Source: a virus
Reading direction: 5' to 3' (one strand)
Length of the DNA: 64,000 nucleotides
IMG/VR virus record: IMGVR_UViG_3300021961_000068
Span: 9,028-73,027 of that record
Shown here: positions 1 to 64,000 of the stretch, in pieces
How the letters are laid out: each line of letters begins with the position of its first letter
Position numbering within the stretch: the stretch's first letter is position 1
Position numbers and translations under genes: made by a program
Notes under the pieces: generated by a model
Told to the model about the DNA's origin: nothing
Database searches by the model: none
What the model saw: the letters and a program-made list of their open reading frames with translations, nothing else

Positions 1-832
1 CTGATGTGCCAGAAAGAATGCATGGTTCTATGAGTTCTGGTGGAAATGTTGCAAAATGTGCTTCTTTGAATGGTTTTACATTTATTGTCCAAACAGATCT
101 TCTATTGCGCTTACCATCTTGTCGTGTGAGGTTTGATGTGACTCCTTTGCCGTGAACCACTCTTTGTGTTCCGTTGCGTGTACCGTCTCCAACGATTACA
201 TTTCCTGCTGTTGCCCCCGCTTCTTTGCGTTCTTGCCATGTTGCGCCGGGTTTTGTTTTTGCATCTTCTTGTATTGCTCGTGAATCAAAAAAATATTTTG
301 GCGATTTGGTTAGAAGAAATATGTACTCATGGCTTTTGGTGCATCTGTCTAGAACAGATTCAGGCATCGGGTTGGGTTTAGCCCAAATAATGTCTTGTCT
401 TAAATACCATCCGTCTGCTTGTAGGGCGAAAGCAAGACGCCATGGGATACCGACTACATCTTTGTGTTTGATTGAAGTGTTGACAAATGACGACGCCATA
501 CGGTTGGATGCTTTACCTTTTTCTACAAGCGTTCCGTCACTTTCGCCTCGTGCGGTGTCAGGTGTGACTTTCCCATCTCTGAACGACGCATAACTATCAC
601 CAATGTTCAGCCACAAGGTGCCATCGTCTCGCAACACCCGATAAATTTCTCGGAATACTTTTACTAGTTCTTCAATATATTCGGTTGGTGTCGGCTCTAA
701 ACCTAGTTGCCCTTCGTTGCCGTAGTCTCGTAACCCCCAATAGGGCGGGCTCGTAACACAGCAATGAACCGATTTATCTGCTATCTGTTTGAGTGTGTCC
801 CGCACATCGCCAACAAGTAAATGGTTTTTCAT
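1..832 (-). CDS. DNA methyltransferase, N4-C/N6-A family (runs off window start)
   Basis: Not in ORF track; read on minus strand from ATG at 832 (ATGA overlap with upstream ORF): MKNHLLVGDVRDTLKQIADKSVHCCVTSPPYWGLRDYG...LWLNIGDSYA...GWYLRQDIIWAKPNPMPES...HFATFPPELIEPCIL; paralog of 7200-8576. Confidence 0.9.
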   Translation of the reverse strand, partial: MKNHLLVGDVRDTLKQIADKSVHCCVTSPPYWGLRDYGNEGQLGLEPTPTEYIEELVKVFREIYRVLRDDGTLWLNIGDSYASFRDGKVTPDTARGESDGTLVEKGKASNRMASSFVNTSIKHKDVVGIPWRLAFALQADGWYLRQDIIWAKPNPMPESVLDRCTKSHEYIFLLTKSPKYFFDSRAIQEDAKTKPGATWQERKEAGATAGNVIVGDGTRNGTQRVVHGKGVTSNLTRQDGKRNRRSVWTINVKPFKEAHFATFPPELIEPCILSGTS

Positions 833-1245
833 TTTTGTTTAGACCACCGAATAATGCCATTAATTTGCGCGTTTTTCATTCTTGTTTTATATTCTCGTTC
901 TCTTTGTTTTCTGGCTAAATACATTAAAGCGTGTTCTCCAGACAAAGTAATTTTGTACATGTTTTTCATGTTGTGATGTGTTGGGTTGGGATTATCGGAT
1001 TTTTCTAAATAGCCGACATCTGATAAAAAATTTACTGCTTCACGCACTCTTTCGGGCAATACTTCTTTGAGCATAAATTCTCGGTAATCAGTAGTCGTAA
1101 AAGAACGATTGTTTCTGAAACGGGCGTAAGACAATACTTTGTAAGCAATTGAATTGTATTTAACGTATTTGCCGGGGTTTGTTAGTGGGGTGTTTGATTT
1201 TTTTATAATTTTCGTAATCGCAATGTCTTTTTTCATTGCCGTCAA
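829..1245 (-). CDS. hypothetical protein, possible winged-helix DNA-binding protein
   Basis: 138-aa ORF coupled to the MTase; YKITLSGEHAL resembles a wHTH wing. Confidence 0.55.
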   Translation of the reverse strand: MTAMKKDIAITKIIKKSNTPLTNPGKYVKYNSIAYKVLSYARFRNNRSFTTTDYREFMLKEVLPERVREAVNFLSDVGYLEKSDNPNPTHHNMKNMYKITLSGEHALMYLARKQREREYKTRMKNAQINGIIRWSKQK

Positions 1246-1257
1246 TTTACAGGTAAT

Positions 1258-2025
1258 TTAATAGTTTGCGTGTGCGTCAACGAAATTTAATACTCGTTCC
1301 GCAGTTGTTTCTCCGTCCGTGCCAGGATCTGTTTTTAGCCAGCGAATAAAGTCGTACCATTTTCGTTGTTGGTCAGGGCTGTCAAATACGAGCGTGTATT
1401 GAACTATGGTTTTGGAACCGTTTGCCACCACAGATGGTGCGCCTTGAGTTACTGCTTGTTGTATGTCTGTGCCTTTGGGCGCGGTGAGCATTGTTTCACC
1501 GTTCTCCATTTGAGTGCTTATTGCAGTTGGGTTATTTGATGATTCCGTCGTTGCTATTTGTTGAATGACTGGTGCTTCGTAGGGTACGTCATCCTCTTGG
1601 TAGTATTCGCCTTCCATGGCGGCTAAATCAAATTGATCCCAGCCAAGCGCATCTATCAGTGTGTCGTATTGTTCTCCGACTTCTCCTAGTAATTCAAAAA
1701 GCATATTGCTGTCTGTGGTACCGAGTTCATTTGTTCGGTTGTCGGCTAAGGCGTAAGCAATAGCGCTTTCTGTGTCGCCTTCAAATTTGACGCAAGCAAT
1801 TTTATCCCAACCAAGTTTTTTAGCGGCTTCGTATTGATGGTTGCCTGCAATGATTGTTGAAGTTCCATCTTTATTGTCTTTAATCACGATCGGCTTTACT
1901 TGACCGAATTCTTTGTATGAGGCAACAATTGCGTCTATGTTGCCTTTTCTTGGGTTGTTCTCTAGGTGAACAAGTTCGGAGAGGGGAACAGCCAAGTGCT
2001 CAATGTTTTTGTGAATATTAGACAT
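1258..2025 (-). CDS. ParB/Srx-like N-terminal domain protein
   Basis: NNPRKGNIDAIVASYKEFGQVKPIVI...IIAGNHQYEAAKKLGW...ALADNRT is typical of the ParB-like domain found next to phage MTases. Confidence 0.85.
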   Translation of the reverse strand: MSNIHKNIEHLAVPLSELVHLENNPRKGNIDAIVASYKEFGQVKPIVIKDNKDGTSTIIAGNHQYEAAKKLGWDKIACVKFEGDTESAIAYALADNRTNELGTTDSNMLFELLGEVGEQYDTLIDALGWDQFDLAAMEGEYYQEDDVPYEAPVIQQIATTESSNNPTAISTQMENGETMLTAPKGTDIQQAVTQGAPSVVANGSKTIVQYTLVFDSPDQQRKWYDFIRWLKTDPGTDGETTAERVLNFVDAHANY

Positions 2026-2370
2026 CTATAATCCTGTTTGTACACGAACATTGGCGTTCAAGGTTCTGAGTGCGTCCAATGATGTTCGCACGGTCAATAG
2101 TTTTTCTCTCTTAGATTTAACCAACGCCTCACTAATCTTATATGAGTACGCTTCGTCAGAAAGTTTGTAGTCAGCCCACGCTTCTCGTTCCTTGATGCTT
2201 CCTTTGGCGGCTAGGTATTCTTTAGCCCAGTTGCCTTTCATAAGTGCATCTTTTTTCGCCGCATCTACTGCGAGAACTTCAAATGCCTCGGTTTCTTCTT
2301 CAAGAATACTCAACAAGCGCATAATCTCCGACTCAATTTCCACCTGCGATATGGGTTGCGACCTAGCCAT
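2026..2370 (-). CDS. hypothetical coiled-coil protein
   Basis: 114-aa ORF tightly packed in operon. Confidence 0.7.
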   Translation of the reverse strand: MARSQPISQVEIESEIMRLLSILEEETEAFEVLAVDAAKKDALMKGNWAKEYLAAKGSIKEREAWADYKLSDEAYSYKISEALVKSKREKLLTVRTSLDALRTLNANVRVQTGL

Positions 2371-2893
2371 TTTTGTCCTTTTCTATTTCCTTGAAATCAC
2401 ATTTATCTAATCCGAGCATTTGTTCTTTTCGCCATTCGTATTCAGAAAAACCTAAATATGTAAGCGTCATTTGTTCTAGTATCCACGCATCGCATTTGTC
2501 GCTTCCATCAGCACCTGTAAACATTATCCCTGTTTTCTGTGCTACGGCGCTCATAACTTCTATTTTCCCTGAATTACCTTTTCCTGTAGCAAATTTAGCC
2601 CTACATGTCGGTGGAATTATGACGATGGGAAGACCCAATTCCTTCATGGCGACTTTTACGACTCCACCTAGTTCCCCAATGGAGTGGGCTTGAGAATACT
2701 GAGAAGCATACGAATAGCCTTCAATTGCGACTATTTCTATTTTTTCGTTTTTTGCGATTTTTACGATTTCGTCACGAATCTCTATGAGGCGTTTTGCACC
2801 CCTATTTTTTGACTTTATGCTCTGAGTTAACCCACCGACGCTTACCCCTGTGCTCGTCAATGAGAGATCTAGACCCATCACATTTTTTTTCAC
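2363..2893 (-). CDS. RuvC-like Holliday junction resolvase
   Basis: MGLDLSLTSTG, VAIEGY, ELGGVVK, KFATGKGN, DKCDA motifs of the RuvC/RNase H fold. Confidence 0.85.
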   Translation of the reverse strand: MKKNVMGLDLSLTSTGVSVGGLTQSIKSKNRGAKRLIEIRDEIVKIAKNEKIEIVAIEGYSYASQYSQAHSIGELGGVVKVAMKELGLPIVIIPPTCRAKFATGKGNSGKIEVMSAVAQKTGIMFTGADGSDKCDAWILEQMTLTYLGFSEYEWRKEQMLGLDKCDFKEIEKDKNG

Positions 2894-2919
2894 AGTCGCA
2901 ACATTACTACAATAAATGT

Positions 2920-3354
2920 GTGATAAATAAAAAGTCTGCTCCGCAAAAAAATATTGTTTCTATTGACAAACAAGGGGCTTGGGGTGATGTTTCTTATTAT
3001 CATAAACTTGAGTGCGGGCATATAGAAGTTCGCAAACGAGCGTCAACAGCCCCAAAAATTGCGTGCACTTGGTGTGTTATTGGTGAAGAAAAGGGCAGAG
3101 AATTAAAAGCATTAACTATCGTTCAGCCACCAACTCTTGAAGAAGTGTGGGACTTTTACGATGACTCAATCAACGAGGAAGTCAATGTTGCTCAATTGCG
3201 TGCAGGAATTGCTAGCGCAATAGGTTGTCCACAGGACAGTGTTGAAGTGATATCCGAAGTCGGAGATGACAACATTCTTCGTGTCAATTATGTAACAATT
3301 TTTTTAGACATTGAACTCGCAAAGAAAATTGGCAAATATCAAAAAAATATTTGA
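2920..3354 (+). CDS. hypothetical protein with Cys motifs (LECGH, CTWC)
   Basis: ORF 2794-3354; GTG at 2920 chosen to avoid overlap with the divergent resolvase; possible zinc ribbon. Confidence 0.65.
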   Translation: MINKKSAPQKNIVSIDKQGAWGDVSYYHKLECGHIEVRKRASTAPKIACTWCVIGEEKGRELKALTIVQPPTLEEVWDFYDDSINEEVNVAQLRAGIASAIGCPQDSVEVISEVGDDNILRVNYVTIFLDIELAKKIGKYQKNI

Positions 3355-3421
3355 TGTTTCTCGCAAGGTTTGGTAGGGTAAGGCGAATCATCAATCACTT
3401 ATAGGTTTATTCGGGGGAAAT

Positions 3422-3778
3422 TTGAAAAGTCAAGTTATAGACGACTTTTTTGATACGGAAAAAGCCGCATGCAGAGGTAAAGACATCACATTGTTTTATC
3501 CAGTCATCTCACCGCGCCAAAGAAGAATTGAGCCAACTCAATCAGCAAAGTTTATTTGCGGTCAATGCTCTGTTGCGGAAGGCTGTTTAGAGTATTCTCT
3601 CCATTTTGAACCGCTTGGTGTATGGGGTGGTAGAAATGAGGTTGAGAGAGAAATTTTGAGGCGCCAAAAAAACATAAGTTTGCCTTTTGACCGTCAAGCA
3701 TCTCATTCGGTACGACGGTCAGTGAACGCTGGGAGGGTTGGCAGGATGGTTAACCGATTAAACTCTTTAGATGAGTAA
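3422..3778 (+). CDS. whiB: WhiB-family transcription factor
   Basis: AAC...AKFICGQCSVAEGCLEYSL...GVWGG: four Cys plus G[IV]WGG motif. Confidence 0.92.
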   Translation: MKSQVIDDFFDTEKAACRGKDITLFYPVISPRQRRIEPTQSAKFICGQCSVAEGCLEYSLHFEPLGVWGGRNEVEREILRRQKNISLPFDRQASHSVRRSVNAGRVGRMVNRLNSLDE

Positions 3779-5525
3779 TGTTTCCGTCCCTATTCATGTT
3801 GATAAGTTCCTAGCCAAATTAAACGGGGTTCGCTCAACAAGTAACGGATGGGAGGCACGCTGTCCCTGTCGTAACGACGACGAAAATCCATCGCTATCCG
3901 TAGGTGTAGGTAACGAGGAAAAGATTTTGGTTACTTGCCATCGTGGTCAGGGTTGTTCCGTTGACCAAGTTTGTCAGGCGATGGGTCTCAAAGTGGTGGA
4001 TTTGTACCCACCCAAAAAGGAAGAAAGAAAACTTTCTTTAGTCGCAACATACGATTACCGTGACGAAAAAGGTCAACTTTTGTTTCAAAAGCAAAGGTTT
4101 GTAGACCAGTGGGGCAAAAAAACTTTTAGGCAACGAAGACCCGATCCCGCCAATAAAGGTAAATATATTTTTTCGTTGGATGACACACCCAAAATTCTTT
4201 ACCGTTTACCTGATGTGCTTCACGCTAAAAGTCTTGGTGAAGTTATTTGGCTTGTTGAGGGAGAAAAAGATGCCGACAATTTAGTCAAACTTGGCTTATG
4301 CGCAACCACCCCACCAAACGGTGCGGGTAAATGGCTTGATATACATACACGAGCATTAGAGGGCGCTCAGGTTTGGATCATTGCAGATAATGATGTTGTT
4401 GGTAGAGATCACGCAAAAATGGTCACCAAAACCCTTCAACAAAACGGTTGCACAGTTGTTAGTTGGGTTCCCCCAAATAACTATAAAGATGTTTCTGAAC
4501 TTCTTGGCGCAGGTGGAAGCGTTGATGACTTAATTGAGATGGAAAACGCCGAACCGCTTGATGACATCGTTCAACATGAAGAAGAAGAACAGCAAACAGA
4601 AGCAATCATTGAAGCAACAACTCCCCTGATAGCGCTTGCTGAGCGCATTAATTCTCTTTTAATACGAGAAGACATTTCTGAGACAGTACGACTTACAAAA
4701 GCATCAATGATGATTGGTTCTTTTGGGCATGAAGACGAAATTGATAGAGGCAGGCTCGTTAATTGGTCTGATTTTTTGTTGGAGGCAGAAAATGATAGTT
4801 ATGACTGGATTATCCCTAATGTTCTTGAAAGAGGTGAGCGAGTAATCGTCGTTGCTGCAGAGGGTGTCGGAAAGACGATGCTCGCTAGACAGATAGCAAT
4901 ATGTAGTTCTTTTGGTATTAATCCATTCAATTTTTCAAGGATGAAACCAATCAGAACATTGACAATTGATCTTGAAAATCCTGAGCGAATTATTAGAAGA
5001 ACTTCAGCAAATATTATGGGTGCCGCTCGGCGACTTGGATACTTAGAAGGGCAACCAGAATGCCATATTTTGATAAAGCCTTCGGGTGTGGATTTGATGC
5101 GACCATCAGATCGTTTAATCATTGAAGAAGCAGTTGAGACTATTAAACCTGATTTAATTCTGCTCGGTCCGATTTACAAGTCTTTCGTTGACCCAGGTGG
5201 GAGAACATCTGAATCAATTACTGTTGAAGTAGCAAAATATTTTGACATGTTGCGTGACTACTACAACTGTGCCTTATGGCTTGAGCACCATGCGCCGTTG
5301 GGGACATCTTCATCCACAAGAGATCTGAGACCATTTGGTTCTGCTGTTTGGTCACGCTGGCCGGAGTTCGGTCTTTCCCTTACCCCCGATCCAACCGCTG
5401 TTGGCGATTATGTTTACGATGTACGCCATTTCCGTGGGGCGCGAGACCTAAGAGCATTTCCGACTAAAATGAGAAGAGGGAAAGTTTTCCCGTTTGAAGT
5501 TATTGAATTCATGGAAGCATCTTAA
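3771..5525 (+). CDS. DNA primase-helicase (Zn finger + TOPRIM + RecA-like AAA)
   Basis: ARCPC...SLSV...CHRGQGC; LVEGEKD and IADND (TOPRIM); Walker A AAEGVGKT; IDLEN; FGSAVWSRW. Confidence 0.9.
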   Translation: MSNVSVPIHVDKFLAKLNGVRSTSNGWEARCPCRNDDENPSLSVGVGNEEKILVTCHRGQGCSVDQVCQAMGLKVVDLYPPKKEERKLSLVATYDYRDEKGQLLFQKQRFVDQWGKKTFRQRRPDPANKGKYIFSLDDTPKILYRLPDVLHAKSLGEVIWLVEGEKDADNLVKLGLCATTPPNGAGKWLDIHTRALEGAQVWIIADNDVVGRDHAKMVTKTLQQNGCTVVSWVPPNNYKDVSELLGAGGSVDDLIEMENAEPLDDIVQHEEEEQQTEAIIEATTPLIALAERINSLLIREDISETVRLTKASMMIGSFGHEDEIDRGRLVNWSDFLLEAENDSYDWIIPNVLERGERVIVVAAEGVGKTMLARQIAICSSFGINPFNFSRMKPIRTLTIDLENPERIIRRTSANIMGAARRLGYLEGQPECHILIKPSGVDLMRPSDRLIIEEAVETIKPDLILLGPIYKSFVDPGGRTSESITVEVAKYFDMLRDYYNCALWLEHHAPLGTSSSTRDLRPFGSAVWSRWPEFGLSLTPDPTAVGDYVYDVRHFRGARDLRAFPTKMRRGKVFPFEVIEFMEAS

Positions 5526-5526
5526 A

Positions 5527-6147
5527 ATGGCTGAAAAAGGATTAACAAGAGAATTTCTTGCTGAACGTGATTTGCGTATTTTTAAAATGAGACAAGCAGG
5601 GGTGCCTACAGCCGAGATTGCTAGAAGGTTTGGGATTGGCACGTCTAATGTTTCAAATTCTATTAAGAGACAATTAAATAAATTAAGCCAAGAAGCATTG
5701 CTTGTTTATCCAGAAGTGCTTCAGATGGAACTTGAACGATTGGATGCTTTGCAGTCTGCGATCTGGCCGTTAACGCAACACAGAAAACAGAAAATGGATG
5801 ATGGTACAGAAGTTTCAATTGAACCTGACATCAAAGCGGTATCAACTGTTCTTTCAATAATTGACCGACGGGCAAAACTGCTTGGCATGGAACAAACGAA
5901 TGTGAATGTTCAGATGGATGTTAGAGACGCTTCGCCAATGCGGGCGGTATTGGCTGGCGCACCAGGTGTTGTTCAGGCTGAGAAGTTTGATTCAGAGGCT
6001 GAGGCTAAAAAACTTTTGATACTGATGAGCGACGCTGGCATCATGCCTAGGGAAACAATTAAAGAACTTCTTGGTGATTTACCAGCCCTGAATGATGGCG
6101 AAGAAGATATTGAAGATGCAGATATTGTTGAAAAGACAGACGAATAA
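5527..6147 (+). CDS. HTH protein, possible terminase small subunit
   Basis: N-terminal HTH (MRQAGVPTAEIARRFGI), ELERLDAL...IIDRRAKLLG pattern seen in TerS-like actinophage proteins. Confidence 0.55.
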   Translation: MAEKGLTREFLAERDLRIFKMRQAGVPTAEIARRFGIGTSNVSNSIKRQLNKLSQEALLVYPEVLQMELERLDALQSAIWPLTQHRKQKMDDGTEVSIEPDIKAVSTVLSIIDRRAKLLGMEQTNVNVQMDVRDASPMRAVLAGAPGVVQAEKFDSEAEAKKLLILMSDAGIMPRETIKELLGDLPALNDGEEDIEDADIVEKTDE

Positions 6148-6153
6148 AAACTT

Positions 6154-6786
6154 TTATACGTCATCTCTATAAAAAACTTCAAACCCGCAATGCATTATTG
6201 CAGAAGCAAGTGTTCCGAAATATATTTCTCTATCCATGGAAGTATCTACTGGTTCTGTTTTAAGTTTCAATGATGCCTTGAGGGCGGCGGGGTATTCAAT
6301 GTCTCGCATTGCTTTTCCACCGTTAAACCAAAGAACATCACCAAAGTCAACTTTTCTGCCTAGTTTTACTTGATATGGCATGGCGACAAATGTGTGGTCG
6401 TCGTCTTTCAGGTGGGTAAAAGATATGCATTCTTTAACTGGTGAATTGTTTAAAGCAAAAAGTTGTGCAAGGTTTTCTCCCTGTGTTTCGGCGGGAGAAA
6501 TTGAACAATACCCTTCTGCAGCGAGGGTGTATTCCGTAATACCCCATCCTCGTCTCATGATTATTGACGCTTCTATTAAGGACTCAATTCTCTTATTTTT
6601 TGGAGTAGCAAAAGTATTTTTCAACTGAATTATTGTTGCTAATTCATTATTTCTCCACCCAAATATGTTTATATTTAAATCTGAGCCTATTCCATCTTCG
6701 TCTATTAAAGATGTTTTTGCGGTCTTAATTGACTCAACGCATAGCGCGATTTTGTCAAAGTCTGTCTCGTAAAAACCTGTGTACAC
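6154..6786 (-). CDS. hypothetical protein
   Basis: 210-aa ORF filling the space between neighbours. Confidence 0.7.
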   Translation of the reverse strand: MYTGFYETDFDKIALCVESIKTAKTSLIDEDGIGSDLNINIFGWRNNELATIIQLKNTFATPKNKRIESLIEASIIMRRGWGITEYTLAAEGYCSISPAETQGENLAQLFALNNSPVKECISFTHLKDDDHTFVAMPYQVKLGRKVDFGDVLWFNGGKAMRDIEYPAALKASLKLKTEPVDTSMDREIYFGTLASAIMHCGFEVFYRDDV

Positions 6787-6826
6787 AAAACAAACCCTAC
6801 TTCATTAAGGCTTTATAAAAATAATA

Positions 6827-6860
6827 GGTTGCATTTTGTCGGAAAACTTTGTACTAGGGT
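6827..6860 (+). promoter_or_regulatory. putative promoter GGTTGCATTT-N18-TAGGGT
   Basis: Same motif and spacing at 17547-17580 (-) and 48403-48436 (+). Confidence 0.5.
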
Positions 6861-6867
6861 TTTGAAT

Positions 6868-7161
6868 ATGACATCAAAACAACCTAAAAAATCCAACAAA
6901 AAGAAGGCTCCTGCGAAGAAGGCTCCCGCAAAGAAGGCGTCTGCTAGCAAAAAGGCTTCCGCATCTAAAAGCACAATCGGTGTTCAAACAAAAGACGCAG
7001 ATCTTCTGCTGTCAAAAGTGGGCGAACAAAAAACACAGTTTGTGGGCGCAGAAAAAATGATGAAAGCGATTGCTGAAACATCAACTATCGTTAGGGCAAA
7101 TGACGTAAAGTCAAAATCTATTCGTCAAAAAATGCTTGCGTGGTTTAAAATTTCCAAGTAG
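6868..7161 (+). CDS. Lys-rich histone H1-like protein
   Basis: KKAPAKKAPAKKASASKKASASK repeats. Confidence 0.65.
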   Translation: MTSKQPKKSNKKKAPAKKAPAKKASASKKASASKSTIGVQTKDADLLLSKVGEQKTQFVGAEKMMKAIAETSTIVRANDVKSKSIRQKMLAWFKISK

Positions 7162-7199
7162 TATTTGTCTCCTACATGGGAGACAACGGGGGAGACGCA

Positions 7200-8576
7200 A
7201 TGACAGAAACAATTAGTGGGCTGCCTCTAAATCTTGATCCCAAAATTCTTCTTGGTGATGTCCGAGAAACTTTGGCTTCGTTGCCAGACAAAAGTATTCA
7301 TTGCGTAGTCACATCGCCACCGTATTGGGGTTTGCGGGATTATGGCACGGCAACTTGGGTGGGTGGAGATCCCGATTGCTCACATAAAAGAGACAGTAAA
7401 TTTAGCGAAAGTTGCTCAACCGGACAAAAACTTTTAGAGGGTGCGATTGGCGACGGAATCTACAAGGTTCAATGTCCTCGTTGTGGCGCAATGAGGGAAG
7501 ATAGCCAACTTGGTTTAGAGCCAACAGTGGATGAATATGTAGAACATATGGTTCAAGTTTTTCGTGAAGTTCGTAGAGTTCTACGAGACGATGGGACTTT
7601 GTGGCTAAATCTTGGTGATTCTTATGCAGGTAGCAACGGTAACGGTTGGAAGCAAGCGATTGCTACAACGAATGCTTCAAACGGTGGCGGGGAAAACGAG
7701 ATTTTCAGAGCAAAAAACGGTAGAGATGACGGCGATTTAAAACCAAAAGATTTGGTTGGTGTGCCATGGCGTGTGGCTTTTGCGTTGCAAGCAGACGGGT
7801 GGTATCTGCGTCAGGATATTATTTGGGCTAAACCGAACCCGATGCCTGAATCGGTGCGAGACAGATGCACCAAGGCGCATGAGTACATGTTTTTGCTCAC
7901 TAAAAAATCTCATTATTTTTTTGACAGCGAAGCAATTAAAGAGCCAGCCAAATATGCTTATGATGACAGGGGGTCTCGTGCTGATAGTAGAAAAGGAGCA
8001 GGGATATCTAATGCGATGTATGGCTCAACAGGGGCATTCAGGAACAAGAGGTCAGTATGGACAGTAACTACCAAACCGTTCAAAGGGGCGCACTTCGCCA
8101 CATTTCCACAAGACCTGATAGAGCCTTGTATTGCTGCTGGTACGAGCAAAAAGGGTTGCTGTGCTCAATGTGGCTCGCCGGTGGTTCGTCAAGTCAGTCG
8201 CAAACGGATAGCACGCAACGAACTTCCGACAAACGACCCGAGATACCGACCAAACGACTACAACGGCGCATATGGAGAAATAAATGGGAAAGGGGACGCA
8301 GGGTTCTCTCAAACAGACACAATTGGTTGGGCTAAAGAATGTAAATGTGACACCCAAGAGGTTGTCCCTTGTACTGTTTTGGATGTCTTTTTCGGTGCAG
8401 GAACCACTGGTGTCGTAGCCCAAAGACTCGGTAGGGCGTACCTTGGGTGTGAGTTGAACCCCGAATACGCAAAAATAGCGACCGAACGCCTCGCAAGCGA
8501 AAAAGAAAAAAACAGGCTTTTAGCAATAGAAAATGAAAGCCAGCCTTCTTTATTTGAGGTTGCTTCCGACGAGTAG
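7200..8576 (+). CDS. DNA methyltransferase, N4-C/N6-A family, with Cys-rich insertions
   Basis: VTSPPYWGLRDYG catalytic motif and LDVFFGAGTTG SAM-binding motif (beta-class order); GGAG RBS before ATG 7200. Confidence 0.92.
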   Translation: MTETISGLPLNLDPKILLGDVRETLASLPDKSIHCVVTSPPYWGLRDYGTATWVGGDPDCSHKRDSKFSESCSTGQKLLEGAIGDGIYKVQCPRCGAMREDSQLGLEPTVDEYVEHMVQVFREVRRVLRDDGTLWLNLGDSYAGSNGNGWKQAIATTNASNGGGENEIFRAKNGRDDGDLKPKDLVGVPWRVAFALQADGWYLRQDIIWAKPNPMPESVRDRCTKAHEYMFLLTKKSHYFFDSEAIKEPAKYAYDDRGSRADSRKGAGISNAMYGSTGAFRNKRSVWTVTTKPFKGAHFATFPQDLIEPCIAAGTSKKGCCAQCGSPVVRQVSRKRIARNELPTNDPRYRPNDYNGAYGEINGKGDAGFSQTDTIGWAKECKCDTQEVVPCTVLDVFFGAGTTGVVAQRLGRAYLGCELNPEYAKIATERLASEKEKNRLLAIENESQPSLFEVASDE

Positions 8577-8631
8577 TAAATGTTGTATGATTTATCTACA
8601 TAAGAATTCTCTTTGACTTGGAGGTCAAATA

Positions 8632-9063
8632 ATGTCAGCATCAGCCCCACTCCTTCTCCCAATGACAGTCACAGGCGCTTGCGCAACATCTTCAACAGTT
8701 GTCGCTCGCACTCCTGTTGCAGGTCGTGTCCGTGGAATCACAGTCGCAGTTGGTACTGCTCCTGCAGGTTCGGCACTTAACGGAACTGTTCGCAAGGCAA
8801 CAGCCGCAGGAACAGTTATCGGAACTTGGTCAATCGCAGCCGCTGGAACTTCGGCAGTCGCAACAATGTCAACAGTAGACGGCGCTGATGAACTCGCCGC
8901 TGACGACTTGGTTCACCTCGTGGTCGCTGCTGTAGGTTCAGGAACTGCTGGTTCAAACTTGACCGCTCTTCTTCAGATTGATCAGTCAGCAGATCAAGAC
9001 GGCTCAGATGTTGTTGCAGTAGCAACACTTCGTGGCAACCACCCAGGTGGCGTAGTCGCCTGA
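8632..9063 (+). CDS. Ala/Val/Thr-rich protein, possible virion decoration protein
   Basis: GGAGG RBS, downstream terminator, beta-rich composition. Confidence 0.6.
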   Translation: MSASAPLLLPMTVTGACATSSTVVARTPVAGRVRGITVAVGTAPAGSALNGTVRKATAAGTVIGTWSIAAAGTSAVATMSTVDGADELAADDLVHLVVAAVGSGTAGSNLTALLQIDQSADQDGSDVVAVATLRGNHPGGVVA

Positions 9064-9105
9064 TTTTAAGTAAGTAAGTAAAAGAGAATTAAACCCGACA
9101 AACTT

Positions 9106-9143
9106 TTAGTCCCCCACTTCCGTGCAGGTCGGTGGGGGACTAA
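9106..9143. terminator. hairpin between convergent genes
   Basis: 12-bp inverted repeat TTAGTCCCCCAC / GTGGGGGACTAA. Confidence 0.7.
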
Positions 9144-9149
9144 TTGTAT

Positions 9150-9515
9150 TTACGGGCGTAAAAATGTTATAGCGACTCTCTCGCTTGCTCTCACAAGCAA
9201 AAACAATGCTTCAGTTTGTGTGTGTGTTGAACACCATTCCGAGATTTCTGTATCAGTAATAAGTTCCAAATATTCACAAAAGAATCTTGACCTACCACAC
9301 ATAAATGGTGGCACACCGCACTCTTCTGCTTCCATGAAGCCTTCTGCTAAAAGTTTTTCTTTAGCGCCACATGCAAGAAGTATTGCCCCCCATATATCTA
9401 TTTCTTTTGTGTATGGATCGTAGGTTGCGTAGTTGGAGAACCCATGTTCCTTTATGTAGTCAATAGCCTTGTCGTAGATCCCGTCAGCCCCAAGTTGTTT
9501 TAATGTTGGGAACAT
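9150..9515 (-). CDS. hypothetical protein
   Basis: 121-aa ORF coupled (TAATG) to nrdJ. Confidence 0.65.
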   Translation of the reverse strand: MFPTLKQLGADGIYDKAIDYIKEHGFSNYATYDPYTKEIDIWGAILLACGAKEKLLAEGFMEAEECGVPPFMCGRSRFFCEYLELITDTEISEWCSTHTQTEALFLLVRASERVAITFLRP

Positions 9516-11443
9516 TATCTAATTGGGCAAGCACCTGTTGCACAATCGTCAAGCGACAATTCTGAACCTGTTGCCTGACTTAAAGGCAAAGATGTATCAA
9601 TCTTTTTCACAAGTGCATCATAATCGGCTTGAGTGATCTGCTCATACGGAGGAAGTGGGAAGTTGTGGTCTGCGTGCAGAAGAAATGATACCGATTTGAC
9701 ACCGGTGTCATAATTTTTTGACAACCATTCTTTGATTGATTCAAGTTCTTCTTTGCGGTAATAAACGGTTACAGAAACAGCGTTGTCAGCCCATTCTGTC
9801 TGCATTTTTTTGACCCATTCAAGTTGTTCTACTGCCGTCATGTTCTCGGCGAGAACTGCGTTGTCTGGTGACTTGCATGGGAACTCAACGACATAACGAC
9901 TGTGATCCTCGCGACCATCAATACCGATGTCCCAAACAACCTTATGTCCCCTTGCACGCAAGCCTGCCACAAGGGCGTCAGACGCACCAAAACGCACCCT
10001 ACGGATGTAAAACGGCGCAAATGCGGGATGAATGCCCGGAGTGATACCGGGGAGCAAGGAGAGCGTTCCTGACGGTTGGACAGTGGTAAGTCTGACAGAA
10101 CGAGGGAAGCCTTTTTCCTTTGAGTAATAAATGTCAAACTCGTCTAGGTGTCTGTAAGCCTCGTCCAGCCAAGAAACTTGCTCTGCTGAAGCCTGCAAAA
10201 CACCAGAAATGCTTTGTCCTAGTCGTGCATTTTTTGCAACGATTGCGTTTGTTTTTGCATAGGGGTAGGTAAGACGGGTGATCTGTTTTTGAACCATGTA
10301 GAGAAGTTCTGATATTTCTTTGAATTGTTTGATGTCGCAGATATTGGGTAGGAATATGGTTGAAAGATTGCATGACTCTCCGTCACCTAAACCGATCTCG
10401 GCGCATGGGTTGAAACCTTCAATGGTTTTATCTGCTCGTTCTTCTTTGAGGCGACCGTATTTGCGGGCAAGACGGCGATTTACGAGACCGTAAGGTTCTC
10501 CACCGCCCGTATAGCCCTTCCATAGTTCAGGCATGATGTGGTCGTAGTAGTCGGCATAGATGCTGTTGTTTGAATTTGCTCGGTAACCAGGGATATCTCC
10601 CGAAGCCCAATTTTTTGCTCGCAGGAAAAGCACATCGTCGGGGTCGCCAATAGCGATTTGAGCGGAGCGACGAGATGAACCCGAGACAACCACGCGACCG
10701 ATGATGTTGCAAATGTCTAGAACATCAATTGAGCGAAGTTTCTTTCCCTCTCGTGCTTCCATGACTTGGCATATGTCTGTAATTCCGTCAACTAGTGCGC
10801 CAGGTCCGCTTGCTGTACCGCCAAATGTTTTGAGGGGTGCACCGAATTCTCGGATAAGAATCGTTGAGTATGAGAATGATTTACCTGTATCAAAATATGA
10901 TTTCAATACGCTGTGTAGTAGTCGTCGCCAACCTTGACGGGAATCGGGGACAATAATGTCTGCGTCGTTTGAACGCTCGTGAGTGATTTTTACATTAGGG
11001 AGAACCTTTGGAAGATCGTGAATTTTTGCTCGTTCCACAGAGAACCCAACACCACCGCCAAGCATTAGGTGGTCAAAAAGAAACTCAAAATCTTCTACTT
11101 TTTCTATGTTTACGAAATAGCAGTTATTAAGCGATGCGGCGTTAAATTGTTTGATGAGTGGTGTCCCCAGTTGCCAAAGAGCACGACCTGAGAACGAACC
11201 ACGCAAGTTGAAAACATGATCAAAAAGTTTCTCTGCTTGAGTCTTAGTAAGAGGAGTTCCAATATCTATGGCTCCGTTTACACAGCGTTGTACAGTTTCA
11301 AGCCAAGTTTCATTGCGATTCATGTCCTCAATGCGTCGAGAATATGTGCGGAGGTAGACAACTTCTCCTAGCCCATTAAATCCCCAAGGAGGTGTCTGTG
11401 TTTTGTATTGGTCTACGAATTCTTGGGATAGGTGGGCAGTCAT
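9515..11443 (-). CDS. nrdJ: class II (adenosylcobalamin-dependent) ribonucleotide reductase
   Basis: VYLRTYSR, LNNCY, LMLGGGVGFS, GFNPCAEI, TTVQPSGTLSLL, C-terminal CATGACPIR; no NrdB partner nearby. Confidence 0.9.
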   Translation of the reverse strand: MTAHLSQEFVDQYKTQTPPWGFNGLGEVVYLRTYSRRIEDMNRNETWLETVQRCVNGAIDIGTPLTKTQAEKLFDHVFNLRGSFSGRALWQLGTPLIKQFNAASLNNCYFVNIEKVEDFEFLFDHLMLGGGVGFSVERAKIHDLPKVLPNVKITHERSNDADIIVPDSRQGWRRLLHSVLKSYFDTGKSFSYSTILIREFGAPLKTFGGTASGPGALVDGITDICQVMEAREGKKLRSIDVLDICNIIGRVVVSGSSRRSAQIAIGDPDDVLFLRAKNWASGDIPGYRANSNNSIYADYYDHIMPELWKGYTGGGEPYGLVNRRLARKYGRLKEERADKTIEGFNPCAEIGLGDGESCNLSTIFLPNICDIKQFKEISELLYMVQKQITRLTYPYAKTNAIVAKNARLGQSISGVLQASAEQVSWLDEAYRHLDEFDIYYSKEKGFPRSVRLTTVQPSGTLSLLPGITPGIHPAFAPFYIRRVRFGASDALVAGLRARGHKVVWDIGIDGREDHSRYVVEFPCKSPDNAVLAENMTAVEQLEWVKKMQTEWADNAVSVTVYYRKEELESIKEWLSKNYDTGVKSVSFLLHADHNFPLPPYEQITQADYDALVKKIDTSLPLSQATGSELSLDDCATGACPIR

Positions 11444-11517
11444 TACGTCCTCTTTCGGCGCATATGGGGATATGGGTGAACAACCATATTACAACACGAG
11501 AGATTTTAAGTAAAATG

Positions 11518-11817
11518 CTAATTACGGGTAAGGTTATATTTTCTTGCCTCAGATAGGGGAATGATCTGTCCGACAGCAAATTTACGAGTTTTTGCAAAAA
11601 CTCCAGTAGAAACTTCTTCGGCAACAAAAAAATCTTCTTCCACACGAAATGTTTGTTTTTCGTCTAATGATTTAAAAAGCCCCAACCCAAGAAGTTTTTC
11701 AGGTGGTTTGTGCCCTTTGGGCACACAATTCCCTGTTGGATCACCACAGACAATGCAAGGCTCTCCTGTGGCACGGAGAATTTCTATATCGCCATAGATG
11801 TATTCAGGCATAAACAA
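11518..11817 (-). CDS. hypothetical protein (CxxCGDPxGNC)
   Basis: 99-aa ORF with Cys cluster. Confidence 0.65.
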   Translation of the reverse strand: MFMPEYIYGDIEILRATGEPCIVCGDPTGNCVPKGHKPPEKLLGLGLFKSLDEKQTFRVEEDFFVAEEVSTGVFAKTRKFAVGQIIPLSEARKYNLTRN

Positions 11818-11842
11818 TGATACCTCTTGCCCTTAAAAGGAA

Positions 11843-11866
11843 AAGGAGCACCTTGCGGTGCTCCTT
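11843..11866 (-). terminator. intrinsic terminator
   Basis: AAGGAGCACC-GCAA-GGTGCTCCTT followed by a T-rich tract on the minus strand. Confidence 0.8.
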
Positions 11867-11911
11867 AGTCGTTCCTTCTATGCGGGGGGCATAGACTTTG
11901 TGCCCTAAAGA

Positions 11912-12157
11912 TTAGTTTTTGGGTGCGAACTTGTTTTCTGACTTCATCGCTTTCATTTCCTCTGCAAACAGTTCATCAAATTCTTCGTTGTACCGTGTCT
12001 GTAAAACAAAAGATGCTCGTCGTTTTGCCTCATTGCGGCGCTTTGCCTCAATTTTGCGAAGTTCTGCTCGCCGTGCACGTTCCTCGGCTGGAAGTGGCTT
12101 ACGTCCACGACTAACTCCGAGTTTCTTTTTAAGTTGCTGATATGTTGTTGTAGCCAT
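11912..12157 (-). CDS. small basic protein (RGRKP, AT-hook-like)
   Basis: 81 aa, GGAG RBS, own terminator. Confidence 0.7.
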   Translation of the reverse strand: MATTTYQQLKKKLGVSRGRKPLPAEERARRAELRKIEAKRRNEAKRRASFVLQTRYNEEFDELFAEEMKAMKSENKFAPKN

Positions 12158-12273
12158 TAAGGGCTCCTTAATCTTTCTGTTTAGTTGTTTATGTACTTCT
12201 TACAAGAAAGATACTAACTAGTTTCTCAAAGAAAAACAACTTTTATTAAAAAAAATATTAAATACATTTCTGT

Positions 12274-12310
12274 TTATCCACAGGGCTCACCATAGGGCTT
12301 ATCCACAGGG
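12274..12310 (+). promoter_or_regulatory. two direct-repeat perfect DnaA boxes (TTATCCACA-GGG)
   Basis: TTATCCACA at 12274-12282 and 12299-12307, next to an AT-rich tract at 12230-12270. Confidence 0.7.
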
Positions 12311-12396
12311 TTTTAGGGGGTTGCTAAACCCCATCTATGGGGGCTACACTTACGGTATAAGTAATATAAACTACAAATACTAAAGAAAGAAAAACA

Positions 12397-12885
12397 ATGG
12401 AAACATCCTTAATAACCCCACCAACGGTCAGAAATCTAGAAGAAGCAAGAGAGCAATGTCTTGAATATGACGCAGTTTTGACCGCAGGACCAAACAAAGA
12501 TGAAGTCAGCGACTTCAATCACCCTATTCATAAAGTCGTTCAGTTTATTGACACTGCGTATGAGAAGAACGGCGGACCGACCTTAGAGAATGTTGTTGAA
12601 CTTATAGAGTTCGGCGCAGGTGTCCCCAAATTGTTGGTGCACTGTCACGCAGGTATTTCCCGTTCAACAGCAACAGCGTGGGGGGTATCAATAGCAAACG
12701 GCAACGATCCTTTGGAAGCATTTCTATACCTGCAAGATAAACACCCTGAAGAAAAAGGATATTTCGGTCACGGTAAAAGACCCTTTGCGCCGAACATCCT
12801 AATTGTTAAGCACCTAGATACATATTTCAATCTTGGTACTACTCTTTTGGAAATTCGCAACAAGTATTCACGGAGAGGTTGGTAA
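12397..12885 (+). CDS. protein tyrosine/dual-specificity phosphatase-like protein
   Basis: LLVHCHAGISRS = HCx5R P-loop; downstream PN motif. Confidence 0.85.
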   Translation: METSLITPPTVRNLEEAREQCLEYDAVLTAGPNKDEVSDFNHPIHKVVQFIDTAYEKNGGPTLENVVELIEFGAGVPKLLVHCHAGISRSTATAWGVSIANGNDPLEAFLYLQDKHPEEKGYFGHGKRPFAPNILIVKHLDTYFNLGTTLLEIRNKYSRRGW

Positions 12886-12889
12886 AGCA

Positions 12890-13861
12890 ATGAAGGTTTT
12901 TTGGAACGAAAACTACACATCCATCAAATATGACTTTGATACATCAAGAAAATCCAACAATATTGTTCGTTTAATTAACAAAATAGCGTCAGAAACACCT
13001 ACGAAAGTTCGTGTGTTGCAGGATGTTCCGACAGTAGAGATAGTTGATCCCGAACAAGTATCCGACATTTCAAAAACAGAAAAATTGATTAACAGATGGT
13101 TGCACCCCACATATGTTGAGGCGTTAAAAACGAACAACAACCCACGACTATCGCAAAGTCAAGGTTTTGAATGGTGTCCCAACACTTACGAGTTTGCTCG
13201 TGCACATACACACGGTTTAATCGCATCAGTTGATCAAGTTTTAGTGAATGGTGGGAGAAGCGGAAGTCTTTCTTCAGGTTTGCATCACGCATCAAAAACT
13301 AGTGGCGCAGGATTTTGCACAATCAACGGCATAGCACTATCAGCAATTCACGCATACGAGCAAGGTCTTGAACCTATAGTTTTAGACTTTGACGCACATT
13401 GCGGTGGAGGCACGATGGACTTTTTAAAAACTTTCAATGGTGTTTTGCAAACCAAAGACACTATTTTAGGTAAATCAACACCCTTAATCCGTCACATTGA
13501 TTTATCAACCAACTACTTTGACGAATACGAGATTAAAGTTCATGAAACTTGGGCGAATCTGCATGTTCTTGACTGGGAAGAAGATTATTTAGACGAAGTA
13601 CAAAAATCTCTTTCTTTAACAGAACCTCACATCACCGACAAAACTGTGTTTATTTATAATGCAGGGATTGACCCTATTGGTTCGCAGGGGATAGATGAGG
13701 AAGTTATCGGGCAACGAGAAAAAATTGTTTCCGAATTCATTGGTAACCGCAAGGCTGTCTTTGCGTTAGCAGGCGGTTATTCAGGTATGTCAACAACACG
13801 AGACGATGTGGCAAACATGCACCTCAAAACGATTTATGGTTGGTCATGGCAGACGAAATAA
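12890..13861 (+). CDS. histone deacetylase (HDAC/AcuC) family protein
   Basis: GLHHA...GFCTING, LDFDAHCGGGT, YNAGIDP, AGGY zinc-deacetylase motifs. Confidence 0.88.
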   Translation: MKVFWNENYTSIKYDFDTSRKSNNIVRLINKIASETPTKVRVLQDVPTVEIVDPEQVSDISKTEKLINRWLHPTYVEALKTNNNPRLSQSQGFEWCPNTYEFARAHTHGLIASVDQVLVNGGRSGSLSSGLHHASKTSGAGFCTINGIALSAIHAYEQGLEPIVLDFDAHCGGGTMDFLKTFNGVLQTKDTILGKSTPLIRHIDLSTNYFDEYEIKVHETWANLHVLDWEEDYLDEVQKSLSLTEPHITDKTVFIYNAGIDPIGSQGIDEEVIGQREKIVSEFIGNRKAVFALAGGYSGMSTTRDDVANMHLKTIYGWSWQTK

Positions 13862-14112
13862 TTCACGGGCTTTACGCCACATATACGAACGAAAAATGCA
13901 GATGCCCCATCTGTAAAAAAGCCGCCGCCGAATATATGCGCGGTTACAGAAAAACAGCCGTAGGTAAAGACAATGCAAAGTTTTATCAAATTGTTGCAAA
14001 TAAACGCTCACAAATGGCTATCAAATGGATCAAAGATAATCACCCAGAACAATGGGATAAGATATGTGCTAGAGCATTAAAAATTGTTGAAAAACAAGAA
14101 AGCAGAGAATAA
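13846..14112 (+). CDS. small zinc-finger-like protein (HG...Y...CRCxxC)
   Basis: HGLYATYTNEKCRCPIC. Confidence 0.65.
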   Translation: MADEIIHGLYATYTNEKCRCPICKKAAAEYMRGYRKTAVGKDNAKFYQIVANKRSQMAIKWIKDNHPEQWDKICARALKIVEKQESRE

Positions 14113-14113
14113 T

Positions 14114-14335
14114 ATGCCTTATGGTGCCGAAAGCATGGAAAGCCGTTTTGATGACTTCGTGGAAGAAACAAACAAAAAGATTGACGAACTTGAAGCAAAA
14201 ATTCGTTCACTTCAAACAGAAATTAATAAAACAAAAACTTTAAAAAACACCAACAATGCGGTTAACATAACTAACCAAGACATAAAAAACTCTCTTGGTG
14301 CAACAATCAGATCAGTTGGGGATATTGTTAAATAA
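14114..14335 (+). CDS. hypothetical coiled-coil protein
   Basis: ATG 14114 directly after the previous stop. Confidence 0.6.
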   Translation: MPYGAESMESRFDDFVEETNKKIDELEAKIRSLQTEINKTKTLKNTNNAVNITNQDIKNSLGATIRSVGDIVK

Positions 14336-14363
14336 GGCTTAATATATCTACTAAGATATCAAA

Positions 14364-14522
14364 ATGCTTGAAAAAACATCTTTAGCCGAAACAGAATTTA
14401 ACACCCTATACAACAACGCTACACGCAGATTACAAGATGAGATAGCGTCGCTCAAACTAAAGATCGGCGAACTTCAAAGTCAAATAAATTGGTTAGAGCG
14501 AGAAAACTCTAAATATTTGTAA
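14364..14522 (+). CDS. small coiled-coil protein (52 aa, not in ORF track)
   Basis: MLEKTSLAETEFNTLYNNATRRLQDEIASLKLKIGELQSQINWLERENSKYL. Confidence 0.55.
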   Translation: MLEKTSLAETEFNTLYNNATRRLQDEIASLKLKIGELQSQINWLERENSKYL

Positions 14523-14526
14523 CCTT

Positions 14527-14877
14527 CTATTGTTTTGCTTTTACAACTCCGTCAGGAATGACAGCGAATCTGCATTTCCCTTCAGGGGCGACAGGGAGAG
14601 AAATTATCTTGCACGAAGAACCGCCTTCGTATAAAACACAATTAGAACACTTGACACCTATCTGCGCCACCTCATTTTTTGATGGATCTTCATAGCCAGC
14701 CCACACTCCTGTGTAATCTTGGTTAAATTTTCCATATTTTTGAGTTATTTCAATAAGCGAATCGGCGAGTGCTCGTTCTTCGGGGTGAAGAGTTGGTGTT
14801 TGTGGTTTAGATATGGCAATCATCCTCATAGGGAGTTGCGACATCAGCATTTCAATAAAAGATTTTTCTGTTGCCAT
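14527..14877 (-). CDS. hypothetical protein with HiPIP-like four-Cys motif
   Basis: KCSNCVLY...SCKII...PEGKC. Confidence 0.6.
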   Translation of the reverse strand: MATEKSFIEMLMSQLPMRMIAISKPQTPTLHPEERALADSLIEITQKYGKFNQDYTGVWAGYEDPSKNEVAQIGVKCSNCVLYEGGSSCKIISLPVAPEGKCRFAVIPDGVVKAKQ

Positions 14878-14878
14878 T

Positions 14879-15286
14879 TTACTTTGTTTCCTTTTTGAAC
14901 TCTGCCCAAGTTTTATCTCCGACGCCATAATATTCTCTAGCGTTCCCTGATTGAATCATGTCAATATTGAGGCACGCTGTTTGAGGGTCATCAATTTTGT
15001 CTGATGAATAAATTCTTGCCAAAACACGACCATACTTGTCGCTCTTATCAGGAATTGTGTTAACAAAAACCCATTTATGATTAGTCATCCAATCCTGAAC
15101 AAACTTCTTGGCTTTCAAACCGAGTTCCTTTTCTTTCAAATCTTTTGTTCGTGATTCAGGGGTGTTGATGCCATACAGGCGGACACGAATTTTGTGGTGA
15201 ACACTAAAACCAAGATCAACCATTAAATCAACGGTGTCGCCGTCAACTACTTTGAGAATTGTTGCTCCATACCAAAATCGTTCCAC
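14879..15286 (-). CDS. staphylococcal nuclease (SNase)-like protein
   Basis: KVVDGDTV, RVRLYGINTPE, DKYGRVLA. Confidence 0.88.
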   Translation of the reverse strand: MERFWYGATILKVVDGDTVDLMVDLGFSVHHKIRVRLYGINTPESRTKDLKEKELGLKAKKFVQDWMTNHKWVFVNTIPDKSDKYGRVLARIYSSDKIDDPQTACLNIDMIQSGNAREYYGVGDKTWAEFKKETK

Positions 15287-15288
15287 GG

Positions 15289-16050
15289 CTAATCCTTTTC
15301 TTTAGAGTTCTTATAGCGCTCCAACAATCGTCTGCCTTTTTCGGCAAGGCGAGCCGCCGATTCTCTGTCTTGTGGAACTGGTTCACCCCACGCCGCGGCG
15401 GAAAGAGCAAGTCGTGTTGGGCGTCCTTTTTCGTCTTTCATGGGACCTGAAGGGTTTGTGAAGAACCGTGTAAGGAATGATCCTTTGCGACGCATTTTCT
15501 CTGGTGTGTCAGCGCGACCCTTGACACCAGGTTTTAGGTTTGATCCTTCGGTGCGATTAAAGTGCGCTCTACCCGCGGCGGTTAAACCACCTTTAGGGTC
15601 TCGTAACGGTTCAGCAGATTTTTCTTTAATGATTGGTCCACCAGCGACCCATGCGCGACATGTTCTTTTTGATGCACATTTGAAATCAAACGCTTCGCAA
15701 TATCCAAGTTCACCAGCGCTATCTATCGCTTCCCATTCATCTTGTCTTTCCCCACCGGTGACACCAGATTCAATACATTTTTTCATTGACGGGGTTTGAA
15801 TAAAAAGAGAACAGTTGCCGCACAGTTGTTTCTTTGCAGATGTTGTATCCACATCCCACTCTTTTGCCAACTTGCCCCAATACTCTGTGTTGGGTTCGGC
15901 GGGATTCAGTGGACCATACATTGCTGTCTTGATTGCTTTGCCTCTGTTGGCAAGATTGACTGCAATGTCCTGTGTTGCTTTCGGGCATTGTTTATCGGCT
16001 TTGATGCGAACAGAAATCTGTTGCTCAGCCAAAATGTCAGAGAATTTCAT
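15289..16050 (-). CDS. two-module head-region protein (Cys-rich domain + DUF6321-like KGGL...NLK...SF domain)
   Basis: CGNC...GYC...CASKRTC, then DPKGGLTAAGRAHFNRTEGSNLKPGV...RRKGSFLTRF; family assignment from memory. Confidence 0.6.
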   Translation of the reverse strand: MKFSDILAEQQISVRIKADKQCPKATQDIAVNLANRGKAIKTAMYGPLNPAEPNTEYWGKLAKEWDVDTTSAKKQLCGNCSLFIQTPSMKKCIESGVTGGERQDEWEAIDSAGELGYCEAFDFKCASKRTCRAWVAGGPIIKEKSAEPLRDPKGGLTAAGRAHFNRTEGSNLKPGVKGRADTPEKMRRKGSFLTRFFTNPSGPMKDEKGRPTRLALSAAAWGEPVPQDRESAARLAEKGRRLLERYKNSKEKD

Positions 16051-16075
16051 TGTCCCTCATTATCTCACAAAACAC

Positions 16076-16115
16076 AAAACCCCCACCCCAACCTTGCGGT
16101 TAGAGCGGGGGTTCT
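16076..16115 (-). terminator. intrinsic terminator after the major capsid gene
   Basis: AACCCCCGCTCTAACC-GCAA-GGTTGGGGTGGGGGTT then a T-rich tract on the minus strand. Confidence 0.75.
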
Positions 16116-16131
16116 GTTAATTACTTAGTGA

Positions 16132-17445
16132 TTACGGTGCTGCTGGTGCGCCGTCAAAACTTACCTTCACGAACGACTCTGGTCGCTTCACAGCGAGAGC
16201 CAATCGTTGCTCGGCAAGGATCACGATTGCGTTGCGGACGAAGAAGTCTGCATGCTGTTCGCTCACTCGGATGCTTGGTGATTCACGGTCGTAGATTTGT
16301 GCTCCCGTACCGAATGCACCGATCAATGCTGTACCTTCAGCAATTGCTGGAGTGTCCACTACTGGAATTCTCCACAAGCGCTGTTCGCCACCCATTGCAA
16401 CAGAGACTGCTACGACGTAAGCGCCGTTGCCATCTTTGCTGAGTTCAATGTCTTCCCAATCGTTCGGGTTAAGAACGATACCCGATGGCTCGTAGTAAGC
16501 CAAGAAGGAAAGGGTTGCGGCACGGCGGACTGCGTCAGCCTTGGTGTCAGTCTGACCTGCTACTGCTGAGTATGTGCCTGCCGACCAATCGTAGGTTTGC
16601 ACGCCCGGTGTATTCAAGATACCTCGGAGGTTTTCGCCTGATCCTGAACCGTTCAAGATTTGTGCATCTTCCTGCAAACGGAGACCGTACATCAACTCGT
16701 TGTCGATGATTGAGCGTAGTTGTGGCTCATCAGCAAGAACATTGCGGTGTGCGGCTTCCCAGTGTGCCATTGTGCGAACAGGAGCCTGCTCACCAACGAA
16801 GGTGAAGGACGACTGTGGCTTCGCACCGAAGGCATCGCCTGAACGCTCAGATACTGCTGCTGCGTTGTTGACGAAACCTGTCATACGGAAGTATTCAATG
16901 ATCGCGGCGTTCGTGGTGCGGCTTGGGAACAAGTCACGGACACGCTTCGTGCGCATTGGTGGGATAACCATTGCATCGCGTTGAATGGTTCCAAACGAGC
17001 CAGGTGTACCTGTCGGAAGTGCCGAGTACAGATCTTTTACGCTGTAATCGCTACCCGAACGGTATGGGCTTGGCATGTTTGCTGAACCGCTTGCGAGCAA
17101 CGACTTGAACTCTGCTGAAGCAAGGAATGCTTCGCCGATTGTCTTTGCACGCATTGGCTGTACTGCGTTTTGCAATTCTGCAGTTGCGTAAGCCGAAGCC
17201 TGTGCTACTGAATCTTGTGGTTCTGAAGCCCATTTGTCGGCATCGCGCATTGACTCAAGGCTCTCAACGAGGGACTTGATTTCGCGGATGTCTGACATGT
17301 TCTTGTCAAACGCTGTTTTTTGTTCTGCTGATACGAGAACAGTGCCATCTTCAATTTTGAAGTTGTCTGCGATCTCTTTGTTTTCTGCCATCTTGGCACG
17401 CATTGCGCCTTGAAGTTCAGTTAAACGACTGTTGTCAAATGACAT
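16132..17445 (-). CDS. HK97-family major capsid protein
   Basis: Coiled-coil delta domain; EDAQILNGSGSGENLRGIL, IVLNPNDW, LWRIPVV, FVRNAIVILAEQRLALAVKRPESFV; GGAG RBS before ATG 17445. Confidence 0.95.
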   Translation of the reverse strand: MSFDNSRLTELQGAMRAKMAENKEIADNFKIEDGTVLVSAEQKTAFDKNMSDIREIKSLVESLESMRDADKWASEPQDSVAQASAYATAELQNAVQPMRAKTIGEAFLASAEFKSLLASGSANMPSPYRSGSDYSVKDLYSALPTGTPGSFGTIQRDAMVIPPMRTKRVRDLFPSRTTNAAIIEYFRMTGFVNNAAAVSERSGDAFGAKPQSSFTFVGEQAPVRTMAHWEAAHRNVLADEPQLRSIIDNELMYGLRLQEDAQILNGSGSGENLRGILNTPGVQTYDWSAGTYSAVAGQTDTKADAVRRAATLSFLAYYEPSGIVLNPNDWEDIELSKDGNGAYVVAVSVAMGGEQRLWRIPVVDTPAIAEGTALIGAFGTGAQIYDRESPSIRVSEQHADFFVRNAIVILAEQRLALAVKRPESFVKVSFDGAPAAP

Positions 17446-17546
17446 GATTTTCACTCCTAGTGAATTGGATTTATGTTGGTGTTTACTTATTTTTTATTAT
17501 TAAGACTTCGGTAAGCACCTAGTCCAGTTACATTTACTGTAATACG

Positions 17547-17580
17547 AGAATAACATCAAAGTAACATCAGAAATGCAACC
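17547..17580 (-). promoter_or_regulatory. putative promoter GGTTGCATTT-N18-TATTCT upstream of the capsid gene
   Basis: Matches motif at 6827 and 48403 with identical spacing. Confidence 0.5.
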
Positions 17581-17593
17581 CCCATGATTGGGT

Positions 17594-19276
17594 TTATTTT
17601 GCGTGATATCGTTTTACGACTTGTGGGCAACATTTTTCGGCGTACTTGACTCCGTATTCGCCGTCGTCAAATCCTGCCCATTTTTTGGTTGTTTTTCGGT
17701 TCCGCCAAGGGTGGTCTAATGGGAGCAGGTCATTATCATCAAAATATTTGACATCTTTAGGTTTGTCTGACATCAATAGTGATAAGAACTTGGAAATGCG
17801 CTTATTTGCTGAGGCTTTGTCACCATCTTGAAGACCTCGTAGGTATACATTTTTGAGGTCTCGCAGGTTAGCCCGCTGTGCAGGCTTGGCTTTAGCGTTG
17901 TGTTGACGCACACGGACAGCAAGATTGTTGATATCGGTGCTTGTGACTGTCGGCGGTTTCTTGCGGGCTTTGGGTACGCCTTTGAATAAAAACAAGCCTT
18001 CACCTAGTTTTTCGGCAGGCTGGTCAAGTGATTTTTTTTCTTGGTTTTTAACAATAACAAACCCAGACAGTTCCCCTTTTTCATTGGTTGACGTTTCAAT
18101 GAGTACTTCGTACCCTTTGTCCTTAAGCGTCTTTGCGTAGTTTTCTAATGTTGTTTGTAACATTCTTGTGGCTTTTTCAAAGTTTGCTTTTCTTTGATCA
18201 TCAGAAAGACCGATCAAGCCCACATTTCGGTAAACACCCATTGGAACTGTGTGTTCAATTTCAAAATCGCCATTTTCTAATTTTCTAGATCGCCAACCAG
18301 CCGTCGTTGATCCATAACCACGAACCATAGCCCCACCCCTGTAGCCTGCCTTGCGATAATTACGATCATTTAGTGCTCGGGCAATTCCTACCTGTGTTGG
18401 ATTTCTGAACTTTTCCTTTATGATTTTTGGGACTACTGGTATTTTGTCTTTCCCGCCAACAATTCCACCAGTTGTGAACCCATCCCCGTCGCCGTCCACG
18501 AGTTCGTCACTAGGTTTTACTCCGATCGGCGTACCAAGAACCTTTTTCCTGAATTTTGAACCTCGTCGTCTTGGATTGTTCCTAGGGCTGTTATCCCCTC
18601 GGATACCTGTGCGACGGTTGTAGTCAGACACGTTTGTGCAGGGCATCCAAACAAGTTTTCCATCTCGTGCCGTGTAACGGCGAATACCAATACACCCAAG
18701 ATTCCTTGAACGGATACGGGCAGACTCAGGGTTACTGAAAGTATCAGGGTCGGTTGAACGGCTAACAAAGTTAACGAAACCTTTTTCCTCTACATCATCT
18801 TCAGCGTCTTTCCCCGAGAAAGAACCAGTGACCAACCCACCACCCGGTAAGGTCGCAATACCTGTAATAGGTTTCTCATCAAGTTTTTCCCAACCTTTAC
18901 GGGGTTTATGGTCGCAAGGCGTGTAATACCTTTTCCCCGCAAGGATCACAGTGCGGACACCTCCGCAACCACGCGCCTTAGAAATAGATAGAGCGTCAGC
19001 ACGGCTTTCGTAATACGCATCAGATTTTGTTTCCAAACGCTTAGTGCGTTGAACCATCTTAGGCAAAGGTTTCTTTTTCTTTGAAGCAAGGGCTTTCAGA
19101 TATTCTTCTTTGCCTTTTTTGATCGCCTCATACTCTTCATACGACCCGCACGGCATCCAATTGCCGTCTTCTCCTTCATGCGCACCACTACACCCGAGTT
19201 GACGGGCAACACGCATCGCCTGCTCTCTTGTGACCTTTGGTTTCTCTGCTTTAACAGAGAAAGGGATTGATTCCAC
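17594..19276 (-). CDS. multi-module head-associated protein with three A..LGC.G....W/Y.PC repeats
   Basis: ARQLGCSGAH...WMPC, SKARGCGGV...YTPC, SRNLGCIGI...WMPC (DUF3721-like); DGDGDG motif; C-terminal LKNVYLRG...DNDLLP module. Confidence 0.7.
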   Translation of the reverse strand: MESIPFSVKAEKPKVTREQAMRVARQLGCSGAHEGEDGNWMPCGSYEEYEAIKKGKEEYLKALASKKKKPLPKMVQRTKRLETKSDAYYESRADALSISKARGCGGVRTVILAGKRYYTPCDHKPRKGWEKLDEKPITGIATLPGGGLVTGSFSGKDAEDDVEEKGFVNFVSRSTDPDTFSNPESARIRSRNLGCIGIRRYTARDGKLVWMPCTNVSDYNRRTGIRGDNSPRNNPRRRGSKFRKKVLGTPIGVKPSDELVDGDGDGFTTGGIVGGKDKIPVVPKIIKEKFRNPTQVGIARALNDRNYRKAGYRGGAMVRGYGSTTAGWRSRKLENGDFEIEHTVPMGVYRNVGLIGLSDDQRKANFEKATRMLQTTLENYAKTLKDKGYEVLIETSTNEKGELSGFVIVKNQEKKSLDQPAEKLGEGLFLFKGVPKARKKPPTVTSTDINNLAVRVRQHNAKAKPAQRANLRDLKNVYLRGLQDGDKASANKRISKFLSLLMSDKPKDVKYFDDNDLLPLDHPWRNRKTTKKWAGFDDGEYGVKYAEKCCPQVVKRYHAK

Positions 19277-19279
19277 GGT

Positions 19280-19543
19280 TTAACCTTTTTTGCGTTTACG
19301 TTGTGATGTTTCTGTTTCTGTTTCTATAGATGTTGCTCCAGCGAACTTTGGGAACAATTCATCAACTCGTTCAGGGTTTTCTGTCAAAAAATAAACCATC
19401 TCATCTAATGCGTTTTCGTCTTTAGGATTTTCATTAGCGTAATGGAATCCAATTGTGAGTATTCGGCTACGAGTTTTTTCGTCTTTGATTTTTTCAAATA
19501 ATGACATCCGTATTTCGGTTCGTTGTTCTTCTGTAATTTTCAT
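19280..19543 (-). CDS. small orphan protein, candidate immunity protein for the upstream GNAT effector
   Basis: 87 aa, translationally coupled (TAATG) to 19543-23553. Confidence 0.55.
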   Translation of the reverse strand: MKITEEQRTEIRMSLFEKIKDEKTRSRILTIGFHYANENPKDENALDEMVYFLTENPERVDELFPKFAGATSIETETETSQRKRKKG

Positions 19544-22500
19544 TATCGTATGTTCCCGTCTGTTGGAGCCCGCAGACTTCTTGGTGTTACATCTGAATTT
19601 ACTGGAATACGTGGTCGTCTTGTACGAGTCACCCTAGGAGTAGGGGCAACTGCTTGCCCTCGTCTTCTACTACCTATTCTTTGTTCAGCAAAACTTAAAA
19701 AACCATGACCACCCTTCGCGTTTTGTTTGAACCAGTTTTTTATTTGGTTTTCTCTTCTATTACTACCAACACCGCTACCGCCCGGCAGTGAACGAGATTG
19801 GCTAACAGCAAAAATAAATTCTTGGTGTGTCCCTGGTGGTCGTTTCTCAACTAGGTATTTTAGTCTCCAATATTCTTCCGGCGAAGAAATTAGTGGTGAA
19901 TATCCAAATTTTGCATACTTGTCAAGTTCGGATTGAAATCTGCCAACATTTAGCGGATTGTCGGGTTTGAATCCAACTTTAGCCCAAACAAACTCACCGT
20001 CATCTGCTGGTCCAACCTCTGCTGTGGTCACACCTATTTTTTGCAAGAAATGGAAAGCATGTTGATTATAAAGTGTTGCTATACCTGCTCCCTTGTCAGT
20101 TTCACCTCGTCTGTTAATAAATAAACGACTCTGATACACCTTGTTTGAACCTAATTGAATGCTTCTGACTGATTCACCAATATCGGCAGCAATAATATTG
20201 CCATTGCTGTCTATCTCATGAAAACGAATACCTATGGTGTAATTAGGTCCAGCACCAGAAACATCAGCCTCCGATTTATATGTGCGACCATTTTGTCCTT
20301 TTATTGGACCAATTGAATATGCTTCTTTGAGGTACGTTTTTTTATCTGTGCGGCTTAAAGCAGCCCATTTTTGGGGAGTCATATCGGCGTATGGTTCGTT
20401 CGCTGATCCATACTTTTCGTCTAAATAATTAAACAAAACGTCTTGTCGTTTTTCAATCTGCGCAGAAATTTTGGCTTGTATTTGGTCGCCAACAGGTCCC
20501 ATTGCTTGACGTCTTTGAGAAACTTCGGGGTCGTTTAAATTCATGAACTCGTCACCTGGATTATTGGATGTTGCTCTATGTATCAACGCAGAATCAGCAT
20601 CCCAGTTATCAACGACAAGTTGTAATTGACCGACCTGTGTTAACTGTTTATACAGTTCGGTATTTTTGTATACTTGTTCCTTGACTTGCAGAGCAACAAT
20701 TTGACGGTCTGCCAATAATGTGTTTAATCTTTCTTTTGTGCTTGCAAGAAGTGTTTCCGCATCCTCTTTAGTGCGAAGTGAGCCATTTGGGTCAATATAT
20801 CCCCTAAGTCTTGCTTCTCTTTCTTTTCTCGCATCTCTAACACTTAATGTTTGAATTTTAGCAATTGCATTACCGTGCTCAGCAGACAACGAGTCTTCAA
20901 TTGATTTAACTATCAAATTCCATTGAGTTTTGGATGCTGCTCGTCTTACTTCAATTTCTTGTTCATCAATTGCATCTAAGACTTTTTGTGCGTTTCCACC
21001 AGCGGTAACTTTTGCTACAGCATTATCAAAAACGGGAGCCATATTTCTTACTTGCGCAAAATTAATTGGCTGTACAGGACCTGCTAACTGTGCCTGTCGT
21101 AATGCTTCTGCTTGTTCTCGGGCTATTCTTTCTGCCTCAAGAACCGCCACTGCTTCTTTTCTTGTTTCAAGATTTTCTAGTCTTTGTTCTAGGTTGGATA
21201 CATTGCCTAGGTTGGCGATTATTCTGTTTAATCTCTGTTCATTTGCGTTTCGCCCACTAGCATCGTCCGCTTCACGATTGCTTATCAATGCAGTTAATTC
21301 TGTCATAGCCGCTCGCAAAGCCGTTTCGCGTTCTCTTTTTCTTTCAGCAATAGTTGAATTTACTGAATCTAGACTCATGCCATTTACAGTACTTAGACGA
21401 CCCCGAGCATCGCTTTCCGCATTTTGTTTTGCAGCCACCGCCGCCCGTTCAAGTCGTTGCAATACTTGCGTTCTCTCTGCTTCGGGGAAAACTTCAGCAA
21501 AATCTGTTATGAGGTCATTAACTTTTTGCTCTAAATCTTGTCTACGTGCTTGTCCATCTGGGGTATTGATTGCGTTTTGTATTGCTGCGCTAAGTCTTGA
21601 TACTGGGGCGGTTCTAGCAAATGCCGCTTGCGTGTTTGGTGCCGCAGGTGCAGGGTCAGGCGCAGGCGCATCATTGCGATTAAGAACATTTTGCTTGTGC
21701 CAAGCAATTGCATCTTCGCGGTTGGTAAACCCTTGTTTATCTTGCGCAGGTCGACCATGGATAACAAACCATGTATTGGTAACAGCCTGCTGGTCAATGA
21801 TGTCGCCGTTTTCGTGCGTAATAATGGTGCCAGGTCCTTGATTCCACCCTTGTGGTAAAGCATTTTGTGCCCCACGATCAGGTGCTTGAGGTGCCGCGGG
21901 TGTCGGGTCGGGCGTAGGTGCTTGAGGTGCCGCGTCTGGTCTCGGTGACTGTGCTTCGGCTGCTGGTGGTGGATTATTTTCAGGTCGTCTTGTTGCAGTT
22001 CTTTCTGCTTGCCGTTCCGATGCACGACGACGATTATTTCTATTATTGGTTCTGTTGCCCTGAGCAACCTGTTCTCGTCTTTGAATTTCCGCTAATACTC
22101 GTTGATATTCGGGATTTTCTTTATCAAAATCTGGGTCTGCTTCCATTTCTCTTCGCATACCTTGGAGAACTTCATCTGATTCTGGTGCCAACAAATTTAC
22201 ATTTTGTCTTTCGTTTGCATTTGGTCGGCGTCTTTGAGGGCGAGCAGGAATATTTCTTGGTGCGCGTTCATCCGTGCGAGGGGCGCCGGGTTCAATAATT
22301 TCTCGTTCCATTCTCCGTTGTTCAGATTCACGAAGATTAGGTCGTCGCCTTTGACGGGCAGGACGAGCCTGCGGCGCTGGTGGTTCAAAATCTTGTGGTG
22401 CGCTACGACCGTGAGCATCTTTCCAAGCGTCACGAAGATTTTCTTTATTGATTGCGTACCATTCTCGGCGTGTCAACATTCCTGCGTTGCCTCCACCTTC

Positions 22501-23553
22501 ACGGATTTCGCGGACACGCTGTGCGTACTCATCGTATTTTCGTAATACGTAAGGTTTGAAGTCTTCTGTTTCTCCTGCGTCTGATGCGTCTCGTGCTGTG
22601 AGTACATCAACATTTTCAGGTTGTGGTGCAACTTGTGGGCGTGGTCGTCGTGCGGGTCTTGGAGTTGGTTCTGTTTCTGGTGTTACATCTTGTCTTGGAA
22701 GTTCAGGAACTTCCCGAGTTAGGGTTGCAGGACGAGCCCGTGGTCTATCCCTATTAATTCTTCGGTTAATAACACCGGCTAAGCCTTCGTTATTTACTCT
22801 TTCTAACAAATTCCCTCTTTGTTGAGGTTCTCCTCCCTCAAGACGCTCGGCAACGTTTCGTAGACCGCCTTCAATGCGACCCGGCTCGGCGACCCCACTT
22901 AACCTTCTGATCATTCGTGCGTTGCGACGGTCAAGGCGACGTTTCCGTTTGTCATCATCTCGTTGCTCTAGTCGTTCACCGATGTCGGCGATTTGGTTTG
23001 CGATTCGTCGCGCTACTCCCCATCCACAAGATCTGCCGAATCTGTCAGTAATCTGTCCGCCGTAGCGTGTCCCCACAGGGCATCGCCAGCCACCTCTACG
23101 GTTCGTTCCAGGAATAGACAAACCTGGATCCCAAAGAGCACGAACTCTTTTAACTTCGTAGTTGAAAGTTGTTTTTTGTTGTTCACTAATAAATGTGGCG
23201 GCTTTATAAGAAATAACGTTTTCAAATTCATATTCAGAAAATATTTTAATTGGTGCATCAGAAACAGACATAATAGGAAGATAGTCCCTGTAAATAAAGT
23301 CCGATTTGCTTCCACTTTTCAACGCCGAGGGAACTGCCGATTGAGGCATCGGACCTTGCACTGTCATTCCCGAATCTAAGGCAGCAGTTAATTCGGTTTT
23401 ATTTATTTGAGATTTACTGTATTCTTCACTAAATGCTTTGGCAATGTTTTTAGCGTCATTGGAAAGAGGTTTAAAAGTGCTTCCTTCAGCGGATGACATA
23501 ACAAGCATGAATGGCTTGCCGTTTCGTGTTTTGATAACAAACGAGGTTTTCAT
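19543..23553 (-). CDS. large modular protein: RCPVG domain + low-complexity linker + C-terminal GNAT-like acetyltransferase
   Basis: N-terminal WRCPVGTRYGGQITDRFGRSCGWG; C-terminal LFIN...KGAGIATLYN...IGVTTAEV...GEFVWAKVGF. Confidence 0.7.
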   Translation of the reverse strand: MKTSFVIKTRNGKPFMLVMSSAEGSTFKPLSNDAKNIAKAFSEEYSKSQINKTELTAALDSGMTVQGPMPQSAVPSALKSGSKSDFIYRDYLPIMSVSDAPIKIFSEYEFENVISYKAATFISEQQKTTFNYEVKRVRALWDPGLSIPGTNRRGGWRCPVGTRYGGQITDRFGRSCGWGVARRIANQIADIGERLEQRDDDKRKRRLDRRNARMIRRLSGVAEPGRIEGGLRNVAERLEGGEPQQRGNLLERVNNEGLAGVINRRINRDRPRARPATLTREVPELPRQDVTPETEPTPRPARRPRPQVAPQPENVDVLTARDASDAGETEDFKPYVLRKYDEYAQRVREIREGGGNAGMLTRREWYAINKENLRDAWKDAHGRSAPQDFEPPAPQARPARQRRRPNLRESEQRRMEREIIEPGAPRTDERAPRNIPARPQRRRPNANERQNVNLLAPESDEVLQGMRREMEADPDFDKENPEYQRVLAEIQRREQVAQGNRTNNRNNRRRASERQAERTATRRPENNPPPAAEAQSPRPDAAPQAPTPDPTPAAPQAPDRGAQNALPQGWNQGPGTIITHENGDIIDQQAVTNTWFVIHGRPAQDKQGFTNREDAIAWHKQNVLNRNDAPAPDPAPAAPNTQAAFARTAPVSRLSAAIQNAINTPDGQARRQDLEQKVNDLITDFAEVFPEAERTQVLQRLERAAVAAKQNAESDARGRLSTVNGMSLDSVNSTIAERKRERETALRAAMTELTALISNREADDASGRNANEQRLNRIIANLGNVSNLEQRLENLETRKEAVAVLEAERIAREQAEALRQAQLAGPVQPINFAQVRNMAPVFDNAVAKVTAGGNAQKVLDAIDEQEIEVRRAASKTQWNLIVKSIEDSLSAEHGNAIAKIQTLSVRDARKEREARLRGYIDPNGSLRTKEDAETLLASTKERLNTLLADRQIVALQVKEQVYKNTELYKQLTQVGQLQLVVDNWDADSALIHRATSNNPGDEFMNLNDPEVSQRRQAMGPVGDQIQAKISAQIEKRQDVLFNYLDEKYGSANEPYADMTPQKWAALSRTDKKTYLKEAYSIGPIKGQNGRTYKSEADVSGAGPNYTIGIRFHEIDSNGNIIAADIGESVRSIQLGSNKVYQSRLFINRRGETDKGAGIATLYNQHAFHFLQKIGVTTAEVGPADDGEFVWAKVGFKPDNPLNVGRFQSELDKYAKFGYSPLISSPEEYWRLKYLVEKRPPGTHQEFIFAVSQSRSLPGGSGVGSNRRENQIKNWFKQNAKGGHGFLSFAEQRIGSRRRGQAVAPTPRVTRTRRPRIPVNSDVTPRSLRAPTDGNIR

Positions 23554-23654
23554 TTAGGTCTTTCTTCTTGATATATCCCTAGAAACGAGGGAGAGAATAC
23601 CTTAAAATGGTATCACTATTATGTAAACCCAAAAGAGCAGTATAGGCACCGCCA

Positions 23655-23945
23655 CTAATTATTCAGGCTGTAACCCATTTCCTGGATTAACCCATCAATC
23701 TTAATTTTTGCTTTACCGCTATATTCACCGCTTTCGCAGTCGTAATACGAAAAGCCAGATGTGACGTCTTCAAATCCTGCCATTTCAGGACTTTCTTTAG
23801 CCACATCTTTATACCAATTAGCAAAAAATTCGTCTTCTTCTTTGTCGTCAGAGTATCTAACTACCCCATCTTCTTTTTCAATAAAAATAATAGGGTTAAG
23901 GTTTGGAACAGCAATTCCTGTCAACCTGAAAATTTTATATCGCAT
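23655..23945 (-). CDS. small acidic orphan protein, candidate immunity protein for the upstream kinase effector
   Basis: 96 aa, starts 10 bp after the kinase-gene stop; AT-rich. Confidence 0.55.
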   Translation of the reverse strand: MRYKIFRLTGIAVPNLNPIIFIEKEDGVVRYSDDKEEDEFFANWYKDVAKESPEMAGFEDVTSGFSYYDCESGEYSGKAKIKIDGLIQEMGYSLNN

Positions 23946-23955
23946 ATATACTTGA

Positions 23956-26658
23956 CTATATCACAGGTGCGAGCATCGCATCAACTATTTGTTCTGGAGT
24001 CTGCGACAACACCCAGTCTATTCTTTGTTGAGTAAATGAAATTTTGCGTGGTTCACTCGCTCGCGCACCTGACGCTCCAGTAACAGGCGGTACTTGTGGG
24101 TTTTGACCAGCGGCATCAATAACATTTTGACCAAACTCAGCGAATCTTTTTTGTGCTTCAGCCTCGCGCAAAAGTTGTTGCGATTTTCTCGCTTCTTCAA
24201 TCATTGCTGTTCTAGTCCTGCCAGCATCACGACCAGTTTCGGAGTCATGTTTAGTTCTCAAAGACCCAATTAATTTGTTTCTTCTACCTCCGTAGGAACT
24301 CTTTAACCACTTTTTAAAACCTGTTTCGTCCGCATAAGACAAATCACGGTCAAATTCTCTAGCCGCAAAACCAAGAGACGGGTCATACGGAATAACATGG
24401 TCTTGACCATTGGCATCCCTTTGGACAAAAAAGTTACCACCGTGTCTATCTGTGTTTAGAATCAAAAAATCTAACATTGTCAAACGAATTTTTTCGTTTA
24501 ACGGGATTGAATTTTCGTACCCATTTCTTTGTGGTGGGGCTACTGTGCCGTCAATGTAGTTTTCTGCATGTTCAAACAAAATTGGTCTACCTTGACCATG
24601 TCTGTCTCTGTACACAGGTCCAGCAAATCTAAATTCGCCTACCGGGTATCCAAGTCGTCCTTGAATTTCGTTTCCTAAAATCTCATTAACATCTTCATTA
24701 TTCCTATATCTTGTTCCGTCATATTTTATAAGTAGTGTTTTACCAGTATTTGCGTCTTTGTATTGCTGTATTTGACCATTACTGTTTCGCCCCAGATCAC
24801 CTAATGGTTTTAATTTGATAAAACGTTTAGACGCATCAACTGGTCCGCCCGGCTGACCGGGTCTGCCTACGCGTATTGTCGTTGAGTTTTTCTTGATTGC
24901 TTCATACACAAACTCATCGGGGACATCTGCTAAATCGCCACCATTGTTGACATGTGCTACCGCATCTTGCTTAGTGTTGATGCTTTTGTTCCCTATATCA
25001 ACTCTTTTACCTGTCCCTAAACCGTTAAAATCTCTTGGGGCAAGTTTGTTATCGTTTTCTTTTGCTTTAGCCAGGTCTGAATCCACTGTTCTTGGGGCTG
25101 GACGACCATCGTTATCGTTTCCTCTTTGTTGTTGCCTATTTGTCTCTCTTGGTCTTCTTGGTGCTCTTGGTGCTCTTGGAGCAGGTGGAGCAGGTGGAGC
25201 AGGTGGTTCTGATCGTGCAGGGGCAGGTTCCTGTGTAATTATGGCTCCGTCTAAGTCCCTTGTTCTTGTATCTTGTAAATTCCCAATACGATTACGTAGC
25301 GCATCCCTTCTTCTTTGTTCTTCTCGAACAATTGCGTCTCTTGCACCGTTTCGCTCCATTTGGTCAAGATTGCGTTCTGCTTCTGATACAAGTTTGCGTA
25401 GTTCAGCAATTTGTCTTTGGCGCTCAACTTCGTCTGATGGCATGCGAGCGTTTACAGCATTTTCCGCATTATCCGCTCTCTGTCTAGCGTCTTCAATTGC
25501 TGCTTCAGCCATTGCTTCACGGTTTTGTCGTAATTCTTCTGAACGAGCAGCATTATCGCTGTTTCCGGGTTGCCGTGGCGGTTGAGGAGGTTGACTTCTT
25601 GGTTGGGCTGGCGTATTAGTCTCTTTTTTAATTTTTCGGTTTACATAATCGCCTCGTGCGTTACGTTGATTGTTATCGTCGTAGTAGCGACCAAATCTAC
25701 GTTCAAGTTCCGCCTTGTCGTCTCCTTGATATGCGTCTTCGCGCCAGTAAGCGGTATCTGGAAGTCCTCTTTCACGAAAACGATTACGCACATTTCTTTG
25801 TGACCGAGTATCAGGAAGACTCCCACCTAGGTCTGGTGCGTTAAAATCAGGATCTGGTTCTACAACTAATGGCTGTGGAGGCGCTGATGGTGGCTTTCGT
25901 TGTGGAACCGCTGTAGGTACGGGCTTAGCGCCGTCAACGAAATCTGCTTCAGGTTTTCTGCGTGCGGTTCTCCTTGCACCCTGTTGTGTGGCGGCTCTGC
26001 GTCGCCCTCTTGGTCTATTAGGTTTTGGTGGTTCACCTGTACGAGGTGCACCGGGTTCTACGATTTCTCGTTCCATTCGTCTTTGTTCTGATTCACGAAG
26101 ATTTCCGCGACGACGTCTTGCAGGTTTTCGTCCACGTTGTTCTCGTTCTACAAGTTCCACAATTTGGTCTGTATTAATTTGTGGTGACGGTCTACCTCTT
26201 CTGCGTTGTGGACGAGGTGAAACTGAATCAATATCAGCAACTGGGAGTTGAGGTGGTTGCTCGCCGTCAAGTGCTTCAGCAACACCTCTTGCGCCACGCT
26301 CAAGAAAACCGGGTTTCTGCTGACGAGACAAAAGCCTTTGCATACGAGCATTCCGTTTAGCGATACGGTTATTTCGTTTGCGGTCATCAATATTCTCTAA
26401 ACGCTCACCAATGTCGGCAATTTGATTAGCAATACGCCTAGCAACACCCCAACCACACGAACGACCAAACCTGTCAGTTATTTGACCGCCGTAACGAGTA
26501 CCGACAGGACAACGCCAACCACCACGGCGGTTAGTGCCGGGGATGGAAAGACTTGGATCCCATAAAGCACGGACACCTTTTACTTCGTAGTTGAAAGTGC
26601 TTGCTGTTTGTTCTGAGATGAAAGTCAAAGCCTTGAAGTTGACTTCATTTTTCTGCAT
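23956..26658 (-). CDS. large modular protein: RCPVG domain + linker + C-terminal HipA/PI3K-like kinase
   Basis: Same N-terminus as 19543-23553; C-terminal LLIKY, NEILG, LDFLILNTDRHGGNF, IPYDPSLGF. Confidence 0.75.
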   Translation of the reverse strand: MQKNEVNFKALTFISEQTASTFNYEVKGVRALWDPSLSIPGTNRRGGWRCPVGTRYGGQITDRFGRSCGWGVARRIANQIADIGERLENIDDRKRNNRIAKRNARMQRLLSRQQKPGFLERGARGVAEALDGEQPPQLPVADIDSVSPRPQRRRGRPSPQINTDQIVELVEREQRGRKPARRRRGNLRESEQRRMEREIVEPGAPRTGEPPKPNRPRGRRRAATQQGARRTARRKPEADFVDGAKPVPTAVPQRKPPSAPPQPLVVEPDPDFNAPDLGGSLPDTRSQRNVRNRFRERGLPDTAYWREDAYQGDDKAELERRFGRYYDDNNQRNARGDYVNRKIKKETNTPAQPRSQPPQPPRQPGNSDNAARSEELRQNREAMAEAAIEDARQRADNAENAVNARMPSDEVERQRQIAELRKLVSEAERNLDQMERNGARDAIVREEQRRRDALRNRIGNLQDTRTRDLDGAIITQEPAPARSEPPAPPAPPAPRAPRAPRRPRETNRQQQRGNDNDGRPAPRTVDSDLAKAKENDNKLAPRDFNGLGTGKRVDIGNKSINTKQDAVAHVNNGGDLADVPDEFVYEAIKKNSTTIRVGRPGQPGGPVDASKRFIKLKPLGDLGRNSNGQIQQYKDANTGKTLLIKYDGTRYRNNEDVNEILGNEIQGRLGYPVGEFRFAGPVYRDRHGQGRPILFEHAENYIDGTVAPPQRNGYENSIPLNEKIRLTMLDFLILNTDRHGGNFFVQRDANGQDHVIPYDPSLGFAAREFDRDLSYADETGFKKWLKSSYGGRRNKLIGSLRTKHDSETGRDAGRTRTAMIEEARKSQQLLREAEAQKRFAEFGQNVIDAAGQNPQVPPVTGASGARASEPRKISFTQQRIDWVLSQTPEQIVDAMLAPVI

Positions 26659-28398
26659 TTAATTTTTCTTTCGGTTTTTAGCCAAATCTGGTTTAATGAA
26701 TGTCTCGTAAAGCCAGCGTGTAGCAGTTCGTTTAATGCCGTCAGCGCCTGTGTACTCCACAAGTTCTAATGCGTCAGGCACGGCTCCCGTATCAGCAACA
26801 AATTTGAATGCACCATCAGAATTTTTTGCGAAGTCTTCAATGTTTTTGATGATGTTGTCTTTGTTGCTTGACTCTGCAAGAGAATTGATCATGCGTGGGA
26901 ACTTGCGTTTTTCACCAATCGTGAAAGGTCGTGAGCGTTCAATACTGACAGTCACGCCGTTCGGTGCAACAAAAGCAATTTTACTCATCGATGGACCACC
27001 AAGAAGTGCCAAATCGTCCGCCTCTATGTCGGCAGGTAATTGAATAGCACGAATCATTGCGCCATCTTCCATGTCAGGGTTTTCACTAAACGAACGCAGA
27101 ACCGAAGAAGGAACAACAGGACGCAAAATGACACCATCTCGGCGAATCATTCTACCTTCTCCCCTTGGGGCACCTTTAAGCAGTTTGATTGAATCCGCTA
27201 CTGAACGATTAAATTTATCTTTTTGAAAAGCGCCAGTTCTTGGGATTTGTGCCATGCGTTGAATTTGAATAGTTCTCGTATTGCTTGGATTTCCTTCTAA
27301 TACTTCAGAAAGATTTTCTGCTCTTGCTGTTGGAAGTTTAGGGTTTACAAGTCTGCGTGCTGCTCGTGCAAGTAAAGCAAGCGGTCCTGGTATTTCAAAT
27401 AGTTGCGCACCACAAGTAGAGAAACGGTTATCTGTAAATCGTCCGCCGAATGCAAAACCGGCAGGGCATCGTGCTTGTCTTCTGCGGTTTGGCTTTAATC
27501 TACTGAGTACACCTTGTCCTCCACCCGGTATTAAAGCACCGTAAACTCTTGAACGAATAGGTGAATTTGATGGAGAAATATTTCCTGGTGTTAGCGCTGA
27601 TCCAACCGCCTGAGCCGCTCTACCTAATGGGTTACCTGAACCGATAATACCTGCTTTGGTTTCAATATCCTCAGCGTCGTCTTTCTCAACACGGTATCCA
27701 CCGCCACGTTTCTTGTATTCGCGAACAAGCCAAGCATTTGCATAAGCAGACGGGTACACATTGAACTTCTTTTTTGCTTCCGCTTTCACCCTTGCGTAAA
27801 GTTCGGAGTCAGTCGGAATATTGACACCCTTGATTTCGGTTTCTTCGCAACAAGATGTGACTACATCAGACTTCATTGTGGACACATTGATTGGCTTCTT
27901 ATCTACACGAGTCTGAGAGTTTTCGGCTCGGCGTTTCCTGCTTATAGCAGAAGCAATCTGCTCGGGAGTCATGCTCATTGCTCTAGATTTTTTTACACAT
28001 TTTGGATACTTGCCCGTATTGGCGTCTCCTCTACCGCAAGACTCAAAACCTCCACCTTTTTTGGGACGAGATATATCAACCCATTCTTCTTCAAACCATT
28101 TACCTAAACCACCTCGTTTAGTTTCATCGCCAATAAAAGTTTCTGCACCCAAACGAGAGGTACGGGATTTTAGGTAAAGTTTTGCTTTAAAGTTTAAAAG
28201 AGCCCTATTCCCGTCCAAGGGTGTTTTGCGAACGTTGGATCCTTTGGTAAAAATAAACTGTGTTTTTGCGTTCTCGGGGTCAAAAAATAGTTCTTGCCCT
28301 AACGCAATATTTGTTCTTTTCATTTTCGTTTTCTCACGCATAGACATACGAAGTTTCCGTGCGAAATATTCAAAGTCTTGGTTGAGGTAATTGTTCAT
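26659..28398 (-). CDS. multi-module head-region protein (KWFxExWVD module, YPSAYA module, RCPAG motif)
   Basis: LGKWFEEEWVDI...CGR...YPKC; LYARVKAEAKKKFNVYPSAYANAWLVREYKKRGG (DUF5872-like); RCPAGFAFGGRFTDNRFSTCG. Confidence 0.7.
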   Translation of the reverse strand: MNNYLNQDFEYFARKLRMSMREKTKMKRTNIALGQELFFDPENAKTQFIFTKGSNVRKTPLDGNRALLNFKAKLYLKSRTSRLGAETFIGDETKRGGLGKWFEEEWVDISRPKKGGGFESCGRGDANTGKYPKCVKKSRAMSMTPEQIASAISRKRRAENSQTRVDKKPINVSTMKSDVVTSCCEETEIKGVNIPTDSELYARVKAEAKKKFNVYPSAYANAWLVREYKKRGGGYRVEKDDAEDIETKAGIIGSGNPLGRAAQAVGSALTPGNISPSNSPIRSRVYGALIPGGGQGVLSRLKPNRRRQARCPAGFAFGGRFTDNRFSTCGAQLFEIPGPLALLARAARRLVNPKLPTARAENLSEVLEGNPSNTRTIQIQRMAQIPRTGAFQKDKFNRSVADSIKLLKGAPRGEGRMIRRDGVILRPVVPSSVLRSFSENPDMEDGAMIRAIQLPADIEADDLALLGGPSMSKIAFVAPNGVTVSIERSRPFTIGEKRKFPRMINSLAESSNKDNIIKNIEDFAKNSDGAFKFVADTGAVPDALELVEYTGADGIKRTATRWLYETFIKPDLAKNRKKN

Positions 28399-28540
28399 TT
28401 TGTCAGTTCTTTAGGTGCTAGTCGGTCTGAAAGGGATTTCCTTATTGCATATTGGGCACCAACCCACTGTTCCAAGAATATCAGGTTTAATACCTTCGTA
28501 AATCTTTGTGTACTAGTCAATAAGTTTTAGTCGTTTTGTT

Positions 28541-28705
28541 TTACGGGCTCCCAATACCCACAAGATAAACCTGACCCGCCCCAGATGTTGGGCTCCAAAC
28601 CGCATCTACGGTTGGCGTACCAACGGGCGCGGGTTTGTAGGTAGGTCTTCCAAGACTATCTCCGCCTGCATATGTTGAAAGCGACTCAATCTCTTTTTTC
28701 ATCAT
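28541..28705 (-). CDS. possible small ORF (54 aa, not in ORF track)
   Basis: MMKKEIESLSTYAGGDSLGRPTYKPAPVGTPTVDAVWSPTSGAGQVYLVGIGSP; overlaps end of 28686-28925. Confidence 0.35.
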   Translation of the reverse strand: MMKKEIESLSTYAGGDSLGRPTYKPAPVGTPTVDAVWSPTSGAGQVYLVGIGSP

Positions 28706-28925
28706 TAATTGATTGGCGCCAAGATTCTATGTTTTTATCGTTGATATTAAATGGAATTTTGTTTGGTTCGTTTTTGAGCATCAAACTGAAATCAGCAGAC
28801 GATACTTTGTCTCCACTGACCATATACCAAACTTTGCCATCTGTCCCATGTACAGCAAAGCCGTCGCCATACGGGAAAACTCTTTCACTCGTATTCCCAC
28901 TATATTTCGGTGAACCAATATCCAT
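28686..28925 (-). CDS. small orphan protein, candidate immunity protein for the upstream metallopeptidase
   Basis: 79 aa; ATG immediately follows the TAA of 28926-31292. Confidence 0.5.
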   Translation of the reverse strand: MDIGSPKYSGNTSERVFPYGDGFAVHGTDGKVWYMVSGDKVSSADFSLMLKNEPNKIPFNINDKNIESWRQSINDEKRD

Positions 28926-31292
28926 TTAGATAACGCTACCCTGTTCTAATTCGGGCATGGAATTTATTGCTGTCTGAAGCATCTTAACCCATGCTTTTGC
29001 TTGTGGAGTCATAATAGTCGGAGTCGCTAGACCTGAATCACTTGGTGCCATTGATTGCACCATATTTTTCATTTCGTCAAAAGATTTATCGTCCATAATT
29101 TTGGTATCAGGGAAGTTTTCTGTGAGCATTGTCAATAATTTTGCCTCAGCGAAAGCCTCCCAATTATTGGTTTGAGCATATTTTGAAGCAGAGCCAAGAA
29201 CAGGCATAATTTCGCTTGGTTTGATGCCTTTAGTATTTATTCTTGTCGAATCAAAACCTAAAGTTTCGTCAAATAGTTGTTTCCCTTCTTCCAAAAACTT
29301 TTCAATTGTTTGACCACCAAGTTGGTTTTCTACAAGTTCTCTAATTTTTTCAACTGAAGAAATACTGTCATTGTCTTCAAAAGAGTACATTGAAACTTTA
29401 TTATTTTTAACTGAAATCAATGCTTCTCTAAACAGTTTCTTTTTAGGGTCAAGACCTTCGCTAAAATTGTTAAGAATAAAACCCAAATTATCCATTACTG
29501 AATCAGAATCTAAGTCATTATCGTTGTGGGCTATATTTTTTGCATATACAGCAAAAAGAGAATTTAAATTTGGTGTAGATGTATAACCAAAAATTTTTGC
29601 CCGCATTCTTTTATCGTTGAATGCTATTTCAACATCTTCCCAATCAGTATCGGGGTCAATATTGTAAGAAACAGCAAACTTTGCGCCAATAAAAGTGTCG
29701 CCAATTTTTGAACCTTGTTTTTTGATTTGTTCAAGCGCTGGTGGGTCGGATGCTGTTGAATTTATGCCTAGCGTTTTTAAAACTTCCGCATAATGGGCGA
29801 CATGAGATAGTTCGTGTATTGAAAGACCTATTTGATAGTCATCGGTTCCTGCAATTTTTACAGAGCCGTTAAACATGTCCCCTTTTTCCATTGCGTCACC
29901 ACCGGCGCCAACATTACTTATCAGCAGTGAATCAGCATAAAATCTTGTTGCTGAAATAATTTTCCCGTCAGGGTAATCCGCTATCCACGCATAAGCCGAA
30001 GCAGTTTCAGGTCCGCCATCACCTGTTTGATGTATCTCAAATGTGAATGCTCCACGCAAAGAAGGATTGTCTTGCATATGCAATTCTGCTCCCGCGAGAG
30101 CCTCAACAAAACCTCTTCCTATTTCTTTACGGACAGCGTCACGACCATCTTCTGTCTCCAACATTGATTTGATTTTTTCTAGTTGGTCAGCGGTGTTTCT
30201 CAATCGTTCCTTTGATGCATCATCAACCCCATCTTCATCAGATTTATTTCTCAGTCGGGAAATCCTTGTAGTTAACAAATCACCTCTTAAATCATTCATC
30301 CCACCATCAAGCATTTCTTTCATGCTTCTTGACTTAGGGATACCCATTTTTGCAATCAGTTCATCACCGTATTCTTCAACTTCTTTGTTTTTTGCGTCGG
30401 GAACATATTTGTCTAAAAGTTTTGTGATTTTTGCATCCAACTCTGTGTTGAAAGAATCAGCGTCAAATGTAACTTTTGCTAAATCATCTTTTCTTATTGA
30501 AGCATCAGGTGGAGCCGCATTTGCTTTAGTGATGTCATCGGTTGGGGAGCGCGTATCTACTTTGGATTTTTCTATTTTGGGTGTATTGACTACATCTGTT
30601 GCGCCGCTTAATTCTGAGATCAAGTTGTCATCAATTTCTTTCTGTTTTTCTTTTTTCTCTTTACGCCTTTTTAGGTTCGCTAGAACAAAGTTTCTTGCAT
30701 CAACTAAGGCATCTTTTTTAAGTTTTGACGCAATTGCATCTAGTTGCTCTTTCCTTTGGTCAGATATTTTTCCTCTTTTTTGAAGAGACTCGGTAGCGAA
30801 CTCTAAAACCTGAGCCCCACCAGCCCTCAATAAAAGCATGCTCATTAATGTGGAATCAGTAAGAGAACCTGAACCGTCCACTTGCATATAATCCATTGCT
30901 TGCAAAGCCGCGAGTGCTGTTGCTTTTGCGCCGTTTCTTACGTTTTCGCTTTTTAAGATGCCTTTTGCGCCGTCAATCATTTTCCCTACCAAAGCAGCGG
31001 CTCCTCGTGCCGCCGTCTCCGCGCTAGGTATCAAACAATTGGACATTTGCATGTCGGTGAATTGGTTTGCGTTCGGAGTACCTGGTGGGCATCGCAATTT
31101 ACCTAGCGCATCCACTATCACGCCAGACGCACGAGCAGCACGTGTTCCAACAGAATCTAGATCGGGTCTATCTTTTACGGTCGGTCCGAGGAATCCTTTA
31201 AAAAGTAAAAGGTTTTCTTGAACTACCGCAACGGATTTGCGATACTCTGCGACTCTTTCGTTTGCGTCAAAAGCGCGAGACGATTTAATCAT
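28926..31292 (-). CDS. modular protein: RCPPG motif + C-terminal HExxH zinc metallopeptidase
   Basis: LRCPPGTPNANQFTDMQMSNC; SIHELSHVAH and SKYAQTNNWEAFAE (zincin, lethal-factor-like signature). Confidence 0.72.
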   Translation of the reverse strand: MIKSSRAFDANERVAEYRKSVAVVQENLLLFKGFLGPTVKDRPDLDSVGTRAARASGVIVDALGKLRCPPGTPNANQFTDMQMSNCLIPSAETAARGAAALVGKMIDGAKGILKSENVRNGAKATALAALQAMDYMQVDGSGSLTDSTLMSMLLLRAGGAQVLEFATESLQKRGKISDQRKEQLDAIASKLKKDALVDARNFVLANLKRRKEKKEKQKEIDDNLISELSGATDVVNTPKIEKSKVDTRSPTDDITKANAAPPDASIRKDDLAKVTFDADSFNTELDAKITKLLDKYVPDAKNKEVEEYGDELIAKMGIPKSRSMKEMLDGGMNDLRGDLLTTRISRLRNKSDEDGVDDASKERLRNTADQLEKIKSMLETEDGRDAVRKEIGRGFVEALAGAELHMQDNPSLRGAFTFEIHQTGDGGPETASAYAWIADYPDGKIISATRFYADSLLISNVGAGGDAMEKGDMFNGSVKIAGTDDYQIGLSIHELSHVAHYAEVLKTLGINSTASDPPALEQIKKQGSKIGDTFIGAKFAVSYNIDPDTDWEDVEIAFNDKRMRAKIFGYTSTPNLNSLFAVYAKNIAHNDNDLDSDSVMDNLGFILNNFSEGLDPKKKLFREALISVKNNKVSMYSFEDNDSISSVEKIRELVENQLGGQTIEKFLEEGKQLFDETLGFDSTRINTKGIKPSEIMPVLGSASKYAQTNNWEAFAEAKLLTMLTENFPDTKIMDDKSFDEMKNMVQSMAPSDSGLATPTIMTPQAKAWVKMLQTAINSMPELEQGSVI

Positions 31293-31304
31293 CGCCTCTC
31301 CTTA

Positions 31305-31568
31305 TCAGTCGCTTGAATCTGACGCTTTATTAATCGTTGACATTGAAACCACATCATCATCCTCTACTTCTTTTTTCTTAGAAGCCTTTTTGGGTTCCAC
31401 TTTTTCTTCAACAACTTTTTCAACGACTACTGGTTCTTCTTTGACTTCAACCTCAACAACAGCAACCTCTACTTCAGGTGTCACCACCACAGGGGCTTGT
31501 TCTTGTTTTGTATCAAAAAGGAGCCCTGAAGTGTTTACCGAATCAACAGGTTGATTTAGTTTTTTCAC
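31305..31568 (-). CDS. small Glu/Val/Lys-rich protein
   Basis: 87 aa low complexity; overlaps upstream gene. Confidence 0.6.
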   Translation of the reverse strand: MKKLNQPVDSVNTSGLLFDTKQEQAPVVVTPEVEVAVVEVEVKEEPVVVEKVVEEKVEPKKASKKKEVEDDDVVSMSTINKASDSSD

Positions 31569-33061
31569 TTGTCAAAACCTGTTTCAATTTCAAGCATCTC
31601 AAGTTCCATCAAACTGCTCAAGAACTCTTTTGCTTCATCGTCAAGGAGAACTTTCTCGTTTGGTTTCTCTGAATTCCATGATTCTGGAATCATGTCTTCT
31701 TTGCCGAGTTCCTTAGCACGCTTCATGCAATGCATCTTCGCTTCGTCTTGATCTTTTGCACGACCGACAGCCATAATTGCCATCTTCAAGTCCTCTTCAT
31801 CCTTGATTGGGTAAGAGCCGTCTGCCATTGCCATTCCGCCCTTAGCCATTTCCATGCGCTCATCTTCGCTATACATTGCTTTTAAAGCAATGTCGGCTAC
31901 TTCTTCGTCAATGTCGGCTGCTTCCTCTGGCTCATATTCATCAAAGCCAAGAATTTCACCGTCAACACCAACATAAACATCGTAAGATTTTCCGTCTACG
32001 CCTTCAATCTCTACGGCGTAAGCGTCATATCCGTCAAACATGTCTGCGTCAACAGAAACAACTTCACCATCAATTGACTTTGTTGCAATAGCGGAAGCCT
32101 CACTGAACGAAATCACTTTCTGACCAGGAACTGTTGCTACTTCGCCAATCAAGTCTTCATTGAGAAGATGCCAACCCATGCATTCACCGCTTGAACCATC
32201 AAAGTAAGCCTCAACAGGTTTTCCGTCTTTGCGTTGAACATCAACAACAAAAATATCAACTTCATCTGCGTAGCCCGAGTCAAGAACTTTCCCTGCAAAC
32301 ATACTTTCAGCCATACCTTCAACCTCTAGAAGACTTGGCATTGTGTCTTGCTGTTCGCAACCACCTGGGCATGATGCACAAATTTCTGAACCGCCCGCAT
32401 AAACCCGACGCTCAATAGCGCAAACAAAAGCAAGATCGTCATAGTCAGCCGACTTGACGCCCATTGTTTCCATGCGCTTCGCACGAGCCTTCTTGCGTTG
32501 CTCCATCATTTTTTCAATTTCGCCGTACATTTTTTCTTCTTCGTCGTCAAGATCTTCTGGCATGTCTTCTTCTTCGTCGTCTTCTTCTTCGGCGACCATT
32601 GGCATTGCAGGCTTCTTTTTCTTTTTAGGAGTAGGCATATCCTCGTCCATCACGGCGATGTCTTCTTCTAACTTTGCACCCTTTTCTTCGGATGCAGTGA
32701 CCCACTCACTCTTTTCGCCCTCAACCGGCGTTGCTACTTCTGGTGCAGCGTCATTGGGTACGGCTTCTTCTGTTTGGGTCACAGCCTTTGCTCCGCACTT
32801 ACCACAAACTTTTGCACCCGGCTTGTAACCACAATCTTTGAGTTCTAAACCTTTTGCGCACTCAATTCCGCCGTCTGCCAAAAGTTTTACTATCGGTGTT
32901 TCGCTAGCCATGTTCGTGGACTCCTTATAGTGCATTGTTTTGGCAATGCACCGTGATGGATTAGAGCAAACAGAGCATGGTGTCAAGCGTTTTTCGCCTG
33001 ACATCAAACACTGATACTTTGCTGTTTTTTGTGGTAAACCTGTTATTGAAGTATAACTCAT
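31565..33061 (-). CDS. acidic head-associated protein with PepSY-like repeats, Cys clusters and DGSYPI module
   Basis: ISFSEASAIA...GEVVSVDAD...YAVEI...YDVYVGVDGEIL (PepSY-like); MADGSYPIKDEEDLKMAIMAVGRAK; alternative start at 32911. Confidence 0.65.
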   Translation of the reverse strand: MSYTSITGLPQKTAKYQCLMSGEKRLTPCSVCSNPSRCIAKTMHYKESTNMASETPIVKLLADGGIECAKGLELKDCGYKPGAKVCGKCGAKAVTQTEEAVPNDAAPEVATPVEGEKSEWVTASEEKGAKLEEDIAVMDEDMPTPKKKKKPAMPMVAEEEDDEEEDMPEDLDDEEEKMYGEIEKMMEQRKKARAKRMETMGVKSADYDDLAFVCAIERRVYAGGSEICASCPGGCEQQDTMPSLLEVEGMAESMFAGKVLDSGYADEVDIFVVDVQRKDGKPVEAYFDGSSGECMGWHLLNEDLIGEVATVPGQKVISFSEASAIATKSIDGEVVSVDADMFDGYDAYAVEIEGVDGKSYDVYVGVDGEILGFDEYEPEEAADIDEEVADIALKAMYSEDERMEMAKGGMAMADGSYPIKDEEDLKMAIMAVGRAKDQDEAKMHCMKRAKELGKEDMIPESWNSEKPNEKVLLDDEAKEFLSSLMELEMLEIETGFDK

Positions 33062-33115
33062 CTTAGTCTTTTGTTTTTGCTACAAATGGAACCAACATAA
33101 AAAGGTTTTAATTAT

Positions 33116-35251
33116 TTACATTGTGTCCATAATGTTGAGTAACGCATCAAACGCATCGTCTGTTGCGCCGCCAATTTCAACCTGTACACCTTCTTCCGTA
33201 ACCTCTGATTTCATTTGATAATAATCCAAAATTGGATCTAAAAGTTCTTTAACTTCGTACAAACTATGTTCTGGTGAAGAAATTAAAAGTGTTTCTTTTT
33301 CATCAACCGACAAGGATTTGGCTTCAATATCAGACATAGCGCCACCCGCACTCAAGACTTCTTTGAGAAGATTGAAGGCGTTTTGTAGTTTTGCCATGTT
33401 GCGAGAGTTGATAACCCTGCCCGCCTTAACTTCAATGTCTTCCTCGGCATCTTTGCCCATGAGTTCAGAAATAGCCGCCATCAACATTGGAATCATGCTT
33501 TGTGGGGTCATGCTCTCCCCACCGCCACAACCACAGTCGTGTTCTTTTTCTGAGTCATAGTAAGGCATTTCTATGACACCACCTTTATCGTCGTCGCCCT
33601 CCATAATCCAGTTATCTTTATCTGCCATGTAGTTGATGAAGTCAGGTTCTTCGTTCATGAATTCTTTTAGAACCTCGTAAGCCTTTTCGTTGCCCTCGTC
33701 TTCGTTTTCAAACTCAACGTCCTCAAGTTGCATCTCTTGTTCGCCCTTTGGTGTGTCTTCTTCGGCAAGACGGGTAGCAAGTTGTTCCATCATTTCGTAT
33801 CCCTTTTCCTCACCATCAAGGAAATCAAAGATTGATTTGAGTTCTTGTTCGTTTAAGGAATCTAGAGATTTGCCCGGCGTGATCATTCTGCCTAACCGCC
33901 TACCGAACTCTGAATCGTTCCAATTATTCTTCCTTAACTTGCCTCGGCAGTTCTTCATGCCGGGGTGATGGCATCCTTCGTTCGGCCAGAGACCAGTGGT
34001 TTCATGGTGTAGCCACGCGCAGATATTGCTCAACGGGTATAACTCGGGGTGGTTTGCGAGGATTACTCGGCACCGACGGAAACCGCCTGGCTTTCGCATA
34101 ATTGGGCGCCAATAGCGCAACAACTTTTCAAGGTTGCCTCTGCGAGGACCGTAGCCTCGTGTGCGTGCAGTGATAATTTCCTGAGGAATGATTCCGCCAA
34201 GAGGGTCAGCCTTTTCGGGGGACTTTGGTTTTACGCCTGCTGGAACTTGTGGGTCTTGTTCCATTCGGTAGCGGTCTTCAAAACGGCGTTCACCATCAGA
34301 GCCACTTGGTTTATCTCCGTCAACATTTACATATACGGTTTGTGGTTTAACTCTCGTAGGTTCGCCAATCATGAACTGATCGTCTTCGTAATGATAGGAA
34401 ACACGCATTGTGACTATTTCGCCTGTTTCCCCTCTGTGGTCAAATATGACGCTGTTTGGGTCGGACTCACGAATTCTTACTGAGCCGCCGAATTTTTTTG
34501 CTAAGGCGTATGGGAGATTTTCTTTGCGTCCTTTGTCAGGCATGGGAGCATCAACTGCGTCATCGTTGCCATCTTCTTCTGACTCTTTACGAGGCTTCTC
34601 TTCTTCGGGCTTTTGTCTTGCCATGCTGCTTGCTAAAATGCGCATCAGTAATGAACGACCTTGTTCTGTGAGTTTGCCATCCTCGCCACGCATCTGACCT
34701 TTGATGCTCTCGTTTTCGTTTTGCCCTTCAACAGATTTGATTGAGATAGTGCCAGTGAGTTGATTTGCGCCGTGAAGAACAGGGCTTGCTTCGTAGAGTT
34801 CAACTTTTTTAAGAACATTGGCTTGACGCTTGGGATCAAAATCTGCGTCTAATGTTTTGTAGCCAATTGACCACTCTTGTTCCTCTCCAAAGAAAGCAAC
34901 ATCAGCAAAAGCCTGTTTCCCTCGTTCTGATTTCAGGTTGAATTGAACTTTGGCGTAAAGACCGCCAATCCCCGCAGCACGCATTTTTATTGGGAGACGA
35001 GGGTCGGAGGCTGGTACTTCGTACATTTCAAGAACTTTGCCAATAGGTTCATTCCAGTTGTGACCCCACACAACTCGGGGTTTGCGCCTCTTTAGACTTT
35101 CGTTGAAAGCACCCGGCACGATGATGTCACCCACAGAGTCTTTGTTCCCGATACCAGCAACGAAACATTCAACAACGCCAAGTGCCTCGTCAATGTTGAA
35201 TTGACCTTGGAGTGCTTTATATTGCTGTGATTCAGATAGTGCTGTAGGCAT
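33116..35251 (-). CDS. HK97-type prohead protease with long multi-module C-terminal extension
   Basis: DSVGDIIVPGAF, WGHNWNEPIG, WSIGY, VELYEASPVLHGAN; C-terminal KAGRVINSRN...L motif. Confidence 0.9.
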   Translation of the reverse strand: MPTALSESQQYKALQGQFNIDEALGVVECFVAGIGNKDSVGDIIVPGAFNESLKRRKPRVVWGHNWNEPIGKVLEMYEVPASDPRLPIKMRAAGIGGLYAKVQFNLKSERGKQAFADVAFFGEEQEWSIGYKTLDADFDPKRQANVLKKVELYEASPVLHGANQLTGTISIKSVEGQNENESIKGQMRGEDGKLTEQGRSLLMRILASSMARQKPEEEKPRKESEEDGNDDAVDAPMPDKGRKENLPYALAKKFGGSVRIRESDPNSVIFDHRGETGEIVTMRVSYHYEDDQFMIGEPTRVKPQTVYVNVDGDKPSGSDGERRFEDRYRMEQDPQVPAGVKPKSPEKADPLGGIIPQEIITARTRGYGPRRGNLEKLLRYWRPIMRKPGGFRRCRVILANHPELYPLSNICAWLHHETTGLWPNEGCHHPGMKNCRGKLRKNNWNDSEFGRRLGRMITPGKSLDSLNEQELKSIFDFLDGEEKGYEMMEQLATRLAEEDTPKGEQEMQLEDVEFENEDEGNEKAYEVLKEFMNEEPDFINYMADKDNWIMEGDDDKGGVIEMPYYDSEKEHDCGCGGGESMTPQSMIPMLMAAISELMGKDAEEDIEVKAGRVINSRNMAKLQNAFNLLKEVLSAGGAMSDIEAKSLSVDEKETLLISSPEHSLYEVKELLDPILDYYQMKSEVTEEGVQVEIGGATDDAFDALLNIMDTM

Positions 35252-35343
35252 GGTACTCCAAAAAATGTTTGTTTATTAACAATAAACTATTTGGAGCGCC
35301 AAAAAATGAACACTTTAAGTATATTGGGGGTATTTTACTGAAA

Positions 35344-37554
35344 CTACCCCTCGTTGAATCCGAAACGGAGACGGCAACGGCAGTTAAAAGTGAGTGCGGG
35401 TGGGGCTATCGGGTCGCCAGGAAAACGCAACACCATTCCGTCAACAACAAACCCATCACCAAAATCTACTGTTTTCCCTTCAAGAAATTTATGCGCAGTA
35501 CGAACACGAGAATCTTTTCGGGTTAGCCAAGTCTTAGTAAAATTACCTGTGCTGTCTTTGCCTGCCAAATATACGCCCCCGTTATAGGAAGACTGTGCTT
35601 CATGTTCGGCAATGTCTCGTTTACGCTTGGAAATAAGTTTCAAGAATATTGCGATTAAAGCCAGACGTAGAAGAACTGATCTTTCTTCTTGATTTTCTTC
35701 CATCAACGCTACAGCAATAGCCGCGGCAATTTCCGCTCCTGTACTTGTATTGGCTTCTTGCACCCTTGCAACTTGTTGTTGGGCGAGTTTCTCAACTTCT
35801 TGAGGATTAAGGGATACCTGCTCGCTAGTTCTAGAAGCAACATATTCTTTTGCATCTTGATAGATGGCAACGATTATTGGTTCCAAATCATCTGCAAGTT
35901 GTTTGTTCCAAACCTCAGGGTCAAAGACCATGTCTACAGTCAGAGCACCGCTTGTCAACGCTTTCATTCCTCGTTTACCAAATGCTTTCTCCATGACGAC
36001 TCTTTGTTGTCTCTCAAATAGTCGTTCAAGGGCGCGGTCAAGAATCTCAGTCCATCTTTCGGTGTCTGTGTCCGCTTTGGTTTCAAGGTCGTTGAGAAAC
36101 TTGAGTTGCATTTCGCTCTGAATCTTTTCAAACTCAGAGAGTTGTTGATCAGGTGTGAGAGCCGCTGTTTCTGTTGGTGCTTCCGCTGGTAGGTCTGGCG
36201 CAGGTACTGGCGCTGGCGGTGCGGGTTGTGGCATTTCCATAGCACCTTCTTGTGGTGGGAGACCACCGGGGACAGCGTTTGGATCAACACCCGCCATATC
36301 AACTGGCTGTTGTTCTTCAGGTTTAAACGGTTTCTCTGTGTTGGCAATAGGTGTGAGGTTCGGGTTAGACAGAAGACTGTCAGCGAGTTCGGACTCAACC
36401 TTTTTACGACCTGTTGCGTTTCGGTATTCGTTAAGGCTGATCAAGCCTTGCTGAAATTCGTCCATGACATAGCGTTCACGTTCTTGTTTGGCGAGAATAA
36501 GAATTGGAATATCGTCAGTATCAAAGTCAACATAATATTTATCGTCAAGTTCATCAAGCGCCCGAGCAAGAGTGTGAAGATGAGGTGCCATTGTTTCCAT
36601 CCAAAACACTCTTAATTCTTCAGAAGCGTTCGCAAAAGTTCTGCCAGCGGCGTTACCTATAACTGATTCAGGAACACCGAACGCGGCGAAGATTTCATTC
36701 TTTTGTATTTCACGCATCTGTGTATAAGCGGCGTCTCTTGGTGACGCGGAAGTATCCACATAGTCAACTCCTGCTTCTGAAGCAATAACTGTCGTAGAAC
36801 CTGTTTTGGAAAGGTTGCCACGAAAACGGTTTTTTAACTCTTGTTTGTCATCGTCTTCCATGTCGCCACGAACAACAAGTAACCCGCCAGGTCGTCCATC
36901 ATTTAGAAGATAGTTGCGGTTATAAAGTTTTGACAAAGTTTCTAATTCAATCGCTATACCAGCAGATTCCATTGGGGTCATTGAAAGGTATGGATCTAGC
37001 GGATGTGGTCTACGGATCCAACAAACATCTTCTGGTTTGAGGGTAAATTTTGTGCCGTTACGCATATCTACTTCAAAACCTGACACAAATTTTTTCGGGT
37101 CAGGAAGCGGAGCAGTAAATTGAGGAGGAAGAAGTTGTAGGGCAATAATTTTGCCGTCACGAGAACGAACCTTCTCAATGAAAACACCTCTTGTACTCAT
37201 CAAAAGTTGTGCTGAAATTCTGTACCTAAAAGCAAAAGAATTTTCGCCCTCATTTGATTTTGAGTTAAAAATTTCTAGCAACGATTCGTTACTTTTAGTT
37301 TTTTCCCCACGTTGGTCGTTGCCTTTTCTTAAAATTACAGGGAGTCGGGCTTGGTTTCCTGCGATTGCATCGATACACCGAAAAACCCAAGTAACTTTTT
37401 GCATACCGTCTCGGTACGCACGCTCAATATCCCAACCATCTTTATACGGTTTTCCTGCCCGTTGAGTATCAAACGCAATAGGGGCGCCAGGATTGGACAT
37501 CGCTTTTTCACTGATGTTCCTAAGATCTTTATTGTTATTACTGTTCCAAGCCAT
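35344..37554 (-). CDS. HK97-type portal protein fused to a C-terminal MuF (phage Mu F) domain
   Basis: VFRCIDAIA, SMTPM, FGVPESVIG, TFANASE, GLISLNEYR; C-terminal KTWLTRKDSRVRTAH...FPGDP...NCRC. Confidence 0.9.
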   Translation of the reverse strand: MAWNSNNNKDLRNISEKAMSNPGAPIAFDTQRAGKPYKDGWDIERAYRDGMQKVTWVFRCIDAIAGNQARLPVILRKGNDQRGEKTKSNESLLEIFNSKSNEGENSFAFRYRISAQLLMSTRGVFIEKVRSRDGKIIALQLLPPQFTAPLPDPKKFVSGFEVDMRNGTKFTLKPEDVCWIRRPHPLDPYLSMTPMESAGIAIELETLSKLYNRNYLLNDGRPGGLLVVRGDMEDDDKQELKNRFRGNLSKTGSTTVIASEAGVDYVDTSASPRDAAYTQMREIQKNEIFAAFGVPESVIGNAAGRTFANASEELRVFWMETMAPHLHTLARALDELDDKYYVDFDTDDIPILILAKQERERYVMDEFQQGLISLNEYRNATGRKKVESELADSLLSNPNLTPIANTEKPFKPEEQQPVDMAGVDPNAVPGGLPPQEGAMEMPQPAPPAPVPAPDLPAEAPTETAALTPDQQLSEFEKIQSEMQLKFLNDLETKADTDTERWTEILDRALERLFERQQRVVMEKAFGKRGMKALTSGALTVDMVFDPEVWNKQLADDLEPIIVAIYQDAKEYVASRTSEQVSLNPQEVEKLAQQQVARVQEANTSTGAEIAAAIAVALMEENQEERSVLLRLALIAIFLKLISKRKRDIAEHEAQSSYNGGVYLAGKDSTGNFTKTWLTRKDSRVRTAHKFLEGKTVDFGDGFVVDGMVLRFPGDPIAPPALTFNCRCRLRFGFNEG

Positions 37555-37742
37555 TATTCAGATCCCAACAGATACCCATAGATTCCGCAAGCAATACCAC
37601 CAGTAATAAATCCCGCAGGCGGAAATATAAGACCAGTACCTAACGCAACGCCTACGACGAATAGAAACATCAGACAGTTTGCAAGGTTGCGGCGTGTGGC
37701 GAATAACTTAAGTTTGCGATAAATATCCATTGAGACCGTCAC
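37554..37742 (-). CDS. small membrane protein upstream of the portal
   Basis: Two hydrophobic segments; coupled to portal. Confidence 0.65.
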   Translation of the reverse strand: MTVSMDIYRKLKLFATRRNLANCLMFLFVVGVALGTGLIFPPAGFITGGIACGIYGYLLGSE

Positions 37743-37804
37743 CTTAGCAAATGAAAGACCTATTTAATACTACATTATGTATCTACCTATTTTTACGAGG
37801 GCTA

Positions 37805-39109
37805 ATGGCTGACTGGGATAAAATTTACGAATACCTTCAACCGAAGGAACCTTTGTTTTGTCCTGAGGAAGCATCGTTGACTCAAAAAGTTTTTTTGAGA
37901 AGTTATTCACTTGAAGGTCTTTTTGGTGGGGCGGCTGGCGGAGGTAAGTCTTCTGCGTTGTTGATGTCTGCTTTGCAGTATGTAGATGTACCTAATTATT
38001 CAGCCATTTTGTTCCGTCGCACATATGCGGACTTGGCTTTGCCTGGTGCGCTAATGGATCGTTTCCGTGGTTGGGTTTCGGCATACGAAGATGTTCATTG
38101 GAACGCCAATAGTTATGTTGCAACATTCCCATCTGGTGCCCGTGTTTCGTTTGGATATCTAAATAACACAAACGACTACCTGAGATATAAAGGCTCGGAG
38201 TTTCAGTTTATTGGCATGGACGAGGTGACAGAAATCCGTGAGAATGATTACAGGTATATGTTTTCTCGTTTGCGCCGACCTGCTTCTGGTCCTCTTTCTA
38301 AGGTTCCCCTACGAATGCGTTCAGCCTCTAACCCTGCCCCTAACTGGGTTCGGCAGAGATTTATTGTGGAAGGCAAAAATGAGCAGCGATTTTTTGTACC
38401 TTCATTTTTAACTGATAACCCAGGAATTGATGCCGAGTCATATCGTCAGGCATTGTCCGTCCTTGACCCTGTTGAGCGCCGAAGGCTTGAATTTGGTGAC
38501 TGGTGGGCAACCACTCTTGGAACATTGTTTGACAGAACTGACTTCCCGATTATTGATGGAGCAGACGTCCCAACAATCACTAGCGCTGCTCGTGCCGTAA
38601 GGTATTGGGACTTGGCGGCTACAGAACCGCACTCAGGTAATACCGACCCTGACTGGACGGTGGGAACATTAATGCTTTTTGACCAAGGAATTGCCTACAT
38701 TATGGATGTTCGCAAGATTAGGGCAAAATCAGACAAAGTAGAAACCTTTATTTCGCAGACCGCTCAAGAAGACGGCAAAGCCGTGGCTATCCGAATGGAG
38801 CAGGAACCGGGTTCTTCAGGTAAAGCATTGATAGACCAATATGCAAGATACGTCGTGCCGGGTTGGGATTTGGAGGGAATTCGTTCATCAGGCGATAAAC
38901 AAACCCGAGCGAGACCATTTGCCGCGGCTGTTGCTAACGGCAATGTGCGTTTAGTGCGTGGGAAATGGATTACTGACTGGTTGGATGAAATATCTTCGTT
39001 TCCCGAGGCTTGTAATCATGATGACCAAGTGGACTCGGCGGTTGGAGCATTTACTTTTTTAACTGGTTTAGGGTTGCCTCAAAGGAAAAGAGCCACTATC
39101 ATCGTCTAG
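37805..39109 (+). CDS. terL: terminase large subunit
   Basis: Walker A GGAAGGGKS, Walker B IGMDE, SASNP, nuclease RYWDLA and HDDQVDS; GAGG RBS before ATG 37805. Confidence 0.92.
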   Translation: MADWDKIYEYLQPKEPLFCPEEASLTQKVFLRSYSLEGLFGGAAGGGKSSALLMSALQYVDVPNYSAILFRRTYADLALPGALMDRFRGWVSAYEDVHWNANSYVATFPSGARVSFGYLNNTNDYLRYKGSEFQFIGMDEVTEIRENDYRYMFSRLRRPASGPLSKVPLRMRSASNPAPNWVRQRFIVEGKNEQRFFVPSFLTDNPGIDAESYRQALSVLDPVERRRLEFGDWWATTLGTLFDRTDFPIIDGADVPTITSAARAVRYWDLAATEPHSGNTDPDWTVGTLMLFDQGIAYIMDVRKIRAKSDKVETFISQTAQEDGKAVAIRMEQEPGSSGKALIDQYARYVVPGWDLEGIRSSGDKQTRARPFAAAVANGNVRLVRGKWITDWLDEISSFPEACNHDDQVDSAVGAFTFLTGLGLPQRKRATIIV

Positions 39110-39146
39110 GTAAACCTATACCACTATTGCCGAGAGGATTAAACTA

Positions 39147-39398
39147 ATGAATAAAACGTATAAATCCCCAACCAAAACGCAGTTAAAAACTGCAACTAAT
39201 CAAAGCAAAGATGTAATTGCTGAATGGGTGAAAAAGTCAAGAAAAAATCTTGAACTAAGCCAAGAGGGTTTAGCAGAAATTGCAGGCATTGATCGCAAGA
39301 CTATTAACCGAATTGAGAACGGTCACTTTTCTCCAAGCATTGAAACCTTGGTCAGAATTTCTGTTTCACTTAACTCCAAAATTCCTTCACTTGTATGA
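39147..39398 (+). CDS. XRE-family HTH regulator
   Basis: LSQEGLAEIAGIDRKTINRIENGHFSPSIETL. Confidence 0.9.
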   Translation: MNKTYKSPTKTQLKTATNQSKDVIAEWVKKSRKNLELSQEGLAEIAGIDRKTINRIENGHFSPSIETLVRISVSLNSKIPSLV

Positions 39399-39907
39399 GC
39401 GAATTCCCTTTTAAAAATGTTGACAGGCTTAAGCCTTTCCTTGAATTTCGTAAAGCGTTAATGGCGGTAGAAGAAAGCGCTTTACAAAATTTAGAAACAG
39501 ACGATGAGCAACTATGGTATGACACCCTTGTCTTGCTTCACTCAATCAAAGGTGATGTTGCTTCTATGTTTACGCAATATTCAAACCTGTTCGCAAACAA
39601 AATTGAGACCGATGAAGCAACAGCATCTAACGGTCAAAAGATTGAGAAGAAATCGGCGTTTGATCGCAAAGGATGGAAGCACGAAGATCTTGCTTCTGAG
39701 GTTTTACGGAGACTCAATGATTTGTCTGTTGATATGGATACGGGCGAAGTTGTCATGTCAGCCAATGAGGTTGCTATGAAACTTCTTGACTATGTACAAC
39801 CTTCTTATTGGCGCATAAAAGAGTTGTCAAAACTAGGTATCAATGCAGATCAATACTGTGAAGTAGGCGAACTTAAAACAAGCATCATCGTAAGAAAGGA
39901 ACAATAA
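39395..39907 (+). CDS. hypothetical protein
   Basis: 170-aa coupled ORF. Confidence 0.7.
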   Translation: MSEFPFKNVDRLKPFLEFRKALMAVEESALQNLETDDEQLWYDTLVLLHSIKGDVASMFTQYSNLFANKIETDEATASNGQKIEKKSAFDRKGWKHEDLASEVLRRLNDLSVDMDTGEVVMSANEVAMKLLDYVQPSYWRIKELSKLGINADQYCEVGELKTSIIVRKEQ

Positions 39908-40602
39908 TGAATAACATTTATTCACAACTCACAGAATCTTTTCCACCCGAAATGGAAAAACGCCTCAACAAAGGTGGCGCGAACTTGGTCTATGTGCCAA
40001 TTAGTGAGGTCATCAACCGTATGAATAAAGTTCTCGGCGTGGAAAATTGGTCGTTCACTGTCAAAAATTGGCAACAACTTGGAACATCAATCGTTGCCCA
40101 AGTTTCTGTCGTCGCAACTATTGAAGGCAATACCGTTACCCGTGATGGTGTTGGCGGACAAAAAATTAAAATGTCCAAAAATGGTGACCCTGTTGATATT
40201 GGGGACGAAGTTAAAGGCGCTGTTTCGGACGCTTTGAAGAAAGCGGTTCAGACTCTTGGCATTTGCTTGTATCTTGCCCGCTCAGAAGAAGCAATTGAAA
40301 TAGAGCAAGCAATGGAAGCCACTGCGGTTGTATCTTTAGCGCCTGTTGTCTCTCCTAAATATGCGCAGTTCAAAACATTACTTGAAGCCAAAGATGAAAA
40401 TAAAGCAAAGATTAAAAGTTTTTGGTCTAACTATGGCGGAGGTCGCCCTGTTCCTAAACCATCAGAGTTCACCGAAGAAGAACTTGATGTGCTTATTACA
40501 GAACTAATTTCTTACCAGTTTGAAGGATCAGTTGTCGTGGAAACGCCGACACCTAAAAAGACCAAATCTCCCGAGATGCCACCTCGCAAAGATATTGACT
40601 AG
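39907..40602 (+). CDS. Rad52/Sak-like single-strand annealing protein
   Basis: LVYVPISEVINRMNKVLGVENWS...KGAVSDALKKAVQTLGICLYL. Confidence 0.85.
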   Translation: MNNIYSQLTESFPPEMEKRLNKGGANLVYVPISEVINRMNKVLGVENWSFTVKNWQQLGTSIVAQVSVVATIEGNTVTRDGVGGQKIKMSKNGDPVDIGDEVKGAVSDALKKAVQTLGICLYLARSEEAIEIEQAMEATAVVSLAPVVSPKYAQFKTLLEAKDENKAKIKSFWSNYGGGRPVPKPSEFTEEELDVLITELISYQFEGSVVVETPTPKKTKSPEMPPRKDID

Positions 40603-40603
40603 T

Positions 40604-41368
40604 GTGCTCAATGCCCCTGAATATCTCTCACCGAGTTCAATAAGCACATTTCAGCAATGTCCGTATAAGTACAAACTTTCTCGGATTGATGGGCTTAAAG
40701 AACCTGCAACAGAGCATACATTGCTCGGCAATTATGTGCATTCCATTTTGGAAGAGTTCTACCGTCTTGATGCATCACAGCGGACAGTGTTAGGTGCTCG
40801 GACTTTATTTCGTTCTATTTGGGATAACTATTCTGAAGAAGTCATCAATATTTATCGTGGTAACAAAACTCGTATCAATGAATTTAGGTTAAGGGCGCGT
40901 TACTGCATAGAAAACCTTATGGCGATGGAACCGTCTGATGCAATTGAGTTTGACGGTATTGAGACAGAACTAAATCACTCCGTGCTTGGCGTTCAAATCA
41001 AAGGTTTTATTGACAGATGGGTAGTCAAAGAAGGAAAAATAAATATTGGAGATTACAAAACAGGCAAAGTTCCTCAGTTGCGATTCCGAGATGACAAATT
41101 TGACCAACTACTTATTTATGCGGTTATCTTGTCCGAAATTGAAGAGAAGGAGATTGGTACCTTAGAGTTGCTCTACATTAAAGACGGGGTTAAACTAACC
41201 AAGGATCCAACTCAAGAAGATGTAAATAGAATAAAAACAATGTTAGTGGAAGTAAGAAGCGCCATAGATGAACGATGCCAAACGGAAGTTTTTGAAACCA
41301 AAGTCGGTGTATTGTGCGGATGGTGTCACTTTAAACCTATATGTCCTGCATGGAGTAAAAAGAAATGA
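40604..41368 (+). CDS. RecB/Cas4-like PD-(D/E)XK exonuclease
   Basis: LSPSSI...CP, GNYVHSILE, GFIDR, DYKTG, QLLIY, CGWCHFKPIC; exact start uncertain. Confidence 0.88.
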   Translation: MLNAPEYLSPSSISTFQQCPYKYKLSRIDGLKEPATEHTLLGNYVHSILEEFYRLDASQRTVLGARTLFRSIWDNYSEEVINIYRGNKTRINEFRLRARYCIENLMAMEPSDAIEFDGIETELNHSVLGVQIKGFIDRWVVKEGKINIGDYKTGKVPQLRFRDDKFDQLLIYAVILSEIEEKEIGTLELLYIKDGVKLTKDPTQEDVNRIKTMLVEVRSAIDERCQTEVFETKVGVLCGWCHFKPICPAWSKKK

Positions 41369-41874
41369 ACGACGAAGCATTCTCGCGACTTGTCGCAGAA
41401 GAAGTAAAAAACAAAGCATCCGAAGCACAAAAAAAATATTTGTCAATGCCTGAAAATCTAGATAGATGGAAGCGGGCGTTGCAGTATCTCGCCACAAACC
41501 TTGAAGAACAAATCAAAGAAATTGATCGTCAAGAAAAATTACGCTCAATTCAATATAAGAGTTTAGGTGAGGAAGGCGACCTTTTGCTCGCCGAGGCTTC
41601 AGCAAACTCTGGTGTACGTAGATCAAAAATTGACAGGTTCAGATTTTTTGTGTCAGCCAAACTTGATGAAGTTTCAAGGATGGTTGCATCTGTTTCTGAT
41701 GATGGTTCTTCAGATGATTTTCATCGTAAAGCAATAAAAAAGTGGTGGTCTCTAATGCAAGAATTTGAGATGGAACCAACACGAATAGACCATGCGCTTT
41801 ATGCGTCGCTAGATGGCAAATGGGAGTTTGACGAACTTAGCCTAGAAAACAACTTTGACGATTTTGAAGACTAG
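41365..41874 (+). CDS. hypothetical protein
   Basis: 169-aa coupled ORF. Confidence 0.7.
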   Translation: MNDEAFSRLVAEEVKNKASEAQKKYLSMPENLDRWKRALQYLATNLEEQIKEIDRQEKLRSIQYKSLGEEGDLLLAEASANSGVRRSKIDRFRFFVSAKLDEVSRMVASVSDDGSSDDFHRKAIKKWWSLMQEFEMEPTRIDHALYASLDGKWEFDELSLENNFDDFED

Positions 41875-41885
41875 GAAATTGTCTT

Positions 41886-43019
41886 TTGACCCGTCAACGA
41901 CTGTTCCTTGACACATCGTGTGTTGATGCGGCAAGAGAACGGCTACGCCATGTCTACAACACTTTTGACACTGTCTGCTACCAATTTTCTGGAGGGAAGG
42001 ACAGCACAGCCATAATTTATTTGGCTAAAGAAATACACGAAGAAAGAAACCTTGGAAAAGTAAAAGTTATTTTTCGTGACGAAGAAATGGTTAGCCCTGC
42101 CGTAATCAGATTTGTTGAAAAAGTTCGGCAATACGATTGGGTTGACATGGAATGGTATTGCCTTCCATCGGGTCAAGAGATTTGGGTTTTAGGTAGACGA
42201 GAATATGTTTTGTTGTGGTCACCCCAACGACGAGAAGATGGTCGTTTAATAAGAGAAATGCCTGAGTGGGCTATTAAGGCGGAACATTTTGGTTTAGATC
42301 CGTCTAAACCCTGTCCGAATCTTGTTGATTATTACACCATGCAAGGCAAAAAAGGTAGAACTGCCTTCGTTATGGGTGTTAGAGCAAACGAGTCAATGGT
42401 TAGGTATCGGTCGTGTGTTCAAAAACTTCACGAAAATTATATTGTTTCCCCGTTCCTACTGCAAAAATCTATTCCATTAAAATTTGCAAAAGTTATTTAC
42501 GATTGGACAACTGAAGACGTTCTCAAATTCATTATTGACGAACACAAAGCCGAGTATTGCGAATATTATGACTTGGCTGAATTAACTGGAAGCAATAGTC
42601 GTGTTGGGATACCGCTTCACTCAGTTGCAATTCGGAGAATAGGTGATGTTGTTGCAACCGAACCAGAGTTCTACGACCAACTTGTTCGTTGTTTCCCGCA
42701 GATAGACGCACAACGAAGATACTGGGCGGATTTCAACATTGAGACACTCATTTTAAATTATGCGGTCAATGGGTGGGATGGTGTTTCTGAGTGCATAGAT
42801 GACCACATGCTGACGCCAGGTATCCGCTTAGACGCACTAAAATTTGCTTCCGCGTTTCGCAAAAAACGTGCCGTAGATCCTCACGGGTTCCCCTTGGAGT
42901 ATCTAATAAGAACTTTGATGTTAAATGAATTCCATCAGTCAACACCAACACCCGTAGGACCCAAAACAAGAGCGCACACAATGAGGCTTAAAGCCATAGA
43001 GGCTGGAGAGGATTACTAA
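41886..43019 (+). CDS. PAPS-reductase-family PP-loop protein (IbrA-like)
   Basis: FSGGKDS PP-loop, FRDEE, GVRANES, IYDWTTEDV. Confidence 0.85.
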   Translation: MTRQRLFLDTSCVDAARERLRHVYNTFDTVCYQFSGGKDSTAIIYLAKEIHEERNLGKVKVIFRDEEMVSPAVIRFVEKVRQYDWVDMEWYCLPSGQEIWVLGRREYVLLWSPQRREDGRLIREMPEWAIKAEHFGLDPSKPCPNLVDYYTMQGKKGRTAFVMGVRANESMVRYRSCVQKLHENYIVSPFLLQKSIPLKFAKVIYDWTTEDVLKFIIDEHKAEYCEYYDLAELTGSNSRVGIPLHSVAIRRIGDVVATEPEFYDQLVRCFPQIDAQRRYWADFNIETLILNYAVNGWDGVSECIDDHMLTPGIRLDALKFASAFRKKRAVDPHGFPLEYLIRTLMLNEFHQSTPTPVGPKTRAHTMRLKAIEAGEDY

Positions 43020-43021
43020 CT

Positions 43022-43570
43022 ATGAAAATTGTTGATGTAAGTAATAAGGTTTTAAAAATATCCCCATGGGGGGCAACAAGTATTTTACGACCTGAAAAGA
43101 TGTTATTGAGGGTCTCTTTGTTGGAACACGGTTGGCTTCAACCGCTTGTTGTGAGATCGTCAGACAACACAATCATTGACGGTTATCAGCGTTATCTTAT
43201 TTCTGTGGACGAAGACAAGTTTGTGAAGAAGCACGGGAGTTCTATCCCTGTTCTATATCAGGATGTGGATGAAATTGATGCAATGGTTCTCCATGTGAGA
43301 TTGAACAGGGCTAAGGGTTCGGTCAACTCTTACGCTTTAAGTAGGCTGATTAAAAGAATAATTTCGTCAAATAAATATGATGAAAACGACTTGGCTAATT
43401 TGTTTTTAATGCATGACGACGAAATAGACCTTCTCATGTCTGATGGTTTATTAAAGAAAAAGAATTGGCAGAAGTACGAGTATTCTCGTGCTTGGGTTCC
43501 GATTGAGGTAGCCAAACCCGCATCGGAGGATTCTATGCAGATTGAGCGACCTCCAAACAAAGATCGTTAG
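43022..43570 (+). CDS. ParB-like protein (IbrB-like)
   Basis: SLLEHGWLQPLVV...IIDGYQR...HVRLNRAKG. Confidence 0.82.
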   Translation: MKIVDVSNKVLKISPWGATSILRPEKMLLRVSLLEHGWLQPLVVRSSDNTIIDGYQRYLISVDEDKFVKKHGSSIPVLYQDVDEIDAMVLHVRLNRAKGSVNSYALSRLIKRIISSNKYDENDLANLFLMHDDEIDLLMSDGLLKKKNWQKYEYSRAWVPIEVAKPASEDSMQIERPPNKDR

Positions 43571-43628
43571 ATATTGCCAATAGATGATATGTGGTAAAAT
43601 TCGGGTAGTCCTTTTCAGGAGAGTACCC

Positions 43629-44039
43629 ATGCCACGACCAAGAATGACGGAAGATGTTGAATTCCGAACAGATGTAGATGCTGACGGCGGTGTTGTTCGT
43701 CGTGCCCGTTTTGTTAGTCGCCCTCGTGTCGTGGGTGGTCGTAGGGTTCCAGGTAATGCAAGATATTACCGCCGTCGTCAAGCACAACTGAACGCAGCAA
43801 GAAGGCAACGCCGTGGTGCTGTCGCTGGTGCCCGTAATGCTGCTCGTCGTGGTCGTGCTGCCGAAAGAACAGCGCGTGGTGCGGGTCGTACGGGTCGTAA
43901 TGCAGGCAATCCAAGAACAGTAACCCCAAGAAGCGCTGGAAGCGCAGGTCGTCGTCGTGGCGGTGTCAGGGGGGCTCTTGCTCGTGTCGCTAGAGGTGTT
44001 GCTGACAGGCTTGAAAGACGCCGCACCCGTCGTCGCTAA
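43629..44039 (+). CDS. extremely Arg-rich, Lys-free basic protein (protamine-like)
   Basis: About 41 Arg in 136 aa by hand count; AGGAG RBS; first gene of the neck/tail operon. Confidence 0.7.
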   Translation: MPRPRMTEDVEFRTDVDADGGVVRRARFVSRPRVVGGRRVPGNARYYRRRQAQLNAARRQRRGAVAGARNAARRGRAAERTARGAGRTGRNAGNPRTVTPRSAGSAGRRRGGVRGALARVARGVADRLERRRTRRR

Positions 44040-44055
44040 CAATCGGAGGTAACCG

Positions 44056-44931
44056 ATGGCTTTAGTGACGGTATCTGATCTAAAGACTTACATGGATATT
44101 AGTTTTTCTAATAGGCAAGAAGACGCTGCCCAATTTGTTATTGATGGTCTTCAAAGCGAGTTGGAAACATATTTGCGCCGACCCATTGAGGTTGCATCAT
44201 TTGTGGAGACTTATGTTCTTGATTCTGACCATGTTGGTTTGCCAATGGGTTCAAGTCTTTTCAACGATGTTTACAACTCCACCGATGTTGACCCTGTTGG
44301 AATTATTACTTACGGCACACCACCTCCAACAATTTATTTAAAGAATTCTCCTGTTATTTCCGTTCAAAGCGTTACCGTCAAAAATCTTTCGGAAGTTCAG
44401 CAAACTTTAGGTGAGGCACTAAAGAGGCAAGCAACAGTTAGTTCAGTAACGGTGTCAGGCTCCAATGCTGTCTACACTGCTTCTAGTCACGGTATGACTG
44501 TTGGTCAGACAGTGTCTATAACGGAGATGTCTAGTAGCGCATTGAATTTAACTTCAAAGGTGATTACTGCTGTTGCGACCAATACGTTCACTGTTGTCCA
44601 GAGTGGTCTCTCAGCAGGAACCTACGCTGAAGCAGGCACTGCAAATGCATACGGTTACGACTACACGGTTCGCACATATGGCATTGATTATTACCGTGGG
44701 TACGCCAACGACAATGTGACCATAACTTACACTGCTGGTTTGGCTGGCGACGGAATCAAAATGTTTAAGTTAATGATTCTTCGCGCTGCGGCTCGTGAAG
44801 TACAAAACATGCACGACGATGTTGTAGGTATTAAAGATCTCGGTGCTCGTGAAGTTGCTTTACAGGAAACAGGTTTCTTGGAAAAAGAATTGATGTCTGT
44901 GAAACGGTGGCGCAGAAACAGGATTGGTTAA
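44056..44931 (+). CDS. head-tail adaptor/connector with inserted beta domain
   Basis: MALVTVSDLKTYM...ELETYLRRP; VTITYTAG; position. Confidence 0.75.
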   Translation: MALVTVSDLKTYMDISFSNRQEDAAQFVIDGLQSELETYLRRPIEVASFVETYVLDSDHVGLPMGSSLFNDVYNSTDVDPVGIITYGTPPPTIYLKNSPVISVQSVTVKNLSEVQQTLGEALKRQATVSSVTVSGSNAVYTASSHGMTVGQTVSITEMSSSALNLTSKVITAVATNTFTVVQSGLSAGTYAEAGTANAYGYDYTVRTYGIDYYRGYANDNVTITYTAGLAGDGIKMFKLMILRAAAREVQNMHDDVVGIKDLGAREVALQETGFLEKELMSVKRWRRNRIG

Positions 44932-44934
44932 ATC

Positions 44935-45399
44935 GTGCCAAGTAATCTGCGAATCAAAATCAAAGTTGACGCCCGAGCGGCTATAGCAAGAATGAACGCC
45001 ATGGAGCGCCGTTCTAAAGATTTTCGTCCTGTTTTTAGGTGGGCTAAAAGAGAACTAGAAAAAGCAAACGCAGAAAACTTTGCACGAAACGGTTTACCGG
45101 TTGGTGGATGGTCTCCTCTTAAACCTCGTTACGCAGCATGGAAAGCAACTAAGTTCCCAGGCGCTCCAATTATGGTGGCGTCTGGAAAACTGTTCAGAGA
45201 ATTGCGATCCTTAAACGGTCCTGCCAACAGCATTAGATTGAGATCAGCAACTTTTGGTACGAATTTAGAGTATGCAAAATTCCATCAATATGGAACGAGT
45301 AAGATGCCTAAACGACAGATTGTTTACGAACCAAAACAATTTGCTGAGCGTCTTGCAATATTGGCAGCAGATTATGTTTCAGATGGAAGAACAAGATAA
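44935..45399 (+). CDS. virion morphogenesis / tail completion protein (Mu gpG-like)
   Basis: GWSPLKPRY, FGTNLEYAKFHQYGT...MPKR. Confidence 0.82.
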   Translation: MPSNLRIKIKVDARAAIARMNAMERRSKDFRPVFRWAKRELEKANAENFARNGLPVGGWSPLKPRYAAWKATKFPGAPIMVASGKLFRELRSLNGPANSIRLRSATFGTNLEYAKFHQYGTSKMPKRQIVYEPKQFAERLAILAADYVSDGRTR

Positions 45400-46011
45400 A
45401 TGAGCACACCAGTAACAGACTTGATGCACGGGGCACAGTGGGCTAAGTACTATGTCAACACATATTTGAACAGCGATTTGCCTAACAGAATCAACCGTTA
45501 TCGCTCAGGTTGGAATCTTGACTCAAATGAGTTGCCAACACCTGAGTTCTTTTTGACCTATGAACCCATCGCTTTAGATCACTGGCCGACAATTATTACG
45601 GTATGTTTATCAAGTTCTCCTTTTGAGCGCATGATGCAAGGCATTCAAGGTGATCCCCTTTATAGGGTCACCTATAATATGCGCACCTATATTTGGACAA
45701 AAACTGAGGGTTCGGAAGCCGTCACATTAATGCGAGATAGGTTGACAACGGTTGTTCGCTCGGCATTGATGGATAAACCTTGTTTGACACGGTATGACAG
45801 CACTTTTGATGCCGATGTGATGGTTGACGAATCTTCTATTACTGAGGAGTTTTCTGATTTAACTCTGATAAAAGGTGACCGAGTATTAGCAGGTGCTTAT
45901 TTAGGCTACAATTTAATATTGAACGAAGTCATTTATAGAGATCAAATTGCGGCTATAACTGGTTACGAGATACAAAATTACAACATGCGCAATACGGGAG
46001 CAACTTACTAA
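45400..46011 (+). CDS. putative tail terminator/neck protein
   Basis: Position and size; no diagnostic motif. Confidence 0.5.
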   Translation: MSTPVTDLMHGAQWAKYYVNTYLNSDLPNRINRYRSGWNLDSNELPTPEFFLTYEPIALDHWPTIITVCLSSSPFERMMQGIQGDPLYRVTYNMRTYIWTKTEGSEAVTLMRDRLTTVVRSALMDKPCLTRYDSTFDADVMVDESSITEEFSDLTLIKGDRVLAGAYLGYNLILNEVIYRDQIAAITGYEIQNYNMRNTGATY

Positions 46012-46376
46012 TGGAACCAAGTTACGGTAAAACAGGCTCAAAAGGCACTATGCGTGTCTGGAATAAGACCAATGGGTATCTTGATGTGTCTAAAGAAGGA
46101 CATTTACTTATGGGTCAGACCGCTGCCTGGGTTGAGGAAACCGATGAAATCGTTGCCCTTATTGATGGCGGATTGTTAGAAGTTTTAGAAGGTCAGTTAA
46201 GCAAGGTATCTTCAGCCTCATCTGACGAAAATTCAAAAAAAAAGAAGTCTTTACCTACAACAGATCAGCCGCCCCTCAGTTCGGGCACAGAAAATCTAGT
46301 TGTTGCGGTTGAGAATAAAAAAGATGAAAAAGAAATAGTCCCATCAAATAATGATGTTTCTGTTAAGACAGTTTAA
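46011..46376 (+). CDS. hypothetical protein upstream of sheath
   Basis: 121-aa coupled ORF. Confidence 0.6.
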   Translation: MEPSYGKTGSKGTMRVWNKTNGYLDVSKEGHLLMGQTAAWVEETDEIVALIDGGLLEVLEGQLSKVSSASSDENSKKKKSLPTTDQPPLSSGTENLVVAVENKKDEKEIVPSNNDVSVKTV

Positions 46377-46429
46377 GTAATGTATACTCGTTTTACGGAA
46401 ATTTCTTCAACTCAAATGGAGGGTGCTAG

Positions 46430-47896
46430 ATGCCCGGCGTAACAATCTCAACAGCAGTTCGTACAGGCGCAACAAATACTGGCACTGCACCAGCAGCAAC
46501 ATTTTTTCTTTTAGGTACAGCGGAGCGTGGAAAAGGCTCTGTAGCCGTACCCGTTACTTCGCTTTCAGACTTTGAAACAAAATTTGGTGAGCATGTAACT
46601 GGCTCTTACTCGTGGTATTCCATGAAAACATTCTTCGAAGAAGGTGGCGTAAGCGCTTACTTCGTTAAAGTTAATGCCGCCGCTGGCGTTGCGGCAACAA
46701 ATGCATTCACAACCGCAACTGGTGCAGGACCTGGTGTAACTTTTACGGCAGTAAGTAAAGGCGCTTGGGGTAACACGGCAACATTCGTGGTAGCCAATAA
46801 CACAACCACTTTTGACGTGACTATCGCCTATAGCGGAACAACCATTTTTTCTGGCACGGGCTACACCTCGCTTACCGAATTGGTCACTGCAGCGAATGCA
46901 GATACGACACTGGCGAACTATTACACCTGCGCTCTGACATCTGGTGCAGATGCTTCACACCTTTTGGCGACATCTGCTTCTTCTTCGGCAGTTAACGGAG
47001 CGGACGGAACTGTAGCGAAAACAGATTTCATTTCCGCAATTTCTTTGTTCACCGAAGAACTTGGCGCAGGCGCTGTAGCGGCACCTGGTATCGCTACAGG
47101 TTCTTCAGATGCAACTTTGTATGATGCTCTTCGCACACACGCAGCCGCAAACAATCGTATTGCGTTGGCAGGTTTTGCTTCAACAAACACTTTGGCGCAG
47201 GCTCGTTCCGCTTCAACTGGATACACGGGAACAACTTCACACGAATACATGGCTTTCTACCATCCATGGGTCACAATCCCACAGGGTTCAGCAACAGTTG
47301 AACTACCACCAGAAGCGTATGTAGCCGCTGTCCGTGCTCGTACACACAACTCAACAGGTCCGTGGAAGGCTTATGCAGGTGTTGCGTCAGAGGCAAGGTT
47401 TGTCACAGGCATCACGCTTGCGGTTAGCCGTGCGGATGCTGATTTGATGGACGCATCATATGTGAACCCTTTGCGTTTGGTTAACGGACGAGTTCGCATC
47501 TACGGCGCTCGTTCACATTCATCAGTTGTTGCTCAATGGCGTTTCATCACCGCACGCGAGACGATCAACTACATCGTCACACAAGCGAACAACCGTCTTG
47601 AGGATCTCGTGTTCTCAACGATTGACGGTCGTTCAACACTGTTTGCAAACATTATTAACGCCATTCAATCAGTTGTGGAACCAATCCGCATTGAAGGTGG
47701 TTTCTACGAAGGGTTTGATTCCCTTGGCAAGCGAATTGATTACGGTTACACAATTAAGTGTGACGCTTCATTGAACCCTGTCGCTGACCTTGAAACAGGA
47801 ACAGTTAAGGCAAGAATCGGTGTCCGTGTTTCAAGCGTCGGAGACAAAATTGAAGTTGATCTAATCAAGTCAAATCTAACAACTGCTTTGGCATAA
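46430..47896 (+). CDS. contractile tail sheath protein
   Basis: MPGV start, FFEEGG, GAWGN, FYHPW, PWKAYAG, VNPLR...IYGARS. Confidence 0.92.
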   Translation: MPGVTISTAVRTGATNTGTAPAATFFLLGTAERGKGSVAVPVTSLSDFETKFGEHVTGSYSWYSMKTFFEEGGVSAYFVKVNAAAGVAATNAFTTATGAGPGVTFTAVSKGAWGNTATFVVANNTTTFDVTIAYSGTTIFSGTGYTSLTELVTAANADTTLANYYTCALTSGADASHLLATSASSSAVNGADGTVAKTDFISAISLFTEELGAGAVAAPGIATGSSDATLYDALRTHAAANNRIALAGFASTNTLAQARSASTGYTGTTSHEYMAFYHPWVTIPQGSATVELPPEAYVAAVRARTHNSTGPWKAYAGVASEARFVTGITLAVSRADADLMDASYVNPLRLVNGRVRIYGARSHSSVVAQWRFITARETINYIVTQANNRLEDLVFSTIDGRSTLFANIINAIQSVVEPIRIEGGFYEGFDSLGKRIDYGYTIKCDASLNPVADLETGTVKARIGVRVSSVGDKIEVDLIKSNLTTALA

Positions 47897-47907
47897 CGGA
47901 GGAATAA

Positions 47908-48384
47908 ATGGCTCGTCCAACACTGTTCAAAAATCTTGCTACACAACGCCAAATTGTTGGCAGGATCACGCCTTCAGAGGGCACAACAGGTCTTCCAACA
48001 TTCCCTGACTATTTCACTCAGGTCGCTGGTGGAGAAATCACCGCTTCAGTAGAAAAGGTTTACCACGGTGGAGACTTGTTCTCTGAGACGCTTTGCGCGC
48101 CATCAGAAATTGGTGACATCACTTTGACTGGTTATGTGTCAACAGATACTGCATTTCTTGGAAAAATTCAACAGTTGCGTCAAGTGGTCGGTCGTGTTCG
48201 TTACGACATAGATGTTCATCTTTTTGACTGCGACATTGCTGTTCCTGGTGCCGACCGTCAGTACACAAAGGCTTTGCTTGTCGGTTTAACTGAGCCAGAC
48301 GGTGATGCAACCTCGGGAACGCCAGCAACTTTTACGCTGACTTTTAGTGTCGCCACTGTTTCTGTAGGTAACGCACCTTTCTGA
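47908..48384 (+). CDS. tail tube protein
   Basis: Follows sheath; GGEIT...IGDITLT...EPDGDATS. Confidence 0.75.
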   Translation: MARPTLFKNLATQRQIVGRITPSEGTTGLPTFPDYFTQVAGGEITASVEKVYHGGDLFSETLCAPSEIGDITLTGYVSTDTAFLGKIQQLRQVVGRVRYDIDVHLFDCDIAVPGADRQYTKALLVGLTEPDGDATSGTPATFTLTFSVATVSVGNAPF

Positions 48385-48402
48385 TAGACCTCAAAGTTTG
48401 AG

Positions 48403-48436
48403 GGTTACATTTTGATGGTTTGAGTCATGCTAGTGT
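48403..48436 (+). promoter_or_regulatory. putative promoter GGTTACATTT-N18-TAGTGT
   Basis: Third copy of the motif; preceded by small hairpin CCTCAAA-G-TTTGAGG. Confidence 0.45.
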
Positions 48437-48442
48437 TCGGTT

Positions 48443-48973
48443 ATGACCAACATTACATTCAGTTCAGACGACAATAAGACATCAAAGACATCTAAGAGTT
48501 CACAGGAAGTCACAGACACTGACAATGTTCTTGACCAACTAAAAAAGGTAATCAAAGACAAAGTCCGTCGTGACGATGTTTATATTCCAATTCCTGAGCG
48601 ACCAGGCGTCATGATTCGTGTTTCCCCAAACATCACACAACAACAATTGAAGTCTTGGCGTAGGAACGCTGGCGAAGAACGCAAGGGAGGTATGGACACC
48701 TTGAAGTTCTCAACCAACTTGATTGCCGCAACAACAACAGGCATTCTGCTTAATGATGTTGTCGCAACCGATTCCAACGGTGTTGAGGTCACTTTTGCTT
48801 CACCAGAAATCATGCAGATGACAGACACGACACGACCACATCCTGATTGTGTTTTGGCTTTCTTCGGGTTGGAACCTCATGTTGAGTCCGCAGCGGTTGC
48901 AATTATTGAGGCTGCTGGTTACGGAGATGCGGTTGATGCGTTGGACCCTATGAAGAGGTCTTCCGAGATTTAA
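48443..48973 (+). CDS. tail assembly chaperone
   Basis: Between tube and tape measure genes. Confidence 0.7.
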   Translation: MTNITFSSDDNKTSKTSKSSQEVTDTDNVLDQLKKVIKDKVRRDDVYIPIPERPGVMIRVSPNITQQQLKSWRRNAGEERKGGMDTLKFSTNLIAATTTGILLNDVVATDSNGVEVTFASPEIMQMTDTTRPHPDCVLAFFGLEPHVESAAVAIIEAAGYGDAVDALDPMKRSSEI

Positions 48974-49146
48974 CGGACGATTTCCGCGTAATTTTAGCGG
49001 CAAGGCTTGGAGACCTCTTCAAAACAGATCCGATAAAACTCCTTGATAGCAGTGAAGAAGAATGGATCATACGCCTTGCGTGTGCTAAAGTAATACAGAC
49101 GGATAGAGAAAAACAGGAAGCAGAATTACGGAAACAAAACCGTTAA
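48937..49146 (+). CDS. -1 frame extension of tail assembly chaperone (putative programmed frameshift product)
   Basis: Open -1 frame without ATG: ...FRDLTDDFRVILAARLGDLFKTDPIKLLDSSEEEWIIRLACAKVIQTDREKQEAELRKQNR. Confidence 0.6.
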   Translation, partial: CVGPYEEVFRDLTDDFRVILAARLGDLFKTDPIKLLDSSEEEWIIRLACAKVIQTDREKQEAELRKQNR

Positions 49147-49193
49147 TCTGCTGGAGCGCTCATATTCATAACCTTTAACACGGAGATGAATCC

Positions 49194-52100
49194 ATGCCAG
49201 CAGAGCGCGTAGTAATTGACATTGAGGTCAATTCTGATATTGCAACGATTGTTGCTACTCGTCGTGCGCTTGAAGATTTAACCAATGCTCAAAGACGGTA
49301 CAACCGTGAGAAAGACCGAGAACCCAGAGGCGGTGGCGGTGATGACTCAAGCGGAGGCAGAGGCGGAGGCGGCGGCGGTGGTGGTGGTCGTAGACGCCCT
49401 AGGGGAGGCGGGGGTCGTCGTGGAAACGGACGTTACGACGGTTTGGCTGGTCAAGTTTTTGATTTCCGTGGCGACGCCGGGAAAATGATTCAGGCGTATG
49501 GCTCGCTTCTCAGGATAGTTAACAAACTTGCCATGATTTCCCTTCCATTAATGATGGGTTTGCTTGGCTCAATCAGCCTCTTGTTCAAAATGGGTACATA
49601 TTTTGTAAATATGTATAGAGCAGCAATGTCATCTATGGCTAGTGCCGTCGGTCTTGCGTATGTTGCTTTAACAACGTTGTTGGCTGCCCAAAGAGAATTT
49701 TCTGCGGTACAAAACTCTCCTGCCTACATAAAGGGCACAATGAATACCAACAGCAGGTTTACCGCTGCTAGTCAAGCAATTTCTATGTTTGTCGGTAATT
49801 CACAACTTGCTGTTGTCAGTGCAAAATCTTTGCAATCTTCGTTCACAACTTTAAGTAAGGTTTCTCCTGTAACTGGCAAGACTACTGAGGCATTCACATC
49901 TTTGATGGATGTTGTTGCTGGTAGCGGTGGGGATTTAGATAAGGGGTCAGAAAAACTTGCAACGTTTCTGTCGGAAGTTCAAAAGAAAGGCACTCTTGCT
50001 GCTGGTGCAGAAGCCGCCAAGGATTTGGGTCCTGACTTTGAAAAGATTGTTAAAGAAGCAAGCGCATTGGGTATCAAGACTAGTGATGAGTTCCTTAAAG
50101 CAGCCGCTGAAGGAAAACTTGGTGAAACGTTTGCCACAAAATATGCTGGCACATTGGACGCATTAAACAATACGGTGATGGGTCGTTTCAAGACCGCTAT
50201 TAGTGTTATCAAAGAGCAGTTAACAAGTCTCGGCGGCGAATATTTAGACGAAGCAGGTGGAGCGATTAGTCGCCTTCAAGGAATCATTTCCACAACTATT
50301 ACTCGTCTCAGTTTTGTGCTTCAAGATTTTGATGCCACAGGTAAAATGGGAAGTTTCATGGATATGGTGCAAGATGCTTCAGACAAACTGATTCACCTGA
50401 TGACCAAATATCTTAATACTACACCAACTATTTTTGAATTTTTTGCAGACAGTTTTACAAAAATTGGTGATGGTTTTGATGCGATGCAGGATTGGATGCG
50501 TCAGTTTCAAAAAGCGGGCGAATTGATCAATAAATATTTTTTTGATCCGTTGTTTAACGCTATGGGTGAGAGTTTTACGGCAAGCATGCGAGACCTCGCG
50601 GACGTGATTGAGGGCAACGCTCCACTGATTGAAAGTTTTGCGACACAAATAGGTAATACTCTTGTGGCGATAGGAAAATATGGTGATGTTGTCAGAAGGT
50701 TGTTTCTTTCGGCTATCCCTTTCTTTAATATGGTTTTGAAACTTGTTGAACTGTTTTTTAAGGGTTTAGATAAATTTGGTGAAGCAGCGATTAAGATAGG
50801 GGATATTTTTGCCAAGTTAGGACCTTTAGGAAAAGTTGCTGGTCAGTTAGTTAAAGTCGCTGCTCTTTACTCATTGTTCACTCTTGCTACAAGATTTTTT
50901 AAAGTTTTTGGGACAATGTTTGGCAGAAAAATACCTGCTATGAATATTCAGGCTGGAATCGTTAATGTCAATGGGGGAATGGGATTAAGTCCTGGTCAGA
51001 TGGCTGGTAGGGGCTACATGTCGGGGAGCCAGAGGGCTATGTCCTTTGGCAGAAGTACTCTTTCTAGAATCCCTGGTGGCGGAAGATTGGCAAGTGCTGG
51101 AGGAAGAGTAGCGAGCGCTGGTAGTCGTATCGCATCTGGCGGGATGGCTCCACTTGCTATCGCTGGTGGCGCGTATATGGCTGGAAGCGCAATATCTGGC
51201 AAGTTTAACGATGACTCTGTTACATCTCGGGGAATGTCCGCTGGTGCGAGCGCTCTCGCTGGTGCTGCAATTGGTGCAACTATTGGCTCGTTCGTTCCTA
51301 TTATCGGAACTGGCATCGGAGCAGCAATAGGCGCGGCTGTAGGTGGTCTTACAGGATATCTCAAAGCAGGTAAACAGAGAAAAGAAACACGCAAAGCCGC
51401 AGAAGCCCTTTTGACCAATTTTTCGGAAAGTATTAATGATGCTATTGCTGGCGGAAATATTGATGATCTTCTTAAAGCACGGGAAGATTTGATTGAAAGC
51501 AAAGCAAAACTGATCAGCGAGAACGACGACCCAGCGTATGCTGCTCAGGCTTTAGCAAAATATAATGCAGAGTTTACAATGTTGAATAGGACTATAGATA
51601 ACTATACGAACAATGCTGGTCTTGCTGAAAAATATTTTGATACTGGTGCTGAGGCTTTAAACAAACTTGCGAAAGATGCTGGTATTAATCTTACAGATAA
51701 AATGATGAATTTCCGAGAAGTTCTTTCTCTTGTTGGCAAGACCGCTGAAGACCAAGCCAGATTGATGAAAGTTGCGTGGGCGAATATTGGCGCACAGGCT
51801 ACTAGTGATGTGATGAGTTATTTTGATAAGAAAGCACAGGAAAAAGATCAAGCATTGGCTATAAATGCAGCCGAAGCCAGAATTCTTGGCGGCGATACTA
51901 GTGTCGAAGCGCAAGATGATTTACTCAAGAAAGCATTAGATTTCAATATTGCAAAATTTGGTGATGTTGGGGGCATAATAAATACTTTGGCAGGTTTTCA
52001 AGCCGACTTTGGTGAGGGTGGGAGACTCTCTGGTTTGGATCCAGAGGTAATTGCGAACATGCAACAAACATTGAATGATGCTGGTGTTTCCGGTACAGCA

Positions 52101-52556
52101 ATTTTGAAGACCTTTGACTTTCAAGACCTCGCCGACAGGACTGGTGGAATCGCCAACATGGGTGGGCTACTAAATCCAGAGGGGTTAGTTGACCCTCAAA
52201 AACTTGAAAAAATGCTTTACGAACAAGTGGAGAAGAATCCTCTTTTCTTGCAACAATTTATAAATGCTGCGTCTAACCCTGACACAGTTATTGCTGGTGC
52301 AAGAATGAATAACTTATTGAAAGATACAGGCTATGGAGGTACTGGAACTGGTAAAGTTCGTGTTCCTGCTGACAGTATGGTTCCTCCTGCTCAAGGTGCA
52401 CAAAACTATATAGCGAACACAAACATAACTGCGGCAATGTTGGATGGCAAAACTATTGATCAAATTGAGAGGACTATTGCAAAAGCGTTGAAAGAGCAGA
52501 GGGAACGCGGTATGGCGCCAGTAACGGGTGGCACAGTAGACCCGAACAGAAACTAG
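49194..52556 (+). CDS. tape measure protein
   Basis: 1120 aa Ala/Gly-rich helical protein, GAAIGATIGS...GTGIGAAIGAAVG segments, position. Confidence 0.88.
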   Translation: MPAERVVIDIEVNSDIATIVATRRALEDLTNAQRRYNREKDREPRGGGGDDSSGGRGGGGGGGGGRRRPRGGGGRRGNGRYDGLAGQVFDFRGDAGKMIQAYGSLLRIVNKLAMISLPLMMGLLGSISLLFKMGTYFVNMYRAAMSSMASAVGLAYVALTTLLAAQREFSAVQNSPAYIKGTMNTNSRFTAASQAISMFVGNSQLAVVSAKSLQSSFTTLSKVSPVTGKTTEAFTSLMDVVAGSGGDLDKGSEKLATFLSEVQKKGTLAAGAEAAKDLGPDFEKIVKEASALGIKTSDEFLKAAAEGKLGETFATKYAGTLDALNNTVMGRFKTAISVIKEQLTSLGGEYLDEAGGAISRLQGIISTTITRLSFVLQDFDATGKMGSFMDMVQDASDKLIHLMTKYLNTTPTIFEFFADSFTKIGDGFDAMQDWMRQFQKAGELINKYFFDPLFNAMGESFTASMRDLADVIEGNAPLIESFATQIGNTLVAIGKYGDVVRRLFLSAIPFFNMVLKLVELFFKGLDKFGEAAIKIGDIFAKLGPLGKVAGQLVKVAALYSLFTLATRFFKVFGTMFGRKIPAMNIQAGIVNVNGGMGLSPGQMAGRGYMSGSQRAMSFGRSTLSRIPGGGRLASAGGRVASAGSRIASGGMAPLAIAGGAYMAGSAISGKFNDDSVTSRGMSAGASALAGAAIGATIGSFVPIIGTGIGAAIGAAVGGLTGYLKAGKQRKETRKAAEALLTNFSESINDAIAGGNIDDLLKAREDLIESKAKLISENDDPAYAAQALAKYNAEFTMLNRTIDNYTNNAGLAEKYFDTGAEALNKLAKDAGINLTDKMMNFREVLSLVGKTAEDQARLMKVAWANIGAQATSDVMSYFDKKAQEKDQALAINAAEARILGGDTSVEAQDDLLKKALDFNIAKFGDVGGIINTLAGFQADFGEGGRLSGLDPEVIANMQQTLNDAGVSGTAILKTFDFQDLADRTGGIANMGGLLNPEGLVDPQKLEKMLYEQVEKNPLFLQQFINAASNPDTVIAGARMNNLLKDTGYGGTGTGKVRVPADSMVPPAQGAQNYIANTNITAAMLDGKTIDQIERTIAKALKEQRERGMAPVTGGTVDPNRN

Positions 52557-52563
52557 AGGTGTC

Positions 52564-53409
52564 ATGGCTAGCACAGTAACAGTTTGGGTGAGAATGAGAG
52601 ACTCAGGAGAGGAAGCAGACCGTCTTCAGTCGTCAACACCTGGTGCTTTGCCTCTTATCTTGCGTATGCGTTCATCAAATCCCGCCGAGGAGCAAGATTT
52701 TGTTTTCCCATATAGCCCGAGGGAAATGAGTATCGGACAATTGGCGGACGAAATGGTTCAGATACCAAGACCTGGCACTACGCCTATAGTTGCGTTTAAA
52801 TCACACAGACTCATGACTCTTGATTTCACAGCACTTATTGCTCATCCGGGTGATGGTCTTATTAGGGATGTTGAAAAAGAGATTTTTAATTTGCGGTCAT
52901 TTGCTTCAAGTAGTAACAAAGTTTTCCAATTAATTAATTACGACGTTTTCACTCAAGAACCTTATGTTTTTCGCAACATGAGCGAAGAAAGAGTGAGTGG
53001 TTTGTTTTTCTCCATCACAGATATGAGCGTTGAGGTTATGAGAAGAAACAAAGATAATTTGATTACTCAAGCAAATGTGAGAATAAGTCTGGTTGAGAAC
53101 AGAAACCCTAGAATTAATGTTGTATTGATCCCGCCTCTTGTTTTGACAAGGCAAAACCCTAATTGCACAAAGCGTAAATATGCAAAAAAATATCCTGACA
53201 GATGTAAAAAACCAAAAGATGAGCCTACTCCTGTGGGTTTCAGTAAATCTCAGAGCGATTCAGCGATTGAGTTTTTCAACAGAAGACATGGTCCGAATTC
53301 GTTTACGCCCAATACTTTAAAGAGTTTTAAACTGTGTTATATCAAAGCCGCTAAAATGGCTCGCTATGTTCCAATGAATACAACTCCGTGTCTTGGTAAT
53401 CCTAAATAG
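52564..53409 (+). CDS. putative tail tube initiator / baseplate protein
   Basis: FVFPYSP...IPRPG; position after tape measure. Confidence 0.6.
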   Translation: MASTVTVWVRMRDSGEEADRLQSSTPGALPLILRMRSSNPAEEQDFVFPYSPREMSIGQLADEMVQIPRPGTTPIVAFKSHRLMTLDFTALIAHPGDGLIRDVEKEIFNLRSFASSSNKVFQLINYDVFTQEPYVFRNMSEERVSGLFFSITDMSVEVMRRNKDNLITQANVRISLVENRNPRINVVLIPPLVLTRQNPNCTKRKYAKKYPDRCKKPKDEPTPVGFSKSQSDSAIEFFNRRHGPNSFTPNTLKSFKLCYIKAAKMARYVPMNTTPCLGNPK

Positions 53410-53411
53410 TC

Positions 53412-54434
53412 ATGATTAGCGACCAAACAATAGTTTTTGTTGGACACAAGGAAGCAAACGTTAGGGCACAAATTGCTCAAAGTATTACAAATATTTCTGT
53501 AAGTTACACAGTTGACGGTGCATCTCAGATCACGGTTGAACTTGTTGATGAAAAACTTGAGATGTGGAATAACGGTTATTTTGCCATTGGGAATATCGCA
53601 AATTTTTTTGACGGAACAATTACTGAAAGATACATGGTTGCTTCTCATGAAATTTCTGCAGGGGAAGGCGAGTATTTTAAGATTACCTTAGCGTTAAGAA
53701 CTGAAGCGATTCAGCGAATGAAATTGGACAAAAAACCTCAAGCGTTTAAATCAACTACCGCATACGATTTTGCGGAAAAAGTAGCCAAAAAATTTGGTTT
53801 ACAGTTTTTGGGTCAAAGACCTGTTGGTGTAAAAACCACCACAATCAAAGTCAAAACCGAAAAAAATCAAGAGTCCGTTTACGATGTTTTGGTTCGTTCA
53901 GCAAAAGACCTTCAATATCTTTGTTTTGTTATGTATGCGATTCCTGCTGGCGGAACTGTTCCAGTACCAACCTTATTTTATGGTTCACCAAAATGGCTTC
54001 TTGGTCGTTGGGGTATAGAAAAAACAGAGGAATTTACTTTTGCCAAAATTGGTGGAGGCACAGAAAAACGTTCTCTTTATTTTATTCCCCTAAAGTACCC
54101 AAACGACGACAAGTTAAATTTTTTTCTTACGCAAGTTCCAGAAATGCGCAGGTCTATGGATAGCCCTAAAGAATCTGAAGGCTCCGCCAGTCTTTGGGTT
54201 GGTGACAGATTCGAGGAAAATGTTGGGAGTGCTTACAACATAAGAGCGGGCATGACGGTAGTCGTATACGGGATTAAAGGTTTTGATACGACCGCATATT
54301 TGATTACATCAGTTGAATATCAGTATGGGCAACCAGAACCGTTGGCAATCAGTTTTGCTACGATAGACAAAATCTCGCCTGACGACAAAGAAAAAATTGA
54401 TAAAAAAGTAGGCGAAACAACGGTGATTGGGTAA
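53412..54434 (+). CDS. putative baseplate hub protein
   Basis: ESVYDVLVRSA, IRAGMTVVVYGI...YLITSVEY; position. Confidence 0.7.
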   Translation: MISDQTIVFVGHKEANVRAQIAQSITNISVSYTVDGASQITVELVDEKLEMWNNGYFAIGNIANFFDGTITERYMVASHEISAGEGEYFKITLALRTEAIQRMKLDKKPQAFKSTTAYDFAEKVAKKFGLQFLGQRPVGVKTTTIKVKTEKNQESVYDVLVRSAKDLQYLCFVMYAIPAGGTVPVPTLFYGSPKWLLGRWGIEKTEEFTFAKIGGGTEKRSLYFIPLKYPNDDKLNFFLTQVPEMRRSMDSPKESEGSASLWVGDRFEENVGSAYNIRAGMTVVVYGIKGFDTTAYLITSVEYQYGQPEPLAISFATIDKISPDDKEKIDKKVGETTVIG

Positions 54435-54442
54435 AGGGGAAA

Positions 54443-54853
54443 ATGTCTATTTACGGTGATTCTATGGATGGGATGGATAGGGCAGATTCCGCTGCGCAAA
54501 CTAATGCATCTTTTTCGTCTATCCATGTGGGTATTTTGACTGCAAAAAATAATTCTGACAAAACTGGTTTTGTTAAAGTTCCAGCGTTAAACAATGAGGC
54601 TCAACTAGGTCCATACAAGTTCATGGCTCATTTCACTTTTCCCGTAACCACCCCGATTCAGCAAACTTTGACCACGACTACAGGTACGGTTGATTCAACC
54701 AGTGTGGTTACGGGGGTTTCCCTGTCGGCAACCACGACCAGTATCTCTGGTGTCTACAACACCTCATTGAATTTGCCTAATGTGGGGACACGCGTTCTTG
54801 TTGTATTATTGAATGGTTCCCTTGATGAAGGCGTGATTGTAGGGTCAATATGA
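54443..54853 (+). CDS. putative baseplate spike
   Basis: VKVPAL...LPNVGTRVLVVLLNG...VIVG OB-fold pattern. Confidence 0.7.
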   Translation: MSIYGDSMDGMDRADSAAQTNASFSSIHVGILTAKNNSDKTGFVKVPALNNEAQLGPYKFMAHFTFPVTTPIQQTLTTTTGTVDSTSVVTGVSLSATTTSISGVYNTSLNLPNVGTRVLVVLLNGSLDEGVIVGSI

Positions 54854-55152
54854 ACACAATTAGATTACCGATACAGTTCAATAAAGACAATTTTGAAATG
54901 GAAAAAATACTTGAAAACACTGACGAATATTATGCGAATCTCATAGGTTTGACTGTGCAAATAGTTCCAGGCGTCTTACCTATATCAACTTATTACGGTG
55001 TTGAAGACCCAACATTTGAGGCTGGTGGGATGACAAAAATTGGTTTAGCGGTGGGCAGTCTTATCCCAGAGATAAGAGTCTTGGTCAGCGAGGCTGTTGT
55101 TGATGACAGCGGAACAACAAATCTAGCAATTAAATTTGATCGGTTGGTATAA
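54850..55152 (+). CDS. putative gp25-like baseplate wedge subunit
   Basis: PGVLPI..YGVEDPTF; position before baseplate J. Confidence 0.65.
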   Translation: MNTIRLPIQFNKDNFEMEKILENTDEYYANLIGLTVQIVPGVLPISTYYGVEDPTFEAGGMTKIGLAVGSLIPEIRVLVSEAVVDDSGTTNLAIKFDRLV

Positions 55153-55154
55153 CT

Positions 55155-56567
55155 GTGCCCTCACCAGATTTCTCTGAATATGTTAACCTCACCATCTTTG
55201 ATAAAGACATCACTGATGTTTATAACGACGCTGTTGAATACGCACAAATTGCTTTACCCGAATTCAACCCAAGAGTCGGAACCATAGAAAACGCAATACT
55301 TGAAGCCACATCACATCAAACAGCAAGCATGATTGCGACCCTCAACCGTATGCCCGACGGGCTGATGGAGGGAATATTAAAATTAATCGGATTTGACAGA
55401 ATAGAAGCGACACCTTCATTGGGGACAGTTCTGATTACTTTGTCTGTTGATACTGGTCAAACCATTGCTTCGGGCACCGTTTTCTCCTACGATGTTTATG
55501 ACGGTGCGGGTGTTTTGACACAAAACCTTTATGAAACAACTGCGGATCTAACAATTGCCCCCAACAACACAACGGGAACTGTCTCTGTTCAAGCGTCAAA
55601 TCCTTCTCTCTACCCAGACATTCCAATTCCGTCCAATTTGACTGTTGTATCAAGCACGCCTTTTATTTTGTCAGCCAGCCTCACGGCTTTGACTACAGCG
55701 GGAACAGACTCAGAAACTGATGAAGAATACTTCAATAGAGGAGTAACTTATCTTGGTTCTTTGAGTAATGCGATAACAACGGCGTCCCAGTTGTCTAGTT
55801 ATCTTTCTGTGAACTATCCAACTGTTTCAAGGTTCAAGGTTTATGATTTAACTCAAGCAAAAGAAAACGACGTTACTAATGCTGTGCTTGCCTCCAACGT
55901 GGTTACTTTAACAACTAGATATGCGCACGGGTTTTCTGTTAGCGATGTTGTAGATGTTGCAGATTTGACAAACGCGGTATATAACGGAACGTACACAATA
56001 ACCGACGTACCAACCACTACTACATTCAGTTACGCAAGAACTAACGCCAATATTGCTACAGCAGCAACAACCGCTGGAAGTGTTGTCCTTGGAAACGGAA
56101 TGCTTTTTGCGACAGCAGATGTCGGTGGCGCAGTGACTATTTCTATGTGTGACTCGGCGGGGGCTGCTATTGGAACAGCCCAAAAACTTGCTATAGAAAC
56201 TGCAGTGGAAAGCAAAGTTGTTGCTGGTTTAAACATCTTTTTACATGACATGAATACTTTCAATGTGGATGTCAGCGCAACTGTTGTTGTATTGCCAAAC
56301 TATTCCACAGCGACTGTTGGGACAGCGGTTTCCGAGGCGATTGAGGAATATCTTTCTGTCGCGGGCTGGGATTTTGCCACCTCGGTGAACTCTTTATATT
56401 TGACAACAATCGCATCACAGGTTGCTGGCGTAAAATATGTTTCCGCTATGGACGCCACGATTAACGGCTCTACAAGTTTCGCTACAGACAATGGCAACGA
56501 TGTCACAATCCTTGAAAAGGGAGTGATTCCCGTCGGTGACTGCACGACGGTTGCTACCGCTGCGTAA
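55155..56567 (+). CDS. baseplate J-like protein with inserted beta domain
   Basis: GTDSETDEEY motif, VAGVKYV; position. Confidence 0.85.
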   Translation: MPSPDFSEYVNLTIFDKDITDVYNDAVEYAQIALPEFNPRVGTIENAILEATSHQTASMIATLNRMPDGLMEGILKLIGFDRIEATPSLGTVLITLSVDTGQTIASGTVFSYDVYDGAGVLTQNLYETTADLTIAPNNTTGTVSVQASNPSLYPDIPIPSNLTVVSSTPFILSASLTALTTAGTDSETDEEYFNRGVTYLGSLSNAITTASQLSSYLSVNYPTVSRFKVYDLTQAKENDVTNAVLASNVVTLTTRYAHGFSVSDVVDVADLTNAVYNGTYTITDVPTTTTFSYARTNANIATAATTAGSVVLGNGMLFATADVGGAVTISMCDSAGAAIGTAQKLAIETAVESKVVAGLNIFLHDMNTFNVDVSATVVVLPNYSTATVGTAVSEAIEEYLSVAGWDFATSVNSLYLTTIASQVAGVKYVSAMDATINGSTSFATDNGNDVTILEKGVIPVGDCTTVATAA

Positions 56568-56570
56568 GCC

Positions 56571-57878
56571 ATGGGGACAACAAATAACTATATCCCCGCG
56601 GGAGAATCAACTTTCCTAGAGCCGTCTGTCTTTGCTGCAGGTGTTGATGATTTGTGGACATCTGATGGAACGATTTCATTAGACACAGCAACATATTTAG
56701 ACGCAGAATACGGTTCTTTAAAACTTATTCCTTCCGCTAACGAGAACTATGTTCGCTATAACTATTACGCAACAACAGCAAGCACCCCATCACAGTATTC
56801 AATAACCGCATCATTTGATAACAATGATTTTATTGAATCATTTATCTGGGTGAGACCCACCAAAAACTGTTCAATATTTTTTAAAACAGTTTTATCAAAA
56901 GTATCTTTTGACTCAAATACGGGAGTTTATTCTTTTGTTGATCCGTTTGACCAAATTGTTGGCAGTGAAGGAAGTGTGTCTGTGGTTATTGGTGGCACAG
57001 ACGAAGCCAAGTGGAAACTAGTTAGGTCAATCCCCGAACAAGTACCTTCAAGCGGTGTTTATTCAATTCAGTTACAGATGCGAATAGTTTTTGATGATTA
57101 CACCAACGCTTCTGTAAATATTGCTAGACCTTCTACATATCCATCAACAAGGTTTTTGGATAATCAGTTCCTTCAAGGTGTGATTCCGTTCATCCCTGAG
57201 GTTTTCTTTGAATCAGACTTTGCGGATTTTTCTAAAAATGAGCCGATATTGCCTTTGTCTCGTTTTTTGGATGTTTTAACTACAACTGCTGGTGATGTAA
57301 ATACTACGGCTAACCAGTTTGAATACTTGGATAAAGCCTCGGGTGGTGACTCAACCGATTTGACGACCCTAAGTCAATTTGTGGATCCACAAGTTTGTGA
57401 CTCAAATTATTTAAGTTACCTCTCTCAATACAGGGGTAGACCACTGCTTGTCACCTATCAGCCTTCTACTGAAGGTGTTGGTTGGCAAGTTTTTACACTT
57501 AACTCATCGTTACTAACTGGTCTTGACCCCATCACTGGTTTGCCTGTTGGTACGGATGTTCTTGGCACAGACGCGGCAAATCTTGGTGCTTTACCCGAAG
57601 GTGTTGAGGCTTACGCTAGATGGCAAGTAGAAACAGGATATTACGGTCACAACGCTGGAACAATAGGTGCGATGGTGAGTGCAGCGCAAAGAGCATTGAC
57701 GGGCACCAAAACAGTGAATTATGTGGTTACACAAAATCAGATTGCTTTTACTACAAGCCAAGCCGAAACATATGGAACAGTCGTCGGTGATATTGGGACA
57801 AGTAATTCTTTTGTTTTGTCTTTGATTGAACCCGCTAAACCTCTTGGGATGCTCATCACCCACACACTGGCTGCGTGA
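56571..57878 (+). CDS. putative baseplate wedge / tail protein
   Basis: DPQVC..YLSYLSQY.G, AGTIGAM, C-terminal KPLG. Confidence 0.65.
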   Translation: MGTTNNYIPAGESTFLEPSVFAAGVDDLWTSDGTISLDTATYLDAEYGSLKLIPSANENYVRYNYYATTASTPSQYSITASFDNNDFIESFIWVRPTKNCSIFFKTVLSKVSFDSNTGVYSFVDPFDQIVGSEGSVSVVIGGTDEAKWKLVRSIPEQVPSSGVYSIQLQMRIVFDDYTNASVNIARPSTYPSTRFLDNQFLQGVIPFIPEVFFESDFADFSKNEPILPLSRFLDVLTTTAGDVNTTANQFEYLDKASGGDSTDLTTLSQFVDPQVCDSNYLSYLSQYRGRPLLVTYQPSTEGVGWQVFTLNSSLLTGLDPITGLPVGTDVLGTDAANLGALPEGVEAYARWQVETGYYGHNAGTIGAMVSAAQRALTGTKTVNYVVTQNQIAFTTSQAETYGTVVGDIGTSNSFVLSLIEPAKPLGMLITHTLAA

Positions 57879-57914
57879 TGTAGAATATGTAGGTAAGTCA
57901 AAATTGGAGGATTC

Positions 57915-58175
57915 ATGGAAGAGGAAAACAATGAAACTCCTGTGGATAAAGAAATTGAGGAACTCCTACGAGGGGCTTTACCTCAAAGTCTTGTCACTAA
58001 TTTTGTACTTATCGCAGAAATAGTTTCCGACTCCGATCAAGAGTTGGTACTAACTATTTCGGATTCAATGACCCCGTGGCTTGCCAATGGGATGCTTGAA
58101 ACCGCAATGGAAATGATGCGTGCAGGAGAGTACCAATTCCCTATAACGGAGGAAAACAATGGACAAGAACATTAA
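57915..58175 (+). CDS. hypothetical acidic protein
   Basis: GGAGG RBS; MTPWLANGML. Confidence 0.7.
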   Translation: MEEENNETPVDKEIEELLRGALPQSLVTNFVLIAEIVSDSDQELVLTISDSMTPWLANGMLETAMEMMRAGEYQFPITEENNGQEH

Positions 58176-58395
58176 AGCAAATGTAAGTGATCAGGCTGTC
58201 AAAGGCGCCCTTTTGGGTGGTCTCGGATATCTTGCGAATAAGTATGGTGTTTCGGCTGAGGTTGTTGCGTTGGTGATGCCAGTGGCTTTGGCAGTTCTCG
58301 CTTGGGTCTCAACCAAGATTGGCGACAAGAACACGACAGCAATTTTTTCGGCTGTTTCGGCAATCGTCGCATCTCAATCAAAAGAGAAGAAATAG
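58159..58395 (+). CDS. small membrane protein, possible holin
   Basis: Hydrophobic helices, basic C-terminus. Confidence 0.5.
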   Translation: MDKNIKANVSDQAVKGALLGGLGYLANKYGVSAEVVALVMPVALAVLAWVSTKIGDKNTTAIFSAVSAIVASQSKEKK

Positions 58396-58480
58396 GTTTA
58401 GGCGTTCAAATCCAATACGGGTAAGTGTTGTATTCTTAATAGGTAGCGGCGCGGTTTGCTGCTTTACAGATTGAGGACTG

Positions 58481-58831
58481 ATGCTTGCAGGGAAATATAA
58501 CATTGTGTGCGATCAGGGGTCTTCCTTTACCCGTACCCTTGAAATCAAAACCGCCGAAGGGACAGTGTTCTCTTTGACTGGACATACGGCTCGTATGGAG
58601 GTTAGAAGGACACTTGATGCCTCAACCACCATTGTGTCCCTAACTACCGATAACGGTCGCATATCTATCAACGGTTCTCTTGGGACAATAACTTTGACTT
58701 TAACCGCAATAGAAACTGCGGCGCTTACACAGAGTGGGGTTTATGACTTAGAGATAGTCAAAACCTCTACTGGCGAAGTCCATAAAGTGGTTAGAGGAGA
58801 GTTCAAACTTGAAAAAGAGGTCTCAAGGTGA
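58481..58831 (+). CDS. tail/baseplate accessory beta-sandwich protein
   Basis: DQGSSF...LTGHTARMEVR...GVYDLEI. Confidence 0.7.
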   Translation: MLAGKYNIVCDQGSSFTRTLEIKTAEGTVFSLTGHTARMEVRRTLDASTTIVSLTTDNGRISINGSLGTITLTLTAIETAALTQSGVYDLEIVKTSTGEVHKVVRGEFKLEKEVSR

Positions 58832-59019
58832 GTGACCTATCTACCCAACTTACTATGGGTAATGCTGATTTCAATATCGTTATTGAAGATCAACGGAACA
58901 TTGTCGAGATATCTAGAGAAGAGCCAAATATCGTTCAGGTCAAGTTACCCGGCGTTGCTTCAGGCACAAACACCCTATTTGGTGAAGGTGTCCCTTGGGA
59001 AATAGAGATTGAGATTTAA
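58828..59019 (+). CDS. small tail-associated protein
   Basis: Coupled ORF in fibre cluster. Confidence 0.55.
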   Translation: MSDLSTQLTMGNADFNIVIEDQRNIVEISREEPNIVQVKLPGVASGTNTLFGEGVPWEIEIEI

Positions 59020-59367
59020 ATGCCGTCAATTGCTTCAGACTATGGCAGTGTTGGCGATATCTACATTGATACGCTCACTGGCGATTTTTACGGTCCGAAG
59101 ACTGTTGATGGGTGGCCGGATACTCCTTTCTTTACAGCGCTAACTTCCACCACGGTTGATGCCGCTGTTCTCAACGACCGACATGTTCATACTCAAGGGA
59201 CGGCTTCAAGCACTTGGAATATCACTCATGCGCTTGGTGGGAAGCCTTCAGTAACAATTGTTGACAGTGCGTCCACGGTTGTCTTTGGTGAAGTAGTATA
59301 TAATAGCAACACAAGTATTACCGTTCTTTTTTCAGCCCCATTTTCTGGTTACGCTTATTTAACATAA
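59020..59367 (+). CDS. tail-fibre-associated protein
   Basis: GDIYIDT...YGPK; HTQGTASSTWNITHALG...FSGYAYL. Confidence 0.7.
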   Translation: MPSIASDYGSVGDIYIDTLTGDFYGPKTVDGWPDTPFFTALTSTTVDAAVLNDRHVHTQGTASSTWNITHALGGKPSVTIVDSASTVVFGEVVYNSNTSITVLFSAPFSGYAYLT

Positions 59368-59378
59368 GGATTTAAAAC

Positions 59379-60683
59379 ATGGCACAAAAATTTCTCACAA
59401 ATTTAAACCTTAATCAGAACCAACTGATTAACGCCACATTTGAGGTTTTAGCATCTGACCCAGGTTCGGGCAATTTTGAAGGTCGGTTAATTTATAACTC
59501 TACAACCGACACAATTAAGGTTTACGCAAATGGCGAATGGCGCTCACTACCGCACACAATTGCTTCTGGTGGTGGCGCAGGAATCGCTGAAGCCCTTACG
59601 GTTTCTGAGTCAAACGGAACCGTAACACTCACTCTCAATGTTGCCGATACCGATAGTGCTGGTCTTTTGCCAGCGTCGTTCTGGCAAATGCTCGAGGATG
59701 CAACATCAGATGCGACAGCAAGCAAACTTGTCAAGCGCGATGCTCAAGGTAACGCAAAAGTTGCTACACCTACTGACGCTGCCCACATTGCCACTAAGGG
59801 TTATGTTGATGCCGCTCGCCAAGGTCTTGATGTCAAGCAATCGGTAAGAGTTGCCACTACTGCTCCAATCAATCTTTCTGCCGACCTTGAGGCTGGCGAC
59901 TTAATTGACGGAGTAACACTTGTTGCTGGTGACCGTGTTCTCGTTAAAGACCAAAGCACCGCTACAGAGAACGGCATTTATGTTGCTGTTGCATCTGGCG
60001 CGGCTTCTCGTTCGTCTGATGCAAACGGAACAGCAGACACTGGCGAACTCATGCCAGGAACATTTACCTTCGTTGAAGAAGGTGCTGTTAACTCTGATAA
60101 GGGTTTTGTTGTTTCAACAAACGGCACAATCACTATTGGTGCCACGGCAATTGCTTGGACACAGTTCTCTGGTGCTGGCTCGTTTGAGGCAGGCGACGGA
60201 CTTAGTCAATCAGGTAACACAATCAATGTCAATGTTGTTTCTAACAGAACAGCAATCGTAGGTGATGCAGTTGATATTGCTTCAACCTATGTTGGTCAGT
60301 CCTCAATCACAACCCTGGGTACAATTACCACAGGTGTTTGGAATGGCACAGATATTGCTGTCGCAGATGGTGGTACTGGTGCTTCTGATGCCGCCTCAGC
60401 ACGAACAAACCTTGGTATCGCAACCAGCGCTGGCACAGCAACTACTAGCGCATCAAAACTTGCTCGTGTAGCAAGTCAAGGATGTGCCGCAAGTGCCGCA
60501 GGTGTTTCATCAACAACAGTTACCCACCTTTTCAACACCCTTGATGTTAGTGTACAAATTGTTGAAGTCGCTGGTGGAGCAACGGTCATTGGTGATGTTG
60601 TCCGAGCAAATGCCGACACAGTTACGGTAACTTTGTACGGCACTATCAGTGCAGACGATTATAGAATCGTTGTAACTGGCTAA
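59379..60683 (+). CDS. tail fibre protein
   Basis: ATKGYVD, KQSVRVATT, GDRVLVKDQ...ENGIY, VADGGTGAS motifs. Confidence 0.8.
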   Translation: MAQKFLTNLNLNQNQLINATFEVLASDPGSGNFEGRLIYNSTTDTIKVYANGEWRSLPHTIASGGGAGIAEALTVSESNGTVTLTLNVADTDSAGLLPASFWQMLEDATSDATASKLVKRDAQGNAKVATPTDAAHIATKGYVDAARQGLDVKQSVRVATTAPINLSADLEAGDLIDGVTLVAGDRVLVKDQSTATENGIYVAVASGAASRSSDANGTADTGELMPGTFTFVEEGAVNSDKGFVVSTNGTITIGATAIAWTQFSGAGSFEAGDGLSQSGNTINVNVVSNRTAIVGDAVDIASTYVGQSSITTLGTITTGVWNGTDIAVADGGTGASDAASARTNLGIATSAGTATTSASKLARVASQGCAASAAGVSSTTVTHLFNTLDVSVQIVEVAGGATVIGDVVRANADTVTVTLYGTISADDYRIVVTG

Positions 60684-60746
60684 GTTTAAAACATAGTTGA
60701 CCTTGAGGGGTCAACGAACGAGAAGCAATAGCGATTGAGGTCGCAA

Positions 60747-63700
60747 GTGGCACAAAAATTCGTTACCCCTATAACCATAAAAAATTTGGCATCCTCTGGT
60801 TCGGATGCGCTCACAGTTTTCTTAAACGGCGAAGCCTATGGTCGTGTAAAACTTGAAGCAGGCGGTCGTATCTCTTGGAGCGACGGTACTGGTTCTTACG
60901 ACACAAACATTTATCGTGATTCAGCAAATGTTCTTGCTACTGATGATGTCTTAAAAGCAACTGCTGGCATTATCACCATGGCGGTTGCTGGTGTACCAAC
61001 TGCTCCACTTGCTGACGGCGCACTTGCAGTAGACACTACGAACAATACTTTTTACTTCCGAGCCAACGGTGCGTGGAGCGAAATTAGCGGTAACTCAACA
61101 ATCACAGTAAGTGATACAGCGCCAGCCGATGCAGAAGTTGGTGCCCTTTGGTTTGACTCAACAAGCCTTGAAATGTTTATTTACTACGGCTCGGCTTGGG
61201 TTCAACTCAATGCCGACACCGGCGCAGAAGAACTATCCGACCTATTTGATATCGAATTTGCCAATCTCATTGCTGGTCAAATTCTCAAATACGACGGCGA
61301 AAAGTGGGTAAATGAAACTGGTTCAAGCACGACGGTTAGTGATACGGCGCCAGCGAATTCTGCGTCAGGTGACCTTTGGTATGACTCCACAACTCTTGGT
61401 TTGTTTATTTATTACGGCGGTAATTGGGTTGAGTTAAATGCCGAAACTGGCGCAGAAGAATTATCCGATTTGTTTGACATAGAGTTTGCAAATCTTGCGT
61501 CAGGTCAAGTTCTTAAATACAATGGCGAAAAATGGGTGAACGATACAGATAATGCAGGCACAAGTATCAGTTCAATCAATGACATCAATGATGTCACGAT
61601 TACATCTGCCGCTAATGGGCAGGTGCTTCAATGGAATGGAACGGCTTGGGTTAATGCGGCGGCTGCTTCGGGTGGCGCAACAGTCAATGTTTCAGAAACT
61701 GCTCCAGCCGACCCAAGTACTGGCGACCTTTGGTTTGAATCTGATACAGCAAAAACATTTATTTATTATGATTCACAGTGGATTGAAGTCGGACCACAGC
61801 CTGGCGGTGGAGCACAAGCCTTAACAACTAAGGGCGACCTTCTCACTAGAGACGCAAGCAGTTTTGCTCGATTAGCAGTAGGCACTAACGGTTATTTCTT
61901 GAAAGCAGATTCGTCAACTTCGACGGGTTTAACTTGGTCGGCTGTTCCTACAATCAACAATCTTGACGATGTTGGTGATGTAACAATTACATCGCCGAGC
62001 AACGGTCAAGTTCTTAAATGGAACGGAACCGCTTGGGTTAATGCCGCCGATGATGCTGGGACAACAATAAGTTCTATTGATGACATTACTGATGTAACCA
62101 TCACGAGCGCAACGAGCGGACAATTCCTCAAGTGGAATGGTACAGCATGGGTTAATGACACAATTGATTTAGGTACTGATACAACAGGGAACTATGTCGC
62201 TGATGTTACGGCTGGAACAGCAATAACCGTAACTCACACGCCAAGCGAAGGTTCAAGTGCAACCATTGCCCTTAACGCATCACTCAATGACCTCAACGAT
62301 ACGGTAATCGCATCGTCGCAAGAATTTCAAAGTTTAAATTATGACGGCACAAATTGGGTTAATAGTTATGCGCCAACCGTTACATATGTAAGAAATGCTG
62401 AAGCAACAACACTTACAACGGGAACTGTTGTTTATTTGTTTGGCTCTACTGGTGACCATGCGACAGTAAAACGAGCGGACAACGATTCCGATACAACATC
62501 ATCTAAAACTGTGGGGGTTGTCGGCGCAAATATTCTTGCTTCGGAAAACGGACCTGTAGTAACCCGAGGCTATGTAGATGGTATTGATTTAAGCACTGGA
62601 TATGCGGCTGGTGATGTTTTGTGGCTGGGGGAAGACGGAGCATTTACAAAAGTTAAACCAACCGCACCAGAGCACCTTGTTTTTATTGGCGTCGTAGTTC
62701 GCGCCACCATTAACGGAATTATTTATGTGGCAACACAAAACGGTTACGAACTAGATGAGTTACATGATGTAAGTATCACTTCGCCAACAAGCGGACAGTT
62801 CCTTAAATGGAATGGCTCGCTTTGGGTCAATGATGCAATTGATTTAGGTACTGATACCGTCGGCAGTTATGTTGAAAGTCTTGTTGCTGGAACTGGCATC
62901 ACTCTCGCAAATAACTCGGGTGAAAGTTCTACACCTACAGTTACGGTTGACACAACAGTAATTCAAGCAAGAGTTGCCAATGTAACCGACACAGAAATCG
63001 GGTACTTGGATGGTGTTACTTCTGGAATTCAATCACAACTCAACGATAAAGCACCTCTCGCAAGTCCTGCTTTAACAGGCACACCAACTGCACCAACTGC
63101 TTCTCCAGGAACTAACAGTACTCAAGTTGCCACAACTGCTTATGCAGATGCGGCAGTGGCGGCGATTGTAGATTCCGCACCAGCGACTTTAAATACTTTA
63201 AACGAATTGGCTGATGCTTTAGGCGATGACGCAAATTTTGCCACGACAACAGCAACCGCTATTGGTCTAAAAGCGCCACTTGCGTCACCAACATTTACTG
63301 GCACGGTCACTGTTCCTACACCAACAAACAACACTGATGCTGCTACAAAAGCATATGTAGATGCTGCGCAATCAGCGGCACAGGTTTATGCAGACAGCCT
63401 TACTGTTTCTCTTGCAGATATTACAGATGGCATAACCGCTGACGCTGCTGAAATAAATATTCTTGACGGAGCAACACTCTCAACAGCCGAGTTGAACATT
63501 CTTGATGGCGCAACTCTTTCCACAACCGAACTCAATTATGTGGATGGCGTAACTTCGGCAATCCAAACACAATTGAATTCTAAAGCACCAACTGCCTCAC
63601 CAACATTTACGGGAACGACGACCACAGACAACTTGAATGTGTCGGGCAACTTGACAATATCGGGAACCATTACCTCAATAAATACAGAAACATTGACCGT

Positions 63701-64000
63701 TGACGACAACATTATTGTTCTTAACAACAATGCAACTGGTGCGCCATCGGAAAACGCTGGTATTGAAGTTGAGCGTGGTTCTTCTACAAATGTTCAAATT
63801 AGGTGGAATGAATCTACAGACAAGTGGCAATTTACAAATGATGGTTCTACTTATGTTGATTTTGATAAAGGTGCGGCAACCGTTTCATCGACCGCACCTA
63901 CATCGCCAGTAAGCGGACAAATTTGGTTCTATCAAGACACGGCACAAACCTTTGTTTACTACGGTTCAACTTGGATTGAAATTGGTGCAGTCAGCAATGG
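60747..64000 (+). CDS. long repetitive tail fibre protein (runs off window end; not in ORF track)
   Basis: GTG at 60747 after GAGG RBS: MAQKFVTPITIKNL...; repeats VSDTAP...GDLWFDS, LDDVGDVTIT...GQVLKWNGTAWVN, KAPLASPTFTGT. Confidence 0.85.
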   Translation, partial: MAQKFVTPITIKNLASSGSDALTVFLNGEAYGRVKLEAGGRISWSDGTGSYDTNIYRDSANVLATDDVLKATAGIITMAVAGVPTAPLADGALAVDTTNNTFYFRANGAWSEISGNSTITVSDTAPADAEVGALWFDSTSLEMFIYYGSAWVQLNADTGAEELSDLFDIEFANLIAGQILKYDGEKWVNETGSSTTVSDTAPANSASGDLWYDSTTLGLFIYYGGNWVELNAETGAEELSDLFDIEFANLASGQVLKYNGEKWVNDTDNAGTSISSINDINDVTITSAANGQVLQWNGTAWVNAAAASGGATVNVSETAPADPSTGDLWFESDTAKTFIYYDSQWIEVGPQPGGGAQALTTKGDLLTRDASSFARLAVGTNGYFLKADSSTSTGLTWSAVPTINNLDDVGDVTITSPSNGQVLKWNGTAWVNAADDAGTTISSIDDITDVTITSATSGQFLKWNGTAWVNDTIDLGTDTTGNYVADVTAGTAITVTHTPSEGSSATIALNASLNDLNDTVIASSQEFQSLNYDGTNWVNSYAPTVTYVRNAEATTLTTGTVVYLFGSTGDHATVKRADNDSDTTSSKTVGVVGANILASENGPVVTRGYVDGIDLSTGYAAGDVLWLGEDGAFTKVKPTAPEHLVFIGVVVRATINGIIYVATQNGYELDELHDVSITSPTSGQFLKWNGSLWVNDAIDLGTDTVGSYVESLVAGTGITLANNSGESSTPTVTVDTTVIQARVANVTDTEIGYLDGVTSGIQSQLNDKAPLASPALTGTPTAPTASPGTNSTQVATTAYADAAVAAIVDSAPATLNTLNELADALGDDANFATTTATAIGLKAPLASPTFTGTVTVPTPTNNTDAATKAYVDAAQSAAQVYADSLTVSLADITDGITADAAEINILDGATLSTAELNILDGATLSTTELNYVDGVTSAIQTQLNSKAPTASPTFTGTTTTDNLNVSGNLTISGTITSINTETLTVDDNIIVLNNNATGAPSENAGIEVERGSSTNVQIRWNESTDKWQFTNDGSTYVDFDKGAATVSSTAPTSPVSGQIWFYQDTAQTFVYYGSTWIEIGAVSN
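61105..61545 (+). repeat. tandem ~225-bp intragenic duplication in the tail fibre gene
   Basis: VSDTAP...LW.DST.L..FIYYG..WV.LNA.TGAEELSDLFDIEFANL..GQ.LKY.GEKWVN twice. Confidence 0.75.

Follow-up and report, generated by a model that had tools for sequence, protein, structure and literature searches.

A deacetylase found almost only in phages with an acyltransferase-tipped head-module protein hints at a phage-made switch for adding and removing protein marks

Why should a phage carry a phosphatase gene next to a deacetylase gene in one cassette, and a kinase and an acyltransferase domain in its head module? The question is raised by a stretch of 64,000 nucleotides, here called the window, which corresponds to positions 9,028 to 73,027 of the IMG/VR virus record IMGVR_UViG_3300021961_000068. 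The window is part of an uncultured, WhiB-encoding actinophage of about 140 kb. The WhiB-family gene (3422..3778, plus strand; match at window 3458-3655) points to an actinobacterial host. A first-pass annotation had proposed that the four enzymes form two writer/eraser circuits, one for phosphorylation and one for acetylation. All four features are found at the positions it gave, with deviations of a few tens of bases at most.

The cassette with the two putative erasers is located on the plus strand, as are the replication genes, and is separate from the head module. The phosphatase gene (12397..12885, plus strand) encodes a small Cys-based protein phosphatase of the PTP/DSP superfamily with a length of 162 aa. 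Its P-loop, VHCHAGISRST, displays the HCx5R(S/T) pattern and is invariant in 22 homologues. The match to Pfam DSPc (E 1.8e-4, 21.7 bits) lies under the cut-off of 33.5 bits, while the family profile matches solved small PTPs/DSPs at E 6.5e-6. The adjoining gene (12890..13861, plus strand) encodes a zinc-dependent HDAC-family deacylase of 323 aa, in which all catalytic residues are conserved. The protein matches Pfam Hist_deacetyl with 65.7 bits (cut-off 27.9), and the residues H132, H133, D166, D168, H170, D261 and Y297 are invariant in 18 homologues. The family profile matches HDAC6, HDAC1/2 and bacterial HDAC-like chains with E values down to 2.9e-22. The phosphatase stop codon (TAA, 12883-12885) is separated by 4 nt from the deacetylase ATG (12890), which is preceded directly by GGAGAGG, and the two genes are predicted to be translationally coupled. 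An ORF of 90 aa without assigned function (13840..14112, plus strand) is also found beside the phosphatase gene in relatives, including those without the HDAC. The last gene of the cassette encodes a coiled-coil-like protein of 83 aa (14084..14335, plus strand).

The two putative writer genes are located 6-10 kb from the eraser genes on the opposite strand. Both ORFs, P0001 and P0002, lie on the minus strand between the portal/protease region (33116-37554) and the gene of the HK97-type major capsid protein (16132..17454, minus strand), the marker used for the capsid tree. Their earlier assignment to the head module is thus correct. The upstream boundary of this module is formed by the genes of the prohead protease (33116-35251, minus strand) and of a portal protein with a MuF-like C-terminal part (35344-37554, minus strand). 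P0002 (23956..26658, minus strand; 900 aa) consists of an N-terminal module, a charged and proline-rich linker and a C-terminal kinase tip. P0001 (19543..23553, minus strand; 1336 aa) combines the same type of N-terminal module with a long low-complexity or coiled middle part and a C-terminal acyltransferase tip. The N-terminal modules of P0002 (residues 3-137; 26248..26652, minus strand) and P0001 (residues 111-245; 22819..23223, minus strand) share 74% identity over 135 aa. P0001 and P0002 are, judging from their sequences, paralogous head-module proteins with a common N-terminal module of about 135 aa, a long charged linker and different enzymatic tips.

The kinase tip comprises the C-terminal 340 aa of P0002 (residues 561-900; 23959..24978, minus strand; core about 24290-24890) and contains the motif LNTDRHGGNF. 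Its residues K85, E99, D177, R178, N182 and D199, which make up the complete K/E/DRHxxN/D set, are invariant in 23 homologues. The match to Pfam PI3_PI4_kinase reaches only E 0.012, which is under the cut-off. The AlphaFold model (pLDDT 84, pTM 0.87) retrieves CtkA, PI4KII-alpha, HipA, CotH and Fam20 in Foldseek at probability 1.0 and a TM of about 0.4. The tip looks like an active kinase of the PI3/4K/HipA/CtkA type, and the kinase domain annotated at about 24000-24850 is present.

The acyltransferase tip, which we assign to a family named A2, is encoded at 19669..20433 (minus strand) and comprises the C-terminal 255 aa or so of P0001. Sequence searches of Pfam, PDB and NCBIfam gave no match, and no GNAT sequence model reached its cut-off. 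The structure model (pLDDT 81) matches p300/CBP HAT, GCN5 and GNAT chains with a probability of 0.99-1.0 and a low TM. It also resembles many viral proteins named acetyltransferase, and these matches together support the acyltransferase fold; one structural neighbour is named 'Phage head morphogenesis domain'. Of the GNAT domain annotated at about 19700-20300, the divergent GNAT/p300-like fold is therefore supported by the model, while the use of acetyl-CoA is presumed. The acetyl-CoA loop is degenerate and variable within the A2 family. At E<=1e-3 this family comprises 572 of 1.84 billion cluster representatives. Among the 150 best listed, most are proteins of 700-7600 aa, often with the domain near the C-terminus, and about 20 are shorter than 500 aa. 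In some relatives the acyltransferase and kinase domains are fused in one ORF of 2300-3500 aa. The catalytic residues are invariant within each of the phosphatase, HDAC, kinase and acyltransferase families, and all four enzymes look active.

A small molecule could be the substrate of the deacetylase and possibly also of the acyltransferase tip, for instance an acetyl-polyamine, a cell-wall or thiol precursor, or a compound resembling an antibiotic; the pair would then be metabolic and would not serve to modify proteins. GNAT-fold enzymes frequently acetylate small molecules. Acetylpolyamine amidohydrolases and HDAC10 also have the HDAC fold, and HDAC10 is matched at E 1e-11, similar to HDAC1/2. 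Viruses are also described to encode functional N-acetylspermidine amidohydrolases, and phages spermidine N-acetyltransferases (Li et al. 2023, PMC9992855), so that an HDAC-fold amidohydrolase in viruses and GNAT acetyltransferases in phages are features shared with the present case. In that paper the substrate of these enzymes is spermidine. The amidohydrolases, searched with a bacterial APAH as query, were detected solely in Imitervirales, giant viruses of eukaryotes, and the acetyltransferases of phages are stand-alone enzymes of the SpeG/BltD kind. The best matches of the deacetylase in the window are instead HDAC6 and small bacterial 'lysine deacylase'/HDAC chains, and those of the tip model are the protein acetyltransferases p300/CBP and GCN5, albeit at low TM. 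Furthermore, the acyltransferase domain mostly ends very large proteins, often in the same ORF as a protein-kinase-fold domain, and this fits effectors better than metabolism. We regard a small-molecule role as very unlikely.

The co-occurrence of writers and erasers, which the first-pass annotation had named as a test, was assessed in related records. Set 1 contained 50 records picked by capsid similarity and the window; G023, G039 and G044 were dropped as they are cut off at the relevant side, which left 48 rows. Both the HDAC and the acyltransferase tip are present in 20 rows and both are absent from 26, while two rows contain the tip alone and none the HDAC alone. The two features thus agree in 46 of 48 rows, and every assessable HDAC-positive row (20/20) has the tip. 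The acyltransferase changes together with the HDAC in all four phylogenetically independent contrasts on starred branches of the capsid tree (p 0.125 in the sign test, the best value reachable at that number). One of them, G019 versus G029, is doubtful: judging from the coordinates, G029 ends before the position where G019 has the genes. The corresponding values for the other pairs are 0.7 of 4 (HDAC and kinase), 0.9 of 4 (HDAC and phosphatase) and 0.8 of 3 (phosphatase and acyltransferase). When the near-complete records (>=53% complete) of three record sets are pooled, the acyltransferase domain is present in 16 of 19 HDAC-positive and in 0 of 15 HDAC-negative records (Fisher p 4.5e-7, uncorrected for relatedness). 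These comparisons show that the presence of the HDAC tracks that of the acyltransferase tip in the relatives, independently of kinase and phosphatase.

Such a pattern might also arise, with no functional link, by shared descent within one phage group whose accessory genes are inherited as a mosaic. Most double-positive records fall into few clades, 12 of them into the clade of the window, and with four contrasts statistical significance is out of reach. Many of the compared records are fragments, and exceptions occur in both directions. Among 11 near-complete records selected by HDAC, three have no acyltransferase domain (G057, the provirus G068 and the 37-kb G071), and the cultured phages E3 and Magritte each have an HDAC homologue, with no match to A2, the kinase or the phosphatase. 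Conversely, 12 records, all 20-45% complete, carry a divergent partial acyltransferase copy in giant ORFs, and no HDAC was found in them; for one randomly placed HDAC per genome the chance of missing all 12 is about 0.015, although the 12 records are not independent. Against mere shared descent, the capsid tree shows both features together at six or more separate positions, interleaved with double-negative states, and the HDAC follows the acyltransferase tip rather than the neighbouring phosphatase or the kinase. The association extends to distant phages with an HDAC of only 30-38% identity. It does not require linkage, since the two genes lie about 40-90 kb apart in G034 and G035. We therefore consider the absence of a functional link distinctly unlikely.

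The kinase and the phosphatase follow a one-way rule: the phosphatase was never seen without a kinase tip, whereas kinase tips are common without a phosphatase. The kinase tip is present in all 26 assessable phosphatase-positive records of set 1 and in all 11 near-complete phosphatase-positive records, but also in 9 of 23 near-complete phosphatase-negative ones. In set 3 it was found in 17 of 27 records and the phosphatase in none. The phosphatase thus looks dispensable for the many kinase-bearing relatives, and the phosphorylation pair is weak for the same reason. Of the two circuits proposed, the acetylation pair stands in the comparison, with HDAC and acyltransferase appearing and disappearing jointly against a constant background of kinase and phosphatase; the phosphorylation pair holds in one direction only.

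Host-made marks may instead be the substrates of the erasers. Actinobacteria possess many Ser/Thr/Tyr kinases, and such kinase signalling, regulation by Pat-type acetyltransferases or kinase and GNAT defence toxins could be targets in host takeover or counter-defence unrelated to the tips. This would suit small stand-alone enzymes encoded in a cassette apart from the head module, the retention of the phosphatase in 8 records that have neither HDAC nor acyltransferase tip, and the occurrence of the HDAC without the other three enzymes in E3 and Magritte. It does not predict the joint gain and loss of HDAC and acyltransferase (20/20 rows, 4/4 contrasts), nor an A2-family ORF immediately 3′ of the HDAC gene, as seen in 5 of 80 HDAC loci (for example L020:18478-19656 and L113:975-2183; hhalign probability 95.7%, E 1e-8 against the acyltransferase family profile). 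Neither eraser matches PADLOC defence-system models, which shows only that they are not known defence proteins. Action on host marks is in our view unlikely; the counteraction of host toxins, which the first-pass annotation had offered as its alternative, may still hold for the phosphatase.

The finding of the deacetylase almost only where the acyltransferase is present hints at a switch by which the phage itself could add protein marks and take them off again. We propose, at about even odds, that the head module encodes the writers and the cassette the erasers, with the deacetylase as the enzymatic counterpart of the acyltransferase and the phosphatase perhaps as that of the kinase tips. P0001 and P0002 would be carried in the phage head, like T4 Alt or the polyvalent proteins of other phages, and be delivered along with the DNA; in the cell their tips would modify host or phage proteins ahead of all phage gene expression. 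When this expression has begun, the deacetylase would strip the marks made by the acyltransferase. It could also prevent newly made acyltransferase from harming the producer cell prior to packaging. The phosphatase may play the same role toward the kinase tips. Protection against superinfection, also raised in the first-pass annotation, is a conceivable further role of the erasers. We infer packaging, timing and substrates from gene position only. A simple early/late timing does not fit some relatives, in which the acyltransferase gene forms one operon with the HDAC and phosphatase genes, since acyltransferase and HDAC would then be made together.

The classical packaged modifier is Alt of phage T4. 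In the DarT/DarG and Tre1/Tri1 systems, the harm caused by a modifying enzyme is undone by a co-inherited partner enzyme which takes that mark off again, and the deacetylase would be an antidote of this enzymatic, rather than binding, kind as seen in DarG or Tri1. These are bacterial toxin systems of adjacent genes that use ADP-ribosylation, whereas in the window the presumed mark is an acyl group, the genes lie apart on the two strands, and both the place of the writer in the virion and the reversal are presumed. The closest cultured-phage homologue of the deacetylase is gp202 of Rhodococcus phage E3 ('putative histone deacetylase protein', NC_021347; 33% identity over 98% of the protein). 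E3 likewise has an actinobacterial host and a size of about 142 kb, and between gp202 and the downstream virion structural genes gp204 and gp205 there is a distance of about 0.6 kb with a single gene, gp203 (160 aa); unlike here, homologues of the phosphatase and of both tips are not detectable. The record G057 equals the E3 record in length (142,563 bases) and is counted as phage E3 among the complete HDAC-positive records without an acyltransferase domain.

The gp0.7 kinase of T7 is reported to phosphorylate many host proteins early in infection and to weaken defence systems broadly (PMC13645617). According to the passages cited, it is made from the genome and not packaged, its kinase clade is an unrelated one that has a DPV motif, and autoinhibitory phosphosites restrain its action; these passages mention no phage phosphatase partner. 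Among packaged polyvalent proteins, kinases and GNATs are two of four protein-modifying classes (Iyer, Burroughs, Anand, de Souza, Aravind 2017, PMC5512222). Eraser partners are not described in the main text of that paper, where 'deacetylase' and 'phosphatase' have no occurrence. As presented there, the polyvalent kinases form a truncated Ser/Thr/Tyr-kinase clade without C-lobe from phages of Verrucomicrobia, Chlamydia and Bacteroidetes, and the GNATs are RimI-like, whereas the tips described here are of the PI3/4K/HipA/CtkA type and of a separate acyltransferase family without Pfam match. P0001 and P0002 also lack a fusion to MuF; a MuF-like part is found on the portal protein instead. They share with the polyvalent proteins the character of large, head-gene-encoded proteins with protein-modifying catalytic domains.

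The source record is 73 kb long, with a completeness estimate of 51%, and the window covers 64 kb of it; related records extend to 100–145 kb. The capsid protein is of the HK97 type and shares 46–48% identity with its nearest cultured relatives, Brevibacterium phage Cantare and Gordonia phages. WhiB serves as a marker for actinobacteria and actinobacterial phages, and the presence of a WhiB-family gene at 3422–3778 (+) (match at 3458–3655, 54.2 bits, exceeding the Pfam cut-off) points to an actinobacterial host. The GC content of the window is only 39–49%.

The head module is encoded on the minus strand. The gene for the portal, which has a MuF-like C-terminal part (35344–37554), and the prohead protease gene (33116–35251) are followed by genes for proteins of 498, 788 and 579 aa, the last of which carries DUF5872 (26659–28398). 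Next come the gene for the 900-aa protein P0002, which ends in the kinase tip (23956–26658), a 96-aa ORF, the gene for the 1336-aa protein P0001, which ends in the acyltransferase tip (19543–23553), and an 87-aa ORF. The genes for a 560-aa DUF3721 protein (17594–19276), the capsid (16132–17454), a DUF6321 protein (15289–16050) and an endonuclease complete the module. The endonuclease gene (14879–15286, −; phrog_452, named ‘endonuclease’, E 1e-37) lies between the capsid gene and the eraser cassette. The cassette lies on the plus strand and converges on the head module; it consists of the phosphatase gene (12397–12885), the deacetylase gene (12890–13861) and two small ORFs extending to 14335. 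A DNA methyltransferase gene (7176–8576, +) is located upstream of it. A spacing of 4 nt separates the phosphatase gene from the deacetylase gene, and a Shine-Dalgarno-like GGAGAGG lies upstream. Scans for promoters and terminators near the cassette gave no excess over the shuffled expectation, so its transcription units are still putative. Searches of Pfam with the small cassette ORFs and the other head proteins returned sub-threshold matches only, and NCBIfam yielded nothing useful among five proteins. The four enzyme features that the first-pass annotation had claimed are all present in the window.

The product of the deacetylase gene scores 65.7 bits with Pfam Hist_deacetyl (PF00850), above the cut-off of 27.9, and its profile matches HDAC6 in the PDB at E 2.9e-22. 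All 18 homologues have H132, H133, D168, H170, D261 and Y297, and with them the His-His pair, the DxDxH block, the Asp of NAGxDP and the Tyr of GGY; the HH, DxDxH-GxGT and GGY motifs align with their counterparts in HDAC6. By analogy with HDAC8 and HDAC6, we take these residues to be the catalytic His-His pair, the zinc ligands and the catalytic Tyr. The protein belongs to the Zn-dependent HDAC / acetylpolyamine amidohydrolase family. HDAC6, HDAC1/2, a bacterial lysine deacylase and the HDAC10 polyamine deacetylase match it at similar E-values. A rival explanation is that the deacetylase acts on small molecules such as acetyl-polyamines, for which viral acetylspermidine amidohydrolases offer a precedent; the covered part of that paper reports these enzymes only in Imitervirales (PMC9992855), and we consider this explanation very unlikely.

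The phosphatase contains the P-loop VHCHAGISRST, an HCx5R(S/T) phosphate-binding loop that is invariant in 22 sequences. The residue D52, a candidate general acid, is also invariant in this alignment. The protein scores 21.7 bits against Pfam DSPc, under the cut-off of 33.5, and its family profile matches solved small PTPs and DSPs at E 6.5e-6 to 3e-3. Neither eraser, nor the acyltransferase tip, is matched by the PADLOC defence models.

Both large head-module proteins share a common module, which spans residues 111–245 of P0001 and 3–137 of P0002 and is 74% identical between them. Past this module, charged and Pro/Gln-rich stretches lead to differing C-terminal domains, and the source record holds a single copy of each tip. 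The 579-aa head-module protein shows weak similarity to the N-terminal module of P0002 (30% over 80 aa, E 0.001). The C-terminal tips of the head-module proteins (19543–26658, −; L004, G001) are exchanged even among very close relatives. The capsid protein of the related record G001 is 97% identical to that of the window, yet the kinase profile finds its best match there at no better than E 5e-36, compared with 6.5e-100 for the window itself. The common N-terminal module is still 77–83% identical. Megablast of 12000–27000 against 50,697 cultured phage records gave no match, and tblastn of both tips and the common module found none in cultured phages, so these searches supplied no cultured phage as a model for the writers.

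In the kinase tip (23959–24978, −), K85, E99, D177-R178-H179-x-x-N182 and D199 are invariant or nearly so among 23 homologues, and the catalytic and activation loops align to those of ATM, mTOR and PI4K. The structural model (pLDDT 84, pTM 0.87) displays a bilobal kinase fold, which Foldseek relates to the atypical kinases CtkA, PI4KII-alpha, HipA, CotH and Fam20 at a probability of 1.0 with a modest TM of 0.35–0.40. Since the score against Pfam PI3_PI4_kinase (16 bits, E 0.012) is under the cut-off of 27.1, the tip is classed as kinase-fold and left outside this Pfam family. The model argues for a protein-kinase-like fold of the PI3/4K / HipA / CtkA branch. The tip also weakly matches the PADLOC candidate defence system PDC-M03A (E 3e-7), and a related kinase fold is therefore employed on the host side as well. 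In seven related records (G005, G006, G007, G011, G013, G019 and G052), the kinase-profile match crosses a single TAG or TAA near the C-terminal end, in frames of about 893–954 aa; this stop may be simply the end of the gene or a readthrough site.

The tip of P0001 has no sequence match in Pfam, the PDB or NCBIfam. Its model (pLDDT 81) matches p300/CBP, GCN5, a S. aureus GNAT and OrfE with a Foldseek probability of 0.99–1.0, as well as many viral proteins named acetyltransferase and one named ‘Phage head morphogenesis domain’. The TM on the query is low (0.22–0.26) because merely about 100–170 columns align to the small GNATs. Judged by its modelled fold, the tip is probably a GNAT-like acyltransferase, which would use acetyl-CoA. 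The pyrophosphate loop of GNATs has the motif Q/R-x-x-G-x-G/A. At this site the window reads TDKGAG and other members read DRGAD or KNNG; the stand-alone relative P0155 carries the canonical QGKGIG and scores 15.5 bits against Acetyltransf_1, under the cut-off of 20.7. The protein Atlas provides a weak GNAT lead, one cluster with PF00583 in 20% of its members. The family is rare: of 1.84 billion cluster representatives, 572 match it at E<=1e-3. The best 150 of these 572 are mostly 700–7600 aa long, and the domain is frequently near the C-terminus. A viral-contig scan with the family alignment retrieved 28 loci, most of which overlap those from the other searches. The acyltransferase-tip profile matches seven separate times in the public-library protein P0005 (4528 aa) and eight times in another, P0089 (7601 aa), repeats that may be tandem arrays or assembly artefacts. 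Giant ORFs of 2300–3500 aa, in which acyltransferase-like and kinase domains adjoin in one polypeptide, occur in records G031, G047, G058, G064, G065, G069, G088, G099 and G109 (loci L057, L062, L131, L150, L153, L160, L208, L248 and L215).

The first-pass annotation had proposed that the phosphatase and the deacetylase may be paired with the kinase and the acetyltransferase, and suggested co-occurrence across related phages as a check. Three sets of records were searched for this. Set 1 began with a capsid-protein search, which gave 80 related loci. Fifty of the corresponding records, all 38 that measure 40 kb or more and 12 out of 14 in the range 30–40 kb, were queried over their full length with the phosphatase, the deacetylase and the profiles of both tips. 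Matches were found in 27 records for the phosphatase (one of them weak), 20 for the HDAC, 37 for the kinase tip and 23 for the acyltransferase tip. G023, G039 and G044 were left out because their contigs end short of the relevant side; with the window added, 48 rows were obtained. For set 2, the HDAC profile retrieved 80 viral loci, and 37 records of at least 17 kb outside set 1 were searched, 11 of them at least 53% complete. For set 3, another clade supplied the capsid query (L057), which gave 80 loci; 27 records outside the earlier sets, each about 30 kb or longer, were searched. None of these 27 matched the HDAC or the phosphatase; 17 matched the kinase tip, and 10 gave partial acyltransferase-like matches.

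Both HDAC and acyltransferase domain are present in 20 of the 48 set 1 rows, the acyltransferase domain alone in two and neither in 26; no row has the HDAC alone. Eight of the 11 set 2 records that are at least 53% complete contain the acyltransferase domain (G051, G052, G058, G064, G065, G067, G069 and G070). In G058, G064, G065 and G069 it lies with the kinase domain within one ORF of 2300–2950 aa. The three without it are G057, the provirus G068 and the 37-kb G071, and only G051 and G052 of the 11 carry the phosphatase. The six set 3 records at least 53% complete have neither HDAC nor acyltransferase domain, and all ten partial matches of this set fall in records that are 20–35% complete. 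When the near-complete records (at least 53%) of all sets are pooled, the acyltransferase domain is found in 16 of 19 HDAC-positive records versus none of 15 HDAC-negative ones (Fisher p 4.5e-7, in a test that ignores relatedness). Against the pairing, a divergent acyltransferase-like domain occurs without the HDAC in twelve fragmentary records. The chance of missing the HDAC in all twelve is 0.015 if each genome holds one HDAC at a random place, a figure limited by the relatedness of these records and the non-random position of the gene.

The all-four state occurs in at least six places on the capsid tree, interspersed among records that have only the phosphatase and kinase (8), records with HDAC, kinase and acyltransferase (2), records with the kinase alone and records with none of the four. 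Pairs that are independent in the phylogeny were drawn from the well-supported branches. HDAC and acyltransferase change in the same way in 4.0 of 4 contrasts and in none the opposite way (p 0.125, the best reachable with four pairs). The values for the other combinations are 0.7 of 4 for HDAC with kinase, 0.9 of 4 for HDAC with phosphatase, 0.8 of 3 for phosphatase with acyltransferase and 1.7 of 3 for phosphatase with kinase. Of the four HDAC contrasts, the one between G019 and G029 is doubtful, because G029 stops about 13 kb downstream of the capsid gene, short of the 16–22 kb at which G019 has the pair. The contrast of G008 with G012/G043 holds at syntenic places: the phosphatase neighbourhood is without HDAC, and a kinase-tipped protein stands at the head-module position expected for the acyltransferase-tipped one. 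Tight linkage was ruled out as the cause of the association, as the genes are far apart in G034 and G035. The acetyl pair shows a specific association that is repeated in several lineages and is not readily explained by linkage or simple shared descent. We judge it quite improbable that the enzymes have no functional link at all. Another alternative, that the erasers act on marks written by the host, appears unlikely. Also against the pairing, HDAC homologues are present in the cultured Rhodococcus phage E3 (NC_021347; 33% identity, annotated as a putative histone deacetylase) and in the cultured phage Magritte (25%), and neither tip nor the phosphatase was matched in these two genomes.

The phospho pair follows a one-way rule only: the phosphatase is never found without the kinase. 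Phosphatase and kinase are both present in 26 of the 48 set 1 rows, the kinase alone in 10 and neither in 12, with no row having the phosphatase alone. Among the pooled near-complete records, the kinase is found in 11 of 11 phosphatase-positive and 9 of 23 phosphatase-negative ones. The idea that the phosphatase is needed wherever the kinase tip exists was ruled out by the many kinase tips that occur without it. The proposed pairing is partly supported, with a lineage-repeated association of HDAC and acyltransferase and only this one-way rule for the phosphatase and kinase.

In the window, writer and eraser genes are 6–10 kb apart on opposite strands. The phosphatase gene is immediately upstream of the HDAC gene in 36 of the 80 viral-contig HDAC loci, many of which are closely related to one another. 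An acyltransferase-family ORF directly follows the HDAC gene in five: a 402-aa ORF in L113, a 604-aa ORF in L115, a 392-aa ORF in the near-identical L118 and L120, and a 975-aa ORF in L126. In L020, the genes for the phosphatase, the HDAC and a 392-aa protein follow one another on one strand, with a gap of 17 nt. This protein contains QGKGIG and DDGIYTWSRAGY and matches the tip family with a probability of 95.7% (E 1e-8); its match to Acetyltransf_1 is sub-threshold. At L020:17047–19656, L120:1754–4363 and L113:34–2183, the phosphatase and HDAC are joined in one operon by a stand-alone acyltransferase-family protein of 392–402 aa; the L113 contig begins at the HDAC, and the region for the phosphatase falls outside it. 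When the ORFs around the 80 HDAC loci were clustered, the only conserved neighbours to emerge were the phosphatase, a gene for ribonucleotide reductase and small uncharacterised ORFs.

As the most likely mechanism, we propose that both large proteins are head-packaged effectors, as their genes lie between the protease and capsid genes and family knowledge suggests. The writer would be injected with the phage DNA and acylate host proteins at once. The deacetylase, as the enzymatic counterpart of the acyltransferase, would act as a temporal eraser and as an antidote in the producer cell: expressed from the phage genome, it would lift unwanted marks and shield the producer cell during the synthesis of new writer. 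An optional kinase/phosphatase arm may follow the same logic. The occurrence of writer and eraser in one operon in some relatives fits poorly with a simple scheme of early injection and later erasure. The chances for and against this coupled reading as a whole, with packaging, timing and substrates drawn from gene position and family knowledge, are in our view evenly balanced; the coupling of HDAC with acyltransferase by itself is somewhat more probable than that, and that of phosphatase with kinase is less likely than not. It is possible rather than probable that the deacetylase serves specifically as the enzymatic antidote to an acyltransferase effector brought in by the virion, in a time-separated, reversible, virus-encoded circuit with an optional kinase/phosphatase arm.

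Phages are known to carry modifying enzymes into the cell. If the proposal is true, matching removal enzymes in the phage genome would let bacterial viruses control the lifetime of their own marks, in parallel to some bacterial pathogens, which pair effectors of opposing activities. The finding provides a first functional lead for the rare acyltransferase domain, which lies mostly inside very large proteins among the best 150 of 572 representatives, and for phage HDAC genes, until now annotated by name only. Given the co-occurrence pattern, the idea lends itself to direct testing.

Full-text literature searches turned up no phage writer/eraser pair of the sort proposed here; subscription-only papers and supplements, which may list such genes, lie outside their scope. 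A study using whiB to recognise freshwater actinophages mentions none of the four enzyme words in the portion covered (PMC6802176). T7 kinase is described, in the covered part of the source, as an enzyme that acts broadly against defences and has autoinhibitory phosphosites (PMC13645617). Kinases and GNATs are among the domains of packaged polyvalent proteins, in a paper whose main text contains neither ‘deacetylase’ nor ‘phosphatase’ (PMC5512222). The writers of the window, encoded between the protease and capsid genes of the head module, are candidate packaged polyvalent or internal head effectors. Adjacency of the pair, as in DarTG-like systems, is absent in the window and is found elsewhere in the five HDAC loci of 80. 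The co-inheritance expected from DarTG-like logic holds for HDAC and acyltransferase and is one-way for phosphatase and kinase; by the same logic, the eraser would remove the mark of its writer.

Follow-up and report, generated by a model that had tools for sequence, protein, structure and literature searches.

Introduction

The logic of polymorphic toxins, in which a constant carrier bears swappable warheads and is accompanied by matched immunity genes and orphan cassettes, is known in bacterial secretion systems; CDI (CdiA-CT/CdiI) and Rhs are such bacterial surface or secretion systems, and demarcation motifs such as VENN and PxxxxDPxGL occur in systems of this type. In phages, this logic is, to our knowledge, known only for the MuF fusions of temperate phages. 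Phages T4, P1, and SPN3US, which possess a prohead protease, encode near their head genes proteins that are packaged in the prohead and leave it together with the DNA. The targeting signals of these systems are short N-terminal peptides or adaptor proteins, and we know of no report of a cognate small partner for each of their enzymes.

The head-packaged injected proteins in question are the T4 internal proteins and Alt, the P1 Dar system, and the SPN3US ejection proteins (PMC9958956, PMC9024508, PMC7411985). MuF-linked toxins are predicted to be head-packaged (Zhang et al., 2012, PMC3482391) and are reported from temperate phages and prophages only (PMC3482391; Jamet et al., 2017, PMC5576092), and the genes of phage effectors with predicted co-injection typically lie among those for virion proteins (Iyer et al., 2017, PMC5512222). 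Our limited literature search on precedents yielded these MuF toxins and the polyvalent proteins, and no precedent for the domain described below; the supplementary domain lists of PMC5512222 and PMC5576092 might list a relative.

Results

Gene organization of the RCP array

A preliminary description of the window, the 64,000-nucleotide stretch of viral DNA analyzed here, had claimed that four large proteins sharing a Cys-bracketed motif are encoded between the prohead protease and capsid genes. The ORFs, the translations, and the motif were as described, and RCPxG..TD..C was carried by four minus-strand genes situated in that interval, the following features being recognized:

Portal protein, 35344..37554, minus strand; C-terminal MuF domain (PF04860, 163.8 bits; PF04233, 29.8 bits, cut-off 29.6)
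Prohead protease, 33116..35251, minus strand; S78 domain at residues 27-172 (42.9 bits) and a long C-terminal extension
X domain, protease residues 368-426, 33974-34150, minus strand; corresponds to the N-terminus of giant RCP proteins in relatives
g498, 31565-33061; in the interval that separates the protease gene from the first motif gene
87-aa ORF, 31305-31568; in the same interval as g498
W788, 28926..31292, minus strand; type A RCP protein of 788 aa, motif RCPPGTPNANQFTDMQMSNC at 31035-31094; conserved N-terminal ~230 aa, then an exchangeable C-terminal part, putatively a zincin-like peptidase, that contains HELSHVAH (29793-29816)
s79, 28686..28925, minus strand; small ORF whose start immediately follows the W788 stop codon; partner of the HExxH domain, specific to this class
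W579, 26659..28398, minus strand; type B RCP protein of 579 aa without a partner ORF, motif RCPAGFAFGGRFTDNRFSTC at 27412-27471; N-terminal DUF5872 and phrog_23735 modules, RCP motif, conserved C-terminal core at ~26662-27230
W900, 23956..26658, minus strand; type C RCP protein of 900 aa, RCP domain N-terminal, motif at 26455-26514; basic, Pro-rich low-complexity linker containing RESEQRRMERE (26065-26097), then a PI3/PI4-kinase/HipA-like domain at the C-terminus (from ~24948)
s96, 23655..23945, minus strand; small ORF 10 nt beyond the end of W900, grouped with the kinase-partner ORFs
W1336, 19543..23553, minus strand; type C RCP protein of 1336 aa, motif at 23026-23085; long low-complexity/coiled middle with RESEQRRMERE (22300-22332), conserved C-terminal GNAT-like domain at ~19669-20493, GAGIATLYNQHAF at 20053-20091
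s87, 19280..19543, minus strand; acidic helical small ORF with a 1-nt overlap with the W1336 stop
HK97-type major capsid protein, 16132..17454, minus strand; 152.4 bits, lower array boundary together with g560 (17594-19276)

The location claimed for the array thus held with one correction, namely that g498 and the 87-aa ORF precede the first motif gene. The array genes were on the same strand as the head genes and tightly coupled. As had been stated, the three enzyme genes were each followed by a small gene within 0-10 bp, the fourth member lacked a partner and abutted the next large gene (TAA of W579, then ATG of W900), and the portal MuF domain carried no extension, i.e., no toxin tip. The four RCP proteins matched no described Pfam family except for DUF5872 and a weak kinase match, and their linkers were very basic and Pro-rich. 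A sub-threshold histone-H1-like match was observed in one relative (PF07382, 30.9 bits, cut-off 40). Besides the RCP motif, 16 of 85 type C proteins had the linear motif RESEQRRMERE...PGAPRT, which was considered as a possible cleavage or docking site. In the capsid protein, ~165 residues preceded the Pfam capsid match, and we suppose that this stretch could serve as a delta-type scaffold. The array belongs to an uncultured, probably virulent myovirus.

The RCP motif marks an undescribed domain

A search of the six-frame translation of the window with the expression RCP.G.{5,9}[FILV]TD.{4,7}C returned exactly four matches, all in-frame in W1336, W900, W579, and W788. The full motif occurred in none of 200 mononucleotide shuffles of the window and in none of 80,000 residue shuffles of the four proteins, and a chance origin was therefore rejected. 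Since W1336 and W900 were 80% identical across the aligned RCP domain, the independent versions number three rather than four. The preliminary view of the motif as a constant N-terminus was appropriate for W900 and W788 (motif Cys at approximately residues 50 and 68), but not for W1336 and W579 (158 and 311).

A profile of the RCP domain recovered 457 of 697 proteins of the candidate set at E ≤ 0.01 and, among 1.84 billion proteins, 553 representatives of 87-4528 aa at E ≤ 1e-3, of which 309 also passed 1e-10 and 72 passed 1e-30; in IMG/VR, 419 of 455 candidate RCP stretches were confirmed. The motif had been proposed to be possibly undescribed, and no match at the domain position was found in Pfam, PHROGs, NCBIfam, or, by profile-based sequence search, the PDB. 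A Foldseek search against the PDB likewise gave no match (best E = 7), and the ESM Atlas gave no usable one. In AF2 models, the domain had a pLDDT below 50 inside W579 and, folded alone, a mean pLDDT of 70.9 over the whole 110-residue model. The domain of ~60-100 aa is a small beta unit with the invariant R-C-P-x-G...T-D...C, followed by a long helix. The RCP motif marks a real, widespread, and previously undescribed domain.

A tblastn search of 50,697 GenBank phage records with the RCP domain or the W579 core gave zero matches. The nearest cultured relatives by capsid protein (~47-48% identity) were Brevibacterium phage Cantare and Gordonia phage GMA6, in which no RCP motif was found. In both phages, the portal-capsid interval is occupied by large unnamed genes.

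C-terminal parts are exchanged among close relatives

The window was compared with 49 related viral loci, giving 158 complete RCP ORFs (120 distinct) in arrays of two to five paralogous RCP genes. C-terminal classes were defined as single-linkage BLAST clusters of the last 300 residues; for the counts of classes and partners given here and below, ORFs running off a locus end were excluded and the loci, being related and partly redundant, were not dereplicated, so that the counts do not represent independent events. In the comparison with these contigs, flanking genes were 85-95% identical, and the parts past the RCP domain were replaced at sharp DNA breakpoints, the conserved/variable junction lying 80-300 residues past the motif.

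Type A N-termini bore six C-terminal classes. The window and loci L002, L003, L005, and L006, whose portals are 92.9-95.5% identical, each carried a different type A end (HExxH, a truncated form of 246 aa, kinase, a class without a name, and DUF3626). DNA colinearity with relatives ended inside W788 at ~30567-30651, resumed at ~28505-28419, and ended again inside W900. W788 showed 47-68% identity to its L021 counterpart in the N-terminus (residues 1-180) and 80-97% in the enzyme part (residues 301-780); against L002, the N-terminus was 80-97% identical with no counterpart afterwards, making a mosaic reciprocal to that with L021. The earlier expectation that C-termini vary was accordingly borne out by type A and not by type B, in which 30 of 37 proteins had a conserved, non-swapping C-terminus without a partner.

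Displaced modules were also found in relatives, and none in the window itself. In L005 and L022, where the type A end is a different one, a 253-aa kinase fragment in which ERD replaces the catalytic DRH was retained downstream, together with the partner ORF of that fragment, and an extra shortened partner ORF was retained in L023, L027, and L040. Like polymorphic toxins, the locus therefore combines a constant N-terminal part with C-termini unrelated among close relatives (type A), a small gene directly behind it that varies along with this C-terminus, and, in relatives, displaced C-terminal/partner cassettes. As judged from these genomic patterns, the observations support the polymorphic layout that had been proposed, with the RCP array as a cassette-like system.

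C-terminal enzyme domains and their small partners

The enzyme labels given previously fared unequally. The kinase label was retained: the PF00454 match of W900 was below the gathering score (16 bits, cut-off 27.1), but the type A protein of L003 scored 30.6 bits and the catalytic loop D-R-H-x-x-N was present in W900 (DRHGGN, aa 737-742, 24433-24450). D[RK]HxxN was found in all 76 type A/C members of the kinase class and was absent in seven type B members single-linked to the same BLAST cluster, which also had no credible partner. The C-terminus of W900 is thus supported as a PI3/PI4-kinase/HipA-like domain. HExxHxxH was invariant in 9/9 W788 homologues (eight distinct, some only 26-43% identical), and the C-terminal part of W788, which matched no Pfam family that would support fold membership, is a putative zincin-like peptidase by its HExxH. 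The GNAT label was not upheld: none of 14 homologues of the W1336 C-terminus matched an acetyltransferase Pfam family at E ≤ 0.5, no PDB sequence match was found, and the sole support came from the ESM Atlas, where a lead with a score of 0.92 pointed to a cluster with PF00583 in 20% of its members. The GNAT identity is unconfirmed.

In the relatives and the window, each C-terminal class had its own small ORF at the stop codon. The s79 family stood behind 9/9 HExxH-class genes in relatives (seven distinct sequences) and the s87 family behind 20 of 22 GNAT-like-class genes (16 distinct sequences), while 75 of the 76 type A/C kinase genes had an ORF of 50-220 aa at their stop codon, these ORFs falling into several sequence families. 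By tblastn, s96 matched sequences behind the kinase genes of relatives at 27-33% identity, and it fell in one BLAST cluster with 38 kinase partners. Classes CT4 and DUF3626 each had a separate partner. For type B, 13 of 30 genes had an ORF in the search range that lay inside the next gene in another frame and was treated as spurious.

Complex prediction, which the preliminary description had suggested for each domain and its neighbor, was applied to one pair, the W1336 C-terminal domain with s87, and predicted binding. The median score of the pair was 0.71 (runs 0.68-0.73), and the best of three controls scored 0.00; among solved complexes, 58 of 80 attained this mark, as did 2 of 110 among mismatched pairs, counts that are only roughly valid here since our own alignments were used. 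At least 63% of contacts agreed between runs, the partner pLDDT was at least 74, and the predicted interface takes in residues 139-152, a stretch with the invariant T-x-Y-N motif. An s87 HMM detected 23 ORFs, none of them in giant-ORF loci where the GNAT-like domain is internal, indicating that a partner is not always needed or has diverged past detection.

The conserved core of W579

W579 was conserved and syntenic throughout the relatives. AF2 modeled its core with a pLDDT of 80-90 for model residues 150-339, and weak BFVD matches to a "minor capsid protein" were obtained (E 2e-4 to 1e-3, TM 0.24-0.31); Foldseek against the PDB gave no match at E ≤ 0.001. A MuF-like core, as prompted by the BFVD matches, was not supported by hhalign against the phage's own portal MuF domain, which returned a probability of 0.3%.

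Distant and giant relatives

The gene order portal (MuF), protease, g498-like, RCP gene(s), g560-like, capsid was common to the close relatives and was found in 10 of 11 distant loci inspected, the other, L108, being without flanks; the array position was kept even where capsid proteins were only 55-66% identical to that of the window.

In distant relatives, the modules were fused into proteins of 2000-4500 aa at the same head-module position. These giants join the X domain, the W579 core, a type C RCP domain, and GNAT-like and kinase-like domains in one ORF, and in some of them the RCP domain is present in two tandem copies. Among 18 giants, a PF00454-type kinase match at E ≤ 1e-3 was found in three, and NUDIX, Sigma70_r4, HTH_3, and PolyA_pol matches in one each. 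Domains of at least two unlike kinds per polypeptide, as in polyvalent proteins, were present in the giants, and the window proteins had one enzyme end each. A scan of prokaryote genomes, one for each of 185,579 species and able to detect close relatives only, revealed no relative, and no integrase PF00589 was found in the 73-kb record (51% complete).

Discussion

All in all, we interpret the RCP array as phage-head-associated polymorphic or polyvalent effectors with an undescribed carrier domain. The reading that we favor, with moderate confidence, takes the locus, within the head-morphogenesis module, as a cassette array driven by recombination and encoding three-part proteins in which the RCP domain, long basic Pro-rich low-complexity linkers, and exchangeable C-terminal enzyme domains are combined, each enzyme class having its own small, translationally coupled partner gene. 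The RCP proteins would be made late, loaded into the prohead, and released with the DNA to serve in the next host cell as early effectors, and the small partner, as an inhibitor, immunity protein, or chaperone, would bind and restrain its enzyme in the producing cell. Gene position and the weak fold likeness of W579 suggest that array proteins may enter the capsid. The idea of the RCP domain as a simple loading tag is weakened by its internal position in W579 and W1336, by its tandem copies in giants, by the non-swapping C-terminus of the partnerless W579-type class, and by the lack of a detected s87-type partner for the internal GNAT-like domain of giants.

The protease-capsid interval is the usual site of a scaffold gene, and together with the very basic, Pro-rich linkers (with one sub-threshold histone-H1-like match, PF07382), the conserved and syntenic W579, and the shift of the X domain between protease and giant protein, this would suit structural head-internal parts (scaffold, core, or DNA-condensing) rather than effectors, with linkers binding DNA, enzymes aiding assembly or processing, and small ORFs acting as assembly chaperones. 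Structural parts would, however, not be expected to swap unrelated enzyme ends between phages with portals more than 92% identical, nor to leave displaced modules retained, and the N-terminal stretch of the capsid protein could itself be the scaffold; we consider this explanation unlikely.

Equally improbable in our estimate are late or early cytoplasmic enzymes for host takeover or anti-defence with cognate regulators, never packaged, for which the head module would be a hitch-hiking site. Hypervariable accessory islands are found in many phage modules, the kinase, peptidase, and DUF3626 suit host manipulation, and the packaging of array proteins is itself a proposal; a mere hitch-hiking site is nevertheless difficult to reconcile with a position kept across such divergent capsid proteins, with modules fused to the X domain, which is part of the prohead protease in the window, and with the tight coupling of the genes to the head genes, whose strand they share. 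A classical system of polymorphic toxins that benefits lysogens in inter-bacterial competition, as proposed for the MuF toxins of temperate phages, fits the variable end, small downstream ORF, and orphan modules, but is very improbable given the absence of integrase PF00589 from the 51%-complete record, of close relatives from the scanned prokaryote genomes, and of a MuF domain from the array proteins, and the nearby replication and nucleotide-metabolism genes of a large myovirus.

If the proteins of the effector array are packaged and ejected as we favor, virulent phages would have a new way of delivering proteins, the array would be a rich supply of novel enzyme/inhibitor pairs, and the RCP domain would be a handle for spotting virion cargo in metagenomes. 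A more speculative extension, which we regard as rather doubtful, is that polymorphic effector-immunity systems include a second, as yet undescribed class with capsid trafficking, defined by the RCP domain and present in virulent aquatic myoviruses, in which head-loaded and ejected arrays with rapidly swapping enzyme/partner pairs would serve phage-host or co-infecting-phage conflicts, the partner genes shielding the infected cell from the effectors of superinfecting relatives.

MuF toxins resemble the RCP array in that genes of the head or packaging module encode a constant part and a variable C-terminal enzyme or toxin with a small ORF immediately downstream; head packaging and delivery with DNA are predicted for them and, from the genes alone, proposed for the RCP array. 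In contrast to MuF toxins, the RCP constant part is not MuF (no Pfam MuF match at E ≤ 0.1 in the four proteins, and the 0.3% hhalign result for the W579 core), MuF here resides on the portal, the RCP genes are not directly behind the portal and form arrays of two to five paralogues, and the 51%-complete record and the close-relative genome scan gave no sign of the lysogeny typical of MuF phages. CDI and Rhs share with the RCP array the sharp conserved/variable junction, the exchange of toxin end and immunity gene (in the array, C-terminal end and small partner) as a unit, and the corresponding displaced orphan modules left downstream, whereas the array has no secretion signal or demarcation motif of the VENN or PxxxxDPxGL kind. 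With the T4, P1, and SPN3US systems, the array has in common the vicinity of head genes and a prohead protease, packaging being only proposed here; their targeting signals are not an RCP-like domain, and the likeness rests on descriptions rather than sequence comparison.

The polyvalent proteins (PMC5512222), large and proposed to be injected early, whose genes neighbor virion genes and whose domains include kinase, GNAT, peptidase, and nucleic-acid-related ones, are like the RCP array, and the giant RCP relatives similarly combine several such domains in one ORF. The window proteins differ as a split form with a single enzyme end each and a cognate small ORF per end, and the truncated Ser/Thr/Tyr-kinase-like clade of polyvalent proteins stands against the PI3/PI4K/HipA-like kinase of the array. 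Compared with the polymorphic toxin systems, the locus displays the same evolutionary pattern on a different, undescribed carrier domain, organized as multi-gene arrays and giant fused forms in the head module and spanning a large clade of uncultured myoviruses without sign of lysogeny.

Head module of the phage

On its plus strand the window codes for a tail sheath, a tail tube and a tape measure, and it also encodes a primase/helicase, a ribonucleotide reductase and a DNA methyltransferase; the phage is therefore a large myovirus. The 73-kb IMG/VR record from which the window was taken (bases 9028-73027) was estimated by CheckV to be 51% complete, and the closest cultured relatives by capsid protein are actinobacterial myophages (approximately 47-48% identity). 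No tRNA genes were found. The head module is arranged in the order portal, protease, 498-aa gene, 87-aa ORF, RCP array, 560-aa gene and capsid gene, as listed below.

Head-module features (window coordinates, strand, description)
35344-37554, minus, portal with a MuF domain at its C-terminus
33116-35251, minus, S78 prohead protease with a long extension
31565-33061, minus, very acidic 498-aa protein (g498) with a sub-threshold PepSY match
Between the 498-aa gene and the array, minus, 87-aa ORF
28926-31292, minus, W788 (type A, HExxH end), followed by small ORF s79
26659-28398, minus, W579 (type B)
23956-26658, minus, W900 (type C, kinase-like end), followed by small ORF s96
19543-23553, minus, W1336 (type C, GNAT-like end), followed by small ORF s87
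17594-19276, minus, basic 560-aa protein with DUF3721 (g560)
16132-17454, minus, HK97-type capsid gene

The genes bracketing the array (31565-33061 and 17594-19276) were kept in all relatives examined. Between the terminase and tail genes there is a PAPS-reductase-like gene (41886-43019; phrog_2302, E 8e-75). Downstream of the capsid gene, a 253-aa protein (15289-16050) has a DUF6321 part with a 77-92% identical counterpart within the protease gene region in L041, L043 and L048; in L050 it is the N-terminal part of the protein (residues 17-143, 56% identity) that matches there.

The RCP domain family

The four motif genes and three small ORFs were present as described preliminarily. The full RCP motif occurred four times in the six-frame translation, all within W1336, W900, W579 and W788, and was absent from 200 window shuffles and 80,000 protein shuffles. 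Its supposed N-terminal placement held for W900 and W788, whereas it lies near residue 158 in W1336 and residue 311 in W579. W1336 and W900 are paralogues with 80% identity across the domain.

With W900 residues 1-130 as query, 457 proteins matched at E<=0.01 (697 candidates), one of them named just 'hypothetical protein UFOVP1217_104 [uncultured Caudovirales phage]'. The profile search proposed earlier, run with a 41-sequence profile against 1.84 billion representatives, returned 553 proteins of 87 to 4528 aa at E<=1e-3, including 309 at <=1e-10 and 72 at <=1e-30. Residues R, C, P, G, T, D and C were invariant in a 41-sequence alignment spanning types A, B and C, and nothing in Pfam, PHROGs, NCBIfam, PDB (by sequence or by Foldseek) or ESM Atlas matched across the domain. 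It thus represents a genuine family that has no name yet. Its AlphaFold2 model (118 sequences) was modest, with a mean pLDDT of 70.9, and predicted a helix, two short strands and further bridges around the motif (pLDDT ~80), and then a long helix; the RCP region within W579 (18 sequences) stayed below pLDDT 50.

An IMG/VR scan gave 49 loci, to which the window was added for the ORF census; together these related and partly redundant loci held 158 complete RCP ORFs (120 distinct). The typical gene orders were A-B-C-C (15 loci, window counted) and A-B-C-C-C (9 loci).

RCP types (motif, number of ORFs)
Type A, CPPGTPNANQFTD, 36
Type B, CPAGFxFGGRFTD, 37
Type C, CPVGTRYGGQITD, 85

A second conserved linear motif, NLRESEQRRMERE-h-x-x-PGAPRT, is found in the low-complexity linkers of W900 (26065-26097) and W1336 (22300-22332), and in 16 of the 85 type C proteins. 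W579 carries the N-terminal modules phrog_23735 and DUF5872 (aa 96-176 and 195-236; 27870-28113 and ~27690-27815), which exist on their own as small proteins in Pelagibacter, Roseobacter and Synechococcus phages; the shorter type B orthologues (428-456 aa) lack these modules.

Exchange of C-terminal ends

Between conserved flanking genes, the RCP genes carry exchangeable C-termini: when their final 300 residues were clustered by BLAST, nine end classes emerged.

C-terminal classes (number of ORFs, types)
Kinase-like, 83, A 15, C 61, B 7
W579 core, 30, type B only
GNAT-like, 22, type C only
HExxH, 9, type A only
Four other classes, 4, 3, 3 and 2, type A
One other class, 2, type C

The GNAT label of the W1336 C-terminus was unconfirmed by acetyltransferase-family and PDB-sequence comparison. 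One type A end (L006, L007 and L008, e.g. L006:6271-7956) matched DUF3626 (39 bits), the domain of the Salmonella type III effector SopF (PMC6682159). Seven type B proteins (L043-L048 and L029) bear an extra tail of 246-289 aa, by eye like the start of a kinase domain, in which DRHxxN is absent, as is a credible partner ORF; the tail is possibly a pseudokinase, or else some other domain.

Five different type A ends occur among the window and four relatives whose portals are 92.9-95.5% identical. In L002, identity to the window is 95.5% for the portal, 93.5% for the protease and 91.4% for the W579 orthologue, while the type A gene matches W788 in residues 1-242 only. From the portal down to ~30567-30651, inside W788, the DNA of L002, L003 and L006 is colinear with the window (that of L005 only as far as ~31035). 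Colinearity skips the enzyme part of W788, s79 and the spacer, restarts at ~28559-28403, and continues through W579 into W900, ending again at ~26250 (L002: 25576). From there to g560 (~19230), matches are patches at RCP domains and one island. This island (22362-22648), in unalignable surroundings, matches the middle type C paralogue in L002, L003, L005 and L006 at 83-92% nucleotide identity. The nearest relative of the W788 N-terminus is L002 (80-97%), and that of its enzyme part (residues 301-780) is L021 (80-97%, versus 47-68% over the first 180 residues). Because this mosaic is reciprocal, it indicates recombination, not fast divergence alone.

Small partner genes

As the layout of a toxin with its immunity gene had led one to expect, each enzyme end has a class-specific small downstream gene: the s79 family follows 9/9 HExxH genes, the s87 family 20/22 GNAT-like genes, and an ORF of 50-220 aa, from several sequence families, lies near the stop of 75/76 type A/C kinase genes. 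Many kinase partners share a G-[FYM]-S-Y stretch, recognized by eye. Partners of class CT4 have 142-157 aa, that of the DUF3626 class 66 aa, and behind kinase-ended giant proteins comes an ORF of 67-95 aa that resembles these partners in style. For internal GNAT-like domains, no partner of the s87 type was detected.

Complex prediction for the W1336 C-terminal domain with s87 gave a median of 0.71 (best control 0.00), a mark attained by 58/80 solved complexes and 2/110 mismatched pairs, these counts being rough owing to the custom alignments; contacts agreed by at least 63% between runs, and partner pLDDT was at least 74. The model lends support to a putative binding of s87 to this domain.

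Displaced modules were also found. In L005 and L022 a different type A end is followed by a kinase fragment of 253 aa, whose catalytic loop is degenerate, together with its partner ORF; L023, L027 and L040 retain an extra shortened partner ORF, and the type A gene of L012 is split.

Giant fused relatives

The best 150 RCP-profile matches included giant proteins 2000-4500 aa long, in some of which the RCP motif stands twice in tandem (e.g. P0238 and P0228). Their consensus starts with a homologue of window protease residues 368-426, followed by a type B RCP domain and the W579 core; next come a type C RCP domain and a long linker, after which GNAT-like and kinase-like domains follow in that order. 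Pfam detected PI3_PI4_kinase in 3/18 giants, and NUDIX, Sigma70_r4, Sigma70_r4_2, HTH_3, HTH_17 and PolyA_pol in 1/18 each. In a further IMG/VR scan with six giants as queries, 419/455 stretches were confirmed.

The expected head-module location was seen in 10 of the 11 giant loci examined, between protease/g498-like and g560-like/capsid genes; the flanks of the eleventh, L108, are missing. Since the giant genes hold this same position, the window array is a split version of one polyvalent-type protein occupying that place elsewhere.

Between the Cys/His-bearing protease segment (33974-34150, aa 368-426; GPRRGNLE...WPNEG) and the giants' N-terminus, identity is 65-85%. In L055, L057, L059, L065 and L071 the segment forms the giants' N-terminus (~10007-10291), and the protease gene there is without it. 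It is a domain moving between the protease and a cargo-like protein.

Proposed function

RCP proteins are probably head-packaged, ejected effectors, a reading that rests on the conserved head-gene position, the tight coupling and the fusion link to the prohead protease. They would be loaded in the head and then ejected to act as effectors, and each small ORF would supply its enzyme end with a cognate inhibitor, immunity protein or chaperone; the packaging, the ejection and the toxicity are all putative. Several results stand against the effector reading: type B proteins have unswapped ends and an absent partner ORF, the fold likeness to a 'minor capsid protein' was weak, the MuF profile test was negative, the GNAT label is unconfirmed, and internal GNAT-like domains had no s87-type partner.

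A role in docking or processing would suit the RCP domain, which is strictly conserved beside neighbours that change fast. Its placement inside some proteins, and twice in tandem in others, speaks against the proposed head-loading or ejection tag in a simple terminal form. RCP-coding DNA cross-matches among paralogues at 74-88% identity, and may simply supply homology for recombination.

It is unlikely that the RCP proteins are structural core or scaffold parts. That they are takeover enzymes acting unpackaged is equally improbable. Toxins serving a lysogen are very unlikely: the half-complete record contains no integrase, and a prokaryote genome scan sensitive to close relatives only yielded zero relatives.

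The observation itself is confirmed, and the interpretation first put on it is supported in part. The array is classed with the polymorphic or polyvalent effectors known from phage heads, here on a carrier domain not described before. The packaged-effector reading draws further on a likeness in logic to MuF toxins (PMC3482391; PMC5576092) and to polyvalent proteins (PMC5512222).
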